From NCBI GenBank assembly GCA_022614965.1, contig JAKEHO010000017.1, positions 54,280 to 118,279 on the forward strand: DNA of 64,000 bases, given 5' to 3'. The notes under the pieces were generated by a model. That model was not told the origin of the DNA, searched no databases, and saw nothing but the letters and a program-made list of their open reading frames with translations. This document shows positions 1 to 64,000 of the stretch, in pieces. Numbering within the stretch: position 1 is the stretch's first letter; each line of letters begins with the position of its first letter. The position numbers and the translations under genes are program-made. The stretch is from Gammaproteobacteria bacterium (GTDB lineage Bacteria; Pseudomonadota; Gammaproteobacteria; JAKEHO01).

Positions 1-33
1 TGGGGGATGCTCATCGAGAAGAACAAGGCGTAG
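1..33 (+). CDS. 3' end of an upstream CDS, truncated by the window edge; identity not determinable (serC would fit synteny only)
   Basis: Frame 1 is open from base 1 to TAG at 31-33, 15 nt before pheA. Only 10 codons are visible. Confidence 0.2.
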   Translation, partial: WGMLIEKNKA

Positions 34-48
34 CCTTGCCCAGAAACG

Positions 49-1134
49 ATGTCCGAAGACAATAAACTCAACTCGCTGCGCGAGCGCATTGACTTGCTAG
101 ATGCCGAGCTGCTCAAGCTTATCAGTGAACGTGCCAAACTCGCGACTCAGGTGGCCCATGCCAAAGGTGCCGAATCCAGTGCAGGCACTTGTTATCGGCC
201 GGAACGCGAAGCGCAGGTTCTGCACAAGGTTATCGCCAGAAACGTGGGACCACTGTCTGATGAGGAGATGGCTCGACTTTTCAGGGAGATCATGTCTGCC
301 TGTCTTGCCCTGGAACAGCCGTTGCAAATCGCTTTTCTCGGGCCGGAAGGCACCTTCACTCAGACAGCGGCGCTCAAACATTTTGGACACTCGGTGTACA
401 CCAGGGCTTTCGACAACATCGATGAGGTGTTCAGGGAGGTGGAATCGAGTGCGTGCGACTATGGTGTGGTCCCTGTGGAGAATTCGATCGAGGGAGTCGT
501 CAACCATACATTGGATATGTTCATCAACTCGCCGCTCAAGATCTGCGGGGAAGTGGAGCTCAGAATTCATCATCACCTGCTCCGGAATTTGGAACATTTG
601 GAAGACGTTAAGCGCATCTATGCTCATCATCAGTCGCTGGCTCAGTGCCGCAGATGGCTTGATAATCATCTACCCCGAGTTGAACGGATCCCGGTTAACA
701 GCAATGCCGAGGCTGCACGCCGGGCGGTATCGGAAGGGGATGCGGCTGCGATTGCTGGCGAGGCGGCAGCGGAGTATTACAAACTCAAATGTCTTGTTCG
801 TAACATCGAAGATGAGCCCGATAACACCACCCGCTTCCTGGTCATTGGGCGTCAATCTACCCCGCGCAGCGGGAATGACAAAACCTCGCTGCTCTTTTCG
901 GCGCCCAACAGGCCGGGTGTCTTGTATCAGATGCTCGAGGCCTTTGCGAGCAACGGAATCAGCATGACGCGTATCGAGTCGAGACCATCCCGCCGCGGTA
1001 TGTGGGAATATGTCTTTTTCGTGGATATCGAGGGTCACGCGGAGGATCAACAGATTGCCAAGGCGCTCAGCCAGCTCGCAGAGCGCGCCTCTATGGTAAA
1101 GCTCTTGGGCTCCTATCCGCGTGCGGTGCTCTAG
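49..1134 (+). CDS. pheA: bifunctional chorismate mutase / prephenate dehydratase (P-protein)
   Basis: 361 aa. N-terminal chorismate mutase helix (LRERIDLLDAELLKLISERAKLA), central prephenate dehydratase, C-terminal ACT domain. ATG start. Confidence 0.9.
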   Translation: MSEDNKLNSLRERIDLLDAELLKLISERAKLATQVAHAKGAESSAGTCYRPEREAQVLHKVIARNVGPLSDEEMARLFREIMSACLALEQPLQIAFLGPEGTFTQTAALKHFGHSVYTRAFDNIDEVFREVESSACDYGVVPVENSIEGVVNHTLDMFINSPLKICGEVELRIHHHLLRNLEHLEDVKRIYAHHQSLAQCRRWLDNHLPRVERIPVNSNAEAARRAVSEGDAAAIAGEAAAEYYKLKCLVRNIEDEPDNTTRFLVIGRQSTPRSGNDKTSLLFSAPNRPGVLYQMLEAFASNGISMTRIESRPSRRGMWEYVFFVDIEGHAEDQQIAKALSQLAERASMVKLLGSYPRAVL

Positions 1135-1140
1135 GGGCTG

Positions 1141-2253
1141 ATGGTGTCCTGTGATGTCAATGAGCTCGCGACTCCATGGGTGCGCACTCTTCAGCCCTAT
1201 CAACCTGGGAAATCAATCGAGGCATTGCAACGGGAGTCGGGGCTTAGCAGGGTAGTCAAGCTTGCCTCTAACGAAAACCCGCTGGGCCCGAGTCCGCTTG
1301 CCCTTGAAGCGGTGAGAGCGCAGCTGCCGGTAATTTCTCGCTACCCGGATGGTAACGGGACGGCGTTAAAAGAGGCGTTGGCCAAAAAACTTGGCATCGA
1401 TGTGGATGGAATCACGTTAGGCAATGGTTCGAATGACGTCCTTGAGCTCATCACGCGCGCCTTCGTGACGCCGGCGCATCAAGTGATCTTCTCAGAGCAC
1501 GCCTTCGCCGTTTACCCGATGGTGACGCAGGCAGTCGGGGCCGAAGCGGTTGTTACGCCCGCGCGTGCCCTCGGTCACGATCTTGCCGCGATGGAAGCGG
1601 CACTCAGTGATCGGACGCGGCTTGTTTTCATTGCGAATCCAAACAATCCTACAGGTACGTGGTTGCAAGGAAGCGCATTGAAAGCATTTATCGAGGCCCT
1701 GCCCCGGGAGGTTTTGATCGTTGTTGACGAGGCCTACTGCGACTATGTCGATGTAGTTGGCTATCCACGCTGCGCCTCGTGGGTAGAGCGTAACCCGAAC
1801 CTGATTGTCACGCGCACCTTTTCCAAGGCCTATGGTCTTGCAGGTCTTAGGGTCGGCTATGCGCTATCACACCCCGTCGTCGCTGAGCTATTGAACCGTG
1901 TGCGCCAACCTTTCAATGTCAATAGCCTTGCGCTCGCTGCGGCGCAAGTCGCCCTCGATGATGAAGCCCACATAAGGCAGAGCATCGCGCTAAACAGGGC
2001 CGGCATGGTGCAGCTGACCGAAGGCATTGGGCGTCTTGATCTGGACTATACGCCCTCGGTGGCCAATTTTCTTTGTGTTGACTTCAAGAGGCCCGCGAGT
2101 CCGATCTACGAAGCCCTGTTGCGTCACGGTGTGATTGTGCGCCCCGTTGACAACTACGGCTTGGAGAATCATCTGCGCGTGACCGTCGGACAGGGGCACG
2201 AGAATGCCCAGTTCCTGGCGGCGCTGAAACGAGTCCTTGGGCTAACGCAATGA
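1141..2253 (+). CDS. hisC: histidinol-phosphate aminotransferase
   Basis: 370 aa class II PLP aminotransferase (LASNENPLGPSP; TFSKAYGLAGLRVGY with the PLP lysine). Lies 6 nt after pheA, as in pheA-hisC-tyrA-aroA operons. Confidence 0.85.
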   Translation: MVSCDVNELATPWVRTLQPYQPGKSIEALQRESGLSRVVKLASNENPLGPSPLALEAVRAQLPVISRYPDGNGTALKEALAKKLGIDVDGITLGNGSNDVLELITRAFVTPAHQVIFSEHAFAVYPMVTQAVGAEAVVTPARALGHDLAAMEAALSDRTRLVFIANPNNPTGTWLQGSALKAFIEALPREVLIVVDEAYCDYVDVVGYPRCASWVERNPNLIVTRTFSKAYGLAGLRVGYALSHPVVAELLNRVRQPFNVNSLALAAAQVALDDEAHIRQSIALNRAGMVQLTEGIGRLDLDYTPSVANFLCVDFKRPASPIYEALLRHGVIVRPVDNYGLENHLRVTVGQGHENAQFLAALKRVLGLTQ

Positions 2254-2313
2254 GCAGAGCCGCGAACTTGATGGGGGAGGCGCTATGAGGGTCGAGACGG
2301 CGCCAGTTTTCCT

Positions 2314-3255
2314 ATGGAGGGGGGTTGTGCTGTCGTGGCGTTGATCGGTCGGCTCGCGATCATTGGTGTCGGACTCATCGGAGGTTCCTTGGCGCGTGCC
2401 CTGAAACGTGCGCGTGCCTGCGAACACGTGATCGGCTGCGCCCGGAACCAGGAAGGGCTGAAGAAGGCGATGGCGCTCGGCGTCATCGACGAGTTCGCCA
2501 TGGACGTGGGTAGCGCCACTGAAGGCGCAGATATGGTGGTTGTCGCCACACCCCTTGGCACAACCGAGGCTATCCTGAAGTCCATGGCAGGCCATCTCCA
2601 CGCCGATGCCCTCGTAACGGATGTCGGCAGCGCCAAGGCCACTGTCGCCGCTGCCGCCCGCAAGTCCCTGGACCGGCATCTTGCGCTGTTTGTCCCTGGG
2701 CACCCGGTGGCCGGCACGGAAAAGAGCGGGGTCGAGGCATCCTTCGCCGAATTATTTGAGGGGCACCGTGTGATCCTGACGCCGCTCCTTGAAACGGACC
2801 CCAAGGCCGTTCAACGGGTTCAGAAGATGTGGGAGAAGACAGGAGCCGAGGTCATCATGATGGACGTTGAACGCCATGACAAGCTCCTGGCTGCGACCAG
2901 CCATCTTCCGCATACGTTGGCCTATTCGCTTGTGGATTGCTTGGCACAGATGGACGAACGAGCGGACATCTTTCGCTTCGCGGCAGGAGGCTTTGCTGAC
3001 TTTACCCGGATCGCCTCAAGTAGCCCAAGCATGTGGCACGATATCTGTTTAGCGAACCGCGACAACCTCCTTGAGGTAATCGAGCAGTTCTCTCACCGCC
3101 TCGAGGAACTGAAAGATGCGCTCCGTGAAGCGGACAGTAACGCCCTGATGGAGATGCTCACGCGTGCCAAAGCCGCGCGGGATGTCTACGCGGCTAACTG
3201 CAATTCACAACGCGCACCGGGGAAAACGGGACCCGCTGTCGGGCCCAAGTCGTGA
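2314..3255 (+). CDS. tyrA: prephenate/cyclohexadienyl dehydrogenase
   Basis: 313 aa. Rossmann GxGxxG (IIGVGLIGGS) and PDH-family C-terminus. The stop abuts the aroA ATG. The exact start is uncertain (GTG alternatives downstream). Confidence 0.8.
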   Translation: MEGGCAVVALIGRLAIIGVGLIGGSLARALKRARACEHVIGCARNQEGLKKAMALGVIDEFAMDVGSATEGADMVVVATPLGTTEAILKSMAGHLHADALVTDVGSAKATVAAAARKSLDRHLALFVPGHPVAGTEKSGVEASFAELFEGHRVILTPLLETDPKAVQRVQKMWEKTGAEVIMMDVERHDKLLAATSHLPHTLAYSLVDCLAQMDERADIFRFAAGGFADFTRIASSSPSMWHDICLANRDNLLEVIEQFSHRLEELKDALREADSNALMEMLTRAKAARDVYAANCNSQRAPGKTGPAVGPKS

Positions 3256-4587
3256 ATGGATTGGCCGGGCTCCATTGCCTTTCAGGTTGCGCCCAGTGGG
3301 CCACTTCACGGGCGCATTCGTGTGCCTGGCGACAAGTCCATCTCCCATCGCAGCCTGATCCTAGGGGCGCTTGCCGAGGGAGTCACGGAGGTTCGCGGCT
3401 TTCTCGAAGGCGAAGATACGCTGGCGACCATGGCGGCGCTTTCCGCCATGGGGGTGAAATTCGAACGGCAGGACGCCGGGCAGATCGTGATTCATGGTGT
3501 GGGGCTGCATGGATTCTCGGCCCCCAAAGGGCCGCTTTACCTGGGTAACTCGGGGACCTCCGCGCGTCTCTTCGCCGGAGTGCTTGCAGGCCAGCCATTT
3601 GATTCCGAGCTAACGGGCGATGCCTCGTTGTCGCGAAGGCCGATGCAACGTGTGCTGGAACCGCTCTCACGCATGGGCGCGAGGCTCACCTTAAGCGAGC
3701 GGGGCACCTTGCCTCTGCATATTCGCGGGCAAAAAGGACTTCTGGGTGTCGATTATCAAATGCCTGTCGCCAGCGCCCAAGTCAAGTCCTGCGTCCTGTT
3801 GGCCGGCCTCTATGCCAAAGGTTGGACCTGTGTTACCGAGCCGGCGGTGACCCGAGATCATACCGAGCGGCTTCTGCTCAGGTTCGGCTATCCCCTAACG
3901 CGCGAAGAGAGGCGGATCTGCGTGGAGGGGGGCAGGCGGCTCGCTGCCACAGAGATCGATGTGCCTGCCGATATCTCATCAGCGGCCTTCTTCATGGTCG
4001 GTGCGGCGGTCGTGGAGGGATCCGATATCCTGCTGGAAGAGGTCGGAATCAACCCCACACGAACGGCGGTGATTGAGGTGCTTAGGGAGATGGATGCGGA
4101 TATCACTGTGCACAATCAGCGCACCCTCTCGGGGGAGCCGGTAGCCGACATTCAGGTGCGTGCGCGCCCTCTACACGGGATACCGATCGCTGCGTCACAA
4201 GTGTCGCGGGCGATCGATGAGTTCCCCGCGATCTTCATTGCCGCCGCGTGCGCCCGAGGGCAAACCGTGGTGAGGGGGGCAGCGGAACTGCGTGTCAAAG
4301 AGAGTGACCGGATTGAGGCGATGGCAACGGGCCTAAAGGCCTTGGGGGCGGATGCCGAACCCACAGAGGATGGAATCATCATCAACGGCGGCCATCTGCA
4401 CGGTGGATCCGTCGACAGTTGCGGCGATCATCGCATCGCGATGGCATTTGCCATTGCCGGGATGGCTGCCTCAGCACCGATCCGAGTCCAAAATTGTGCC
4501 AGTGTCGAAACTTCGTTTCCCAAATTTGCAGAGCTCGCACGACGCGCGGGGCTTGATATCGTCATAACGGGGACAGGACGTGGATGA
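3256..4587 (+). CDS. aroA: 3-phosphoshikimate 1-carboxyvinyltransferase (EPSP synthase)
   Basis: 443 aa with EPSPS motifs (LGNSGTSARLF; RPMQRVLEPL; DHRIAMAFA). Confidence 0.92.
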   Translation: MDWPGSIAFQVAPSGPLHGRIRVPGDKSISHRSLILGALAEGVTEVRGFLEGEDTLATMAALSAMGVKFERQDAGQIVIHGVGLHGFSAPKGPLYLGNSGTSARLFAGVLAGQPFDSELTGDASLSRRPMQRVLEPLSRMGARLTLSERGTLPLHIRGQKGLLGVDYQMPVASAQVKSCVLLAGLYAKGWTCVTEPAVTRDHTERLLLRFGYPLTREERRICVEGGRRLAATEIDVPADISSAAFFMVGAAVVEGSDILLEEVGINPTRTAVIEVLREMDADITVHNQRTLSGEPVADIQVRARPLHGIPIAASQVSRAIDEFPAIFIAAACARGQTVVRGAAELRVKESDRIEAMATGLKALGADAEPTEDGIIINGGHLHGGSVDSCGDHRIAMAFAIAGMAASAPIRVQNCASVETSFPKFAELARRAGLDIVITGTGRG

Positions 4588-5281
4588 ACCGCATGTTCCT
4601 GTCATCGCCGTCGACGGACCGAGCGGTACGGGCAAGGGAACCTTGTGTCGCCATCTGGCGACTTGGTTACATTGGCACATTCTGGACAGTGGAGCGCTGT
4701 ATCGTGCCCTGGCCATTGCCTCAGCCAACCGTCGCATTCCCCTCGATGACGATCGTCGATTGGCGGAACTCGCGGCGGACTTGGATGTGAGCTTCCCGGG
4801 CTACACGGACGAAGGTGAGGTGTCGGTCATCCTTGCGGGGGATGATGTGAGTCAGCGTATCCGCAGCGAGACCTGTGCCCGGAATGCCTCGCGCATCGCG
4901 GCGTACCCTTCGGTTCGCAGCGCGCTGCTTGCAAGACAGAGGGCCTATCGCGAGCCTCCCGGGCTCGTCGTTGACGGCCGGGACATGGGAACCGTGGTTT
5001 TCCCTGACGCCGAGGTCAAAGTTTTTCTCATCGCAAGCCAAGAGGAACGTGCGGCCAGGCGTCATAAACAGTTGAAACAAAAAGGAATCGATGTTAACCT
5101 CGGTCAGCTTTTGGCGGCGATAGCCGAACGCGATGCGCGGGATAGTCAGCGTACTGCCTCCCCCCTAAAGCCGGCGCCTGATGCCATCGTTTTCGATACG
5201 ACTGACGTCGATATCGCCGTGATGGTCGGGCATGTTGCAGGGTTAGTACGTGAGCGTCTCCCGGGCGCCGCTCTGCCGTAA
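4580..5281 (+). CDS. cmk: cytidylate kinase
   Basis: 233 aa. GTG start overlaps the aroA stop by 8 nt. P-loop VIAVDGPSGTGKGT. Classic aroA-cmk-rpsA synteny. Confidence 0.88.
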   Translation: MDEPHVPVIAVDGPSGTGKGTLCRHLATWLHWHILDSGALYRALAIASANRRIPLDDDRRLAELAADLDVSFPGYTDEGEVSVILAGDDVSQRIRSETCARNASRIAAYPSVRSALLARQRAYREPPGLVVDGRDMGTVVFPDAEVKVFLIASQEERAARRHKQLKQKGIDVNLGQLLAAIAERDARDSQRTASPLKPAPDAIVFDTTDVDIAVMVGHVAGLVRERLPGAALP

Positions 5282-5341
5282 CACCCCACCGTTCGCGGCC
5301 AAGCGCTCTTATACGTTTACGTTTTATGAGATAGATAAATC

Positions 5342-7012
5342 ATGATGGAACGCTTTGCGGAGTTATTTGAACAGAGCCAAATCGAACAGCGAATGCGCCC
5401 TGGCACCATCGTCACCGGCACAGTGGTAGAGGTAGGCCAGGATCTTGTGGTCGTCAACGCTGGCCTAAAGTCCGAAGGCTTTATACCAATCGAGCAATTC
5501 TATAATGACAGCGGCGAGCTGGAGGTCGCTGTCGGTGACAAGGTGGATGTCGCTCTCGATGCGGTCGAAGATGGTTTTGGCGAAACCCGCCTGTCTCGGG
5601 ACAAGGCAAAACGCTTGTTAGCCTGGAAGCAGTTGGAGGACGCCTACGAGGCCGGGCACACGGTAACTGGCATCATCACCGAGAAGGTAAGAGGTGGCTT
5701 CACCGTGGATATCGATAAGGTTCGCGCCTTTCTGCCGGGTTCCCTGGTTGATGTGCGGCCTGTGCGTGATACCAGTTATCTCGAAGGTAAGCCTTTAGAG
5801 TTCAAGGTGATTAAGATCGACCGCCGCCGCAATAATGTGGTGGTATCCCGACGCGCGGTGGTCGAAAGCGAGACCAGCGCCGAGCGTGAAGCATTGCTTG
5901 AGCGGCTCAAGGAGGGTGTGGTAGTCAAGGGTGTGGTTAAGAACCTCACCGATTATGGGGCTTTTCTCGATCTTGGCGGTATTGACGGTTTGTTACATAT
6001 TACCGATATGGCATGGAAACGTGTGAAGCACCCCAGTGAAATCGTCAACATTGGTGACGAGATCGAAGTGAAGGTACTCAAATTCGACCGGGAGCGAAAC
6101 CGCGTATCACTGGGCTTGAAACAAATGGGTGAAGATCCATGGATGGATCTTGCGCGCCGCTATCCAGAGGGGATCCGCTTGGTTGGCAAGGTGACCAACC
6201 TTGCAGATTATGGCTGTTTTGTCGAGATTGAAGAGGGTGTCGAGGGCCTAGTTCATGTGTCGGAAATGGACTGGACCAATAAGAATGTGCATCCCTCGAA
6301 ACTTGTGCATATTGGACAAGAAGTCGAGGTCATGGTGTTGGATATTGATGAGGAAAGGCGGCGAATTTCCTTGGGAATGAAGCAATGTCAGCCGAACCCC
6401 TGGGAAGCGTTTGCAAGTGTTTATAATAAGGGCGATCGAGTCAAGGGCACGATCAAATCCATCACCGATTTTGGAATATTCATTGGTCTTGAGGGCGGTA
6501 TCGATGGGCTGGTGCATCTGTCGGACATCTCATGGAGCGTCCCAGGTGAGGCGGCAATCCATAAATACAGGAAAGGTGAAGAGGTCGAGGCAGTGGTCCT
6601 TGCTGCTGACGCTGAGCGGGAGCGCATTTCGCTAGGAATCAAGCAACTGGAGAAAGACCCGTTCTCGAGTTATGTAGCGGAGCATCCCAAAGGCACCCTA
6701 GTCAAGGGGACCGTCGAAAAGGTCGATCCGAAGGGTGCGATCGTGCGACTGGCCGATGGTGTCGAAGGGCAATTGCGCGTTACTGAGCTTTCAAAGGATC
6801 GCAAGGTCGAGGATGCGGCGGCTGTTTTGAAAGCGAATGATGAGGTTGAAGCCAAGATCGTCGGCCTTGACCGCAAACAGCGAATCATCACGTTGTCTGT
6901 CAAGGCCAAGGAAACGGATGAAGAGGCGGCGGCGGTTCAGGAGTATGGTAGTGATGCCGCCGGATCGGCAAAATTGGGAGACATACTTAAAGAGCAACTG
7001 GATGGCAAGTAA
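5342..7012 (+). CDS. rpsA: 30S ribosomal protein S1
   Basis: 556 aa with six S1 repeats. The N-terminus ([11 protein letters not shown]) matches the E. coli S1 N-terminus (MTESFAQLFEES). Confidence 0.95.
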
Positions 7013-7346
7013 AGTGGGCATCGAGAAACAACACATAACGAAGTCAGATCTAATTGAATCGCTTGTGCGAAAACAGTCCCAGCTCGCTTATAAGGATGTC
7101 GAATTGGCCGTGAAGACTATTCTCGAACACATGGCTTATACGCTGTCCAATGGTTGGAGGATAGAGATCCGCGGATTTGGCAGCTTTGCGCTTCACTTCC
7201 GGCCGCCCCGTGTGGGTCGAAATCCTAAATCGGGTGAACCTGTGTCGCTCCCGGCGAAATATGTCCCTCACTTTAAACCCGGCAAGCATCTGCGCGAGCG
7301 CGTCGATCATCGCTCAGCGAAACGCGTGACGCCCATTACGAGCTGA
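7002..7346 (+). CDS. ihfB: integration host factor beta subunit
   Basis: HU/IHF fold ([24 protein letters not shown]...[10 protein letters not shown]). The ATG at 7002 overlaps the rpsA stop. A GTG at 7014 is an alternative start. The upstream part of track ORF 6837..7346 is a frame artefact inside rpsA. Confidence 0.8.
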
Positions 7347-7553
7347 CCAAAGAGGCATCCGCCGTGGAGACGGCCGCCGCGGCTTGACCACGCCATTTTG
7401 CGGTGTTGTCTTCATACCGTTCCCTGTTTATCGTAAGGCCTGCGTGTTGCCTCTAACGCCTGTGGACGCCGTGATTCTGCCGATGCCTTCGGGGCCTGAC
7501 AGCCGAAAACCAAACTCAAGACCCTGCATTGGGCATTGGTGCGAGGAGGTTTT

Positions 7554-7847
7554 ATGTCACGTATCTTGAAGGTAATCTTTTTCTTATTCGTACTGATCCT
7601 CGGTCTAGCATTTCACGTCAAAAATGACCAATTGGTGAACCTCAACTACTATATGGGCAGTATACACCTCCCTGTTTCATTGTTGGTTATGTCAAGTTTA
7701 TTGGTTGGCGCGCTGCTTGGAATCTTCGCGAGTCTCGCTTTTATCGCAAAGTTGAAACGTGAAAACGCAAAATTGGCGAGGCTCATCCGGCTCACAGAAG
7801 AGGAAGTCAATAACCTTAGGGCGATCCCGATCAAGGATGTTCCTTAA
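7554..7847 (+). CDS. lapA: lipopolysaccharide assembly protein A (YciS/DUF1049 inner-membrane protein)
   Basis: 97 aa with two TM helices. The ATG is preceded by GAGGAGG 5 nt upstream. Lies between ihfB and lapB, as in E. coli. Confidence 0.75.
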   Translation: MSRILKVIFFLFVLILGLAFHVKNDQLVNLNYYMGSIHLPVSLLVMSSLLVGALLGIFASLAFIAKLKRENAKLARLIRLTEEEVNNLRAIPIKDVP

Positions 7848-9018
7848 TTATTCGCAACTCGTTTGGTTTCTGCTACCGATTGCGGCGGCGTCAGGCTGGT
7901 GGCTCGCACGACGCAATGCACGGACAGCAAAGGCAAACACTGGCCGTCCGCGAATTTCACCGGACTACTTCAAGGGGCTTAACTATTTATTAAATGAGCA
8001 GCCTGACAAGGCTATCGAAGTTTTTATCAAGATGCTCGACGTGGATAGTGAAACGGTGGAGACTCACCTCGCTTTGGGCAACTTGTTTAGGCGGCGTGGC
8101 GAAGTCGATCGTGCAATACGTATACATCAGAATCTGATTGCTCGGCCTACGTTGAACGGTGAGCAGCGTTGCCTCGCGCTGCTCGAATTAGGGATGGATT
8201 ACATGCGCTCGGGCCTCTTGGATCGTGCAGAAAGCCTCTTTCAGGAACTCATCCAAACCAGATCCTATACTGTCCAAGCGTTAACCCAATTGCTGGAAAT
8301 CTACCAGCAAGAAAAAGATTGGGACAAAGCGATTGATACAGCACGCCGGCTTGAATCGAGTTCCGGCGAACGTTTGGTCCCGATAATCGCTCAGTTTTAC
8401 TGTGAGAAAGCGGAGGAGCTTAGGCAAGGAGGACAGGAAGGACAGGCGAGCGATATGGTGCGTCGCGCCTTGAGTGTCGACGCGCACTGCGTGCGCGCAA
8501 GCTTACTCGATGCTGAGCTTGCCGTTAAGGCGGGAAAGCCAAAACTGGCGATCCGCGCCTATAAGCGGATCGAAAAACAAGATCCGGATTTTTTGCCAGA
8601 GGCTATTTATCCCCTTGTCGATTGCTTTCGGGAACTGGGCAAACTCGATGAGCTCATGGTCTACCTTGAGTCCATCGTAGTAAAGCACGGTGGAATCACC
8701 CCAACGCTCGCACTCGCTGAGTTAATTGCTGAACGACACGGCGAAGGTCAAGCTATTGCGTTCATTACAGATGAACTCAGACGGCGTCCGTCGGTCCGCG
8801 GTGTGAACCGGTTGATCAAGTATGCCCTGGCCCACGCAGAAGGTGCCACCAGGGACAATCTGCTTATGATCAAAGATCTGACCGGCAAACTACTCGAGAG
8901 CAAGGCAACATACAAGTGCAACCATTGTGGCTTTGCAGGGAAGTCACTTCATTGGCAATGCCCGAGTTGCAAATATTGGAATTCTGCCAAACCTATCCAC
9001 GGCGTCGAAGGTGAATGA
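7837..9018 (+). CDS. lapB: lipopolysaccharide assembly protein B (YciM): TPR repeats plus C-terminal rubredoxin-like zinc finger
   Basis: 393 aa. N-terminal TM helix (LLPIAAASGWWLARR), TPR repeats, C-terminal CNHCGF...CPSCKYW metal site. Overlaps the lapA end by 11 nt. Confidence 0.85.
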   Translation: MFLNYSQLVWFLLPIAAASGWWLARRNARTAKANTGRPRISPDYFKGLNYLLNEQPDKAIEVFIKMLDVDSETVETHLALGNLFRRRGEVDRAIRIHQNLIARPTLNGEQRCLALLELGMDYMRSGLLDRAESLFQELIQTRSYTVQALTQLLEIYQQEKDWDKAIDTARRLESSSGERLVPIIAQFYCEKAEELRQGGQEGQASDMVRRALSVDAHCVRASLLDAELAVKAGKPKLAIRAYKRIEKQDPDFLPEAIYPLVDCFRELGKLDELMVYLESIVVKHGGITPTLALAELIAERHGEGQAIAFITDELRRRPSVRGVNRLIKYALAHAEGATRDNLLMIKDLTGKLLESKATYKCNHCGFAGKSLHWQCPSCKYWNSAKPIHGVEGE

Positions 9019-9727
9019 GCCACGCATCATTGTGGCGTTGGATTACGGTGATCCAGCCCAGGCGTTGAAATTGGCCAAACAGTTGGATCCCATGCGCTGC
9101 AAGCTAAAAGTGGGTGGAGAAGTATTCACACGCTCGGGGCCCGCGTTTGTAGAGCAGTGTGTGAAGATGGAATTTGATGTGTTTTTGGATCTCAAATTCC
9201 ATGACATCCCTACTACGGTGGCTGAGGCCTGTGCGGCAGCGGCTGACCTCGGAGTATGGATGGTCAATGTCCATGCGATGGGTGGAACGAACATGATGAG
9301 GGCAGCACGTGAATCGATTGATCGGCATCATCATCACCCTTTGCTTGTTGCGGTGACCGTATTAACAAGCTTGTCTGACACTGAGCTTGTGAATATCGGG
9401 ATCGAGGCAAATTCGCTTGAGGAGACCATTCGGCTCGCAGAGCTTGCGAATGATGCAGGGATGGACGGCGTGGTATGCTCCCCGCGCGACGTCGCCGAGC
9501 TCAGACGACGCACAGATCCAGGATTTTGCCTGGTCACACCGGGTATCCGACCGGCAGGAGCCGAATTGAATGATCAAAAGCGATTCGCAACGCCCGCTGA
9601 TGCACTTAGATGCGGTGCCAACTACCTCGTGATCGGACGGCCGATCACCCGTGCTCACGATCCGTTGCAAGCGTTGCATAAAATTGAAACAGAGATCAAC
9701 GTTGAGGCCCCATGTGCTTTTGAGTAA
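9011..9727 (+). CDS. pyrF: orotidine 5'-phosphate decarboxylase
   Basis: RIIVALDY and DLKFHDIPTT motifs. Start placed at an in-frame GTG overlapping the lapB stop. The longer track ORF 8927.. lies inside lapB. Confidence 0.8.
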   Translation: MNEPRIIVALDYGDPAQALKLAKQLDPMRCKLKVGGEVFTRSGPAFVEQCVKMEFDVFLDLKFHDIPTTVAEACAAAADLGVWMVNVHAMGGTNMMRAARESIDRHHHHPLLVAVTVLTSLSDTELVNIGIEANSLEETIRLAELANDAGMDGVVCSPRDVAELRRRTDPGFCLVTPGIRPAGAELNDQKRFATPADALRCGANYLVIGRPITRAHDPLQALHKIETEINVEAPCAFE

Positions 9728-12700
9728 ATGGTCATGGGCCACACCGCGCATAAAAGCCTTTTTTCCGCTGAATTTCCCAGGAACCCTGGTGAACAGGGCT
9801 GCTGGGGAAGATTGTATGGGAGTAGCAAGGCTCTTGCCATGCGAGTGGCGGCAGAGCGTAATACCATCCCTATCGTTCTCGTCACGCCGGATAGCCTGAC
9901 GGCGAACCGCATCCAAAGTGAGCTGCAGTTCTTCAACAGCAGTAATGATGCGCTGCCAATTCTATCTTTTCCAGATTGGGAAACTCTTCCGTATGACCAG
10001 TTCTCTCCATATAGAGATATTGTCTCCGAGCGCATTGCGACGCTAACACGTCTGCCGTTACTGACCAGTGGCATCCTTGTGGTCCCCGTGACCACGCTCA
10101 TGCATCGAGTGGCGCCACGTGAGTATATTGATGCCAACAGCCTTTTAGTGTCGGTCGGCGATCGGTTAGAGATCGATAGATTCCGCTACCGCATATCTAG
10201 CGGAGGTTACAGCGGTGTATCACAGGTCATGGAACATGGTGACTTCGCAGTGCGTGGATCACTGATCGATATCTTCCCGATGGGCAGCGAACTACCTTAC
10301 CGGATCGATCTGTTCGATGAGGAAGTGGAAAGTATCCGCGTATTTGATCCGGAAACGCAGCGTTCCCAACAGACTGCCGAGTCCATTTACATATTGCCGG
10401 CCAGAGAGTTTCCTCTTACGGAGGAAGCGATTACTCGTTTCCGATCGCACTGGCGAAGTCGCTTTGAGGGCAATGCCGCGGCGTGCCCGATATACAGAGA
10501 TGTGAGTCAAGGACTTGCCCCGGCGGGCATTGAATACTACCTGCCATTGTTTTTTCCAGAGACGAATACGTTGTTTGATCACCTGCCTGATGCGTGCGTG
10601 ATTGTTGTTGATGATGACGTTGAACAGGCGAGTACCGGATTTTGGGATGATATTCGAGAGCGTTACGAGCAGGCTCGGCATGACAGAGAGCGGCCGCTGC
10701 TTCCCCCACATGAGGTTTTTCTACACCCGGACGAGCTGTGGACAGCGACAAAGTGCTTCCCGCGGCTATCGCTCAGCACGCTAGCACAGAAAGAGTTCGC
10801 GGGTGCTACGAACTTTGCCGTTAGCGCGCCCACTCAGCTTCCAATTGAGGCGCGCGCCCCCGATCCGCTCGCCGTAGTGAAACGCTTTCTAGCTGGATTC
10901 AACGGTCGCGTTCTGTTTGTCGCCGAGTCCAATGGCAGACGGGAGACCTTGCTGGAGCTCTTGTCTGAACATGCGCTCAGGCCCGTCTTGTTCGATACCT
11001 GGTCGGCATTTAGGGCAGATAATGCGCCGCTCGGTCTTACGGTCGCACCGTTAGAACAGGGGACGCAACTGGATAGCCCCCGGATTGCCGTTATCAGCGA
11101 GACCCAACTGTTCGGTGAGCGCGCTATGCAAAGGAGGCTCCGCAAGCGAGCCCAGCGCGACGCGGAACTCATCGTCCGTAACTTGACGGAGCTTACGATG
11201 GGGGCCCCCGTCGTTCACGAGGAGCACGGAGTAGGACGCTATCGGGGTTTGGTGACATTGGACGTGGATGATGTCAGGGCAGAGTTTATCTGCATCGAAT
11301 ATGCCCAGGGCGACAAGCTCTATGTGCCGGTATCGTCTCTGCATCTAATCAGCCGATATACAGGCGTCGATGGCGAGCATGCGCCTCTGCACAGATTGGG
11401 CAGCGCGCACTGGCAGCGCGCCAAACGCAAAGCAGCGGAGCGCGCTTATGATGTTGCGGCTGAACTCCTAGAATTGAATGCACGCCGCGCAGCCCGCTCT
11501 GGCTTTAGCTATACAGTGGATGAGGACGCTTACCGGGCCTACGTCCAAAGGTTTCCCTTCGAGGAAACTCCGGATCAATTGGCAGCGATACAAGCAGTGC
11601 TTGAAGATATGCAGGATGACAAACCGATGGACCGTCTTGTCTGTGGCGACCCGGGATTTGGCAAGACGGAGGTTGCCATGCGGGCTGCATTCGTAGCCGT
11701 ACAGGATGGGAAACAGGTTGCCATATTGGCACCCACCACACTGCTTGTTCAACAGCATTACCAGAATTTTCTTGACCGTTTTGCGGATTGGCCGGTACGC
11801 ATTGAACAGTTATCACGGTTTCGCTCACGTAAGGAACAGGATAGCGTAATTCAAGGACTCGCCACAGGTTCTGTTGACATTGTCATTGGAACGCACAAGC
11901 TGCTACAGGACACGACCCGGTTTAAACGCCTTGGCCTTGTCGTGATTGACGAAGAACACCGCTTCGGTGTGCGCCAGAAGGAAAAATTCAAAGCATTGCG
12001 CGCGGAGGTGGATCTGCTTACGCTCACTGCGACTCCAATCCCTCGCACCTTAAACATGGCATTATCCGGATTGCGCGAGCTTTCCATCATAGCGACTCCG
12101 CCATCCCGCCGCCTGGCCGTTAAGACATTCGTGCGGGAATGGAATGCGCCTCTTGCACGAGAGGCCGTGCTACGCGAGATCAAACGAGGGGGACAGGTGT
12201 ACTTTATTCATAATGAGATTCAATCTATCGGAAAGATTGCGAAGAAGGTGGAGACATCGGTCCCCGAGGCCCAGGTCCGCATTGCCCATGGCCAGATGCG
12301 TGAGAAGGAACTCGAGCAAGTAATGTCGGATTTTTATCATCGTCGGATCAACGTGCTTGTATGTACCACCATCGTTGAAACAGGCATCGATGTTCCAACG
12401 GCAAACACAATCATTATCGATCGCGCGGACAAGTTCGGCCTGGCCCAGCTCTATCAGCTGCGTGGCCGTGTTGGACGCGCTCACCATCGTGCCTATGCCT
12501 ATCTCATGGTTCCACCGCGTAACATGATGACAGCCGATGCTCATAAGCGACTTCAGGCCTTAGCGTCGCTTGAAGAACTGGGCGTAGGATTTACTCTGGC
12601 CACCCATGATCTTGAGATCCGAGGCGCAGGCGAGATTCTAGGTGAGGAACAGAGCGGTCATATCCAAGAGATCGGCTTCGGCCTTTATATGGACCTACTG

Positions 12701-13210
12701 GAACGCGCGGTCCAGGCGTTGCGCGCCGGCCGCCAGCCGGAGTTAGACCGTCCCCTTGATCATGGCGCGGAGATCGATCTTCACCTACCCGCGCTGATTC
12801 CCGAAGATTATCTTCCGGACGTTCATATGCGGCTTATTATGTACAAGCGTATAGCCAGCGCTAAAGATGACGATGAACTGACCGATTTGCAAGTAGAAAT
12901 GATTGATCGGTTCGGTTTACTGCCAGCTGCAGCAAAGAACCTAATCCGCATAACCGCTTTAAAGCTCAAAGCGAAGCCTTTGGGTATCCGTAAGATTGAC
13001 TTAGGTAAAGATGGTGGACGCATACGTTTCCATCCGCATCCTGCCATCGATCCAATGCGGGTTATGAAGTTGATCCAATCGCAGCCACAGACATATAAAC
13101 TGGACGGTCAGGATAAGTTGCGTATTATGAAAGACCTGCCCGATGGTGAAATGCGTGTGGAACTATTAGCCAATCTTTTCGAGCAGCTCGATACGCGAGA
13201 CGCTGCCTAA
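9728..13210 (+). CDS. mfd: transcription-repair coupling factor
   Basis: 1160 aa with UvrB-homology N-terminus, RNAP-interacting domain and SF2 helicase motifs (GDPGFGKTEVAMRAA; DEEHRFGV; TATPIPRT). Confidence 0.95.
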   Translation: MVMGHTAHKSLFSAEFPRNPGEQGCWGRLYGSSKALAMRVAAERNTIPIVLVTPDSLTANRIQSELQFFNSSNDALPILSFPDWETLPYDQFSPYRDIVSERIATLTRLPLLTSGILVVPVTTLMHRVAPREYIDANSLLVSVGDRLEIDRFRYRISSGGYSGVSQVMEHGDFAVRGSLIDIFPMGSELPYRIDLFDEEVESIRVFDPETQRSQQTAESIYILPAREFPLTEEAITRFRSHWRSRFEGNAAACPIYRDVSQGLAPAGIEYYLPLFFPETNTLFDHLPDACVIVVDDDVEQASTGFWDDIRERYEQARHDRERPLLPPHEVFLHPDELWTATKCFPRLSLSTLAQKEFAGATNFAVSAPTQLPIEARAPDPLAVVKRFLAGFNGRVLFVAESNGRRETLLELLSEHALRPVLFDTWSAFRADNAPLGLTVAPLEQGTQLDSPRIAVISETQLFGERAMQRRLRKRAQRDAELIVRNLTELTMGAPVVHEEHGVGRYRGLVTLDVDDVRAEFICIEYAQGDKLYVPVSSLHLISRYTGVDGEHAPLHRLGSAHWQRAKRKAAERAYDVAAELLELNARRAARSGFSYTVDEDAYRAYVQRFPFEETPDQLAAIQAVLEDMQDDKPMDRLVCGDPGFGKTEVAMRAAFVAVQDGKQVAILAPTTLLVQQHYQNFLDRFADWPVRIEQLSRFRSRKEQDSVIQGLATGSVDIVIGTHKLLQDTTRFKRLGLVVIDEEHRFGVRQKEKFKALRAEVDLLTLTATPIPRTLNMALSGLRELSIIATPPSRRLAVKTFVREWNAPLAREAVLREIKRGGQVYFIHNEIQSIGKIAKKVETSVPEAQVRIAHGQMREKELEQVMSDFYHRRINVLVCTTIVETGIDVPTANTIIIDRADKFGLAQLYQLRGRVGRAHHRAYAYLMVPPRNMMTADAHKRLQALASLEELGVGFTLATHDLEIRGAGEILGEEQSGHIQEIGFGLYMDLLERAVQALRAGRQPELDRPLDHGAEIDLHLPALIPEDYLPDVHMRLIMYKRIASAKDDDELTDLQVEMIDRFGLLPAAAKNLIRITALKLKAKPLGIRKIDLGKDGGRIRFHPHPAIDPMRVMKLIQSQPQTYKLDGQDKLRIMKDLPDGEMRVELLANLFEQLDTRDAA

Positions 13211-13212
13211 TC

Positions 13213-14031
13213 ATGGCGCTCACGGCTCGCATCATCTGCCTCTTAATCTGTCTCCTCGGCGCCCCGGTATGCGCGCCCGGGCAAATCTCTGCCGAGGAGG
13301 ATCTCTGGTATCAACTGGAACTCATCGTTTTCGAACAACTCAAGCCGGATGCCAACGGCGAATCGTGGCCGAGTAATCCCGGGTTTCCGGATCTTGACGG
13401 GAGTATCGAGTTGATTTCCGATGTCCCGGAATTCCTCGACGCCGACTCGCAAGGCAGCGGACAGTCCGCAGGACCCCCGGTGACTGTCCCCATGGCGTTT
13501 CATCCATTGCAGCCTAGCGAGCTTGGTCTTGCCGATGTAGAGGTTCTGCTCAAGAAGTCCTCACGCTACAATCCCATCTATCAGGTTGCTTGGCGGCAAC
13601 CCGAATTTGCGCCAGCTGATGCGCGTGCAGTTCATGTGGCGGCCACTGACATCGCGCCCCCTAGTGCGGGCGAAGTCGCGGTGGCCCCCGATCAAAGCGT
13701 TGATGAAGGCAAGGGACTCCATTCTCTCAGCGGCTTCGCTCCGGCAGATTCCGCACGGGTCGACGGTATCGTGCGCCTTAGAAAGACCAAATACCTGCAT
13801 GTGGACGTCGATCTCGTGTATTTCCTGCCTGAGTACCTACGCCACGATGCGATCGCGATGGGTGGAACGCACCTCTCAAGTGGGGCAGTTTTGACAGACC
13901 AGCAATCGATGTATGTCAGGCTGACTGAAAGCCGCAAGATTCGTGTTAATGAGCTGCACTATTTTGATCATCCTTTGTTCGGCGTCTTGCTGAAGGTCAC
14001 TCTTTATCAACCCGAAGGCGCTAGTCCTTAG
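13213..14031 (+). CDS. signal-peptide periplasmic protein, CsiV-like (peptidoglycan-associated) candidate
   Basis: 272 aa with an N-terminal signal peptide (LICLLGAPVCAPG). Lies immediately after mfd. In Vibrio cholerae, as I recall it, csiV is adjacent to mfd. No catalytic motif seen. Confidence 0.5.
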   Translation: MALTARIICLLICLLGAPVCAPGQISAEEDLWYQLELIVFEQLKPDANGESWPSNPGFPDLDGSIELISDVPEFLDADSQGSGQSAGPPVTVPMAFHPLQPSELGLADVEVLLKKSSRYNPIYQVAWRQPEFAPADARAVHVAATDIAPPSAGEVAVAPDQSVDEGKGLHSLSGFAPADSARVDGIVRLRKTKYLHVDVDLVYFLPEYLRHDAIAMGGTHLSSGAVLTDQQSMYVRLTESRKIRVNELHYFDHPLFGVLLKVTLYQPEGASP

Positions 14032-14078
14032 TTACGGTACGCTCGAGTCAAGCCGTTCCACTTGTCCGCTCAGAGCCA

Positions 14079-14819
14079 TTAGATTATCGGTATCGTGTTG
14101 GCGAGAACTCGGTGTATGTTCTCCATCGCGGCTGTGAGATTCGCCTCGATGGCCTGCATCGTGATCTTCTCATGGGAGCGCCCAGCGGCCCAGTTGGCGA
14201 CCACGGCGCAGGCGGCGTAACAGAGCCCCAACTCACGCGAGAGAGCTGCCTCCGGCATGCCGGTCATGCCGACCACGTCGCAGCCATCTCTTTCCATGCG
14301 CTCAATCTCCCTAGCGGTCTCAAGCCGTGGCCCTTGGGTAGCGCCGTATGTTGCCGAGTCGGCAGGCGCGAGTGCAGCCTTTCGGGCGGCACTAATCAAC
14401 GTGGCTCTCAGCTCCTCGCAATAGGGTTCGGTAAAATCGACATGCGTCAGTGCCGTGAGATCATCTTCAAAGAATGTATGGGCACGCGAGTGCGTGTAGT
14501 CGATGATTTGGTTGGGAAATACCAGGCGGCCGGGATACATCGTAGCGGTGATCCCTCCCACGGAGTTGATGCTAATAATTTTTTTTACGCCACTCTCCTT
14601 GAGTGCCCAAATATTCCCCCGGTAATTCACTCGATGGGGAGGGATGGTGGGCGGATTGCCGTGCCGGGCGAGAAAAATAACCTCCTTGCCACCGAAGCGC
14701 CCAAATACCAGCGCGGCTGACGGTTCACCGTAGGGCGTTTTCCAGGCCTCTTGCCGGGTGATCACGATCTCGTTGAGAAGAGTCAAGCCGGTCCCGCCAA
14801 TGATCGCAAGTTCAGTCAT
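14079..14819 (-). CDS. mtnP: S-methyl-5'-thioadenosine phosphorylase (PNP/MTAP family)
   Basis: 246 aa. IIGGTGL N-terminus, PNP_UDP_1 fold, MTAP-type phosphate-binding region. Confidence 0.8.
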   Translation of the reverse strand: MTELAIIGGTGLTLLNEIVITRQEAWKTPYGEPSAALVFGRFGGKEVIFLARHGNPPTIPPHRVNYRGNIWALKESGVKKIISINSVGGITATMYPGRLVFPNQIIDYTHSRAHTFFEDDLTALTHVDFTEPYCEELRATLISAARKAALAPADSATYGATQGPRLETAREIERMERDGCDVVGMTGMPEAALSRELGLCYAACAVVANWAAGRSHEKITMQAIEANLTAAMENIHRVLANTIPII

Positions 14820-15391
14820 GTTTCCTTCACTGCATAGATCCCTGGGGCGTTGCGTAGGTAACCCATGAAGTCCATGCCGTATCCAAACACATAACGATTG
14901 GGTACCGTGAGCCCAACAAAATCTGCTTGCTTGAGCCCAAGGCGTTCCACGGATTTCTCAAGCAGCACAGCCGTATACACTTTTTCTGCGCCTGCCTGCT
15001 TGCACTCCTCGACAATCGCTGCCAGCGACAGGCCCTCATCAAGTATGTCATCGACGATAAGGACGGTGCGTCCCGTCAGTGAGATCGCTGGACGCTTGAG
15101 CCATTGCAGTGCGCCTCCGGATGTCTTTTCACGGTAGCGCGTCGCATGCAGGTAGTCGACTTGCAATGGAAAACCGAGACGCATCAATAACTTGCCCGTT
15201 GGGACGATGCCACCAATCATGACACACAAGATCACCGGGTTTGAGTCCTTAAGGGTGTTTGTGAGGGCGTCTGCCAGCCTGTCAAGCGCTTGTTCGACCT
15301 GCTCTACGGTGTAGATAAGGTCGGCCGCCGCGAACGCAGCGGTGCTCGTTTGCAAACTCTCTAGTTGCGTTGATTGCTTTGGTCTGCTCAT
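14816..15391 (-). CDS. hpt: hypoxanthine-guanine phosphoribosyltransferase family protein
   Basis: 191 aa. Type I PRTase PRPP loop (VLIVDDILDEG). The stop overlaps the mtnP ATG (ATGA). Confidence 0.75.
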   Translation of the reverse strand: MSRPKQSTQLESLQTSTAAFAAADLIYTVEQVEQALDRLADALTNTLKDSNPVILCVMIGGIVPTGKLLMRLGFPLQVDYLHATRYREKTSGGALQWLKRPAISLTGRTVLIVDDILDEGLSLAAIVEECKQAGAEKVYTAVLLEKSVERLGLKQADFVGLTVPNRYVFGYGMDFMGYLRNAPGIYAVKET

Positions 15392-15565
15392 TTAGCCTGA
15401 CTATTATCCTTGCCAAGGCCTTCTTTTCCACCAGGATGTACGTGAACTCAAGACAAAATGCCAGCGGTTTAGCGCACCTTGCTGAGATCGCTGCGGATCG
15501 CATGAGCGCATAGGGCACGATTGAAGGCTAAACTCTACTGTAGGAGTATGGGTGGAGCTTCTTTA

Positions 15566-16921
15566 ATGGCTAGGGCCGGGCTGGCAATTTCCCTTTCGGC
15601 TGCCCTCGCATGGCAGGTCTTTGCAGGTGCTGAGCGTTACGCGACCATTTTGACGATCGATGATGCCATTGGGCCTGCGACAGGCGATTATGTGCACCGT
15701 GGGTTGGAGCAGGCTAGGGAAGGGGGCGCTGAATTGGTCATTATCCGCGTGGATACGCCGGGCGGCTTGGATACCGCGATGCGGGATATGATTCGCGACA
15801 TCATTGCTTCGCCTATTCCGGTCGTCGTATACGTCGCGCCTTCGGGCGCACGAGCCGCCAGCGCGGGGACCTACTTGCTGTATGCGGCCCACATCGCGGC
15901 GATGGCCCCGGGGACAAACCTAGGAGCCGCGACGCCAATCCAGCTTGGTGGAGTCCCGGATATAAGCCCACCAGAGGGCGCGGGCGAGAAAGAAAAAGAC
16001 AAGGATCAGGGCGCGGCGGATGATTCCGACAGTGCTATGCAGAAGAAGATTGTAAATGATGCGGTTGCGTACATTCGCAGCCTTGCGGAAATGCGGCACC
16101 GTAATGCGGAATGGGCAGAACAGGCGGTACGGGAAGCCGCAAGCCTGCCCGCCAAAGAGGCGTTGAGCCAAGGCGTAATCGACATCATGGCAGGGGACGT
16201 CTCTGAATTACTGTCAGAGCTGGATGGTCGTGAAGTAAATGTGTTGGGCCGAGACATCAAGTTGAGCACACAAGGCCTCATCACCCAGGCGATTGATCCA
16301 GACTGGCGAAGCCGCTTGCTAGCCGTCATCACGAATCCGAATGTGGCTTACATTCTCATGCTCTTGGGGGTCTATGGACTCATCTTTGAGCTGGCTAATC
16401 CCGGGGCCGTGCTACCGGGTGTGATGGGTGCCATCTGCCTGTTGCTGGCCCTGTATGCATTGCAGGTGTTGCCGGTTAATTACGCAGGGCTCGCGCTTAT
16501 CATTCTTGGAATCGTCTTTATGATCAGTGAGATGTTTGTTTCCAGCTTTGGCGTCTTGGGCATCGGTGGGGTCATTGCCTTTGTTATCGGTTCAGTCATC
16601 CTCTTTGATACTGATGGGGGGCAGCTCGCGATCTCCGTACCGTTAATTGGCACGTTGGCACTTGTCAGTGCAGGCTTTTTTATGGTCATTATGGGTATGG
16701 CCTTGAAGGTCCATCGACGTCCAGTGGTGAGCGGCATGGAAGAAATGGTCGGGATCCAAGGCGAGGTATTGGAGGATTTCAACGGCTCTGGACGTGTACG
16801 CGCCCACGGGGAGTCGTGGCAAGCTCGCTCTGACTCGCCCCTTCGGCGTGGGCAAAGAGTACGGATCACCCGACTCGAAGGGCTAACCCTGGTTGTGGAG
16901 CCAATCAACAAGGAGCATTGA
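15566..16921 (+). CDS. NfeD-family membrane-bound ClpP-class serine protease
   Basis: ClpP-like N-terminal domain ([17 protein letters not shown]), multi-TM middle, C-terminal OB/beta domain. Start chosen at the ATG with a GGAG 8 nt upstream. The track ORF begins at a TTG at 15521. Confidence 0.85.
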
Positions 16922-16922
16922 T

Positions 16923-17690
16923 ATGATCGCATTGATCACGATCGTCGTTACAACAGTCTTAGTGTTATGGCTGTCATTAAATGTACTCCGCGAGTACGAG
17001 CGTGGCGTGGTGTTTCTGCTCGGACGTTTTCAGCGGGTTAAGGGGCCTGGACTCATTATAATTATCCCGGGCATTCAGCAGATGGAACGCGTTGATCTCC
17101 GAACGGTCGTGATGGATGTGCCGAGCCAGGACGTGATCTCAAGGGATAACGTATCAGTCAAAGTAAACGCCGTAATTTACTTTCGCGTGATCGATCCAGA
17201 AAAGTCAATCATTCAGGTCGAGAATTTTCATGCCGCTACCAGTCAGCTTGCCCAAACGACCCTACGCTCTGTCCTTGGCCAGCACGATCTGGACGAGATG
17301 CTCGCAGAACGGGAAAAACTCAACATCGACATTCAACAGATCCTGGATCATCAGACGGATGCTTGGGGCATCAAGGTCAGTAATGTGGAGATCAAACACG
17401 TGGATCTCAATGAGAGCATGATCCGCGCGATCGCCAAGCAGGCCGAAGCGGAACGAGAGCGCAGGGCAAAGGTGATCCACGCCGAGGGCGAACTGCAAGC
17501 ATCGGAGAAACTGTTCCAGGCGGCACAGGTCCTGTCACAGAATCCGCAGTCGTTACAGCTGCGTTACCTTCAAACGCTAACAGAAATTGCTGGCGAAAAG
17601 AGTTCGACGATTGCGTTTCCTATACCGATCGATATTCTCAAGCCATTCATGGATCTGGCGGCGAAGAAAGGCAGCGGGGGCGACGCCTGA
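16923..17690 (+). CDS. SPFH/band-7 (stomatin-like) protein
   Basis: Single N-terminal TM helix then an SPFH domain. The ATG lies 7 nt after AGGAG and 1 nt after the nfeD stop. This is the canonical NfeD-stomatin operon pairing. Confidence 0.85.
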
Positions 17691-17773
17691 TCTTGCTTTT
17701 TTCGCGGGCAAGCAAGCCGTACAAGCGGATCCCTCGAGCGGAGGCGCGCTGTGTGTGGGCTGCACCTCGCTGA

Positions 17774-18781
17774 GTGGGCCGGGACCGGTTCCACCTTTGC
17801 TGGCGCTTCAGTACGGCTGCTGTGACGGACGAGGCTGCAGGTGTCTGCGTTTATATCGGCGAAGCGCTCGGCAGCTATGGCTTCGGGGACGCTCACCCCT
17901 TCAGCCGAGAGCGACTCGATGTCTTCACGCGAGCGCTCGCTGCAGCGGGTCTCGACCAGCAGGTTCGGCTATGCAAGCCAGTCAAGGCAGAGCGGGCCAC
18001 CATTGAACGGTTCCACAGCGCTCAGTATGTAAACCGGGTTATCCATCAGTCAGCTACCGGCGAGGGATTCTTGGATTTTGGTGATACGCCGGCATTTCCA
18101 GGCATTTTTGATGCGGCTTCTTTTGTTGTGGGAAGCACGCTAAATGCCCTCGACAAGATAATGCACGGTAGTTGCCGACGTGCATTTGTGCCTATCGCAG
18201 GATTGCATCACGCACGCAGGGATTCCGCTGCTGGGTTTTGTGTCTTCAATGACTGTGGCGTGGCCATTGAGACATTGCTATCGATGTATGGACAGACCCG
18301 GATTGCCTATGTGGATATCGACGCGCATCACGGGGATGGTGTGTTCTATGCTTTTGAAGACAATCCGAGCGTGTTTTTCGCTGATTTACATGAGGACGGA
18401 CGCTATCTTTTCCCAGGTACGGGTGGTGCCGATGAAACAGGTCGAGGAAAGGCAGCTGGGACAAAACTAAACATTCCCATGCCGCCCTATTCAACAGATG
18501 AGGAGTTTATGCAAGCTTGGGATCGCGTCGAAGCATTTCTCCATGAGGCGCAGCCCTCTTTCATATTGCTTCAGTGCGGTGCCGACAGCCTTGCCGGTGA
18601 TCCCATAACTCATATGCAATATTCAGCTGCCGCCCATGCACATGCAGCCACGCAACTGTGCAAATTGGCTGATCAGTACTGCGAAGGGCGGGTACTGGCA
18701 ATGGGTGGTGGCGGCTACAATCATAATAATATTGCCCGGGCATGGACAGCGGTGGTGCGCGCCTTTGTTGGGAACTTGTGA
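17774..18781 (+). CDS. histone deacetylase / AcuC / acetylpolyamine amidohydrolase superfamily protein
   Basis: Zn-deacetylase motifs (DIDAHHGDG; GGGGYN). The start is uncertain: there is no in-frame ATG before the catalytic core. The GTG at 17774 or the GTG at about 17822 are candidates. Confidence 0.7.
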   Translation: MGRDRFHLCWRFSTAAVTDEAAGVCVYIGEALGSYGFGDAHPFSRERLDVFTRALAAAGLDQQVRLCKPVKAERATIERFHSAQYVNRVIHQSATGEGFLDFGDTPAFPGIFDAASFVVGSTLNALDKIMHGSCRRAFVPIAGLHHARRDSAAGFCVFNDCGVAIETLLSMYGQTRIAYVDIDAHHGDGVFYAFEDNPSVFFADLHEDGRYLFPGTGGADETGRGKAAGTKLNIPMPPYSTDEEFMQAWDRVEAFLHEAQPSFILLQCGADSLAGDPITHMQYSAAAHAHAATQLCKLADQYCEGRVLAMGGGGYNHNNIARAWTAVVRAFVGNL

Positions 18782-19027
18782 CGACGCTTTGAATCCATCC
18801 GGCCACTGTTTCAGCTGCTCACTCTGGGCCCCTAATCTATCCGATTGAAAGAGATGCAGAGCGGGCTGCTATACACAAGCGGTCATTCTCTGATAGGCTT
18901 ATACGGGTATCTTTCCCATGAAATCTTGTCCTTGGTTGACGCGCGCTCCGCTGCGTCGGTGCCTCTAAGATGCGTCGGGGACCTCGGCCTATTAGTCTTG
19001 CCAATTAACGATAAAGAGAGGACAACC

Positions 19028-20320
19028 ATGTTCACCAGTGAGATGCAGATCGCAGGTTTCGATGATGCGCTTTACCGTGCAATTCAAGGCGAGAGACAAC
19101 GCCAAGAAGAGCACATTGAACTGATCGCCTCTGAAAACTATACCAGCCCCCGGGTTCTCGAGGCACAGGGCTCCGTTCTGACGAACAAATATGCTGAAGG
19201 ATACCCCGCTAAGCGCTATTACGGCGGCTGCGAATATGTCGATATTGTCGAGCAACTCGCGATTGATCGGGCAAAAGAACTGTTTGGTGCCGATTTCGCG
19301 AACGTACAACCGCATTCCGGATCACAAGCTAACGGTGCTGTTTATCTTTCACTGATCCAGCCAGGCGATACGATCATGGGGATGAGCTTGGCCGATGGTG
19401 GTCATCTAACCCACGGGGCAAAGGTCAATGTCTCAGGGAAGATTTACCATTCGGTCCTTTATGGGCTTAATCCTGAGACCGGCGAGATCGATTACGATGC
19501 CGCGGAAAGACTAGCCGTTGAAAACAAACCCAAGTTAATTATGACTGGGTTTTCCGCCTATTCACGAATATTGGACTGGCAACGATTTCGCGACATTGCC
19601 GATGGCGTGGGAGCCTACCTTGTTTCCGACATCGCCCATGTGGCGGGGCTGGTGGCGGTCGGGCTTTACCCGAGCCCGGTGCAGATTGCAGATGTCACCA
19701 CGACAACTACGCACAAGACGCTGCGTGGACCACGTTCAGGTTTGATTCTCGCTAAGAGTAATCCGGATATCGAAAAGAAGATCAATTCCATGGTGTTTCC
19801 GGGATATCAGGGTGGCCCGTTGATGCACGTCATCGCGGCCAAGGCGGTGGCATTCAAGGAAGCGATGCAGCCTGAATTCAGAGTGTATCAACAGCAGATA
19901 GTGACAAATGCAAGAATCATGGCCAGTACCTTCATGGACCGGGGTTACAAGGTGGTATCCGGTGGGACTGACAACCACCTGTTCTTGGTTGACCTGGTCG
20001 ATAAGGGGATTACCGGCAAGGATGCAGACGCCGCGCTCGGGCAGGCCAACATCACGGTAAACAAGAATGCGGTGCCCAATGATCCTCAATCGCCATTTGT
20101 GACTAGTGGGATCCGTGTCGGGACGCCCGCAATGACCACACGTGGATTTAAAGAGGGCGAAGCGAAAGTACTTGCCGGTTGGATGTGCGACGTATTGGAT
20201 AATATTCGCAACGAAGCCACGATACAGCGAGTGAAAAAGCAGGTGCTCAATATCTGCAAGCGATATCCGGTCTATGGCGAATCAAGTCGGAAAAAGGGCC
20301 GAGAAGTAGGCGCAATGTAA
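19028..20320 (+). CDS. glyA: serine hydroxymethyltransferase
   Basis: Core starts [16 protein letters not shown], with SHMT PLP-lysine region ([12 protein letters not shown]). Start set at the internal ATG preceded by GAGAGGA. The track ORF is extended 61 codons upstream. Confidence 0.92.
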
Positions 20321-20331
20321 CAAGCAACATC

Positions 20332-20350
20332 CTGCGATTACGATTCGCAG
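20332..20350 (+). terminator. short perfect palindrome after glyA (weak terminator or operator candidate)
   Basis: CTGCGA-TTACGAT-TCGCAG hairpin 12 nt past the glyA stop, with no U-tract. Confidence 0.2.
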
Positions 20351-20493
20351 AATGCGTTGAGCCGTTCAGCCATTGCGAGCCTGATTTACGCTGGATCCGT
20401 GTGGGCGGGTAAGGAGTCAGTTGCCCAGGCCTACTCCGATTGACGTGAACTATTACGATTGACGCGTGATTCCCTACGCACGATGTAGACTGT

Positions 20494-21006
20494 ATGCGCT
20501 GTCCGTTTTGCGGCGAGCTTGAGACTCGAGTCATTGATTCCCGTCTTGTCGGTGAAGGCGATCAAGTCCGCCGCCGCCGTGAGTGCACGGGCTGCAATGA
20601 GCGCTATACAACCTATGAATCAGCTCAACTAAGCCTACCGCGAATCGTTAAATCGGATGGACGACGCGAACCGTTCCAGGAAGAAAAGCTCCGCGGGGGA
20701 ATGTTAAGGGCTCTTGAAAAGCGGCCCGTAAAGATGGAGAGCATTGAAATTGCGATCTCCAAGATTAAGCATCGATTACGCGCTGGCGGGGAGCGCGAGA
20801 TCAAGTCACGTAAGGTCGGCGATTTGGTCATGGAGCAATTGAGGGTGCTGGATCAAGTCGCTTACGTGCGTTTTGCTTCTGTGTATCGTAGCTTCGAGGA
20901 CGTACGGGCTTTCCTTGAGGAAATCGAGCGTCTCGAAAATGAGTTGCCGCCGGAGTTAAAGGAGAATCAGCTCGACTTGTTGCCAGCGGATGGTGAAAAG
21001 CATTGA
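20494..21006 (+). CDS. nrdR: transcriptional repressor NrdR
   Basis: N-terminal zinc ribbon (MRCPFCG...[12 protein letters not shown]) followed by an ATP-cone. Confidence 0.92.
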
Positions 21007-22106
21007 ATTGGACAGTTGCTGATCACCGCTACATGGCTCGTGCCCTGCAGCTCGCTCGGCGTGGCCTGTACACCGCGCATCCTAACCCCCGCGTCGGATG
21101 TGTCTTGGTCAAGGATGGCAACGTGGTGGGGCAAGGCTGGCACGAATTCACGGGCGGGCCTCATGCCGAGATCTGTGCCTTGGCGGACGCCGGGAGCAAG
21201 GCCCGCGCTGCGACATGCTACGTCACATTTGAACCCTGTGCCCATTATGGCCGCACGCCCGCTTGCGTCGAGTCCCTGATTGCCAATGATGTCTTTCGAG
21301 TCGTCGCGTCCATGCTGGATCCGAATCCTAAGGTGCACGGCAAGGGCCTTGCGCGGCTTTCCCAAGCTGGGATCACCGTGGACGAAGGTTTGCTCAAGGC
21401 TGAAGCCGAGGCACTCAATGCGGGCTTTATTATGCGTATGTGCCATGGCAGGCCGTTTGTGCGATGTAAACTGGGCATGAGTATGGATGGCCGTACGGCA
21501 ATGCCAGTGAGCAGAAGGCAGTGGATCACCTCCCCGGAGGCAAGGATGGACGTGCAGCGGCTACGCGCACGGAGTTCTGCTATCGTGACGGGGATCGGTA
21601 CGGTGCTTGCGGACGATCCCTCTTTGACGGTGCGCGATCCCGACTTATTGGGGTCCGATCGCCAGCCCTTGCGCGGGGTCGTTGATTCTAGACTTCGGAT
21701 GCCAGAGGGAGCGCGCATGTTGAGGCTTCCCGGTCGGACCGTCGTGATGACAACCTCGGATGATAGGGCAAAAAGGCTGAGGTTGACCGCTGCTGGGGCT
21801 GAGGTTGTTCGGATCCCAAGTGATAACGGGCAGGTCGATCTACCGGGGGTACTGACATATCTAGCGGGCTTAGAGGTTAACGAGGTCTTGCTGGAGGCTG
21901 GTGCGACACTGAGTGGGGCAATGTTACAGAAGGGGCTTATTGACGAGCTCGTGCTGTATGTGGCACCGACTCTGGTAGGAGATGCCGGGCGTGGCTTATT
22001 CCAGTTAGTAGGCCTTGGTACACTGGCGGAGCGCATCGACGTTAACATCATTGATATGCGTATGATAGGTCCAGACCTGCGGCTTACGGCACATATCAGG
22101 GCGTAA
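21003..22106 (+). CDS. ribD: riboflavin biosynthesis bifunctional deaminase/reductase
   Basis: CDA zinc motif (HAE...[11 protein letters not shown]) plus the RibG reductase domain. TTG start overlapping the nrdR stop. An in-frame ATG (MARALQLA) lies 10 codons downstream. Confidence 0.88.
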
Positions 22107-22141
22107 TGCAACAAGTACCAAATTAGCGTGCAGCTGATTTC

Positions 22142-22828
22142 ATGTTCACTGGCATCATCGAAGCGATAGGCACAATCTCCGGCATTGCAGCAAAGGGCGT
22201 TGATCAGTCAATCCGTATCAATACCGGCAAACTAAGTCTTTCGCAACTCAACAGAGGAGATAGCATTGCAGTGAGCGGCGTTTGTCTCAGTGTGGTGCAT
22301 ATCTATGACGATGGGGTTGCAACGGACCTCTCTGCGGAGACCCTTTCCCGAACGACCCTGAGTGATTTGGAAATCGGCCGTCTGGTTAATTTAGAACTGG
22401 CATTGACACCAGCAAGTCGCATCGGTGGCCATTTAGTCATGGGTCACGTCGATGGGATCGGCAGGGTAGTTGAACGCAATAATGATGGGCGTTGCGTCCG
22501 CCTGTCTGTCAAAGCGCCTGACGCATTGGCAAGATACCTCAGCGAAAAAGGCTCCATAGGTTTGGATGGTGTAAGCTTGACCGTCAATGGTGTTCGCGGT
22601 GGGGCGTTTGACGTCAACCTTATCCCCCATACCCTGGTAGAGACGACACTCGGGCGCCTGCAGCGGGGTCATGCGGTCAATTTGGAGGTCGATATCATTG
22701 CGCGTTATCTCGAACGGCTAATGGCTCCGCAAAGCGCGGCGCAGTCAGAGCAGGGGCCCATCACGTTAGAGTTTCTTGCTGAACACGGTTTTATTGGTGA
22801 TCCGACGGCCACCTCCGGTGACGATTAA
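22142..22828 (+). CDS. ribE: riboflavin synthase alpha subunit
   Basis: MFTGIIE N-terminus and duplicated lumazine-binding halves. Confidence 0.88.
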   Translation: MFTGIIEAIGTISGIAAKGVDQSIRINTGKLSLSQLNRGDSIAVSGVCLSVVHIYDDGVATDLSAETLSRTTLSDLEIGRLVNLELALTPASRIGGHLVMGHVDGIGRVVERNNDGRCVRLSVKAPDALARYLSEKGSIGLDGVSLTVNGVRGGAFDVNLIPHTLVETTLGRLQRGHAVNLEVDIIARYLERLMAPQSAAQSEQGPITLEFLAEHGFIGDPTATSGDD

Positions 22829-22937
22829 CTGCCCATTACTATCAAGCGCATAGAGGAAATTACTGAAGTGACAAGTTATAATCTTCTGAGCGGGGACGCT
22901 ACCCTAAACCCTCTGCTTGAAGGGCGCAACTAAGCCT

Positions 22938-24044
22938 ATGTCTGTATATTCAATTGAAGGGATCATCCAGGATATTCAGCAAGGAAAGATAGTCATTATC
23001 GTGGATGATGAAGATCGCGAAAACGAAGGCGATCTTTTGATGGCGGCAAGCTGCGTGCGGCCAGAGGATATTAATTTCATGGCCCGCTATGGACGTGGCC
23101 TCATTTGCCTCACGCTCACGCGGGAACGGTGTAAACAGTTGCGCTTGCCGTTGATGGTGGGTGATGCTTACGCTAGCCGCTCGACAAATTTCACGGTGTC
23201 GATCGAGGCAGCGGAGGGTGTCACAACGGGTATCTCGGCTGCCGATCGTGCACTGACGATACGAGCCGCTGTTGCCCCAGATGCCAAACCATCTGATCTG
23301 GTGCAACCGGGGCACGTATTTCCCCTGATGTCGCAGCCAGGTGGCGTATTGAGCCGTGCGGGTCATACCGAGGCCGGTTGTGACTTGGCGAGACTTGCCG
23401 GTTTCGAGCCCGCAGCGGTAATCGTCGAAATTCTGAAGGAAGACGGATCAATGGCACGACGGCCCGACCTCGAAGCGTTCGCAAGTGCGCACGGGCTGAA
23501 GATGGGTTCGATCGCAAATCTCATTCAGTTTCGCGTTCAGAATGAAAAAACCGTTGAGCGAGTTGCGGACTGCTATCTGCCGACGGAGTATGGCGAGTTT
23601 AAACTCGTCGCCTACAGGGACAGTATTCAGAATGATGTGCATCTAGCCATGATTAAGGGTGAGATTGATCAGAATGAGGCGACGTTAGTGCGAGTACATC
23701 TACATAATCCTTTGTGTGATCTAACCGGTAGCCTTCGTGAGGACTGTGGGTGGCCACTTCGTGATGTGTTGCAGCGTGTTGCTAAGGAACAGTCCGGCGT
23801 GGTTGTAATTTTGTGTAATCAGGTAGAGGCGCCTGATTTGATCAGTCAGATTGACAGTTATAAATGTCGGGATAATAAAGAAGATCTACCACATAGACCA
23901 AATACTAAGGATCTGCGCACTATTGGACTCGGTGCCCAGATACTTTCTGACCTCGGGGTATGCAAGATGCGGGTGTTAAGCGCTCCAAAGAGGATCCATG
24001 CTATTTCCGGGTTTGGCCTCGAGGTGGTTGAGTACGTGAACTAA
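22938..24044 (+). CDS. ribBA: bifunctional 3,4-dihydroxy-2-butanone-4-phosphate synthase / GTP cyclohydrolase II-like protein
   Basis: DHBP synthase signature ([13 protein letters not shown]) then a RibA-like C-terminal domain. The track ORF starts 7 codons earlier at a TTG. Confidence 0.85.
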
Positions 24045-24089
24045 CGTAAAAGTACATATCCGTCAAATAAATAGGGCAAAGTTTCCCAA

Positions 24090-24566
24090 GTGCCTAACAT
24101 TGAAATTATCGAAGGAAGCTATCTCGTCGAAGAGGCCCATTTTGCTATCGTTGCGAGTCGGTTCAACAGTTTCATCGTTGAACGGCTGCTTTCTGGATGT
24201 ATCGATGCCTTAAAGCGCCATGGCGTCCCAGAAGATCACATTACCGTGGTAAGGGCGCCCGGCGCATTCGAGATGCCGCTGGTGGTAAAACGTGTGGCAC
24301 AGACAGGCCGGTATGATGCGCTGATAGCTCTCGGGGCGGTGATTCGCGGAGCCACACCACACTTTGAATACGTGGCTGGTGCGTGTTCGAACGGGCTCGC
24401 TACTGTTTCCGCGCAATGTGATGTGCCGATCGCTTTCGGTGTATTGACGGTCGATACGCTTGAGCAAGCCATTGAACGTGCCGGTACCAAGGCAGGCAAT
24501 AAAGGGATTGATGCGGCGCTGGCGGCGATCGAGATGGTAAGCCTCATGCGCAAACTCAAGCAATGA
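24090..24566 (+). CDS. ribH: 6,7-dimethyl-8-ribityllumazine synthase
   Basis: 158 aa. Near-collinear with E. coli lumazine synthase (HFEYVAG...GTKAGNKG). GTG start. Confidence 0.9.
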
Positions 24567-25006
24567 TTGATTCCGATGCACCGATTTCTAAGCGCGCAAG
24601 GATTCGGGCGCGTCGCAGTGCCGTCCAGGCTCTTTATCAATGGCGGATGACCAATCGAGACATGCGCGAAATTATTGATGAGTTTGAGAGGGAGCGAGAT
24701 CTGCGTAAGACGGATAAGGAGTACTTCCGATCATTGCTCCAGGGAGTTGCAGATCAGGCGAATCGATTAGATGAGACGCTCGTGCCACTCGTTGATCGCC
24801 CGTTACAAGAGGTTGACCCAATAGAACGGGCTATCCTTCATATCGGGATATATGAGCTGCAAAATCACCCAGAGATCCCTTGGCGTGTCGTAATTAACGA
24901 GTCAGTGGAGCTGGCGAAAATGTTCGGGGCAGAGCAGTCTCACAGATTCGTGAACGGCATCCTTGATAGCGCAGCTCACATTCTAAGACCGGCGGGGACA
25001 GGTTGA
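24563..25006 (+). CDS. nusB: transcription antitermination factor NusB
   Basis: 147 aa NusB fold. Overlaps the ribH stop (ATGA), the conserved ribH-nusB-thiL arrangement. Confidence 0.88.
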
Positions 25007-25108
25007 AGTTGTTGAGAAAAAGCTTTGTTAGGCGCTTGCTTCGGATAGTCCTTCAATACGACCGTGTGGATCCGGCGGCATACCGCCCGGGCGAATAGTA
25101 GCCCGACG

Positions 25109-26077
25109 ATGCCCCCATCCGAATTCGATCTCATCGAGAAATATTTCCATCGCACAATCGTGACGCGCAATGACGTCGCGCTTGGCATCGGCGATGATGC
25201 CGCAGTCATTCGATTTCCTCCGGGCATGGAACTCACATTATCTACCGATACGATGATTGCCGGCGTGCATTTCCCGGAGGATACCGATCCCGCGGACATT
25301 GGTTACAAGGCACTGGCCGTGAATTTGAGTGATATGGCGGCGATGGGGGCTGAACCCGCGTGGGCGACCCTAGCGCTCACGATACCTGAGCCCGATGAGC
25401 AATGGCTAGACCGATTTGCTGCGGGGTTTTTCGAGCTTGCGGCTGAATTCTCGGTGCAGCTGATTGGCGGCGATTTGACTCGTGGGCCACTGGTTATGAC
25501 AGTGCAGGTCCACGGTATGGTGCCAGCCGGGATGGCACTGACACGACGCGGCGCGCGAGTTTTTGATCAAATCTACGTCACGGGGACGCTAGGGGATGCG
25601 GGCCTTGCGCTAGCAAGCCTCAAGCATGCCAATGGTGTGAGGGGATGGTGTGATCGCTTTTTGCAGGGCCGATTGAACCGACCGACACCCCGGGTCCGGG
25701 AGGGCATCGCGTTGCGCGGGCTTGCAACCAGCGCCATTGATATCTCCGACGGTTTGCTGGCTGATCTTGGCCATATCGTATCCGCCAGTGGCGTGGGTGC
25801 GCGTTTGTGCATTGCGGATATCCCGCTGTCCTCTGTCGTGTTGGAGAATAGTGACCGAGACGCCGCTCGACGAATGGCACTTTCAGCCGGCGATGACTAT
25901 GAGCTCTGTTTCACAGTGCCCCGTGATCGGCAGGCGTTGCTGAAAGCGGCCTTCAATCATTTTGCCTGTGGGGTGACCTGTGTGGGTACGATCTTAGAGG
26001 CGCCTGGGGTTCGTTGTTACGGCTCAGACGGAACAGAGTTCCATCCAGATGCAATCGGGTACAGGCATTTTCAGTAG
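25109..26077 (+). CDS. thiL: thiamine-monophosphate kinase
   Basis: AIR-synthase-related fold. N-terminus MPPSEFDLIEKYF matches ThiL starts. The track ORF is extended 15 codons upstream. Confidence 0.82.
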   Translation: MPPSEFDLIEKYFHRTIVTRNDVALGIGDDAAVIRFPPGMELTLSTDTMIAGVHFPEDTDPADIGYKALAVNLSDMAAMGAEPAWATLALTIPEPDEQWLDRFAAGFFELAAEFSVQLIGGDLTRGPLVMTVQVHGMVPAGMALTRRGARVFDQIYVTGTLGDAGLALASLKHANGVRGWCDRFLQGRLNRPTPRVREGIALRGLATSAIDISDGLLADLGHIVSASGVGARLCIADIPLSSVVLENSDRDAARRMALSAGDDYELCFTVPRDRQALLKAAFNHFACGVTCVGTILEAPGVRCYGSDGTEFHPDAIGYRHFQ

Positions 26078-26198
26078 ACGCCTAATTACCTTCCGAAGGT
26101 TCGGTCGTGTCTTTAGGTGGCGCGTTTTGCCTTACGCGCTACAATACTCGCAATCTAGTGCTAGGCATGGGCCGGTCGCATGGCCCCCGGTGTGAGCA

Positions 26199-26969
26199 AT
26201 GTGTGAACTTCTGGGAATGAGTGCCAATGTACCCACGGATATCCGCTTTAGCTTTACAGGGCTAATGCAGCGCGGCGGTCGTACCGGTCCGCATCGTGAC
26301 GGCTGGGGTATCGGGTTCTATGAAGGGCGGGGCTGCCGTCTCTTCCACGATCCGAATGCAAGCGCAGAATCACACGTCGCTCGCCTGGTACAGAGTTATG
26401 AAATCAAAAGCAAGATCATCATAAGTCATATTCGCAAAGCGAACCGTGGTCGCGTATGCCTAGAAAATACACATCCATTTGTTCGGGAACTTTGGGGCTA
26501 TAGTTGGACTTTTGTTCATAATGGCCAGTTGAAGGGTGTAAAGAAGCTACCGTTATCGTTTTACAGGCCGATAGGCACGACTGACAGCGAACACGCGTTC
26601 TGCTGGATGTTGGACCAGATCCGTGAGCGTTTTGGCAATGTGCCACGGCGAGCAGGGGCCCTTTGGGATTTTATTTATCAGTTGGCCAGCAAATTGCGCG
26701 AGCGCGGATCGTTTAATTTCTTGTTGAGCGATTCAAAGCATCTGTATGCTCACTGCAGCACAAATCTTTCTTTCATAACGCGCCGCGCCCCGTTTGGGAG
26801 GGCACGTTTGATCGATGCTGAGGTGGTCATTGATTTTGAAAAGGAAACGACACCTAAAGATATAGTGACAGTCATTGCATCGCGGCCGCTGACCCATGAT
26901 GAGGAGTGGATAAAGATGAAACGGGGAGCGTTTGACGTTTTTATTGATGGAATATCGATGGGAGAATAA
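26199..26969 (+). CDS. class II (Ntn) glutamine amidotransferase, YafJ-type stand-alone domain
   Basis: MC at the N-terminus (Cys2 nucleophile) and an MCELLGMSAN... GATase_4-like fold. No synthase domain attached. Confidence 0.7.
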   Translation: MCELLGMSANVPTDIRFSFTGLMQRGGRTGPHRDGWGIGFYEGRGCRLFHDPNASAESHVARLVQSYEIKSKIIISHIRKANRGRVCLENTHPFVRELWGYSWTFVHNGQLKGVKKLPLSFYRPIGTTDSEHAFCWMLDQIRERFGNVPRRAGALWDFIYQLASKLRERGSFNFLLSDSKHLYAHCSTNLSFITRRAPFGRARLIDAEVVIDFEKETTPKDIVTVIASRPLTHDEEWIKMKRGAFDVFIDGISMGE

Positions 26970-27002
26970 CTCGGCTTACGCAGATTAACCACCTGGCGTA
27001 AA

Positions 27003-27028
27003 GGCGCATTCGCGCCCCTAGCGTTTTC
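27003..27028 (+). terminator. candidate rho-independent terminator after the amidotransferase gene
   Basis: GGCGC-ATTC-GCGCC stem-loop followed by CCTAGCGTTTTCGG (T-run), about 35 nt after the stop. Confidence 0.35.
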
Positions 27029-27098
27029 GGTCTGAAATAATTGATATGTCGATTTTCGCGAGCAAACCGACTGGAGCTTGTTAAGGAGAATTGACGTT

Positions 27099-27134
27099 AT
27101 GTCCCAATCGAAGAAACAGGAGCCGTACGGATGA
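27099..27134 (+). CDS. possible 11-codon leader ORF (MSQSKKQEPYG) translationally coupled to fumC
   Basis: ATG 10 nt after AAGGAGA. Its TGA overlaps the fumC ATG (ATGA). Not supported beyond the sequence pattern. Confidence 0.25.
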   Translation: MSQSKKQEPYG

Positions 27135-28519
27135 TTGATAAAAACTATCGACTTGAGAGGGACAGCATGGGTGAAATTAGAGTCCCGGCGGATGCGTTGT
27201 ACGGTGCCCAGACACAGCGTGCGGTAGAAAATTTTTCAATCAGCGGGCTAAAAATGCCTCGCGCGTTCATCCGTGCATTGGGGCTTATTAAAGGGGCGAC
27301 GGCCAAGGCTAATCATGATCTTGGTCTAATGGATGCTGATATGGCGGAAGCCATCATAAGTGCCGCGGCCGAGGTGGAGCAGGGTGAATATGACCAGCAT
27401 TTCCCGGTGGACGTGTTTCAAACGGGTTCCGGAACGAGTACGAACATGAACGCCAATGAAGTCATAGCTCGCCTTGCTGCGGAGCGACTCGGGAAGCCGG
27501 TGCATCCCAACGATCACGTTAACATGGGGCAAAGCAGCAACGATGTCATTCCCACGGCAATTCATGTCAGTGCCACGTTGGAGGTTGAGGACCTGCTTCT
27601 GCCTGCTCTTGCTCATCTTGCTGATACCATTGCAAAGCGTGCTATGGAACTCGATGGCATTGTGAAAACTGGGCGCACCCACCTGATGGATGCCATGCCA
27701 GTGCGCATTGGGCAGGAGCTTAGCGGCTGGGAAGCGCAGGTTCGGCATGGGCGGGACCGCATCGAGTCCGCGTTAGAGCGCATGCGAGCGCTGCCGCTTG
27801 GCGGGTCTGCGGTAGGTACCGGAATCAATGCTCATCCGGAATGCGGCCAAAGAGTCGCCGCTAATCTTACGGGGGCAACTGGCGCGCGCTTTATCCGAAT
27901 GAAGAATTATTTTGAGGGGCTGAGTTGTCAGGACGCTGCCGTGGAACTCTGCGGCCAGCTAAAGACCGTGGCAGTGAGTCTTATGAAAATCGCCAATGAC
28001 CTGCGCTGGATGAATAGTGGGCCGCTCGCAGGCCTCGCTGAGATCAGCTTACCCGCTTTGCAACCGGGCAGCAGCATCATGCCAGGCAAGGTCAATCCCG
28101 TGATCCCAGAAGCGGTGACTATGGCCTGTGCTCAGGTCATTGGGAACGATGTGACGGTTACCATCGGTGGCCAAGCGGGTAATTTTCAATTGAACGTGAT
28201 GCTTCCGGTGATCGCATATAACCTATTGCAAAGCATCGAGCTGATGGCAAACTCCGCACGAGTCCTTGCTGATAACGCCATCGCGGGTTTTACCGTCAAC
28301 GTGGAACAGCTGCGTAAGGCGCTAGAGAAGAATCCGATCCTAGTAACCGCCCTGAATGCCGTTATTGGTTATGACAAGGGCGCTCAGATTGCAAAGAAGG
28401 CCTATGCGGAAGGGCGGTCAATACAGGACGTAGCGGCCGAGATGACAGACCTTTCTGCGGAGGAACTTGCCCGGTTGCTGGATCCAGCAAAATTGACCAA
28501 AGGCGGACCGCGTAAATAG
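27131..28519 (+). CDS. fumC: class II fumarate hydratase (aspartase/fumarase superfamily; aspartate ammonia-lyase not excluded)
   Basis: 462 aa. GSSIMPGKVNP signature and an N-terminus collinear with FumC/AspA. Confidence 0.75.
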   Translation: MIDKNYRLERDSMGEIRVPADALYGAQTQRAVENFSISGLKMPRAFIRALGLIKGATAKANHDLGLMDADMAEAIISAAAEVEQGEYDQHFPVDVFQTGSGTSTNMNANEVIARLAAERLGKPVHPNDHVNMGQSSNDVIPTAIHVSATLEVEDLLLPALAHLADTIAKRAMELDGIVKTGRTHLMDAMPVRIGQELSGWEAQVRHGRDRIESALERMRALPLGGSAVGTGINAHPECGQRVAANLTGATGARFIRMKNYFEGLSCQDAAVELCGQLKTVAVSLMKIANDLRWMNSGPLAGLAEISLPALQPGSSIMPGKVNPVIPEAVTMACAQVIGNDVTVTIGGQAGNFQLNVMLPVIAYNLLQSIELMANSARVLADNAIAGFTVNVEQLRKALEKNPILVTALNAVIGYDKGAQIAKKAYAEGRSIQDVAAEMTDLSAEELARLLDPAKLTKGGPRK

Positions 28520-28616
28520 CTCGCGTTCAGGAAAGGCGAGCGCAGATCATAGATTGAGTGATTGCCGCTTTGGTCAGGATGCCAATCATCTCACGGTCGA
28601 GCCTCCTTGCAACGCG

Positions 28617-29351
28617 TCATTGCCGTCGTTTCTGTGCTAAAACGACGAGTGTGCGACCAAATAAGGCCGTGTTTGAGTTCTGGATCGCCACATGCTCGGA
28701 TCTCCCGTGCTTCATACGTGCGCTCAGCCAGATTAACGGTGCCAGAAATGACCACAATAGGGATGTTCTCTGAAATCTGTCTGTTCGAACTTCGCTGATG
28801 TCCAGTCCGCTTTGCGCAAGACGCCAACGGTACGCGTCCAGCGTGGAAGCAGTGATGTGCTGTGATACCGGATCCAAAATATCCGGATCCAGTGTTGGGA
28901 ATGAGTAGAAATACCCGGTGAACAAAAATGCAATGCGGGATTTCAATGAGAGGATATTGGGCGTACTGAATGCAAAGGTGCCTCCGGGCCTCAAAACCCG
29001 CGATACTTCATTGAATAGAGCGCGATGATTTTCGAGATGTTCTATAAGCTCGATTGCCAGGACGAGATCGAGTGAGGCATCAGCATATGGCAGACGTCCA
29101 GTGGCGTCAACGCGTTGACATTGCACCCCAGAGACATCAAAGTTATCAGGAAACAGATCGCAGGCCTGCACCGAATAGCCGGCCTCGAGCAGCCTTCGGC
29201 AGAGTCCTCCGCGCCCTGCGCCGACATCTAGGACCTGAATATCACGTGAGGGGGGAATTTCCGATTCCACAATGCGCATGACCGCTTCATGGACGCCTCT
29301 AACAGCCATGGCATCAAATGGTTGAATGTCGGCTGTGGGCTCAGTCTTCAT
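28617..29351 (-). CDS. class I SAM-dependent methyltransferase (last gene of the glycan operon)
   Basis: Motif I (VLDVGAGRGG), motif post-I (acidic D after beta2) and a Methyltransf_11/25-like core. Start placed at MKTEP with a GAGGAGGGG upstream. The track ORF starts 16 codons earlier at an ATG with no SD. Confidence 0.7.
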   Translation of the reverse strand: MKTEPTADIQPFDAMAVRGVHEAVMRIVESEIPPSRDIQVLDVGAGRGGLCRRLLEAGYSVQACDLFPDNFDVSGVQCQRVDATGRLPYADASLDLVLAIELIEHLENHRALFNEVSRVLRPGGTFAFSTPNILSLKSRIAFLFTGYFYSFPTLDPDILDPVSQHITASTLDAYRWRLAQSGLDISEVRTDRFQRTSLLWSFLAPLIWLSARMKHGRSEHVAIQNSNTALFGRTLVVLAQKRRQ

Positions 29352-29447
29352 TTCAGTCTCGCCGCCCCTCCTCTGTAGGCAAGAACCCGTTCCGCTCATG
29401 CATTACACAGTTTTCGATAGGCGGCAAAGGAGTCCGGCATTTCTCAA

Positions 29448-30545
29448 CTAGTTAGCGAGTGCATCTTTGATTACAGCGACTATCTCTTCGATAACCTCAT
29501 CCTTTAGCTCCGGATACATTGGTAATGACAGGCATTGTTGTACGACTTGTTCGGTTCTGCTTAGAGTTAAAGCCTTGCAGGCACCTTTGAACGCATTCTG
29601 CTTGTGTAATGAAACGGGATAGTAGATGGCACTGGCGATACCGGCGTCTTTTAAGTGATTCATGACTTTGTCGCGCTCCGGGGTGAGGATGGTGTACTGG
29701 TGATACACGTGGTATCCCCGATTATCTTCATAAGGGGTGGTTAGTTTGACACCGGATAGTAGTCGGTTATAGGTTTTGGCGACGCGTCGCCGGTCCTTGT
29801 TATAAGCGTCAACCTGTTTTAGTTTAGTACGCAATACTACCGCTTGAATCTCATCCAAGCGGCTATTGAGTCCAATCAGCTCATGATGATACAGTTTATT
29901 ACAACCATGATTTCTTAGCATGCGCAGCCGCTTGGCAAGTTCACCTGAGGCCGTGCTCACCATTCCGCCATCGCCGTAGCAGCCAAGGTTCTTACTCGGG
30001 AAAAAGCTGAAACAACCCAGTATCCCGAAGCTTCCGGTCTGTCGATTATTGACATGTGCGCCAAAGGATTGGGCACAGTCTTCAATTAATTCAAGTCCTT
30101 CCTCATGGCATATTGATACGATTGCGCTCATGTCTGCCGGCTGGCCAAACAGGTGGACGGGCAGTACCGCCTTTGTTTTCTTTGTTATTGCCTGTTGAAT
30201 TTGGTCAGGATCGATATTAAAGGTGTGTGGATCGATATCAACAAACACAGGTATTGCGCCGACGTAGCGAATCGCCTCCGCGGTAGCGATAAAGCTGAAT
30301 GCTGTCGTGATCACTTCATCGCCAGGACCAATTCCCGCAACTTTGAGTGCAAGGTGCAATGCGTCAGTGCCCGAGGCACAGGAAACCACCTGATCGACAC
30401 CCAGGTAATCAGCCACTTCCTGTTCGAAGGCCATGACATTGGGTCCGAGGATGAACTGACCGCTTTCCAGGACTGCCCGTATTCTCAGCTCAATCTCGGG
30501 CTTAAGCTCTTGATATTGTTGTTTGAGATCAAGCATCGGAATCAC
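29448..30545 (-). CDS. DegT/DnrJ/EryC1 PLP-dependent sugar-nucleotide 3-aminotransferase, WbpE/GnnB-like
   Basis: 365 aa. Collinear with WbpE as I recall it, including the GTG-encoded start: MIPMLDLKQQ against MIEFIDLKNQ, EVITTAFSFIATAE, SFFPSKNLGCYGDGG, NHG..YHH..GLNSRLDE. The PLP lysine is in the FFPSK region. Confidence 0.82.
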   Translation of the reverse strand: MIPMLDLKQQYQELKPEIELRIRAVLESGQFILGPNVMAFEQEVADYLGVDQVVSCASGTDALHLALKVAGIGPGDEVITTAFSFIATAEAIRYVGAIPVFVDIDPHTFNIDPDQIQQAITKKTKAVLPVHLFGQPADMSAIVSICHEEGLELIEDCAQSFGAHVNNRQTGSFGILGCFSFFPSKNLGCYGDGGMVSTASGELAKRLRMLRNHGCNKLYHHELIGLNSRLDEIQAVVLRTKLKQVDAYNKDRRRVAKTYNRLLSGVKLTTPYEDNRGYHVYHQYTILTPERDKVMNHLKDAGIASAIYYPVSLHKQNAFKGACKALTLSRTEQVVQQCLSLPMYPELKDEVIEEIVAVIKDALAN

Positions 30546-30603
30546 GTGTGCGGTATCCTGATAGGCAGTTGTGACCTTGTGTGCTCGGGCGATCAGCTTA
30601 GCG

Positions 30604-31557
30604 TCACGCGGGGGTTAAGGGCGATTTATTCAGCAGCTCAGTGATTTGAATCGCAGTCTGCAATGCACGCTTGCCATCTTCGCCTGAGACGACGGGCTGT
30701 GTGCCAGACCGGATTGCCTCGAGGAAAAGTGCGATTTCGGTTTTGAGTGCGTCGCCATCCTCGAACGTTGTTTGTTCGCTGTCGATGTTCGGGATCCCAG
30801 GAAACATCTCACCATTGCCCTTTTTATGAACGGTCACCACTCGATTCTGAAAATCGATAGAGACATAGGAGTCTCTTTGGAATAAACGCATCTTACGCTC
30901 AGTTTTCATACTGACACGACTTGCCGTGACGTTGGCAACGCAGCCGTTTTTAAAAACTAGACGCGCGTTAGCAATATCGACTGCATCTGACAAGATAGAT
31001 GCGCCGGTCGCATCGATCCGCACCAAATCGGATTTCACCAGATTAATGATGATATCAATATCATGGATCATTAGGTCAAGCACGACATTGACATCCGTAC
31101 CTCGTGGATTAAAGGACGCTAAACGATGCGTTTCAATAAACACTGGTTTATCGCGTACTTTGTCAAGATTAAGAATCGCTGCATTAAATCGCTCCAAGTG
31201 CCCTACTTGAAGGATTTTACGCCGAGTTCTTGCTAGTGATATGAGGTCATCGGCCTGAGGAATGGTTGTTGTAATAGGCTTCTCCACCAATACGTGACTA
31301 TCATGCTTGATAAACGCTTTGGCTATGTCGTAGTGCAAACTGGTGGGTACGACGATGCTTACAGCCTGGACCCGGCCGAGCAATTCGCGGTAGTCAGTTG
31401 ACGATTCAACATGATACTTTGAAGCGACTGCGTCAGCGACCCGGCGATTCGTGTCCACGACCGCGACCAGTTTGCTATCGGGCAGTTGAGCATACTTCTC
31501 AGCATGGAACTTGCCTAAGTAGCCGACGCCAATAACCGCTGTGGTGATTTTTGCCAT
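30604..31557 (-). CDS. Gfo/Idh/MocA NAD(P)-dependent sugar(-nucleotide) dehydrogenase, GnnA/WbpB-like by context
   Basis: 317 aa. N-terminal Rossmann (AVIGVGYLGKFHAEK), the EKP motif (VLVEKPITT) and a C-terminal GFO_IDH_MocA_C domain. Directly upstream of, and co-oriented with, the aminotransferase. Confidence 0.72.
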   Translation of the reverse strand: MAKITTAVIGVGYLGKFHAEKYAQLPDSKLVAVVDTNRRVADAVASKYHVESSTDYRELLGRVQAVSIVVPTSLHYDIAKAFIKHDSHVLVEKPITTTIPQADDLISLARTRRKILQVGHLERFNAAILNLDKVRDKPVFIETHRLASFNPRGTDVNVVLDLMIHDIDIIINLVKSDLVRIDATGASILSDAVDIANARLVFKNGCVANVTASRVSMKTERKMRLFQRDSYVSIDFQNRVVTVHKKGNGEMFPGIPNIDSEQTTFEDGDALKTEIALFLEAIRSGTQPVVSGEDGKRALQTAIQITELLNKSPLTPA

Positions 31558-31680
31558 GGTCGACTCGATGCTACTGTATGTTCGACGGTATGATTTTCAA
31601 TGAAGCCGATGAAAGGCCTGTTCGATGAATGAGCTAGAGGATTTGAAGCAAGAGTTCAACAATATATGGTTCCTTATTTT

Positions 31681-32787
31681 TTATCGCTTCCTTAGAAGGA
31701 ATTCAAAGTCGAATCCAAAATCGGCACCCAAGGTTATGAAACTGGGCCACGTGCCCATTCTCTCTTGAATATGCCGGAAATAAAAGTATGGAGGCCAGCT
31801 TCTAAGCCGAGATCGTTGGGCCGCCAATTCACGCCTGATTTTTTCGGCTAGCGCATCAGTCCTGGGGTCGTCTGGAACTGTGATGGGTCGCTGTGTCTTT
31901 GAGGACAAGTCGAGCTCGTTCCGCAGCTTACCTACTGGCACCGCCCGCATCTTCTTACGCTTCGCTGGAAGATATCCGAGGGCGCGCAGGCCGCTTTTGA
32001 TGTGGATGTTTCGGAACCTGACACATTCGAATCCACATTCGGAGAAAAGGCGCAACAAATGCCGCTTTGTAAAGAAGGAGAGGTGGACTTGGCCTAAGAA
32101 AGGCAATAAGTCCTTCGAAGAACGCTGTAGGTCGTTTGACAGGTTTCTGACTGGTCCAAGATCTGCAGTGCCGTTGGGGGTGATCAATCGCAGATAGCCA
32201 CCCGCACGTAACACGCGACGGGTTTCCAGTAGGTGGTCGCGCGGGCGACGCACGTGTTCGAGCAGATCCTTCTGAAGGATATAGTCGAATGCGTTGTCAG
32301 GAAACTTTGCGTCTTCGAGAGTGGTACATCGTACGTTCAGCCCAAATTGCTGATCAGCGAAATAGGCAGCAAACTCTGAAACATCAATCCCCATAACATC
32401 CCAAGGGCTGTATTGTGTCAGGGAGTGCAAAACAAAGCCGAGCGCGCAGCCAACCTCTAGCAGGCGACCTCTCGGTGCAATCTTCCTTAACTGCTTTGCT
32501 AGAAAGTAGGCTTCACGCTCGTATCGCTGCTGTTGACGGGCATAGTCGCTGAAGCCGATGGCGGAATCCGAGTCGAAATAGTCGATTGAATAAAGGGCCT
32601 TCAATTCCGCCGGGCTGAGGCGGGGTCTGATCTGCCGGAACCCACAATGATCGCACTCACAAATACGAGCTGTGAACACACCACCCAGATTGACGTCAAG
32701 AATTGATCTGGTCAAACTCGGGGCATTGCAGATATCACACGGCTCATCTCGTTCCACTGAGGATCGGGACGTCTTAGGTTCCATCAT
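31681..32787 (-). CDS. class I SAM-dependent methyltransferase with N-terminal C4 zinc ribbon and a long uncharacterised C-terminal extension
   Basis: CDIC...(17)...CECDHC zinc ribbon, then MTase motif I (LLEVGCALG) and post-I/II (DYILQKDLLEHV; RVLRAGGYL). About 130 aa of C-terminus has no recognisable domain. Confidence 0.65.
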   Translation of the reverse strand: MMEPKTSRSSVERDEPCDICNAPSLTRSILDVNLGGVFTARICECDHCGFRQIRPRLSPAELKALYSIDYFDSDSAIGFSDYARQQQRYEREAYFLAKQLRKIAPRGRLLEVGCALGFVLHSLTQYSPWDVMGIDVSEFAAYFADQQFGLNVRCTTLEDAKFPDNAFDYILQKDLLEHVRRPRDHLLETRRVLRAGGYLRLITPNGTADLGPVRNLSNDLQRSSKDLLPFLGQVHLSFFTKRHLLRLFSECGFECVRFRNIHIKSGLRALGYLPAKRKKMRAVPVGKLRNELDLSSKTQRPITVPDDPRTDALAEKIRRELAAQRSRLRSWPPYFYFRHIQERMGTWPSFITLGADFGFDFEFLLRKR

Positions 32788-32793
32788 TCTTCT

Positions 32794-33297
32794 TCATGCC
32801 ATACCTGACGTTGATAAAGAGCCGCTCAGGATGCTACCAGGTAACGAGGCGGTCGTGTCCAATGCACGCGGATCCCCGCCAACGATTGAGAAGGTCCCAG
32901 ATCCCTGGCTGGATCGGTTAGGGCCGTTCGCAGGCTTGTACCGAGCCTTATATTGCCCTAATCTCGCTCGCGCCTGTCCAATAGGGACTATTAAACAGGG
33001 ATCTGCATTCCACCCGTTGGCATTCCAGGCTTTATTTACAGTGATTCCGGCCTTTCGGGCAAGCATGACTTGCCGATGATAGGGCAACAAATCGGTAAAG
33101 TGGAATAAGCATTTAGACGGACAGCCTGGTAGGGCAAAGCACAAATTGGGATCCCTTCGCCGACATCCTATAGGTAGCGCAGCGTTGAGGCGTGTTACTC
33201 GTGCGGTAAGATAATGCAGCCTAGTTGAAATCGAGGCTCGCGGATGGTCGGCGAGAAACGTAACCTGGCGTTCCGCCTCAATGGAGCTTGAGATCAC
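32794..33297 (-). CDS. hypothetical 167-aa ORF (GTG start) at the head of the minus-strand operon; coding status doubtful
   Basis: Its stop lies 6 nt before the methyltransferase ATG, which suggests coupling. The translation is low-complexity and R/A/S/G-rich with no recognisable domain. It could instead be a 5' leader or intergenic region. Confidence 0.25.
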   Translation of the reverse strand: MISSSIEAERQVTFLADHPRASISTRLHYLTARVTRLNAALPIGCRRRDPNLCFALPGCPSKCLFHFTDLLPYHRQVMLARKAGITVNKAWNANGWNADPCLIVPIGQARARLGQYKARYKPANGPNRSSQGSGTFSIVGGDPRALDTTASLPGSILSGSLSTSGMA

Positions 33298-33338
33298 AGG
33301 GATCGATAAAGTCCCATTAGTTAGCTCACAGATAGTCT

Positions 33339-34586
33339 ATGGTAGACACATCGAGGTTACTTTACTGGCCAGTCGCGTTAGGGGTGTTTCTTGCGCCAAT
33401 TGTGATGCTCCAGATCCCCCATGGGAGCGGTGCCTCCTATCTGTTACTGGCCTCACTCGGTGTGTTGACGCCTTTTGTTTCCCGCTATCGACCCTTCAGT
33501 CAGGATGAAAAACGCCTCTTTACCGTGGTGGGCGCGTTTTGCGCTGTGGCGCTCGTGTCCTATCTTTTGAGCGACATGAATTATCTAGGGTTCAGGAAAC
33601 TGGGGCGCTATGTCCGCCTGCTCGCCGTCATACCTGTCGCGTACATTTTCGTGCGTGCACGACTCACCCAGGGCTGGCTGTGGTATGGCGTCGCCGCAGG
33701 AGCCCTACTCGCTGGCGTTGTCGCCATGATAGGGGCCTGGGATGCCTCTCTTCAGGGTCGGGACCATTACCGCGCGGGTGGTAGTACCGGTCCGATTTTG
33801 TATGGTGATCTGGCGCTGGCTATGGGGTTCATCGCGCTTGCCGGGATGGGGTACTTTCACCAGCAGGGTCGTTGGCAGGTCCTTATGCCCCTGGTGGGGG
33901 TTGCCATGGGACTACTCGCCAGCCTGCTATCAGGGACCCGCGGTGGCTGGATTGCATTGCCCGCATTGGCCTTGCTTTGCCTGTGGTTCTATTGGAAGCA
34001 TCTGCAACGCTGGCAGTGCTCTACCTTGCTAATGCTATTGTTGGTTATTCCGCTAGCCGCATGGATGATCCCACAAACGGGTGTCAAGACGCGGGTCGAG
34101 GAGGTGCGAACAGAGATCGCCGCCTATCTTGATGGCACAAACCGTGACACATCGATTGGCCACCGCTTCGAGCTGTGGCGGGCGGCGTGGCAAATGTTCG
34201 AGAATCATCCCTTGTTTGGAGCGGGCGTTGGCGCTGATCAGGAGGCCATTCAGGCACAGATCAGGGCCGGGGAACGACACGAGGGTATCGCGCACTATCA
34301 AAGCCCTCATAGCGAATACCTCTCTGTACTTGCCAGTCGAGGCCTGGTCGGGTTCGTGGTGCTGATCCTTTTGTTCCTGGTACCCGCTTGGACCTTCTAT
34401 CGAGCGGCGCGCACAGGTTCTGCGGATGTTGCCCGACTCGGGCTAGCGGGTTTGGTCGTTGTGGTCGCATTCATGCACTTCGGCCTGACCGATGCGATCC
34501 TTGATCGGGTTCCTCCCATCCATTTCTACGGGCTATTCCTTGCTTTACTGACCTACCTGATCTCGTCTCTTGAATATGATGCATGA
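33339..34586 (+). CDS. O-antigen ligase (WaaL) / O-antigen polymerase family membrane protein (Wzy_C domain)
   Basis: 415 aa, about 10-12 TM helices. Periplasmic loop with GTRGGW...R and the H-x-E-Y-L...G..G motif (PHSEYLSVLASRGLVG). Confidence 0.65.
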   Translation: MVDTSRLLYWPVALGVFLAPIVMLQIPHGSGASYLLLASLGVLTPFVSRYRPFSQDEKRLFTVVGAFCAVALVSYLLSDMNYLGFRKLGRYVRLLAVIPVAYIFVRARLTQGWLWYGVAAGALLAGVVAMIGAWDASLQGRDHYRAGGSTGPILYGDLALAMGFIALAGMGYFHQQGRWQVLMPLVGVAMGLLASLLSGTRGGWIALPALALLCLWFYWKHLQRWQCSTLLMLLLVIPLAAWMIPQTGVKTRVEEVRTEIAAYLDGTNRDTSIGHRFELWRAAWQMFENHPLFGAGVGADQEAIQAQIRAGERHEGIAHYQSPHSEYLSVLASRGLVGFVVLILLFLVPAWTFYRAARTGSADVARLGLAGLVVVVAFMHFGLTDAILDRVPPIHFYGLFLALLTYLISSLEYDA

Positions 34587-34658
34587 TCCATGAGTAACAT
34601 GTGTCGGTTTCGAAGTCGGGGACACGAAGTGGGACTCCGTTTCCGGAGGTGACAGGTG

Positions 34659-35426
34659 ATGGAGAAAGAAAGTGGTCATACGCTAGGGCGGATCTCTGTT
34701 GTCATCATAACGAAAGATGCCGAGTTACACTTAGCAAACGTATTAGAAAGCACCGCTTCGTTCGGTGAGGTCATCATCTATGACAATGGCTCCACCGATT
34801 CGACCATTGATATTGCACGAGGCTTCCCTAACGTAGAAATAGCGACTGGGAAGTTCCTTGGATACGGTCCGACTAAAAATCACGCCGTCTCTTTGGCAAA
34901 CAATGACTGGGTGCTAACGATTGACAGCGATGAGGCGGTCTCGGAACAATTATTATATAGCCTGTCAAATCTAGATCTCGGTGATCCGAATAAAGCCTAT
35001 AGGATCAGACTCGATAATTATTTTATGGGGAAGAAGATTAAGTACTGCGGATGGGGATCGAACTGGCCAATCAGATTTTATAATCGAACGGTGCACTCCT
35101 TCACAGATGCTATGGTGCATGAGCGCGTTGTCGAGGTTAAGCACTCGCGCGAATGTAAGCTTGATGGCGCCCTGATTCACTATGCCGTCACCGATATTGG
35201 ACAGTTTCTCGTCAAGATCAACCGTTACTCAGAGATCCGAAAGGAAACATGGGATAGAGCCTACCCCGTGTTCGTCATTGTATTGCGTAGTTTGTGGGCA
35301 CTTTTTAGGACCTATGTTCTCAGACTTGGGTTCTTGGACGGATGGAGGGGCCTCGTAATTGCAGTCTCAGAGGCCAATGGCGTTTTTTACAAGTACATGA
35401 AGGTTTACGCAAAGCACAAGGCATGA
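34659..35426 (+). CDS. family-2 glycosyltransferase (LPS core type, WaaE/KdtX-like)
   Basis: GT-A fold (SVVIITKDAELHL; IIYDNGSTDST; DSDE acidic motif). ATG 8 nt after GGAGGTGA. Lower GC than the flanks. Confidence 0.72.
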   Translation: MEKESGHTLGRISVVIITKDAELHLANVLESTASFGEVIIYDNGSTDSTIDIARGFPNVEIATGKFLGYGPTKNHAVSLANNDWVLTIDSDEAVSEQLLYSLSNLDLGDPNKAYRIRLDNYFMGKKIKYCGWGSNWPIRFYNRTVHSFTDAMVHERVVEVKHSRECKLDGALIHYAVTDIGQFLVKINRYSEIRKETWDRAYPVFVIVLRSLWALFRTYVLRLGFLDGWRGLVIAVSEANGVFYKYMKVYAKHKA

Positions 35427-36490
35427 GGATTTGTCATATAAATCTTGCCAGAGGATTTCGCGGGGGCGAGCGTCAGACGCTATATCTGATGGAGGGTCTT
35501 CGAAAGCTGGGATGCGTCTGTAAGCTCTTTGCCAGACATAAGGGAGGACTTGCAGAGGCAGCACGCCGTGAAGATTTACCGGTCTACGGACTATCAAAGC
35601 CTTATTTCATTTCCGCATTCAAATTACGGGGCTATGACGTGATCCACGCACATGAGGCGAAGGCACACCAATTAGCAGCCATCACCCGGCGAGTTCACAA
35701 AAGGCCATTCATCGTGACGCGGCGCGTGGCGCGGGTACCTAAACGGAACCGCTTCACGGTCGCAAGGTACACGGCGGCGGCACATACCGTGGCTGTCTCT
35801 CACACCATTGCCGATATCTTGGTTGACTGGGGTCTGAAGCGCGAATGCCTATCGGTCATTTATGACGCAGTCAGGTTGGAAGATTGCTCAGATTTGGCGC
35901 GTGTGACTGAGCTAAGAAGGCGGTTTGAGGGTTACCAGGTGGTTGGCTCTGTGGGGGCACTGACAATCAAAGACAAGGATCCGGTGACCTTTCTCGAAGC
36001 TGCTCGCCATGTTCAAGATCAAAGAAACAACGTGGCGTTCGTCTTGATAGGTGGAGGTAAAGATGAGGGTGCCGTCCGAGCAAAAGCGAGAGAGCTTGGT
36101 CTGAAAAACGTCTTCTTCGAAGGTCATCAGGCGGATCCGTACTCGTATTACAGTGTAATGGACCTATTGGTACTGACATCAAAATCGGAGGGCCTAGGCT
36201 CAGCGATTCTCGATGCGTTTGCCTATCGGGTGCCTGTGGTAGCGACCGCCACCGGTGGAATTGGCGAATTGATTCAGGACGGCCACACGGGTTATCTCGC
36301 CCCCGTAGGCGATGCTAGGGCGGTCGCCACGAAGATATTGGAGGCGCTTGGCGAGCGTGCCAGGCGCAATGATTATGTTGACAATGCGTTGTCGCTGCTT
36401 AAGTCGCGTCACACTATTGATATGATGGCTAGCCATTATGCGAAGCTGTATCAAGAATTAGTCGAGGGAGACTACGCCGAACCCTGCTAG
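35423..36490 (+). CDS. family-4 glycosyltransferase (GT-B, RfaG/WaaG-like)
   Basis: EX7E motif region (SKSEGLGSAILDAFAYRVPVVATATGG). The ATG overlaps the GT2 stop (ATGA). The track ORF is extended 27 codons upstream. Confidence 0.82.
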   Translation: MRICHINLARGFRGGERQTLYLMEGLRKLGCVCKLFARHKGGLAEAARREDLPVYGLSKPYFISAFKLRGYDVIHAHEAKAHQLAAITRRVHKRPFIVTRRVARVPKRNRFTVARYTAAAHTVAVSHTIADILVDWGLKRECLSVIYDAVRLEDCSDLARVTELRRRFEGYQVVGSVGALTIKDKDPVTFLEAARHVQDQRNNVAFVLIGGGKDEGAVRAKARELGLKNVFFEGHQADPYSYYSVMDLLVLTSKSEGLGSAILDAFAYRVPVVATATGGIGELIQDGHTGYLAPVGDARAVATKILEALGERARRNDYVDNALSLLKSRHTIDMMASHYAKLYQELVEGDYAEPC

Positions 36491-36628
36491 CTCGGCGGAT
36501 GTCCGATGGCGTTGCGATACGGCCATAGGATAGGCCGAATGCAAGGCGACGATATGCCAGAACCGAAAACGTGCACGGACCCTTAGCCGAATGGTGAAAT
36601 CTGTGCGTGCTGTTATCACGCTTTGTTG

Positions 36629-36655
36629 TTGCAAGCTCTTGAGTTGCCTTACAAT
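36629..36655 (+). promoter_or_regulatory. sigma70-like promoter candidate for the small orphan gene
   Basis: TTGCAA, a 15-nt spacer, then TACAAT, about 30 nt upstream of the ATG at 36685. The spacer is shorter than optimal. Confidence 0.3.
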
Positions 36656-36684
36656 GTTGCCTCATTTGCCCGGGGATCATGTAA

Positions 36685-37089
36685 ATGAGCCAAATACATG
36701 TGCCGATCTCTATTGGTGAGCTCATCGACAAAATCACCGTCCTGGAGATCAAGATGGAGCGAATCGGCGACGCTAGCAAGCGCAAAAATGTACGAAAGGA
36801 ATTAGAGTTGCTTAATGAAACTTTGAACAGCTCTCAGGATGTTCGATACGATATCAGCAAGGAAAGGGCAGAGTTAAAGTCAATCAATGAAGCCCTATGG
36901 GATATTGAAGATCAAATTAGACTCAAAGAGGCCGAAGGGCAGTTCGACGAAGCATTCGTTGAATTAGCGCGTGCTGTCTATGTCAACAATGATAAGCGGG
37001 CGGCCATCAAACGTCAGATCAATATCCTTTTGCGCTCTGACATCATTGAGGAGAAATCCTATGCGGATTATACCCGTAACAGCCTGTAA
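36685..37089 (+). CDS. small (134 aa) predicted coiled-coil protein of unknown function; conserved-hypothetical (DUF-type) candidate
   Basis: Clean ATG ORF with markedly low GC (about 40-47% in sampled 60-mers). Charged heptad-like sequence (ELELLNETL...AELKSINEALWDIEDQIRLKEAEGQ). Sits between core glycosyltransferases and kdkA. Confidence 0.5.
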   Translation: MSQIHVPISIGELIDKITVLEIKMERIGDASKRKNVRKELELLNETLNSSQDVRYDISKERAELKSINEALWDIEDQIRLKEAEGQFDEAFVELARAVYVNNDKRAAIKRQINILLRSDIIEEKSYADYTRNSL

Positions 37090-37278
37090 TTGCCGAGCCG
37101 AACTGATGAAGTCGGTGTTGTCAACGATATCGTCTCAAAGCGGATTTCCTCATACTGCAAGCTCGTCTTGTTGTTCAGGGGCTATGTCTGCAAATGGCAA
37201 GGTATAGCCCTCTGCCAGTGGCTCGCCACCTACGCAAAAACTTTTTCGCAGGGATGCTGGGGCTACTCGGGTAAGCCA

Positions 37279-37989
37279 ATGTACCGGTGTGAGCAACCGC
37301 TGGATCACGGCTACATTCTCTACGACAAAGACGTTATCGCAAGTGCCGCGGATGTGAGTTTTGATCCCAAGGCATTGGCGAACTCCGGTGCGTTGGTTGG
37401 GGAGGTTCGAGGCCGAGGGGTGAACTATTTTATCAGGATGGCAGGTCACGACTGGGTGCTGCGGCACTACCGGCGCGGCGGGGCTATCGCGCGCATCATG
37501 GGTGACGCCTATCTCTGGACCGGTCGGCATCGCACGAGGCCGTGGCGGGAATGGCGCATGCTGGAGGGGCTTTGGATAGCAGGCTTGCCCGTACCCCGGC
37601 CTGTCGCCGCGCGGGTGTTGAGGTACGGTCTGGTGTATAGGGCCGATATTATTGTTGAACGGCTGGTCGGGGCACTTGCATTGAGTCAGTGGCTGAGGCA
37701 AAGAAGGCTTGATAAGGGGGCATGGAAGGCGATTGGTCGGTGCATACGTCGTTTTCATGATGCTGGCGTGTACCACCCAGATCTCAACGCACACAATATA
37801 ATGCTAGCGGGAGAGCAGGGAATATACGTTATTGACTTTGATCGGAGTGAACTGCGCCCTCCGTCTGAACATTGGTGCCCTAAAAATCTGGCACGTTTGC
37901 GTCGATCCTTAACGAAAGTCCGATCATTGACGGATACCTATTACTTTTCCGATCAGGACTGGCAGGCGCTTTGTGAAGGCTATGGTTAG
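37279..37989 (+). CDS. kdkA: 3-deoxy-D-manno-octulosonic acid (Kdo) kinase
   Basis: 237 aa from MYRCEQ. Collinear with Haemophilus KdkA as I recall it: GEVRGRGVNYF...LRHYRRGG and the catalytic loop YHPDLNAHNIML...DFD. The track ORF extends 63 codons upstream from a TTG. Confidence 0.78.
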   Translation: MYRCEQPLDHGYILYDKDVIASAADVSFDPKALANSGALVGEVRGRGVNYFIRMAGHDWVLRHYRRGGAIARIMGDAYLWTGRHRTRPWREWRMLEGLWIAGLPVPRPVAARVLRYGLVYRADIIVERLVGALALSQWLRQRRLDKGAWKAIGRCIRRFHDAGVYHPDLNAHNIMLAGEQGIYVIDFDRSELRPPSEHWCPKNLARLRRSLTKVRSLTDTYYFSDQDWQALCEGYG

Positions 37990-38144
37990 CAGATTTTCCC
38001 TGTTAATACCAAATGCCTATTCACCGGTCATCTGCAAGGAGAGCGCGCCGGTCCGATCTCGGAAACGGAGCCGCCACTTCACTGGCGGCACCGTTCTATC
38101 GGCATGTTGCCACATAAACAGTATGGTATTTTTGAAGGTGATCC

Positions 38145-38966
38145 ATGCCGCCTAAGCTCGGAATCATCGCGGGTGGCGGCGAGCTGCCGGCCTCGCTCAT
38201 CTCCATCTGCCGTGCCACCGGGCGCGAGTTTTTTGTCCTTGCCGTTGACGGCTATACCGACCCTAAGCTGGTTGAGGATCTGCCCCACGCCTGGACGCGC
38301 TTGGGGGCGTTTGAGACGAGCATTCAGTTGCTCCGGGGGGCGGGTGTCGAAGAACTCGTCTTGGCAGGCCACGCACGCCGTCCATCCTTTAGCGGGATGA
38401 TGCCTGATGCGCGGCTTCGCCGATTACTCCTTCATTTAGGGTTTGCTGCCTCCGGCGATGACGGGCTGCTTTCCGGGGTGATCAAGGAGTTTGAGGAGGA
38501 GGGATTTCGCGTGGTGGGCTTACAGAGCATTATCGGAGACGTGTTGGCTGTTGAGGGTGTGTATACGAAGTGCGAACCGGACGAGCAGGCAAGGCTCGAT
38601 ATCGCACGTGGCGTTAAAGTAGCGAGAGCGCTGGGAGCGGAGGATGTCGGTCAGAGTGTGGTGGTACAGCACGGCATGGTCCTCGGTGTGGAGGCGATCG
38701 AGGGCACGGACGCATTGCTTGCGCGCTGTGGTACGTTAAAGCGGGACGGCCCCGGGGGGGTTCTTGTGAAAGTGAAAAAGCCAGTGCAGGAGCGACGCGT
38801 CGATCTACCGACGATTGGTCTCAGCACCGTTCATGGAGCGGCAGGTGCAGGCCTGCGCGGCATTGCCATCGAAGCTGGCGGGTCTCTCGTCGTCGACCGG
38901 CGTGCCGTGACCCGCGCCGCCGATGCCGCTGGCCTCTTTATCATGGGGATCACCCTCGAGGCGTGA
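38145..38966 (+). CDS. lpxI: UDP-2,3-diacylglucosamine hydrolase LpxI (DUF1009)
   Basis: 273 aa. N-terminus LGIIAGGGELP, typical of the DUF1009/LpxI family. Immediately upstream of lpxB and overlapping it by 4 nt. No LpxH in the window. Confidence 0.7.
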   Translation: MPPKLGIIAGGGELPASLISICRATGREFFVLAVDGYTDPKLVEDLPHAWTRLGAFETSIQLLRGAGVEELVLAGHARRPSFSGMMPDARLRRLLLHLGFAASGDDGLLSGVIKEFEEEGFRVVGLQSIIGDVLAVEGVYTKCEPDEQARLDIARGVKVARALGAEDVGQSVVVQHGMVLGVEAIEGTDALLARCGTLKRDGPGGVLVKVKKPVQERRVDLPTIGLSTVHGAAGAGLRGIAIEAGGSLVVDRRAVTRAADAAGLFIMGITLEA

Positions 38967-40174
38967 GCGCGCCAACCGACTCCGAGCCGGGTCAACTGGT
39001 TTTCCTCATCGCGGGTGAGCCCTCGGGCGACCAGCTGGGGGCCCGCTTGATGGCCGGACTTAAGGAAGAGGGTGGCGGGCGAGTGCGTTTCGCCGGCGTT
39101 GGCGGGGAGCAGATGGCCGAGCAGGGGCTTAGGAGTCTCTTCCCAATGGCCGAGCTCGCCGTGACCGGACTAGTTGAGGTCGTGTTTCATCTTCCGCAGA
39201 TTTTCCGCCGCATTAGCGACACCGTACAAGCCGTATTACAGTGTCGTCCTGACGTGGTCGTGACCATTGACGCCCCGGATTTCTCTCTGCAGGTCGCGCG
39301 GCGCCTGAAGGGCGCCGGGATCCCTTTGGTCCATTGCGTGGCACCGACAGTGTGGGCATGGAAGCCCCAGCGGGCAAAGAAGATGGCCGGTTTTCTGGAT
39401 CGTGTGTTGGCCCTCTTACCGTTCGAGCCGCCCTATTTTGAGGTACACGGCCTCGCCTGCGATTTTGTGGGTCACCCCGCTGTGGAAGGCGTTGCCGGCG
39501 GTGATGGACCGGCATTTCGCAAACGCTATGCCATCCCGATGACCGCCCCCCTGCTTTGCGCATTGCCCGGGAGCCGCCGAGGCGAGACGAGGCGGCTGCT
39601 GCCGGTGTTCCGGGACGCCCTTGCCCTGTTGGCAAAACGTATTCCAAACATTTACGTGGCCATCCCGACGGTTTCTGATGTTGCCGCACTGGTTGAGGAG
39701 GCGGCGTCGCATTTGCCGATGCCGGTCATTCTCGTTCGTAGCCGAGAAGAGAAATATGATGCCTATGCGGCAGCCGATGTGGCGCTGGCGAAATCAGGGA
39801 CGTCAATCATTGAACTTGCGGCAGCAGGTGTACCCACCGTCGTGACCCATCGCGTCAATCCGCTGACGGCATTCATGGTGCGGCGGATGATTCGGCTCGA
39901 ATACGTGAGCTTTGTGAATGTTCTGCTTGGGCGTCCAATGCAACCAGAGCTGTTACAGGAAAATTGTAGGCCCGAAAAGCTCGCGGCTACCGTCGAGCGT
40001 ATGCTGACCGATGCTAAATGGCGCGCGGAACAGATCGAAGGTGAACGGCATGTAGCCGAGGTACTGGGTATGGGCGGCGAACCGCCGAGCCGCAGAGCGG
40101 CACGAGTCGTACTCGATGTGATCCGAGCAAAATTGGATGGTTTAGGTGGCTCAATCGTGAAGCGAGAAGGGTGA
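38963..40174 (+). CDS. lpxB: lipid-A-disaccharide synthase
   Basis: 403 aa GT19 (LVFLIAGEPSGDQLGARLM; VHCVAPTVWAWKPQRAKKM). GTG start. Confidence 0.9.
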   Translation: MSAPTDSEPGQLVFLIAGEPSGDQLGARLMAGLKEEGGGRVRFAGVGGEQMAEQGLRSLFPMAELAVTGLVEVVFHLPQIFRRISDTVQAVLQCRPDVVVTIDAPDFSLQVARRLKGAGIPLVHCVAPTVWAWKPQRAKKMAGFLDRVLALLPFEPPYFEVHGLACDFVGHPAVEGVAGGDGPAFRKRYAIPMTAPLLCALPGSRRGETRRLLPVFRDALALLAKRIPNIYVAIPTVSDVAALVEEAASHLPMPVILVRSREEKYDAYAAADVALAKSGTSIIELAAAGVPTVVTHRVNPLTAFMVRRMIRLEYVSFVNVLLGRPMQPELLQENCRPEKLAATVERMLTDAKWRAEQIEGERHVAEVLGMGGEPPSRRAARVVLDVIRAKLDGLGGSIVKREG

Positions 40175-40266
40175 CAGCCTATTGGTGCATCGGATGCCAA
40201 ATCGCAGTACATCACTCTAAGGAACATAGGCGATCAATGACAACGATACCTCGCTGATCTTGCAAG

Positions 40267-41175
40267 ATGAAAGCGTTGGGCTACTTTTTTTGCTATGTTG
40301 CCGTGACTATTGTCATCGGCGCGCTGCTATCCTATGCCCTTTTTCTTGTGATACATGATAGTCCGCTTGCGCCCTCGGTGTTATCGCAGGTTCCTTTCCA
40401 CAAGGTGGTGCCCCGCGCATTCATGCTTGTGGCTCTGCTTGGGCTTTGGCCACTCCTGAAATCACTCGGATTGACCACGCGAAGGGACCTGGGGTTTGAC
40501 CTCCCATCACGTGCACTCCTTGTAGCGATCGGTCACGGAATGATTGTCGGGATCATGATACTCGCATCTCTTGCCATCGTATTGGTGATCCTCGGGGTGA
40601 GGGAACTCGATGCAACCGGAGACCTTTTTCCGTTCAACCTGGTTGGTGTGGTCATCAAGGCCTTGGCTGCGGGAATTTTGATTGCACTTATCGAAGAGAC
40701 CGTATTTCGTGGCGCGTTTTACAGTGTTGCAAGCAAGGCGTTCAAAGTGACGGGCACAATAGTCTTTACAGCGCTTCTCTATGCCGCGGTTCATTTCATC
40801 CGCTCCGGAACCGAAATCCCTTTTGGCGACGTCAGCTGGCAAAGCGGGTTTACCGTGCTGGCATATTCCTTGCAAACTTTTTGGAGTCTTGCATTTCTGG
40901 ATTCTTTCTTGGCGCTCTTTTCGGCTGGGATATTTCTCGGGTTGGTACGTTTTTCGACAGGCCATATTGGGCAGTGCATCGGCATCCATGCTGGCTGGGT
41001 ACTATCGATTAAAGTGACCAAGTATCTTACGGCGAAGAATGATGCTTCGGATCTGGATTTCCTGGTTGGCTATTACGACGGGATTATTGGTTACCTGGCG
41101 GTTGCCTGGCTCATTATCGCGTGCCTTTTGTACTACCTTTTCTCTAGGCGACGGGAGGCGGTGGCCTCGCTATGA
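40267..41175 (+). CDS. CPBP-family (CAAX protease / Abi) intramembrane metalloprotease
   Basis: 302 aa polytopic protein with the CPBP motifs EExxFRG (LIEETVFRGAFY) and FxxxH (YAAVHFIRSG). Confidence 0.78.
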   Translation: MKALGYFFCYVAVTIVIGALLSYALFLVIHDSPLAPSVLSQVPFHKVVPRAFMLVALLGLWPLLKSLGLTTRRDLGFDLPSRALLVAIGHGMIVGIMILASLAIVLVILGVRELDATGDLFPFNLVGVVIKALAAGILIALIEETVFRGAFYSVASKAFKVTGTIVFTALLYAAVHFIRSGTEIPFGDVSWQSGFTVLAYSLQTFWSLAFLDSFLALFSAGIFLGLVRFSTGHIGQCIGIHAGWVLSIKVTKYLTAKNDASDLDFLVGYYDGIIGYLAVAWLIIACLLYYLFSRRREAVASL

Positions 41176-41277
41176 AATGCGCATCCGAACTAATTCATCC
41201 TATGCCTCCACAGAGGGATCGGGGTTTTGCACAGGAGAAAAGAAGCGTGGACACTCGATTGGAAACGCGCGCTCAGA

Positions 41278-42090
41278 CTACAAGTCCGCGGGTGCATCGT
41301 TGTCGTTTGCTGCATTCGACATACCGCAAATTCCACGTTTGGATGTTTCAACGAATTCGCAAAATTCAATGGCGGGACCGTCCTGGAATGCCTCGCGGAT
41401 GTGTTTTAAGGCCTGGGATACATTTAAGCCGGATCGGTACATGAGCGTGAATGCTTGTTTGACCTGCTGACGTGCTGCGGGTGATATACCAGCCCGGCGC
41501 ATCCCGACGGTATTGATCCCGAGGATCTTATTCGGCTGAAAGGGGTGGGTAGTGCAGAAGGGTGGGACATCTTTGGAAATCCCACTGCTCCCCCCCAGCA
41601 TGGCGAGTCGCCCGACACGGCAGAACTGGTGTACCAGGCAAAGGGCACTTATAAACGCGGCATCTCCAACCTCACTGTAACCACCAAGCAGCGCGCCGTT
41701 GACCAGGATGACGCGCTTTCCCAAGGTCGCGTTATGGGCAACATGGCTAAAATTCATCAGATAACATTCGTCTCCAATGATGGTGGACGTACCGGCTTTG
41801 GTGCCGCGATGGACGGTGACGCCTTCCCGGATCACGCATTTGGAGCCCAACTTGACATAGCTCTCCTCGTTCTGATGTGCGAGATCCTGTGGTAGTCCGC
41901 CTAACACCGCGCCCGCATGCACCTGGCAGCCAGGACCGAGGGTGGTGTAGCGGTAGATAGTCGCTTGAGGCCCGATAGAGCATCCGTCGCCGACGACCGC
42001 GCCCATCTCGATGTACGTAAGGGGACCGACCGTAACGTTCTTGCCCAAGATCACGCCCTCTTCGACGACGGCCGAGGGGTGGATGCTCAT
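41278..42090 (-). CDS. lpxA: UDP-N-acetylglucosamine (or UDP-GlcNAc3N) acyltransferase
   Basis: Left-handed beta-helix hexapeptide repeats plus the LpxA-specific C-terminal helical domain (GINTVGMRRAGISPAARQQVKQAFTLMYRSG against E. coli [31 protein letters not shown]). Start at MSIHPSAVVEEG. Confidence 0.85.
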   Translation of the reverse strand: MSIHPSAVVEEGVILGKNVTVGPLTYIEMGAVVGDGCSIGPQATIYRYTTLGPGCQVHAGAVLGGLPQDLAHQNEESYVKLGSKCVIREGVTVHRGTKAGTSTIIGDECYLMNFSHVAHNATLGKRVILVNGALLGGYSEVGDAAFISALCLVHQFCRVGRLAMLGGSSGISKDVPPFCTTHPFQPNKILGINTVGMRRAGISPAARQQVKQAFTLMYRSGLNVSQALKHIREAFQDGPAIEFCEFVETSKRGICGMSNAANDNDAPADL

Positions 42091-42215
42091 CGACGTGCCG
42101 TAACCCATTGCGGGCGTTCAATCAGATCCCGCCGGAGCGCTCGGAAAAGATGACGAGCGCCATCGCTTGCACCGTACACAATCAGCGGTGAGCAACGTGT
42201 TTCCCCAACACGGAG

Positions 42216-44966
42216 CTAGGCCGCGAGTTGCCGCAGCACATAGGGAAGAATGCCGCCGTTGGTATAGTACTCCCACTCCTTGGGTGTATCGATGCGCACA
42301 TGTACGGTGCACCGTATGGGTTTGCCGTCGTCGGGTGTCGCAAGCACGGTAACTTCCTTGGCGCCAGGAATAAGCCCCACGATTTCGCAGACCTCTTCCC
42401 CTGTAAGGCCAAGGCTTTCTGCATTCACCCCATTTTGAAAGGTGAGTGGAAGTACCCCCATGCCGACGAGGTTCGACCGGTGAATGCGCTCGAAACTCTG
42501 CGCGATCACCACCTTCACGCCCAAGAGCGCAACTCCTTTCGCAGCCCAATCGCGCGATGAACCCGTCCCGTATTCTTTGCCCGCGATGATCAATAACGGT
42601 ACATTGTTTTTCTGATACCGCACAGCGGCATCATAGATACTCATCGGCTCACGGGAAGGAAGATGCATGGTCCATCCACCTTCGCGGGGGCGTGCCAGTT
42701 GGTTGCGCAAGCGGATATTGGCGAAGGTCCCGCGCATCATGACCTCGTGGTTGCCACGCCGTGACCCATACGAATTGAAATCCTTGGGCAGGACACCGTG
42801 CTCGATTAGGTACCGACCGGCCGGGCTGTCGGTCTTGATGGCGCCGGCGGGCGAAATGTGGTCAGTCGTGATGCTATCCCCAAGGAGTGCCAAGCATCGG
42901 GCACCTTTGATGGCCGCGATCGTGCTTGCCTTAGCGCGCATGTCTTCGAAATAGGGAGGACTTTTGATGTAAGTGGAGCGCTCATCCCAGTGAAACTGCG
43001 CCACCTGCGGTATCTGCATGCTGGTCCAACGTCTGTCGCCTGAAAAGACGTTCTTGTAGCTCGTACGAAACATCGTCGAATTGATGGTGAGGGTAATTGC
43101 CTCTTGGATCGCCTGCTGGCTGGGCCAGATGTCCTTAAGAAAGACGGGGCTGCCGTTTCGATCAACGCCTAATGGTTCCTGGTAGAGGTCGATGTCCATC
43201 GTGCCTGCAATAGCGTAGGCGACGACGAGTGGCGGCGAGGCGAGAAAATTCATCTTCACCTCAGCATGCACGCGTCCCTCAAAGTTGCGGTTGCCTGATA
43301 GAATTGAGCACACCGCCAGATCATGCTCGTGGATGGACTGACTCACGGCCTTAAGTAGGGGGCCTGAGTTCCCGATGCAGGTGGTGCAGCCGTAGCCCAC
43401 AAGGTGAAAGCCCAGGGCCTCAAGATGGGGCAAGAGCTGCGCTTTTTCGAGATACGCTCGGACGACCTGTGATCCCGGGGCAAGGCTCGTCTTAACCCAG
43501 GGCTTGACCTTGAGGCCTCGCTCGTTTGCCGCCTTCGCCAGTAATCCGGCCGCCACCATGACGGACGGATTGGATGTATTGGTGCAAGAGGTGATGGCGG
43601 CAATGACCACGGCACCGTCCGCAAGCTGATCCGGGTTGCCGCCGCCCACCAAGGGCTCGCCCGATGTGCGAGCGGCGCTCTTTCTGCGCATTGCCGTAGC
43701 GCCCCCGTCATCTTGGAAACGTGCCATGTCGCCATTCCTGGAACCTGCCCGTTCCTTCTGATGGTCATGCAGCGTTGTTTTAACGACCTGTTTTGCTTCG
43801 CGCAGTGGCACCCGGTCCTGTGGCCGCTTGGGCCCGGCGATGCTGGGTTCTACCGTGCGCATATCCAGTTCCATTACGTCGGAATACTCGGCGTCACGGC
43901 TCCCCGCTACGCGGAAAAGGCCTTGTTCCTTGGCGTAGGCTTCAACTAACGCGATCTGCTCTGCCGCTCGGCCCGAGAGTTCCAAGTAGCGCAGCGTTTC
44001 GCTGTCAATGGGGAATATGCCACAGGTGGCACCGTATTCCGGGGCCATATTCGCGATCGTAGCGCGATCAGCGAGTGGCAGGTGGTCGAGACCGGCGCCG
44101 AAGAATTCGACAAACTTGCCTACCACACCGTGTTTTCGGAGCAGGTTCGTAACGGTAAGGACAAGGTCTGTAGCGGTGGCGCCTTCGGGCAGTTGGCCGG
44201 TCAGTTTGAAACCCACGACTTGCGGGATCAACATACTGATAGGTTGCCCAAGCATGGCCGCCTCTGCCTCGATCCCGCCTACGCCCCAACCCAAAACCCC
44301 CAAGCCGTTGATCATCGTGGTATGGGAATCAGTGCCAACCAGCGTGTCCGGATAGGCCTGTTTAATCCCGTTCAGTTCCTTCGTAAACACGACACGCGCC
44401 AGATATTCCATATTGACTTGGTGGACGATGCCGGTATCTGGTGGCACCACCTTGAAGTTGGAAAACGCCTGTTGGCCCCATCGCAGAAAGGCGTAGCGCT
44501 CTTTGTTGCGCTCGAATTCAATCTCAGCATTGTGCGCCATTGCGTCGGCGCTTCCAAACGCATCCACCTGTACGGAGTGATCGATAACGAGTTCTGCTGG
44601 CGAAAGGGGATTGACGCGTTTCGGATCGCCACCGAGCTTGCCTAACGCATCGCGCAAGGCGGCAAGATCGACAACGGCGGGTACGCCCGTAAAATCCTGC
44701 ATTAACACGCGGGCGGGGGTAAAGGCGATCTCTCGGTTTGGCTCGCTCCTGGGATCCCAAGAGGCAAGGGCTTCGATGTCCTCGGCGGTGACTGTGATCC
44801 CGTCTTCGGTCCGCAAAAGATTTTCTAGCAGGATCTTCAATGAGAAGGGAAGCCGCTCACTATTAAAGCGCTTAACAAGGTTCTTGAGCGCAAACAACTC
44901 GTAGGTCGATTCCCCGACTTTGAGCGTCGACCGCGCCTGATAAGTGTTTTTCATTATGGCCCCCAA
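42216..44966 (-). CDS. acnA: aconitate hydratase A
   Basis: 916 aa with the Fe-S cluster cysteines and aconitase swivel domain. The N-terminus is collinear with AcnA. An alternative start at MKNTYQ lies 4 codons in. Confidence 0.92.
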
Positions 44967-45082
44967 AAAGTCCTAAGCCGCAATTTTACCTATTGTGCAG
45001 GTGCCGAGCGAGTGAGCAAGGCGCCTTTCACATCTCCAAGGAAAAGACGAAGTTTCGAAGCCTCAGAACGTACTAGACGGCG

Positions 45083-46201
45083 CTACGTTGCGGTTTTCGC
45101 GATGGGGCCTCCGCCGAGGCACACGTCGCCCTGGTAGAAAACCACGGACTGGCCGGGTGTCATCGCACGCTGAGGCCTGTCGAATTTAACATGACATTGC
45201 GCATTGTCCAACGACGTGATGGTGCAGTCCTGATCAGGCTGCCGGTATCGGGTTTTGGCCTTGCATCGAAACGGTAATTCAGATGGCGCATTGACGATCC
45301 AATGCAAGGCAGACGCGACGAGGTGCTGACGGTAGAGCAAAGGATGATCATGTCCCTGGGCTACAATCAGCACATTGTTCTTGAGATCTTTGGCCACCAC
45401 GTACCAAGGTTCGCCGTTGCCCTCTCTCCGGCCACCGATGCCGAGACCTTTTCGCTGTCCCAGGGTGTAGTACATCAGGCCGTCGTGCTGCCCAACGATC
45501 TTGCCTCCGGGGGTCTGAATGTCACCGGGTTCCACCGGTAAAAACCGCATGAGAAATGGCTTGAAGCGGCGCTCGCCGATAAAACAGATGCCGGTGCTGT
45601 CTTTTTTATTGTGGGTTACAAGACCAGCCTCCGCGGCAAGTTTCCGCACGGCCGCTTTCCTAAACTCGCCAATCGGAAATAGCGAGCGGCCTAGTTGCTC
45701 TTGATCGAGGGCATGCAGAAAGTAGCTTTGGTCCTTGTTGTCATCGAAGCCTTTGCGCAGATACAAGTGGCCATCCTGACGGCTTACGCGTGCATAGTGT
45801 CCCATTGCGATCATATCCGCTCCCAAGCTTTGTGCATGCGTGAGAAATGCCTTGAACTTGATCTCGCGATTGCAGAGGATATCGGGATTAGGGGTGTGTC
45901 CACCGCGATATTCATTGAGAAAATGCGTGAACACATTCTCCCAATAATCAGCAGAAAGATTGACCGTGTTCAACAGAATACCCAGATCGTCGCAGACACG
46001 CCTGGCATCCTCCGCGTCCTTAGCCGCACCACAGTAGTTCTCCGTGTCGTCTTCTTCCCAGTTCTTCATAAACAGGCCTTCGACTGCATAGCCTTGTCGC
46101 TTCAGAAGCAGGGCACTGACAGACGAGTCAACACCCCCGGAAAGGCCGACGATAATCTTGGTGCGCGGCACGGTTCTCGTGGCAGGTTGTGTTGCAATCA
46201 T
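45083..46201 (-). CDS. mnmA: tRNA 2-thiouridine(34) synthase
   Basis: PP-loop SGGVDSS, catalytic cysteines, 372 aa. Confidence 0.92.
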
Positions 46202-46689
46202 GATCTCTTCCGTGGCGCCATCGTAGAAGCGCCACTTTTTGCCGGTAGGTAATGATTGAGCATCGTTAGCGGGTAGCGCCTTCCTTTCCTATAATCATCG
46301 ATGCAGTGTAGTACCATCGGGCTGCGAAGCTTCTCGCGCATTGACATAAGTTCCTCTAGAGTAAGCCATATGACCCGGATAATGGCCTCATCCGGTGGCC
46401 GATCAGGCTCATGTCCATGGCAGCTCCCTAAAAAACAGATGCGCAGGTACGTCACACCCTCATCGCGATCGGGATAGAGATAAATGCCTACCATGGCCTC
46501 GGGCAGGAAGTGCCATCCTGTCTCCTCCAGCACCTCGCGCTTTACGGCGTCTAACAACGTCTCTTCCGGCTCGAGATGGCCGGCTGGTTGATTAAACACC
46601 ACCCGGCCATTGGCCGCTTCTTCAACCAGGAGAAAGCGACGATCGCGCTCAACGATGGCAGCGACAGTGACGCTGGGCTTCCAGACCAT
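46198..46689 (-). CDS. nudJ: NUDIX hydrolase, NudJ-like
   Basis: Nudix box ([22 protein letters not shown]). Collinear with E. coli NudJ starting from [11 protein letters not shown]. The stop overlaps the mnmA ATG. The track ORF starts 14 codons earlier. Confidence 0.78.
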
Positions 46690-46921
46690 GAAGTGAATTG
46701 TAACCCAAAGCTCATCATCCTGTGCGCCCATTGCCCCGATTGAAAAAGGCCGGGGACTCTACTCCGCTTGGGCAAGGCAGTAACGCGGGCCGGCCTCGAG
46801 CGGTTAAAGTAGCGGGGCAGAGCGCTGCCTGTCGTAGTGTGGGCACCGCCGCAGGAGTGGCGCATGGGGCTTGGGGCGCCCTAAATGGCAATCAAATAAG
46901 ATAAACCGATTGGAGCGAAAA

Positions 46922-48403
46922 ATGATTAAGTTTGGCGTGGTATACGATGGCATCCTAAAGCAATTGGGCCGAACGCTTATCGCGAGCACAGCATGGTGTT
47001 TGCCGGACATAGCGGGTGCTGCAACGGATGCAGGGCCGGGCCTGGTTTTGACGGGTGAATGGGTTGGGATCGCCGCACTCGCGATCTTCGTGCTGGCGTA
47101 TGCGCTGGTCATCGCTGAAGAGACGCTGCACCTGCGTAAATCAAAGCCCGTCATGGTAGCGGCGGGCATCATTTGGAGCCTGGTTGCCCTTGGCTACGCA
47201 CAAATCGGTGACACGCACACGGCAGGGGAGGCGGTGCGGCACAACCTGCTGGAATTTGCCGAGATCTTCCTGTTTCTGCTGGCAGCGATGACCTACATCA
47301 ACACCATGGAGGAGGTGGGGATGTTTGTTGCGCTGAAGGCCTGGCTCGTCTCCAAGGGCTTTTCACTTAGAACGATCTTCTGGATCACGGGTGGCCTGGC
47401 CTTCTGCATATCGCCTTTTGCAGACAATCTGACGACGGCATTGTTGATGGCGACCGTGGTGATGACGGTCGGTGGAAATAACGTCCGATTTGTTACGGTT
47501 GCCTGTGTAAACATTGTGGTCGCCGCAAACGCCGGCGGAGCGTTCAGTCCCTTCGGGGATATCACAACACTCATGGTTTGGCAGAAGGGGGTCGTCAAGT
47601 TTCACGAATTCTTCCATTTGTTTGGCCCCTCGTTTACCAACTGGGTTATCCCCGCCGCCATTATGTCCTTTACGGTGCCCAACACACAGCCTGCGGCACT
47701 CAGGGAGTCAGGCGAATTACAAAAGGGGGCCTGGATGGTGCTGGGACTCTTTTTCCTGACCATCACCATGGCGGTACTGGGGCACAACTTTTTGCATCTG
47801 CCGCCCGTGATGGGAATGATGACGGGCTTAGGGCTTCTTAAGCTCTATGGGTATTACCTGAAGACCCGTGGGCCGTTGGCCTTGAGGCGGCCTACCGAAG
47901 GGCCCGAGGAAGCAAGACTTGAGGTGGATGAAGCGGTGGTTACCTCACCGCCTCATACGCCGTTTGATATCTTCAAGGCCTTGGAACGGGCGGAATGGGA
48001 CACCTTGATGTTTTTCTATGGCATCATCCTGTGTGTCGGCGGCCTTGCGACCATGGGTTATCTTGCGATCCTCGCTAATGTTCTGTATGTGGATCTGGGA
48101 CCCACGACCGCGAATGTACTCGTTGGAGTTCTATCCGCGGTCATCGATAATATTCCGGTGATGTTCGCCGTCTTGTCGATGTCTCCCGATATGAGCCACG
48201 GCCAATGGCTGCTGGTGACACTCACGGCAGGCGTGGGCGGGTCCTTGCTGTCGATCGGATCGGCGGCGGGTGTTGCGGTGATGGGGCAAGCGCGAGGCAT
48301 GTATACTTTTTTCTCCCATCTCAAATGGAGCTGGGCAGTCGCCCTGGGGTTTGCTGGGAGTATCTGGGTCCATTTGATGGTGAACGCTAGCCTGTTTCAC
48401 TAA
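46922..48403 (+). CDS. NhaD-family Na+/H+ antiporter (ArsB/NhaD permease superfamily)
   Basis: About 12 TM helices with duplicated CitMHS-type halves. The ATG at 46922 has a GGAG 8 nt upstream. The track ORF starts 17 codons earlier. Confidence 0.55.
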   Translation: MIKFGVVYDGILKQLGRTLIASTAWCLPDIAGAATDAGPGLVLTGEWVGIAALAIFVLAYALVIAEETLHLRKSKPVMVAAGIIWSLVALGYAQIGDTHTAGEAVRHNLLEFAEIFLFLLAAMTYINTMEEVGMFVALKAWLVSKGFSLRTIFWITGGLAFCISPFADNLTTALLMATVVMTVGGNNVRFVTVACVNIVVAANAGGAFSPFGDITTLMVWQKGVVKFHEFFHLFGPSFTNWVIPAAIMSFTVPNTQPAALRESGELQKGAWMVLGLFFLTITMAVLGHNFLHLPPVMGMMTGLGLLKLYGYYLKTRGPLALRRPTEGPEEARLEVDEAVVTSPPHTPFDIFKALERAEWDTLMFFYGIILCVGGLATMGYLAILANVLYVDLGPTTANVLVGVLSAVIDNIPVMFAVLSMSPDMSHGQWLLVTLTAGVGGSLLSIGSAAGVAVMGQARGMYTFFSHLKWSWAVALGFAGSIWVHLMVNASLFH

Positions 48404-48466
48404 ATAGGGTGCTGATTTGTACCGTAGTTCTGACGAGGGCCTTCGCTCGCGAAATGAGCCACGCGG

Positions 48467-51400
48467 CTACTGGTTAACGCCATCGATGAACCGGGATGGG
48501 GCGCTGGCGGCTTCGTGGTTTTTGGCATTCACTCTCTCAACCGTTGGATTGTCCCAACTGCCCGTGATGATGTATTGATGACTGAGTACGTTGTCTAGCT
48601 GATCGGGCAGGGACTTGAACATCTGGCCGACCACCAGAATGGCGGCGCCGACACCGACGCCAACCGGTCCGAACAGGGCGCTGGCGACTGGCAAGCTGCT
48701 GGCGAACGCTGGCGTCACCGTCACGGTCTGGTTGTAGTCTTGGGCGATGAGCCCCGTGCGCCCCGTTACGCCCATGCGTGCGGAAGGGCCCTCCATGACA
48801 AAGTCGTTGGTGTAGGCATTGCCGTTTTCAAAATCGAATGTACCTTCGATGCGATCAAAGGGGAAACCTTTTTGATACATGTCATCAAAATCAAGGCTTA
48901 AGCGCCGTGCGAGTGTCTGAAAGCTCAGCAGGCCGAAGATGCGACCTACGCCTTGCTGGATGTCGAGAAAGCGCCCTTTGCCGACGTTCATGTGCAGGGT
49001 GCCATTCATAGTTGCCAGCGAAAAATCTCTTGGTGCCCCTTGCCAGCTGGCATCGATATCGAGCTGCGCCGCGCCGCCTTCGATGGAAGTCACGTTGTAA
49101 CCAAATCGATTGAGCAACTTACCAAGATCGTCTGCCTCAACTGTGATATCAACGTGTGATCGCTGCACTTCGTCGACGACGAGCCAGTCTCCCTGGCCTA
49201 AGATATTGAGTCCGGGTGAGATAAACGCGAGTTCGTCCAATCGCAGGCCATCGCTCACAGGGGTTGCCCGCAGGCGAGTCTCACCCAGTTCGACGGACCC
49301 GTACGTCAATGCCTTGCAATGCACCGTGAGGGCGGGGAGACGCCGTGGATCGGTGCGTGTTGTCGCGTCGGGGGGGGTGACAGTGGCAAGTGTCAATTTT
49401 TCAAACTCCGCATGCACGGGTGCCGCTAACCCCGCTGCAGGCACTGTAATCGAACCACTCGCCTCTGCCGCGACAATACTGGCGATCCACCCCCGCTCGT
49501 CATGGGCGATTTTGAGTTTAGCGCTGTTGAGCCACTGGTCGAGCACCTCGAGCCGCGCGATAGCGACATCGACGTTAACGGCCTCGGGTGGATAGGGCAT
49601 TGAGGCACCTCTATTGCGCTCGTTGGCTTGTAGGAGATCTAGCCAAGGACTCACAGCGAGTTCGGGGAGTTGACCATCGATGGCGAGCCCCGGCCTATCG
49701 GGTAAGCGTGGTGTGCCAGGACCAAGATGCAAGCCGATACGGTTCATCGCGGCTGCAACCGGCTCCGGGTGCAGCTCAAGTACACCGCTTAAGTTCGCAC
49801 CGTAACGGAATGTGAAGCGATTTTGTGTGGAGTCGCCAATTTGAGTCAGAATGGTGAGATCGGTCTCTTCATCCGTTGCTTTACCAAGGGGTGCAGGCAG
49901 GTGCACTGTCATGCCCTCGAGTTGGGACGTGAGCCTAACCTGTCCGGGCGTTTGTGCGTTACAGCAGTCCGTCGGTAACGTGATCTCCGCTTGCCATTTC
50001 GTGTCGCCGTCGATCCATCGCTCGTCGAGCAGCGCCAGCGTTGGGTCGAATCGCCTGAGTTGGTCAGCCAGGAACGCAGGATCGGCCGTTCCGCTCACCA
50101 GCAATTCGCTGCTGGCGTTTTCTTCGACATAATCTGTGCTGATGTCGAAGTGGACGGGCCGGTCGAATAGCTTACCTTCAAGTCCCTTCGCATCCAAGCG
50201 CGTTTCAGTAAACTCCAGCTGTCCCTCGATGTCCGTGAACGTTGCGCCCAGCCGATTGGAGTGCACGGCGTTGCCTGCCAGCTGCACCTGGCCTTGCACG
50301 GCGTAACTGCCCTCGTCCATCAATGGTGTCTCCATCGCGAGGTCTATCGTAATCGTGCCATCGAAGTCCATCGATGTGACCTGCCTTCCGATGGCCTGTG
50401 ATGCTAACGGACTTTCTAGTATGAATCTCCGCACATCGGCCGCCGCCGCCTTTATTGTGCTCTGGCCTTTGAACACCTTATCCGGTGCGCTGACATCTGC
50501 AATGCCCCCATGCGCGCTCACGATCTCAGAGTTGAGTACCATAGCGTGTGTCACATCGACTGTGAGGTTCCAACCTTCGATGGCGATAGCTGCTTCAATC
50601 GCGCTGAGCTGTGGCCAACCGGTGGCGTAATCCAGAACACCGTCACGGATCGTGGCCCGCACTTGAAATCGTCCCTGGCCCTGACTGAATGGAAACTCAT
50701 TAAGTGCGCCACGCCAAACACCTACTCCTTCCGTGATCCGCCCGGCCAAAACGGCGCCTTTGACCCAGTCTTTATCTGCGTCGGGGACAGTTTTCGGCAA
50801 GTATCGGGAAATGTGCTCCAGCCGCCCGTCTTCAATGGTCACGACAAGATCTGCCGTCGGTGCCGGGTTAGCACCAGACCAGGCGAGTCGTCCGCGCAGT
50901 TTCGCGCTCATATCGTTATTTCGCATCGCTAACGTGTCTGAGGTTAATGTCCAGCCGTCATCGTCGTGTGTCCAACTGATTGCCCCTTCAAGCCAATTGA
51001 GCCAGAACGGCATCTCAAACCACGTTGGAAATTGGATCTCAACAGGATCCCTATCCAAGAGCAGCACGCCAGTCCCTAAGGTACCGCTGATACTCCCACG
51101 TAATCCGCTGATACCCGGAACACCGGCGTCTGGTCCGGCGATCAGATCGTTGAAGCTCATCTTTAGAAAGAGTCGCTCATCGAACAGCCGATCCGGGCGG
51201 TAATCGAACTGGACGTTGTGAAGCTCACCTCGTGGTGCGGATTTTGTGAGGTAATGACGGATCGTTGCCGACAGACCGGAAGAATTTGCCAGCAGCGGCG
51301 CAATGTCACCCAGCTTGAGAAAGCGGATACTGCCCGTGAGATGGTAGCCACCTGCCCAGGGCATCGGCGTGGTCTGCAGATGGATCTCATCGTCTGGCCA

Positions 51401-52384
51401 GGGCCCCTCGGGTGTCGTCACCCAAAGTCGGTTGACATCAATGCGCCAACCTCGGCTTGCCGTCCGCAGGGCGGTGAGCTCCGCCTTCGCCTCGGTAAGC
51501 GACATCCCTGCGCCGTCAATGAGCAGGTCAAACGGCCCCGTCGCGAACTGCCCGTCGATCCTGGTGAGCGTGCCATCGCTCCACGTGGTCCAAACTTTGA
51601 GATCCATCTCACCATGTGCCATGTCGACCCCGATCCTTGCGATGTCGCGGAGCCACGGCCCTGGATGAATACCGTGCCCTTCAACATAGAGTTCCCCTGA
51701 CCATTCGGGGGTCAAGAGATCGCCATCAGCATCCAAGGCAAAGTCAAGCCGATTGCCCATGTAGCGAGGCAGTTGGGCGGATCCCTCCAGTTGCAGGCGC
51801 TTCCCTGCGCTGCGAAGTTGCAGCGAAACATTTGAAAAGGCGAGTGGTTCCTTCATGGTTTGTAAGTCGACCCAAGTCACACGTGCCTGCTCGATAGTGA
51901 GTTGTTGCTGTCGTTGCAGCCAGGCACCTAGGCCGCTGCTACCCGCAGTCCGCTTGCTTACATCGGCCTCATCGAATCCTTTAACCGTGATAGAACCATC
52001 TGGATTATGCATGAGTGACAACTGCAATCCAGAGATTGTCAAGGACCCAGGAACCAGCTCTTTTCTCAATAAGCTGCTGATGGGATCGATACTGATGTGG
52101 GCCCGTTGAAACCGTGCGATGTGTCCAGTGCCATTTTTTTCCAATAGGCTGATTTGTTGTAGATCGAGCTGCGGCCGCCAGCCTTGCCAATTAGCATTGA
52201 TAGACTCTATCTCCACCGGTTGCTCCATATAGCGGCTTACCCACTGTTGAATCTCCTCACGATACTCACTGATCCCAGGCAGCATGAGACGCACTACGGT
52301 GACAGCGATGGCGGCGAAGAGGGTAATGCCGGCGAAGGCATACCACGCCACACCAAATAAAAATTTGATTACCCGTTTGAACAT
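48467..52384 (-). CDS. yhdP: YhdP-family (AsmA-like) inner-membrane-anchored periplasm-spanning protein
   Basis: 1305 aa. Single N-terminal TM helix then a long beta-rich periplasmic region. Immediately downstream of rng, as in E. coli. Confidence 0.75.
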   Translation of the reverse strand: MFKRVIKFLFGVAWYAFAGITLFAAIAVTVVRLMLPGISEYREEIQQWVSRYMEQPVEIESINANWQGWRPQLDLQQISLLEKNGTGHIARFQRAHISIDPISSLLRKELVPGSLTISGLQLSLMHNPDGSITVKGFDEADVSKRTAGSSGLGAWLQRQQQLTIEQARVTWVDLQTMKEPLAFSNVSLQLRSAGKRLQLEGSAQLPRYMGNRLDFALDADGDLLTPEWSGELYVEGHGIHPGPWLRDIARIGVDMAHGEMDLKVWTTWSDGTLTRIDGQFATGPFDLLIDGAGMSLTEAKAELTALRTASRGWRIDVNRLWVTTPEGPWPDDEIHLQTTPMPWAGGYHLTGSIRFLKLGDIAPLLANSSGLSATIRHYLTKSAPRGELHNVQFDYRPDRLFDERLFLKMSFNDLIAGPDAGVPGISGLRGSISGTLGTGVLLLDRDPVEIQFPTWFEMPFWLNWLEGAISWTHDDDGWTLTSDTLAMRNNDMSAKLRGRLAWSGANPAPTADLVVTIEDGRLEHISRYLPKTVPDADKDWVKGAVLAGRITEGVGVWRGALNEFPFSQGQGRFQVRATIRDGVLDYATGWPQLSAIEAAIAIEGWNLTVDVTHAMVLNSEIVSAHGGIADVSAPDKVFKGQSTIKAAAADVRRFILESPLASQAIGRQVTSMDFDGTITIDLAMETPLMDEGSYAVQGQVQLAGNAVHSNRLGATFTDIEGQLEFTETRLDAKGLEGKLFDRPVHFDISTDYVEENASSELLVSGTADPAFLADQLRRFDPTLALLDERWIDGDTKWQAEITLPTDCCNAQTPGQVRLTSQLEGMTVHLPAPLGKATDEETDLTILTQIGDSTQNRFTFRYGANLSGVLELHPEPVAAAMNRIGLHLGPGTPRLPDRPGLAIDGQLPELAVSPWLDLLQANERNRGASMPYPPEAVNVDVAIARLEVLDQWLNSAKLKIAHDERGWIASIVAAEASGSITVPAAGLAAPVHAEFEKLTLATVTPPDATTRTDPRRLPALTVHCKALTYGSVELGETRLRATPVSDGLRLDELAFISPGLNILGQGDWLVVDEVQRSHVDITVEADDLGKLLNRFGYNVTSIEGGAAQLDIDASWQGAPRDFSLATMNGTLHMNVGKGRFLDIQQGVGRIFGLLSFQTLARRLSLDFDDMYQKGFPFDRIEGTFDFENGNAYTNDFVMEGPSARMGVTGRTGLIAQDYNQTVTVTPAFASSLPVASALFGPVGVGVGAAILVVGQMFKSLPDQLDNVLSHQYIITGSWDNPTVERVNAKNHEAASAPSRFIDGVNQ

Positions 52385-52400
52385 CTATAATGCGAGCACG

Positions 52401-53945
52401 CTAAAGCAAAACAATGTCGTATTGTTCCTGGGTGTAGGGCGTTTCGACCTGGAACGTAATGGGTCTGCCGACGAATTGTTCCAGTTCCGCAACGCTCCTT
52501 GATTCATCGTCGAGGAGTCGGTCAACCACTGATTGTGAGGCGACGACAAGTAATTTCTGGGCGTCATATTGACGCACCTCACGAAGAATTTCACGGAAGA
52601 TCTCATAGCACACGGTTTCTGCAGTCTTGATTTGGCTTCGGCCGTTACAGGTTGGACACGGCTCACATAGGATATGTTCGAGGCTTTCCCGTGTGCGTTT
52701 CCGCGTGATCTGCACAAGCCCTAATGAGCTTACTTCGCTTATCGTAACGTTCGAATTATCCTGCTGCAGGCTCTTCTCGAGCGCGCGTAAAACTTGCCGT
52801 CGGTGCTCAGGCTCCGACATATCGATAAAATCGACGATGATGATACCCCCTAGATTGCGTAGCCGTAATTGACGAGCGATTGCCTGCGCCGCTTCGAGGT
52901 TGGTCTTGAATATTGTCTCTTCAAGATTCCTGTGTCCAACAAATGCTCCCGTATTGATATCAATCGTTGTCATTGCCTCGGTCTGGTCTATGACCAGAAA
53001 CCCTCCGGATTTGAGCTGGACCTTTCGCTCCAAAGCCTTCTGAATTTCGTCCTCTACCATATACAGGTCCAAAATAGGACGCTCACCGGAGTAAAGTTCA
53101 ATCCGATCGACCAGATCGGGAATGAATTGTTTGGCGAATGCAAGCACGCGTTGATAGGCATCTTCGGAATCGATGCGCACTTTTTCGATGTCGGTATCGA
53201 CTAGATCACGCATGGTCCGCATGACCAACGCCATGTCTTCATACACAATACCCGGCGCAAAGGTATGTTCCGCGCGCACCATTACGGAATCCCAGAGTCT
53301 TCTCAGAAAATCCATGTCTTTGCACAGTTTGTCTTCGCTTATACCTTCCGCTGCGGTGCGAAGGATATATCCGCCGGTGTTCGAGCCGCCAACCTGCCTT
53401 GTGCTATTCGCCACAACCGCAGTGTCATCGCCCACAACGGCGAACCTACGCAGCCCAGGATGGTTGCGAAGCACAATGTCGCGCAGCCGCTCACGTTCTG
53501 CATCGTTTTCGATCTTTTGGGAAACGCCAACGGAGTGATACGCTGGCATAAAAACGAGGTAGCGTGATGGAACGGAAAGGTGCGTCGTCAATCGTGCTCC
53601 CTTGCTACCAAGCGGATCCTTAATGACCTGGACCAAAACTTCCTGGCCTTCCTTCAGGAGGGCATCGATGCTCGGGGTGAAAATCCGTGCGCGATCGTCT
53701 CCATCGATGTTGCTGGAACCCTCAACAATGTCTGAGGTGTGTAGAAATCCCGTCCGGTCCAGCCCAATGTCAATAAAGGCCGCCTGCATCCCGGGTAGCA
53801 CCCGTGAGACACTGCCCTTATAGATGTTGCCCACAAGTCCGCGTCGACCGGAACGCTCGACCAGGATTTCCTGAAGGATCCCGTTCTCTACCACTGCGAC
53901 GCGTGTCTCCTGTGGAGTCGCATTAATGAGGATTTCTTCGCTCAT
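52401..53945 (-). CDS. rng: ribonuclease G
   Basis: 514 aa. S1 domain plus the RNase E/G catalytic core (N-terminus like E. coli Rng). Lacks the long RNase E scaffold tail. Confidence 0.85.
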   Translation of the reverse strand: MSEEILINATPQETRVAVVENGILQEILVERSGRRGLVGNIYKGSVSRVLPGMQAAFIDIGLDRTGFLHTSDIVEGSSNIDGDDRARIFTPSIDALLKEGQEVLVQVIKDPLGSKGARLTTHLSVPSRYLVFMPAYHSVGVSQKIENDAERERLRDIVLRNHPGLRRFAVVGDDTAVVANSTRQVGGSNTGGYILRTAAEGISEDKLCKDMDFLRRLWDSVMVRAEHTFAPGIVYEDMALVMRTMRDLVDTDIEKVRIDSEDAYQRVLAFAKQFIPDLVDRIELYSGERPILDLYMVEDEIQKALERKVQLKSGGFLVIDQTEAMTTIDINTGAFVGHRNLEETIFKTNLEAAQAIARQLRLRNLGGIIIVDFIDMSEPEHRRQVLRALEKSLQQDNSNVTISEVSSLGLVQITRKRTRESLEHILCEPCPTCNGRSQIKTAETVCYEIFREILREVRQYDAQKLLVVASQSVVDRLLDDESRSVAELEQFVGRPITFQVETPYTQEQYDIVLL

Positions 53946-54209
53946 CCCTCGGTCTCGTCTTTTCTCACACTTCTGGACGATCAGTTGCCTATTGGTCCCA
54001 CTGGGCGCTCATTTAACCAAGATGGTGATATCTTGGCTAGAGGTGAGGGCTTGCGCCTTGGGAGTCGCGCGAAGGCCCGCTATTGGCACTTCGCCTTCCC
54101 CCAAAATGCCGCTTCTCTGGTGTTAGACAGTGTTCGAACCTACAATTCAGTGCTTAGGTGAGCAACGACGCACGATAGGCAAAAAGCAGGGCTCAGGGGT
54201 GGGTTAACG

Positions 54210-55670
54210 GTGTCGATCATGCAAGCACCTGTAGTAGATGAGCTACGCCGGATTTTATCGGCCGAGGCTGTGATTGCGGACGAGGAGTCGCTCCGAGCCT
54301 ATGAATGCGATGGGCTCTCTGCTTATCGCGCGTTGCCAGGGGTAGTGGTCCTGCCCGACACCGTCGCCCAAGTACAGCAGATCCTGCGTCTTTGCTATCA
54401 GCACCATATCCCTGTTGTTGCTCGGGGAGCGGGCACCGGTCTGTCGGGAGGTGCGCTTCCGGTACGCGGCGGACTGGTGCTGAGCCTTGCTAAATTTACG
54501 CGGGTCCTCAATATCGACCCTGTTAATCGAACCGTTAGGGTAGAGCCGGGGGTGCGCAACATCACGCTATCTGAGGTGGGCGAAGAATACGGCTTGTTCT
54601 ATGCGCCGGATCCATCATCTCAAATTGCCTGCACCATCGGTGGTAACGTCGCAGAGAATTCTGGCGGTGTGCACTGCCTGAAGTATGGCCTGACGGTTCA
54701 CAACATTCTTGCTTTGAAGGTTGTGACGATAGAAGGCGATTTACTCACCATAGGTTGCGGTGCCTTGGATGCCTCAGGCTATGATCTGCTGGCACTTTTG
54801 ACCGGATCAGAAGGCATGCTAGGCGTGATCGTTGAGGTTACCGTGAAGCTTATACCGAAGCCCCAATACGCGCAGGTGGCACTGGCTGCGTTCGATCAGG
54901 TTGAGGCCGCAGGCAGAGCCGTTGCCGCCATTATCGCGAGCGGAATTATTCCTGCGGGTCTTGAGATGATGGACCAAGCGGCGGTACGCGCCGCAGAAGC
55001 CTTCGTCCATGCCGGGTATCCGACAGGAGCGAAAGCGATCCTGCTGTGTGAGCTGGATGGCACCCCGGACGAAGTAGCGGAGGAGATGCGAGACGTTCAG
55101 GCGGTTCTCTTGGGGTCGGGTGCGGCGCACATCCAGATCGCGGCTGATGAGGCTGAACGGCAGAGATTCTGGGCCGGGCGTAAAGCCGCGTTTCCTGCAG
55201 TTGGCCGTATTGCTCGGGATTATTATTGTATGGACGGCACAATCCCAAGACGCTATCTTGCGGAAGTACTTACGCGTGTCAGCCAACTTTCGAGCGAGTA
55301 TGCGCTTCCTATAGTCAACGTCTTCCATGCGGGAGATGGAAACCTCCATCCACTCATCCTCTACGACGTCAATGCCCCGGGTGAACTGCAGAAGGCCGAG
55401 GCGCTGGGTGGCAAGATCCTGGAAGTCTGCGTGGCGGTCGGCGGCACCGTAACGGGAGAGCACGGTGTGGGCGTTGAAAAGCTCAATCAGATGTGTGTGC
55501 AGTTCAATGCCGATGAGTTAGCTCAGTTCCACGCCATCAAAACGGCTTTTGACAGCGAGGGACTACTCAATCCCGGTAAGGCAGTGCCCACCTTACGGCG
55601 TTGCGCGGAATTCGGCGCCATGCATGTACACGAGGGTATGCTTGCGTTCCCTCACCTCGAGCGATTTTAG
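54210..55670 (+). CDS. glcD: glycolate oxidase FAD-linked subunit GlcD
   Basis: FAD_binding_4 (GAGTGLSGGALP) and FAD-oxidase_C domains. An ATG 3 codons in is an alternative start. Confidence 0.85.
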   Translation: MSIMQAPVVDELRRILSAEAVIADEESLRAYECDGLSAYRALPGVVVLPDTVAQVQQILRLCYQHHIPVVARGAGTGLSGGALPVRGGLVLSLAKFTRVLNIDPVNRTVRVEPGVRNITLSEVGEEYGLFYAPDPSSQIACTIGGNVAENSGGVHCLKYGLTVHNILALKVVTIEGDLLTIGCGALDASGYDLLALLTGSEGMLGVIVEVTVKLIPKPQYAQVALAAFDQVEAAGRAVAAIIASGIIPAGLEMMDQAAVRAAEAFVHAGYPTGAKAILLCELDGTPDEVAEEMRDVQAVLLGSGAAHIQIAADEAERQRFWAGRKAAFPAVGRIARDYYCMDGTIPRRYLAEVLTRVSQLSSEYALPIVNVFHAGDGNLHPLILYDVNAPGELQKAEALGGKILEVCVAVGGTVTGEHGVGVEKLNQMCVQFNADELAQFHAIKTAFDSEGLLNPGKAVPTLRRCAEFGAMHVHEGMLAFPHLERF

Positions 55671-55708
55671 CCTACAGCCACGGGTTTCTCCGTATAACTC
55701 CTGTCCCC

Positions 55709-56779
55709 TTGCCAAGCCCAGATCAGATTCAGAAAGAACTTAAGCAGCGTGTTGAGGCGGCCTATGTTGCGGGGCAACCCCTCTGCATCCGTGGCGGCGG
55801 GACCAAGGCATTCTACGGGAGGGAAGTTGGGCCTTCACAGATGCTTGATGTCCGTTCGTATTCGGGGATTATCGCCTATGAGCCCACTGAGCTTGTGATC
55901 ACCGCCCGCGCCGGGACCACAATCGACGAGATCGAGGAGACGCTTGCTGAGAGAGGGCAGATGTTGGCCTTTGAGCCGCCCCATTTTGGTGAGGCCGCGA
56001 CCTTAGGGGGGACGGTCGCCTGTGGCCTGTCGGGCCCTCGGCGCCCCTATGTGGGGCCGCTTCGGGACTTTGTGCTCGGGATCCGGTGCCTCGCGGGGAC
56101 CGGGAAAGTGCTGCATTTCGGTGGGCAGGTGATGAAAAACGTGGCCGGGTATGACGTCTCCCGGCTGTTCGCTGGCGCCTTGGGGACGCTTGGGGTGCTG
56201 CTTGAGGTCACGCTTAAGGTGCAGCCAATGCCGAAGCTTGAGGTCACGCTCCAAGGCAAGGCGGCACTTAAGGAGGCCATCCAGTCGATGAATCGCTGGG
56301 CGGGGCAGCCCTTGCCTCTGTCCGGGTCGACCTGTGACGGGGCGTATCTGACCGTACGCCTTTCCGGTAACGGCAGCGCCGTCGAGCAGGCGCTGCGACG
56401 GCTCGATTTGGAGAGGGTGTGTGAATCGGGCGCGTATTGGCTGGCAGTTAGGGAGCAACGGCTTGCTTTTTTTGCCGATGAGGCGCCGCTGTGGCGCTTA
56501 TCCGTGCCGCCGGCCTGCAATCCCCTCGATGTGCCGGGCCGGTGGCTGCTGGACTGGGGAGGGGCGCAGCGTTGGTTGACCACCAACGCGCCCTATGAGA
56601 CCGTGCGTGCGGCAGCACGCGAGGCAGGCGGGCACGCCACCTTATTTCGCGGCGGAGATCGCCAAGGCGAGGTATTCGATCCGCTTGCACCTGCCCTCGC
56701 TCGGCTGCACCGCCGTCTCAAGGCGGCATTTGACCCCCGTGGGATCTTGAATCCCGGACGGATGTACCGTGATCTATAA
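55709..56779 (+). CDS. glcE: glycolate oxidase FAD-binding subunit GlcE
   Basis: Collinear with E. coli GlcE as I recall it (IRGGGTKAFYG...PTELVITARAGTT...GQVMKNVAGYD). There is no in-frame ATG. A TTG at about 55709 is proposed. The track ORF (from 55601) would overlap glcD by 70 nt. Confidence 0.72.
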   Translation: MPSPDQIQKELKQRVEAAYVAGQPLCIRGGGTKAFYGREVGPSQMLDVRSYSGIIAYEPTELVITARAGTTIDEIEETLAERGQMLAFEPPHFGEAATLGGTVACGLSGPRRPYVGPLRDFVLGIRCLAGTGKVLHFGGQVMKNVAGYDVSRLFAGALGTLGVLLEVTLKVQPMPKLEVTLQGKAALKEAIQSMNRWAGQPLPLSGSTCDGAYLTVRLSGNGSAVEQALRRLDLERVCESGAYWLAVREQRLAFFADEAPLWRLSVPPACNPLDVPGRWLLDWGGAQRWLTTNAPYETVRAAAREAGGHATLFRGGDRQGEVFDPLAPALARLHRRLKAAFDPRGILNPGRMYRDL

Positions 56780-56809
56780 GGCGCTATGAGGAGACGCCAT
56801 TAGTTTGCT

Positions 56810-58021
56810 ATGCAGACGGCACTCTCATGCGAGTTCAAGGATACCCGCGACGGGCAGGACGCCGATGCGATATTGCGAAGCTGTGTCCACTGCGGGTTTT
56901 GCACGGCGACCTGCCCGACCTACCAGTTGCTGGGCGATGAACTGGACGGACCACGAGGACGCATCTACCTGATTAAGGGCCTAGTGGAGGGCAAGCCAGC
57001 GGGCCGCGGCACCCAGGTTCACCTCGATCGCTGCCTGACATGCCGCGCGTGTGAGACAACGTGTCCCTCCGGTGTTGCCTACGGGCGGCTGCTGGACATC
57101 GGTCGCAAACACATCGAAGCGAAGGTGAGACGCCCATTCACCGAGCGAATCCTTCGGTACCTATTGCGCAAGACCCTTCCCTACCCACGTCGCTTTGTCC
57201 CCTTGTTGCGCCTAGGCCAGTGGCTGCGCCCGCTGCTCCCCGCGGCCCTTAGGGGCATGATCCCAGCAAAGGCGCATGCCGTTGCCTGGCAAGCTTCTTC
57301 CCATCCGCGCAAGATGCTGCTGTTTGCCGGGTGTGTTCAGCCATGGCTCACGCCCAACACCAACAGAGCCACCGCCCGCGTGCTTAACCGTCTTGGCATC
57401 CGTGCCGTTACCCCAAACGCCGCGGGTTGCTGTGGGGCCATCAGCCACCATATGGCAGCGAGTGATGAAGCGCGCGTGTTTGCGCGTCGAAACATTGACG
57501 CGTGGTGGCCTCACCTCGAGTCGGGATTTGAGGCAATTGTGTGCACGGCCAGTGGCTGTGGCGCGATGATTAAAGACTACCCAGAGCTCTTGTGCGAGGA
57601 TCCGCACTACGCAAGAAAGGCCGAGCGAATATCCGCAGTCGCACTGGATCTCTGCGAGGTGCTGGGCGAGCTTGACCTGGCTCTACTTACCATTCGCCCG
57701 CACACCCCCCGACGCATCGCCTTTCATTCACCTTGTACCTTGCAACACGCGCAACAGCTGAACGGCGTGACGGAGACATTGCTGCGACGTCTAGGCTTTG
57801 ACCTGACGCGGGTACCCAACGGCCACCTTTGCTGTGGATCCGCCGGTGTCTACTCGCTGCTGCAAAGGACGCTGTCTCAGCCGCTGCAACAGAACAAGGT
57901 CGCGGCCCTGCAATCGGATCGGCCTCAGCTGATTGCAACAGCCAATGTCGGCTGTCAGATGGTTCTGCAGCCACTAGCCAACGTGCCGGTCCGGCATTGG
58001 ATCGAGTTACTGGACCCCTAG
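56810..58021 (+). CDS. glcF: glycolate oxidase iron-sulfur subunit GlcF
   Basis: Two 4Fe-4S ferredoxin motifs (CVHCGFCTATCP; CLTCRACETTCP) plus CCG cysteine-rich domains. Confidence 0.85.
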   Translation: MQTALSCEFKDTRDGQDADAILRSCVHCGFCTATCPTYQLLGDELDGPRGRIYLIKGLVEGKPAGRGTQVHLDRCLTCRACETTCPSGVAYGRLLDIGRKHIEAKVRRPFTERILRYLLRKTLPYPRRFVPLLRLGQWLRPLLPAALRGMIPAKAHAVAWQASSHPRKMLLFAGCVQPWLTPNTNRATARVLNRLGIRAVTPNAAGCCGAISHHMAASDEARVFARRNIDAWWPHLESGFEAIVCTASGCGAMIKDYPELLCEDPHYARKAERISAVALDLCEVLGELDLALLTIRPHTPRRIAFHSPCTLQHAQQLNGVTETLLRRLGFDLTRVPNGHLCCGSAGVYSLLQRTLSQPLQQNKVAALQSDRPQLIATANVGCQMVLQPLANVPVRHWIELLDP

Positions 58022-58055
58022 GCAAGGGCCGAGCGGTATCCGACGCACCACATCC

Positions 58056-58946
58056 CTATTTGATGAACAGGATGTCATCGAACTCCTCGTCTTCGGTGCC
58101 TTCCTGCTCGATGAATTCATCAACGTCATAGTGTTCCGCCGGGGGATGACCGTCGTAGATCAAGAAAGCCCGGCGCTGACGATAGGCTTCACGCGTGAAG
58201 GTGTAGGGATCAACCGCGGCTTCATCCCGAAGCCGGGTTGCATCCAGAAGGTTTGCCCGCTTGTTGATGATGCCCACGGCGGCAACGGGGATGAGGATAG
58301 CGTTGGCGATGGAAACATAGAATAACGGGTTGGTGACGAGGGCGGTGCCATAATCGGGCGTATCCCGGACGGTGTTCGGCCCGAGCAACGGTATCACGAG
58401 ATAGGCGCCTTCGCCCGATCCCCATTTAGCCAGCGTCTGCCCGAAGTCTTCCTCATGTTTTTCGAGTCCCACAGCCGTGCCGATATCGACGAGCCCGGCA
58501 AGGCCTAACGTGGTATTGAATACGAAGCGCGTAAAATCGGCACCGGCCTGCTCGAACTTGCCCTGCAGGATGTCGTTGAGGATGACATTGAGGTAGGCAG
58601 CATTTTCATAGATGTTAGTGATCCCGGTTCGGACGAGCCGTGGTGTGATTTCAACGTAGCCCTTGGCAATGGGTTCGAGGATCGCCTTATCCAAGGTGTC
58701 GTTGAAGTTGTAGACGGGCCTGTTGACGGATTCGAGGGGGTCGTCGGAGGAGGCCGCGTCTGCTTCGATCGAACCTTCGTTGGTCGCCTCCATCCCCGCG
58801 TCCACCTCTGCCGCGTCCGGCCCGGTTGTTTGCGCACCCACAGCCTCATTTTGTCTGGATTGTGCGTATGCGAAGCCCCCGCCCAGGCAATGCAGTGCAA
58901 GCCAAAAGAAGATCGAAACTTTACGGGGTCCTTGATAACGATTCAT
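58056..58946 (-). CDS. mlaA: MlaA/VacJ outer-membrane lipoprotein
   Basis: Signal peptide with a lipobox-like Cys, then the conserved MlaA core (NRPVYNFNDTLDKAILEPIAKGY...GEGAYLVIPLLGP). Confidence 0.8.
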   Translation of the reverse strand: MNRYQGPRKVSIFFWLALHCLGGGFAYAQSRQNEAVGAQTTGPDAAEVDAGMEATNEGSIEADAASSDDPLESVNRPVYNFNDTLDKAILEPIAKGYVEITPRLVRTGITNIYENAAYLNVILNDILQGKFEQAGADFTRFVFNTTLGLAGLVDIGTAVGLEKHEEDFGQTLAKWGSGEGAYLVIPLLGPNTVRDTPDYGTALVTNPLFYVSIANAILIPVAAVGIINKRANLLDATRLRDEAAVDPYTFTREAYRQRRAFLIYDGHPPAEHYDVDEFIEQEGTEDEEFDDILFIK

Positions 58947-59043
58947 AGGGCTTCTTTACGATTGATGATGGATGAAAACACGGAAGGTGGGTGTGATGCT
59001 TCGCGCCCATCCAATTCCTTACTTGGGTCGGGTATGTTACACC

Positions 59044-59664
59044 TCACTTTGCCGCAGGTTCTTTGTATTCTTCCGTTTTCTGCTTTAGCTGCGCTAAAAG
59101 GCCGTCGAATCCTTGATCTCTAATGACTGCGGTGTACTCGGCGCGCTTCAACGACAGATCACTCACGCCGTTTGCGATCACGTTAAGGATATACCACCGC
59201 CCATCCTTCTCGCTCAGGAGATAATCCAGACTAATGACCTCGCCGTCGGTTTTCACCAATTCGGTTCGAATCACTACACGTCCACTCTCTAATTGCTCTT
59301 TGCTGACCGGTCTAAACGTTTCTCCGTTGTACCCATCGAACTGTGAGGCAGCCGCAGCAATGCCGTAATTAACGAAGGTCTTTATGAATTCCGACTTCTG
59401 CTCATGATCAAGCGTACTCCAGTATTTCCCCAAGACGAGCCTGCTGATGTAGGGCACGTCAAAGCTCGACGTCAACACCGGTGCAAGCTGATCGTAACGC
59501 CCGGTATAGCCGAGCGCTGTGGCGTGCTGCATGACATCGAGCAGAGTCGATTGGAGCTTGGTGACAACGGCATCGGCAGCGTCATCCGGACCTGCCTTGC
59601 ATATTGCTGGCGCTAGCGAAACCCAAAGAAGGGTAGTCAGCAAGGCCTTGAGCAGGGCTTTCAC
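59044..59664 (-). CDS. MlaC/Ttg2D-family periplasmic lipid-binding protein (HpnM-like by context)
   Basis: 206 aa. Signal peptide plus the MlaC/Tgt2 fold (YISRLVLGKYW). Lies between mlaA and hpnI. Confidence 0.6.
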   Translation of the reverse strand: MKALLKALLTTLLWVSLAPAICKAGPDDAADAVVTKLQSTLLDVMQHATALGYTGRYDQLAPVLTSSFDVPYISRLVLGKYWSTLDHEQKSEFIKTFVNYGIAAAASQFDGYNGETFRPVSKEQLESGRVVIRTELVKTDGEVISLDYLLSEKDGRWYILNVIANGVSDLSLKRAEYTAVIRDQGFDGLLAQLKQKTEEYKEPAAK

Positions 59665-59794
59665 CGTTGTGTCAGTCCCCTGACGTTATAGTTGTGGATA
59701 CCGCGCTTTTTATCAACATAGCCTATTTTGCCCCGTGCCGACATTTGGGCACAAATCCAGATCGCAGCGGATTCGGGGGGTAGGCTCGGGCGCA

Positions 59795-60922
59795 TCATCG
59801 CTCATCGGCCATCTCCGCATAAGTTCGGCCCTTCCACTTCGCCCCGGCGCCGCTCCAGTGCCGGATCGCGGAAGTCCATGTCATGGCGAGGTAGAGGATG
59901 CCGATGACGGGCATCCACAAGGCCCATGCGGCCGGTACACCGTAGTAGTTGAGCGTCGGCAGGTAGCTCACTGCCATGGCGGTCACCGTCGCAACGGACA
60001 GTGCCCGTGCGCCACCGGAAGGGAAGAAAAGGCCGAGCGCGGGTAAGGCGAAGCTGGCCAACAGCGTCAGTGTGCATACCGCAAGCAGCAGCGTCGAATG
60101 ATGCAACTGAGTATAGGCGGTACGGGCCACCGTATCCCAGATGGTCGAAAGGCGCTCGTAGGGGCGAATACTTTGCACCGAATGGGTAAGTCCGATCCAG
60201 GTCTTGCCACCCTCTGCCTTGATGCGGTGAGCCAGCGCACAGTCGTCGATCAATTGTCCCTTGATGGCATGGAAACCACCTATCTTAGCGAGGATTTCCG
60301 ATCGGACCAGAATGCAGCCGCCTGCCGCAGCGGCGACGGAACTCGATCGAGAGTTAGACAAACGGAAGGGATATAGCAATTTGAAAAAGTAGATGTAGGC
60401 GGGCATCAAGAGCTTCCCCCAGAACCCTTCCATTCGAAGTTCAGCCATGAGCGATACAGCGTGGAGATGCTCTGATTCCAGTTTGTCTTGCAGCCTCGCC
60501 AGGATGCCCGGCTTAAGTTCAATGTCGGCATCCATTAGCAGCGTAAATCGGGTATTGACATGTCCTCGCCCCTGTTCCAGCGCCCAAAGCTTGCCGTTCC
60601 AGCCGTGGGGGATCGGCTTGCCAGCAACAATCTGCAAACGGTGCAGGTGAAGACTGCGCGCCGCCGAGGCCGTCTCATCATTTGATTGATCGTCGATCAG
60701 AATGATCTGAAGGTTCGATCCCTGCCGGGCGAGGGCCGGTAGTGTGGTCTGAATGGTGCTGGCCTCATTCCTTGCGGGGATGAGGGCAGTAATGTCGCTT
60801 AGATCCGGATCAATCCCGGGATCTGCGTCCAATGACTCATCGGTGCTCCAGAGCCGCCACGGCAACATCAGGATGCCGAACCAGATCAACGCGCCGGGTA
60901 AGAGCAGATAGAGCCACGCCAT
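59795..60922 (-). CDS. hpnI: hopanoid-associated family-2/21 glycosyltransferase, HpnI-like
   Basis: N-terminal TM, GT-A core (ALIPARNEASTI; IILIDDQSNDET) and a multi-TM C-terminus. Immediately downstream of hpnH. Confidence 0.55.
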   Translation of the reverse strand: MAWLYLLLPGALIWFGILMLPWRLWSTDESLDADPGIDPDLSDITALIPARNEASTIQTTLPALARQGSNLQIILIDDQSNDETASAARSLHLHRLQIVAGKPIPHGWNGKLWALEQGRGHVNTRFTLLMDADIELKPGILARLQDKLESEHLHAVSLMAELRMEGFWGKLLMPAYIYFFKLLYPFRLSNSRSSSVAAAAGGCILVRSEILAKIGGFHAIKGQLIDDCALAHRIKAEGGKTWIGLTHSVQSIRPYERLSTIWDTVARTAYTQLHHSTLLLAVCTLTLLASFALPALGLFFPSGGARALSVATVTAMAVSYLPTLNYYGVPAAWALWMPVIGILYLAMTWTSAIRHWSGAGAKWKGRTYAEMADER

Positions 60923-62053
60923 TCACGCGACCTGCTGGCTAGTACAGGTCTCGCTTGACTTGTGCGCCGCGACCAATATGGGTATGCCAACAGGTCTCTC
61001 GTCGTAAACCACGGGGGGCTCTGGTACGAGCGGCCCCTCGGTGCGCGGGCCGCGTACCGCCACCCACAGCGCCTTTAAGGGATTCGTAAACGTGTCATTT
61101 ACTGCAGTGGGCTCGTAGCCGCAATGGACCATGCAGTCGGCACACTTCGGGTTGCGTCCTGTACCGTAATTTTCCCAGTGTGTCTCCTCCATAAGTTTCT
61201 TAAAAGTTGGCGCATAACCTTCGCCTACCAATAAATAACACGGCTTCTGCCAGCCAAACACATTACGTGTTGGATTGCCCCACGGCGTGCACTGGTAAGC
61301 CTGGTTACCCGCAAGGTAGTCGAGATAGAGCGATGATTGGTTAAACCGCCAACGTTGTCCCTTGCCAAGTTTGAAGATTTCGCGGAAGAGTTGATGGCTG
61401 GTTCGTCTTTTTAGGAATACATCCTGTTTTGGTGCGCGCTCGTAGCTATAACCCGGGGAGATCGTTACGCCTTCCACACCAAGTTCCATTGCAAAGTCAA
61501 GGAAATCTGCAACCTCGTTGGCCTGTTCTCCTTGAAACAAAGTGCAGTTGATGGTCACTCGAAAGCCTTTTTTTCGTGCCAGTTTGATCGTCTCGACAAC
61601 CTTGTCAAATACGCCCTCTCGGCACACGGATGCATCATGCCGTTCGCGGTTGCCGTCGAGATGAATCGAGAATGTGAGGTAAGGGGAAGGCCTGTAGTCG
61701 TCGATGCGCTTCTCAAGAAGCAGCGCGTTGGTGCAGAGATAAACGAATTTCTTGCGCTTGATGCAGCCCTCTACGATCTGCGGCATTTCCTTATGGATGA
61801 GAGGCTCGCCCCCAGGGATAGAAACAATAGGAGCGCCGCACTCGTCAACGGCGTCCATGCATTCCTCGTAGCTGAGACGTTTGTTCAGGATTTCGTCGGG
61901 ATAATCAATTTTTCCACAACCCGCGCAGGCCAAATTACACCGAAAGAGGGGCTCAAGCATAAGGACAAGCGGGTAACGCTCGACCCCGCGGAGTTTTTGC
62001 CAAAGGATGTACCTGCCCACGCGATACTGCTGAATTAAAGGAACACCCATCAC
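60923..62053 (-). CDS. hpnH: radical SAM adenosyl-hopene transferase HpnH
   Basis: CNLACAGCGKI radical-SAM cluster. N-terminus MxxPLIQQYRVGRYIL and the C-terminal HpnH-type domain (WGNPTRNVFGWQKPCYLL). Confidence 0.78.
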   Translation of the reverse strand: MMGVPLIQQYRVGRYILWQKLRGVERYPLVLMLEPLFRCNLACAGCGKIDYPDEILNKRLSYEECMDAVDECGAPIVSIPGGEPLIHKEMPQIVEGCIKRKKFVYLCTNALLLEKRIDDYRPSPYLTFSIHLDGNRERHDASVCREGVFDKVVETIKLARKKGFRVTINCTLFQGEQANEVADFLDFAMELGVEGVTISPGYSYERAPKQDVFLKRRTSHQLFREIFKLGKGQRWRFNQSSLYLDYLAGNQAYQCTPWGNPTRNVFGWQKPCYLLVGEGYAPTFKKLMEETHWENYGTGRNPKCADCMVHCGYEPTAVNDTFTNPLKALWVAVRGPRTEGPLVPEPPVVYDERPVGIPILVAAHKSSETCTSQQVA

Positions 62054-62218
62054 CTTCCCCTTGAGTTATTCGGCGAAAAGCCGCTGATTGTGGATTTTCT
62101 TATTGCTTATTGGCACGGTAAGATAATGTAAAGACGCGGAAAAGTACAGGCCGCTTGGATGCCCTAGGCTCATTCTAACTGTACCGGGCCGGGGTGGTGG
62201 GAAAGTGAACGCGATGTC

Positions 62219-62247
62219 TTGCAACCGCTGGGGGCCCTATCCATAAT
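62219..62247 (+). promoter_or_regulatory. near-consensus sigma70 promoter candidate for dxs
   Basis: TTGCAA, a 17-nt spacer, then CATAAT, about 30 nt upstream of the dxs ATG. Confidence 0.35.
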
Positions 62248-62276
62248 GACAAGCTCGATCAACGCCACTGAACCGC

Positions 62277-64000
62277 ATGAGCAACGACCAACCTTATAAC
62301 CTGCTCGATTCAATCGATAGTCCTGAAGATCTGCGTCGCCTGCCCGAATCGCAACTCGTGCCGTTGGCGAAGGAACTCCGTGATTTTCTGCTTGCATCCG
62401 TAAGCCAAAGCGGCGGCCATTTTGCGGCTGGTCTTGGTACCGTGGAGCTCACCATCGCACTGCACTATGTCTTTAACACCCCGGAGCACCGGCTGGTCTG
62501 GGATGTCGGGCATCAGGCATACCCTCACAAGGTGTTGACTGGGCGGCGCGAACGTATGCACACGATTCGTAAGTGGGGCGGGTTGGCCCCGTTTCCGAAA
62601 CGTAGTGAAAGCCACTACGACACCTTTGGCACAGGTCATTCAAGCACCTCTATCAGCGCTGCCTTGGGCATGGCCATTGCAGCGGCGCGTCTCGGGATCG
62701 ACCGTAAGGTCGTGGCTGTCATCGGCGATGGCGGTATGACCGCAGGGATGGCCTTTGAAGCACTCAACCATGCTGGCGACCTTGGTACCAACTTGCTTGT
62801 CGTGCTCAACGACAATGACATGTCGATCTCCCCAAATGTTGGCGCGTTGTCCAATTACTTTGCCAAGGTGTTGTCAGGCAAGCTTTATTCGACCGTTCGT
62901 GAAGGCAGTAAGAAAGTCCTCCGAAAGATGCCGTCCGTTTGGGAACTCGCGCGGCGGGCCGAAGAGCACTTCAAAGGATTAATAATCCCGGGCACATTAT
63001 TTGAAGAATTAGGGTTCAACTATATCGGTCCCATTGATGGGCACGATCTGCCTACGCTTGTGACCACGCTGAAGAATCTCAGTTCCTTAAAGGGGCCCCA
63101 AATGCTGCACGTGGTCACACGCAAGGGCAAGGGTTATGCGCCTGCTGAGGCTGATCCGGTCAAATATCACGGCGTTACGCCGTTTGATCCGAAAACTGGC
63201 ATTATTGCTTCAAAATCGAAATCTAAGCCCACGTACAGTGAAATCTTCAGTGACTGGGTTTGTGACATGGCGGCCATGGATGAGCGACTGGTTGCGATTA
63301 CGCCCGCCATGCGCGAGGGTTCGGGGCTCGTCAGGTTCGCAAATGAATTCCCCGAGCGTTACTTTGACGTCGGGATCGCCGAACAGCACAGCGTCACCGT
63401 TGCGGCGGGCATGGCGTGTGATGGTCTCAAGCCAGTCGTAGCGATCTATTCAACTTTTCTTCAGCGAGCATACGATCAGCTTATACACGATATCATTAAT
63501 CAAGGCTTACCTGTGATGTTCGCTATTGATCGCGCAGGTCTGGTCGGTGCGGATGGGCCGACCCACAACGGCAGCTTCGATCTGACGTATCTTCGCTGTT
63601 TGCCTAACATGGTGGTGATGGCGCCTTCAAATGAGAACGAGTGTCGGCAGATGCTCTATACCGCCTTTCTGCTCGATAAGCCGAGTGCCGTGCGCTATCC
63701 GCGCGGAAGTGGCCCGGGGGTAGCAATAGAACCGGCGATGAAGGCGCTGCCAGTTGGGAAGGCTGAGCTACTCCGCAAGGGGAAAGGGATTGCGATCCTT
63801 GCCTTTGGCACGATGGTGCGGATCGCGCAGGACGCTGCTGAGGAGCTGGATGCGACGGCAGTCAATATGCGATTTGTAAAGCCGCTTGATGAGGACATGA
63901 TCTTGCAATTGGCCGCCCGGCACGATCTGTTGGTGAGTATTGAAGAGAACGTTGTGGCAGGGGGCGCTGGCAGTGGGATTGGCGAGTGCCTCGCGGCCCA
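62277..64000 (+). CDS. dxs: 1-deoxy-D-xylulose-5-phosphate synthase (3' end truncated by window edge)
   Basis: The frame is open from the ATG at about 62277 to the window end. TPP-binding GDG motif ([14 protein letters not shown]...[20 protein letters not shown]) and transketolase-like pyrimidine domain. Not in the ORF track because no stop is reached. Confidence 0.9.

Follow-up and report, generated by a model that had tools for sequence, protein, structure and literature searches.

A sugar-nucleotide dehydrogenase and aminotransferase pair that lies between two SAM methyltransferase genes and near lipid A genes raises the question of whether it serves an ordinary Gnn-type lipid A or belongs to a module for a methylated amino sugar. 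For the window, by which we mean the whole 64,000-nucleotide stretch of DNA that was analyzed, the earlier note had described a five-gene minus-strand operon made up of ORF167, a zinc-ribbon methyltransferase gene (MT1), the dehydrogenase and aminotransferase genes, and a second methyltransferase gene (MT2). The four enzyme genes are real, all co-oriented on the minus strand and separated by gaps of 123 nt (MT1-gnnA), 58 nt (gnnA-gnnB), and 48–96 nt (gnnB-MT2), but ORF167 was not confirmed as a gene and the MT1-gnnA spacer holds a promoter-like site; the transcribed unit contains four genes at most (Table 1). Divergent from these four run the LPS core/O-antigen genes Wzy_C-GT2-GT4 (33339-36490, plus strand), and the gnnA/gnnB pair is separated by ~5 kb from kdkA-lpxI-lpxB and by ~10 kb from lpxA, which stands alone, so that the proximity of lpxI, lpxB, and lpxA reported previously holds, all three being within 10 kb by NCBIfam matches. 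We consider it likely that this is a canonical gnnA-gnnB pair, that the adjacency of MT1 and MT2 represents a lineage-specific gene order and not a functional module, and that ORF167 is non-coding.

Table 1. Features of the gnnA-gnnB locus and the neighboring LPS and lipid A genes
Feature	Position	Strand	Evidence or location
MT1, zinc-ribbon + class I SAM methyltransferase	31681-32787	-	Methyltransf_23/11, E 2e-16 (Pfam)
gnnA, putative UDP-GlcNAc 3-dehydrogenase (Gfo/Idh/MocA family)	30604-31557	-	GFO_IDH_MocA, E 2.5e-30 (Pfam)
gnnB, putative UDP-3-keto-GlcNAc 3-aminotransferase (DegT family)	29448-30545	-	DegT_DnrJ_EryC1, E 7e-126 (Pfam)
MT2, class I SAM methyltransferase	28617-29399	-	Methyltransf_11/23, E 1e-16 (Pfam)
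Promoter-like site TTGAAA-16-TACAGT	31573-31600	-	Consensus scan; just 5' of gnnA
Divergent region, probably non-coding, holding "ORF167" and conserved block 32935-33092	32788-33338		Between Wzy_C gene and MT1
Wzy_C ligase-like gene	33339-34586	+	NCBIfam/Pfam matches
GT2 gene	34656-35426	+	NCBIfam/Pfam matches
GT4 gene	35342-36490	+	NCBIfam/Pfam matches
DUF6165 gene	36685-37089	+	DUF6165, E 2e-14
kdkA	37090-37989	+	NCBIfam KdkA 276.6 bits, above cutoff
lpxI	38145-38966	+	NCBIfam LpxI 243 bits
lpxB	38963-40174	+	LpxB TIGR00215 253 bits, above cutoff
lpxA	41278-42108	-	TIGR01852 294 bits, above cutoff of 231

The dehydrogenase matches PF22725 in addition to PF01408 (E 2.5e-30), and its best PDB match is the crystallized GnnA 7bvj (Manissorn et al. 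2020, as cited in PMC11446377), with an E-value of 2.6e-64 and 40% identity over 301 residues. The runners-up are inositol dehydrogenases at ~1e-18 (next match 5.8e-18), and the best 60 PDB matches do not include WbpB, which places the enzyme, by PDB search, nearer to characterized GnnA than to other characterized Gfo/Idh/MocA enzymes, WbpB included. Its GxGxxG Rossmann motif (IGVGYLG) and VEKP both align with 7bvj, as does a DxxxHD motif. When the central genes are compared with GnnA/GnnB on the one hand and WbpB/WbpE on the other, the dehydrogenase is of the GnnA type. The top NCBIfam model is the UDP-GlcNAc 3-dehydrogenase NF040723, an archaeal equivalog matched at 212.6 bits, which is below the cutoff of 450, and no bacterial-GnnA-specific model is among the NCBIfam models that it matched. 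The GnnA of Acidithiobacillus ferrooxidans converts UDP-GlcNAc to UDP-3-oxo-GlcNAc (GnnA/GnnB of Sweet et al. 2004, as cited in PMC8036547 and PMC5644692).

The aminotransferase translation contains DEVITTAFSFIATAE, SFFPSKNLGCYGDGG, and NHGCNKLYHHELIGLNSRLDEIQA, the WbpE-type blocks that the earlier note had pointed to, and all of the motifs quoted there for this protein and the dehydrogenase were found; the PLP lysine is in SFFPSK, which is aligned to the SFFPSK of WbpE. The protein is 50% identical to PDB 7b0d and 44% identical to WbpE (E 2.6e-95), and at the latter level GnnB and WbpE cannot be told apart by sequence alone. Among 80 genome loci that encode a dehydrogenase 52–66% identical to the one in the window, in taxa including Legionella, Methylococcales, Geobacter, and Thioalkalivibrio, a homolog 56–70% identical to our aminotransferase is directly 3' of gnnA in 59, with lpxB next after gnnB in most of those 59 and lpxA often directly 5' of gnnA, the usual gene order being (lpxA)-gnnA-gnnB-lpxB. 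The window pair is orthologous to these by synteny. Because of the 7bvj match (E 2.6e-64), the position of WbpB outside the top 60, and this synteny among lpx genes, the assignment of the central pair, from sequence comparison, as an ordinary gnnA-gnnB for Gnn-type lipid A and not a Wbp-type pair is well supported, as had been proposed. As with A. ferrooxidans GnnA/GnnB, a Gfo/Idh/MocA dehydrogenase is followed by a DegT aminotransferase, with the same families in the same order, but unlike that system the window pair is found outside lpxA...lpxB, with a methyltransferase gene on either side. Placement of gnnA/gnnB apart from the lpx cluster has already been described for Bradyrhizobium, Brucella, and Phyllobacterium (as given in PMC5644692).

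In the case of ORF167 (32794-33297), there is no Pfam or NCBIfam match. Its three codon positions hardly differ in GC content (0.53/0.55/0.52), which sets it apart from all of the real genes around it, and comparison with a relative, L094, gives 40% identity for the protein and 75% for the underlying DNA block. For these reasons it is most likely not a coding sequence but promoter or leader DNA. The 32788-33338 region has no Rfam family match. The spacer between MT1 and gnnA has a mean column identity of 88% in three relatives, including a TTGA[A/T]A hexamer, and the TTGAAA-16-TACAGT pattern within it is promoter-like.

MT1 has an N-terminal zinc ribbon (CxxC...CxxC; C17, C20, C45, and C48), invariant or nearly so in 41 homologs, followed by a class I SAM domain, which is the domain plan of TcaB9/KijD1/MtmC. 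Its predicted structure is a Rossmann-fold methyltransferase for which nucleotide-sugar C3-methyltransferases rank first, as a sugar-modifying role would predict. However, MT1 is only 15–18% identical to TcaB9/KijD1/MtmC with a different C-terminal region, the MT1 profile reaches TcaB9 only at E 0.06, and the Methyltransf_13 and Methyltransf_14 families of the sugar C-methyltransferases were absent even when the N- and C-terminal parts were searched separately against Pfam with E-values of up to 10 allowed. Nor are MT1 homologs found in deoxy/amino-sugar biosynthesis clusters: their recurrent neighbors are hemL, a cytochrome c gene, ispG, and hemB, with hemL divergent upstream in 37 of 56 full-length MT1 loci and the cytochrome c gene downstream in 29 of them, and no sugar gene, glycosyltransferase, or ligase was seen beside MT1 homologs at the loci examined. 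Membership in the TcaB9/KijD1/MtmC group was rejected on these grounds. MT2 probably starts at M17 (29351), giving 244 aa, compared with ~240–250 aa for its homologs, and its structure model is also a Rossmann-fold methyltransferase with generic methyltransferase matches only. To our knowledge, one characterized methyltransferase acts on GlcN3N-type lipid A, LmtA of Leptospira interrogans, a lipid A 1-phosphate methyltransferase that is an integral-membrane protein of the ICMT/Ste14p family. Unlike LmtA, MT1 and MT2 match only class I methyltransferase Pfam families and are modeled with Rossmann folds; they are not homologous to it, and the LmtA type was rejected for both.

It could be that MT1-gnnA-gnnB-MT2 is one module, in which one or both methyltransferases act on an intermediate or product of GnnA/GnnB, on lipid A, or on the core, to give an N-, O-, or C-methylated 3-amino sugar. 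Indeed, the four genes share an orientation and short gaps, and the order is shared with relatives: in L094, Wzy_C/MT1-gnnA-gnnB are arranged as in the window, and L012, a sibling species, has MT2 downstream of an intact gnnB, so that at least two species share the local order on the MT1 side and two on the MT2 side. The methyltransferase genes may therefore be co-transcribed with gnnA/gnnB and have a local functional link to them. Nevertheless, neither MT1 nor MT2 was within 10 kb of gnnA in any of the 80 gnnA loci, and none of ~63 metagenomic MT1 loci contains gnnA, gnnB, lpx genes, or Wzy_C. Seven MT2 homolog contexts that were examined have unrelated neighbors and no LPS genes, and homologs of both proteins, 43–63% identical, are found in unrelated, non-sugar contexts across several phyla. 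The conserved promoter-like site parts MT1 from gnnA, and in L012 MT1 has decayed to a pseudogene in which residues 124-368 remain, with in-frame stops, while gnnA, gnnB, and MT2 are intact. Together with the weak TcaB9 match of MT1, the generic matches of MT2, and the probable non-coding nature of ORF167, these results speak against the methylated-amino-sugar module suggested in the earlier note, and we think it unlikely; MT1 and MT2 belong to two widespread, well-conserved SAM methyltransferase families with no sign of acting on a 3-amino sugar.

The adjacent Wzy_C, GT2, and GT4 genes suggest two further readings. One is that the pair is WbpB/WbpE-like and supplies a 3-amino uronic or other 3-amino sugar to an O-antigen or core built by these gene products, and not to lipid A. 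Like WbpB/WbpE in the UDP-ManNAc(3NAc)A pathway of Pseudomonas aeruginosa, the pair would carry out C-3 chemistry on a UDP-2-acetamido sugar, its aminotransferase resembles WbpE as described above, and it adjoins a ligase-like gene and two glycosyltransferase genes instead of lying between lpxA and lpxB. Against this, the dehydrogenase is GnnA-type and not WbpB-like, the closest relatives of both genes do sit between lpxA and lpxB, and no WbpA, WbpD, or WbpI homolog turned up when window ORFs of 150 aa or longer were scanned, the sole hexapeptide acyl/acetyltransferase among these ORFs being LpxA, in agreement with the reported absence of a WbpD-like N-acetyltransferase. L012, moreover, has lost the ligase-like gene and GT2 along with about half of GT4, yet gnnA and gnnB are intact, and we judge this reading to be quite improbable. 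The other, which we regard as very improbable, would assign MT1 to the divergent Wzy_C-GT2-GT4 genes, where it could be, for instance, a chain terminator or a sugar O-methyltransferase. MT1 and Wzy_C do have a divergent intergenic region in common in both the window and L094, and L012 lacks the first 123 codons of MT1 as well as Wzy_C, GT2, and half of GT4, but all of these losses are explained by a single deletion of ~3.6 kb, and for that reason the joint loss says little about function. In addition, MT1 homologs elsewhere sit by hemL and the cytochrome c gene without glycosyltransferase or ligase neighbors.

With a canonical gnnA-gnnB pair as the preferred reading, GnnA would use NAD+ to oxidize the 3-OH of UDP-GlcNAc to the 3-ketone, and GnnB would use PLP to transaminate the ketone, giving UDP-GlcNAc3N. 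This product would then enter the normal lipid A pathway through LpxA, LpxC, LpxD, LpxI, and LpxB, and the predicted result is amide linkage of the primary acyl chains of lipid A, either all of them or some. The pair would have become separated from lpxA and lpxB in this uncultured lineage of Gammaproteobacteria, and the likely transcription units are gnnA-gnnB, perhaps with MT2, on its own promoter and MT1 on an upstream promoter. N-acylation of position 3 by LpxA is a prediction drawn from what is already established for Gnn organisms; the PDB scores of the window LpxA lie close together for the enzymes of B. fragilis (181 bits), Leptospira (173), and E. coli (167) and do not separate the types. 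The lpxA gene has neither lpxD nor fabZ beside it and adjoins acnA, and the arrangement is the same in L012.

Four clear genes lie on the minus strand at 28617-32787, encoding in order of transcription a zinc-ribbon class I SAM methyltransferase (MT1), a Gfo/Idh/MocA dehydrogenase, a DegT aminotransferase, and a second class I SAM methyltransferase (MT2), and identical proteins are encoded in two MAG assemblies that carry the label Gammaproteobacteria bacterium. The earlier note described a five-gene operon, and its observation as a whole is partly confirmed: the sequence blocks that it quoted are all found in the locus and four of the genes are real, but the fifth, ORF167, is gene-unlike, and the four are not clearly one operon. 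Homologues suggest that the true start of MT2 is M17 at 29351, which would give a protein of 244 aa.

Features of the gnnA-gnnB locus and of its surroundings in the window
Feature	Position	Strand	Remarks
lapB-like TPR/rubredoxin protein	7759-9018		envelope-lipid gene elsewhere in window
MT2	28617-29399	-	Methyltransf_11/23, E ~1e-16
gnnB, DegT aminotransferase	29448-30545	-	PF01041, E 7e-126
gnnA, Gfo/Idh/MocA dehydrogenase	30604-31557	-	PF01408, E 2.5e-30
MT1	31681-32787	-	368 aa; Methyltransf_23/11, E ~2e-16
ORF167	32794-33297	-	reported ORF, gene-unlike
Wzy_C ligase-like gene	33339-34586	+	divergent from MT1
GT2	34656-35426	+	
GT4	35342-36490	+	
DUF6165	36685-37089	+	
kdkA	37090-37989	+	ORF as listed 299 aa, TTG start
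lpxI	38145-38966	+	
lpxB	38963-40174	+	
CPBP protease	40267-41175	+	
lpxA	41278-42108	-	TIGR01852 294 bits; solitary, adjoins acnA
YhdP	48467-52384		1305 aa; envelope-lipid gene elsewhere in window
MlaA + MlaC	58056-59664		envelope-lipid genes elsewhere in window

Compared with all solved structures, the dehydrogenase is closest to 7bvj (E 2.6e-64, 40% identity over 301 aligned residues), which is the UDP-GlcNAc 3-dehydrogenase GnnA, and it aligns with 7bvj in the EKP and DLMIHD motifs; the PDB matches that follow start at 6e-18 and are inositol dehydrogenases, and WbpB is absent among the best 60. The GnnA of A. ferrooxidans oxidizes UDP-GlcNAc to UDP-3-oxo-GlcNAc. The top NCBIfam model is also a UDP-GlcNAc 3-dehydrogenase, matched at 212.6 bits, which is below the cutoff of 450 of that archaeal model. 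By sequence the dehydrogenase is GnnA-like, but the aminotransferase is ambiguous by itself, with 44% identity to WbpE and 50% to its best PDB match, 7b0d, whose label is just 'Glutamine--scyllo-inositol transaminase'. Because a full-text literature search returned no paper identifying 7b0d, this structure is unusable to tell GnnB from WbpE.

It is synteny that settles the ambiguity of the aminotransferase. A scan taking one genome per species gave 80 gnnA loci, with dehydrogenases 52-66% identical, from Methylococcales, Legionella, Coxiellaceae, Thioalkalivibrio, Geobacteraceae, and others; an aminotransferase of 56-70% identity is directly downstream in 59 of the 80, lpxB is the next gene in most of these 59, and lpxA is often directly upstream of gnnA. 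The 7bvj match, the position of WbpB outside the best 60, and the lpxA/lpxB synteny support the earlier proposal, at the level of sequence comparison, that the central pair is Gnn-type rather than Wbp-type. GnnA and GnnB are established as the enzymes that turn UDP-GlcNAc into UDP-GlcNAc3N for lipid A (PMC8036547), and precedents for gnn pairs away from the lpx cluster exist in Bradyrhizobium, Brucella, and Phyllobacterium (PMC5644692). The claim that the operon has no WbpD-like N-acetyltransferase also holds for the window ORFs of 150 aa or more that were scanned: apart from LpxA they include no hexapeptide acyl/acetyltransferase, and none is WbpA- or WbpI-like.

Based on known family biochemistry and on orthology from the locus comparison, GnnA would oxidize UDP-GlcNAc at C-3, GnnB would transaminate the ketone to UDP-GlcNAc3N, and LpxA would N-acylate position 3, after which LpxC, LpxD, LpxI, and LpxB would carry the acylated product on to lipid A with amide-linked chains. 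The predicted 2,3-diamino-sugar lipid A with amide-linked acyl chains, as in Legionella, Acidithiobacillus, and many Methylococcales, helps annotation and is expected. The PDB matches of LpxA itself are too close together (B. fragilis 181 bits, Leptospira 173, E. coli 167) to indicate which sugar it prefers.

The earlier note had also proposed that the two flanking methyltransferases act with gnnA and gnnB to make a methylated sugar. For this to be so, MT1 and/or MT2 would have been recruited to the pair and would methylate either the 3-keto/3-amino UDP-sugar or the completed lipid A or core, producing methylated GlcN3N lipid A from class I methyltransferases; to our knowledge, neither the modification nor this type of enzyme has been described for lipid A, and a literature search on methylated GlcN3N lipid A returned nothing relevant. 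In its favor is the predicted TcaB9-like fold of MT1, whose top-ranked matches are nucleotide-sugar C3-methyltransferases, but MT1 is just 15-18% identical to TcaB9, KijD1, and MtmC, the Pfam domains of these enzymes are undetected in it, and its family profile reaches TcaB9 at just E 0.06, and this likeness reflects a common zinc ribbon and SAM core. The MT2 model (pLDDT 88.9) has generic class I matches only, as did Pfam, NCBIfam, and PDB sequence searches with both proteins, all below the NCBIfam cutoffs, and the N- and C-terminal parts of MT1, searched on their own, had no match. Neither enzyme resembles LmtA, a membrane ICMT-family enzyme that methylates the Leptospira lipid A phosphate. 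The two were also considered as recent duplicates of one another, which was rejected, as their alignment is confined to the SAM core at 21% identity.

The genomic contexts argue against such a recruitment. In none of the 80 gnnA loci is a homologue of MT1 or MT2 encoded within 10 kb of gnnA. The MT1 family is tightly conserved (45-53% identity over ~96% of the length, with the N-terminal CxxC...CxxC zinc ribbon conserved in 41 homologues) and occurs in MAGs labelled Planctomycetes, Acidobacteria, Eisenbacteria, and others, where three contexts inspected singly had unrelated neighbors. The MT2 family, conserved at 47-63% identity in MAGs labelled Gammaproteobacteria, Phycisphaerales, and Verrucomicrobiota, has bPH_2/EamA, Usp/GDSL, aldo-keto reductase, or MarR/aminotransferase-4 neighbors in seven contexts, and never LPS genes. 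Scanning metagenomes with an alignment of MT1 yielded ~63 loci, none containing gnnA, gnnB, MT2, lpx, or Wzy_C genes. In the 56 full-length loci (L101-L156; MT1 identities 40% to 100%, median 52%), neighbor clustering placed hemL directly upstream and divergent of MT1 in 37 and a small cytochrome c gene just downstream on the same strand in 29, with ispG, hemB, and hemC/D nearby, which hints that this family of ~350 aa is linked to tetrapyrrole or cytochrome metabolism.

Close relatives of the locus point the same way. The related contig L094, with an MT1 77% identical, has the Wzy_C / MT1-gnnA-gnnB order of the window. The sibling-species contig L012 (proteins 66-84% identical) reads acnA-lpxA-CPBP-lpxB-lpxI-kdkA-DUF6165 and then gnnA-gnnB-MT2-fumC, a single ~3.6 kb deletion having taken Wzy_C, GT2, the N-terminal half of GT4, the intergenic DNA, and MT1 codons 1-123. 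Since L012 keeps gnnA, gnnB, and MT2 intact while its MT1 remnant has in-frame stops, the Gnn pair can do without MT1. At 6361-7589 of L012, the C-terminal half of GT4 is fused to MT1 codons 124-368, and the deletion also took the divergent promoter region that in the window precedes DUF6165-kdkA-lpxI-lpxB. With MT1 and MT2 homologues at none of the 80 gnnA loci, unrelated contexts elsewhere, and a decayed MT1 in L012, the methylated-sugar inference is unsupported and we consider it improbable; a recruitment of either enzyme to the pair is very unlikely. Most likely MT1 and MT2 act on other substrates, and their placement beside gnnA and gnnB is a lineage-specific gene order that implies no new chemistry. 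The MT1 family is nevertheless a conserved, uncharacterised zinc-ribbon methyltransferase that might repay work, its deepest conserved neighbors being hemL, the small cytochrome c gene, and hemB.

As for transcription, the 123 nt between MT1 and gnnA, with a mean column identity of 88% across three relatives, carry a promoter-like site (TTGAAA-16-TACAGT), consistent with a separate promoter for gnnA. The gnnB-MT2 spacer shows no conservation, no terminator-like site is found on the minus strand from gnnB to MT2, and co-transcription of MT2 with gnnB is plausible. ORF167 is probably not a gene: Pfam and NCBIfam searches returned no match, its GC by codon position is flat (0.53/0.55/0.52) while every neighboring gene has the usual position-dependent pattern, and its translation is just 40% identical in L094 despite 75% DNA identity in a 158-nt block (window 32935-33092, minus strand, and L094 955-1112). 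We read 32788-33338, which separates the Wzy_C gene from MT1, as a divergent promoter/leader region. The 158-nt block contains stretches perfectly conserved with L094, such as CAACGGGTGGA, GCAGATCCCTG, and GAGATTAGGGCAATA. An RNA in the ORF167 region was also considered and rejected: an Rfam search of the whole window at gathering scores found nothing, and relaxation to E up to 10 gave chance-level matches only.

In both the window and L012 (583-1350), lpxA is solitary beside acnA, without lpxD or fabZ. The window uses lpxI, not lpxH, and has a Kdo kinase, kdkA, whose ORF as listed is probably too long; its NCBIfam match starts at residue 72, and the protein called on the source contigs has 236 aa. 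Within 28617-37089, G+C is 48.5% for gnnA and gnnB, 46.7% for GT2, and 44.7% for DUF6165, compared with 61-62% for lpxI/lpxB, and this low-G+C stretch may be a variable or acquired LPS segment. The remainder of the window consists of housekeeping genes. At 59795-62053 (minus strand), a GT2/GT21 glycosyltransferase adjoins a radical-SAM protein with DUF3463, presumably resembling an hpnI/hpnH pair, which would suggest that the organism makes extended hopanoids.
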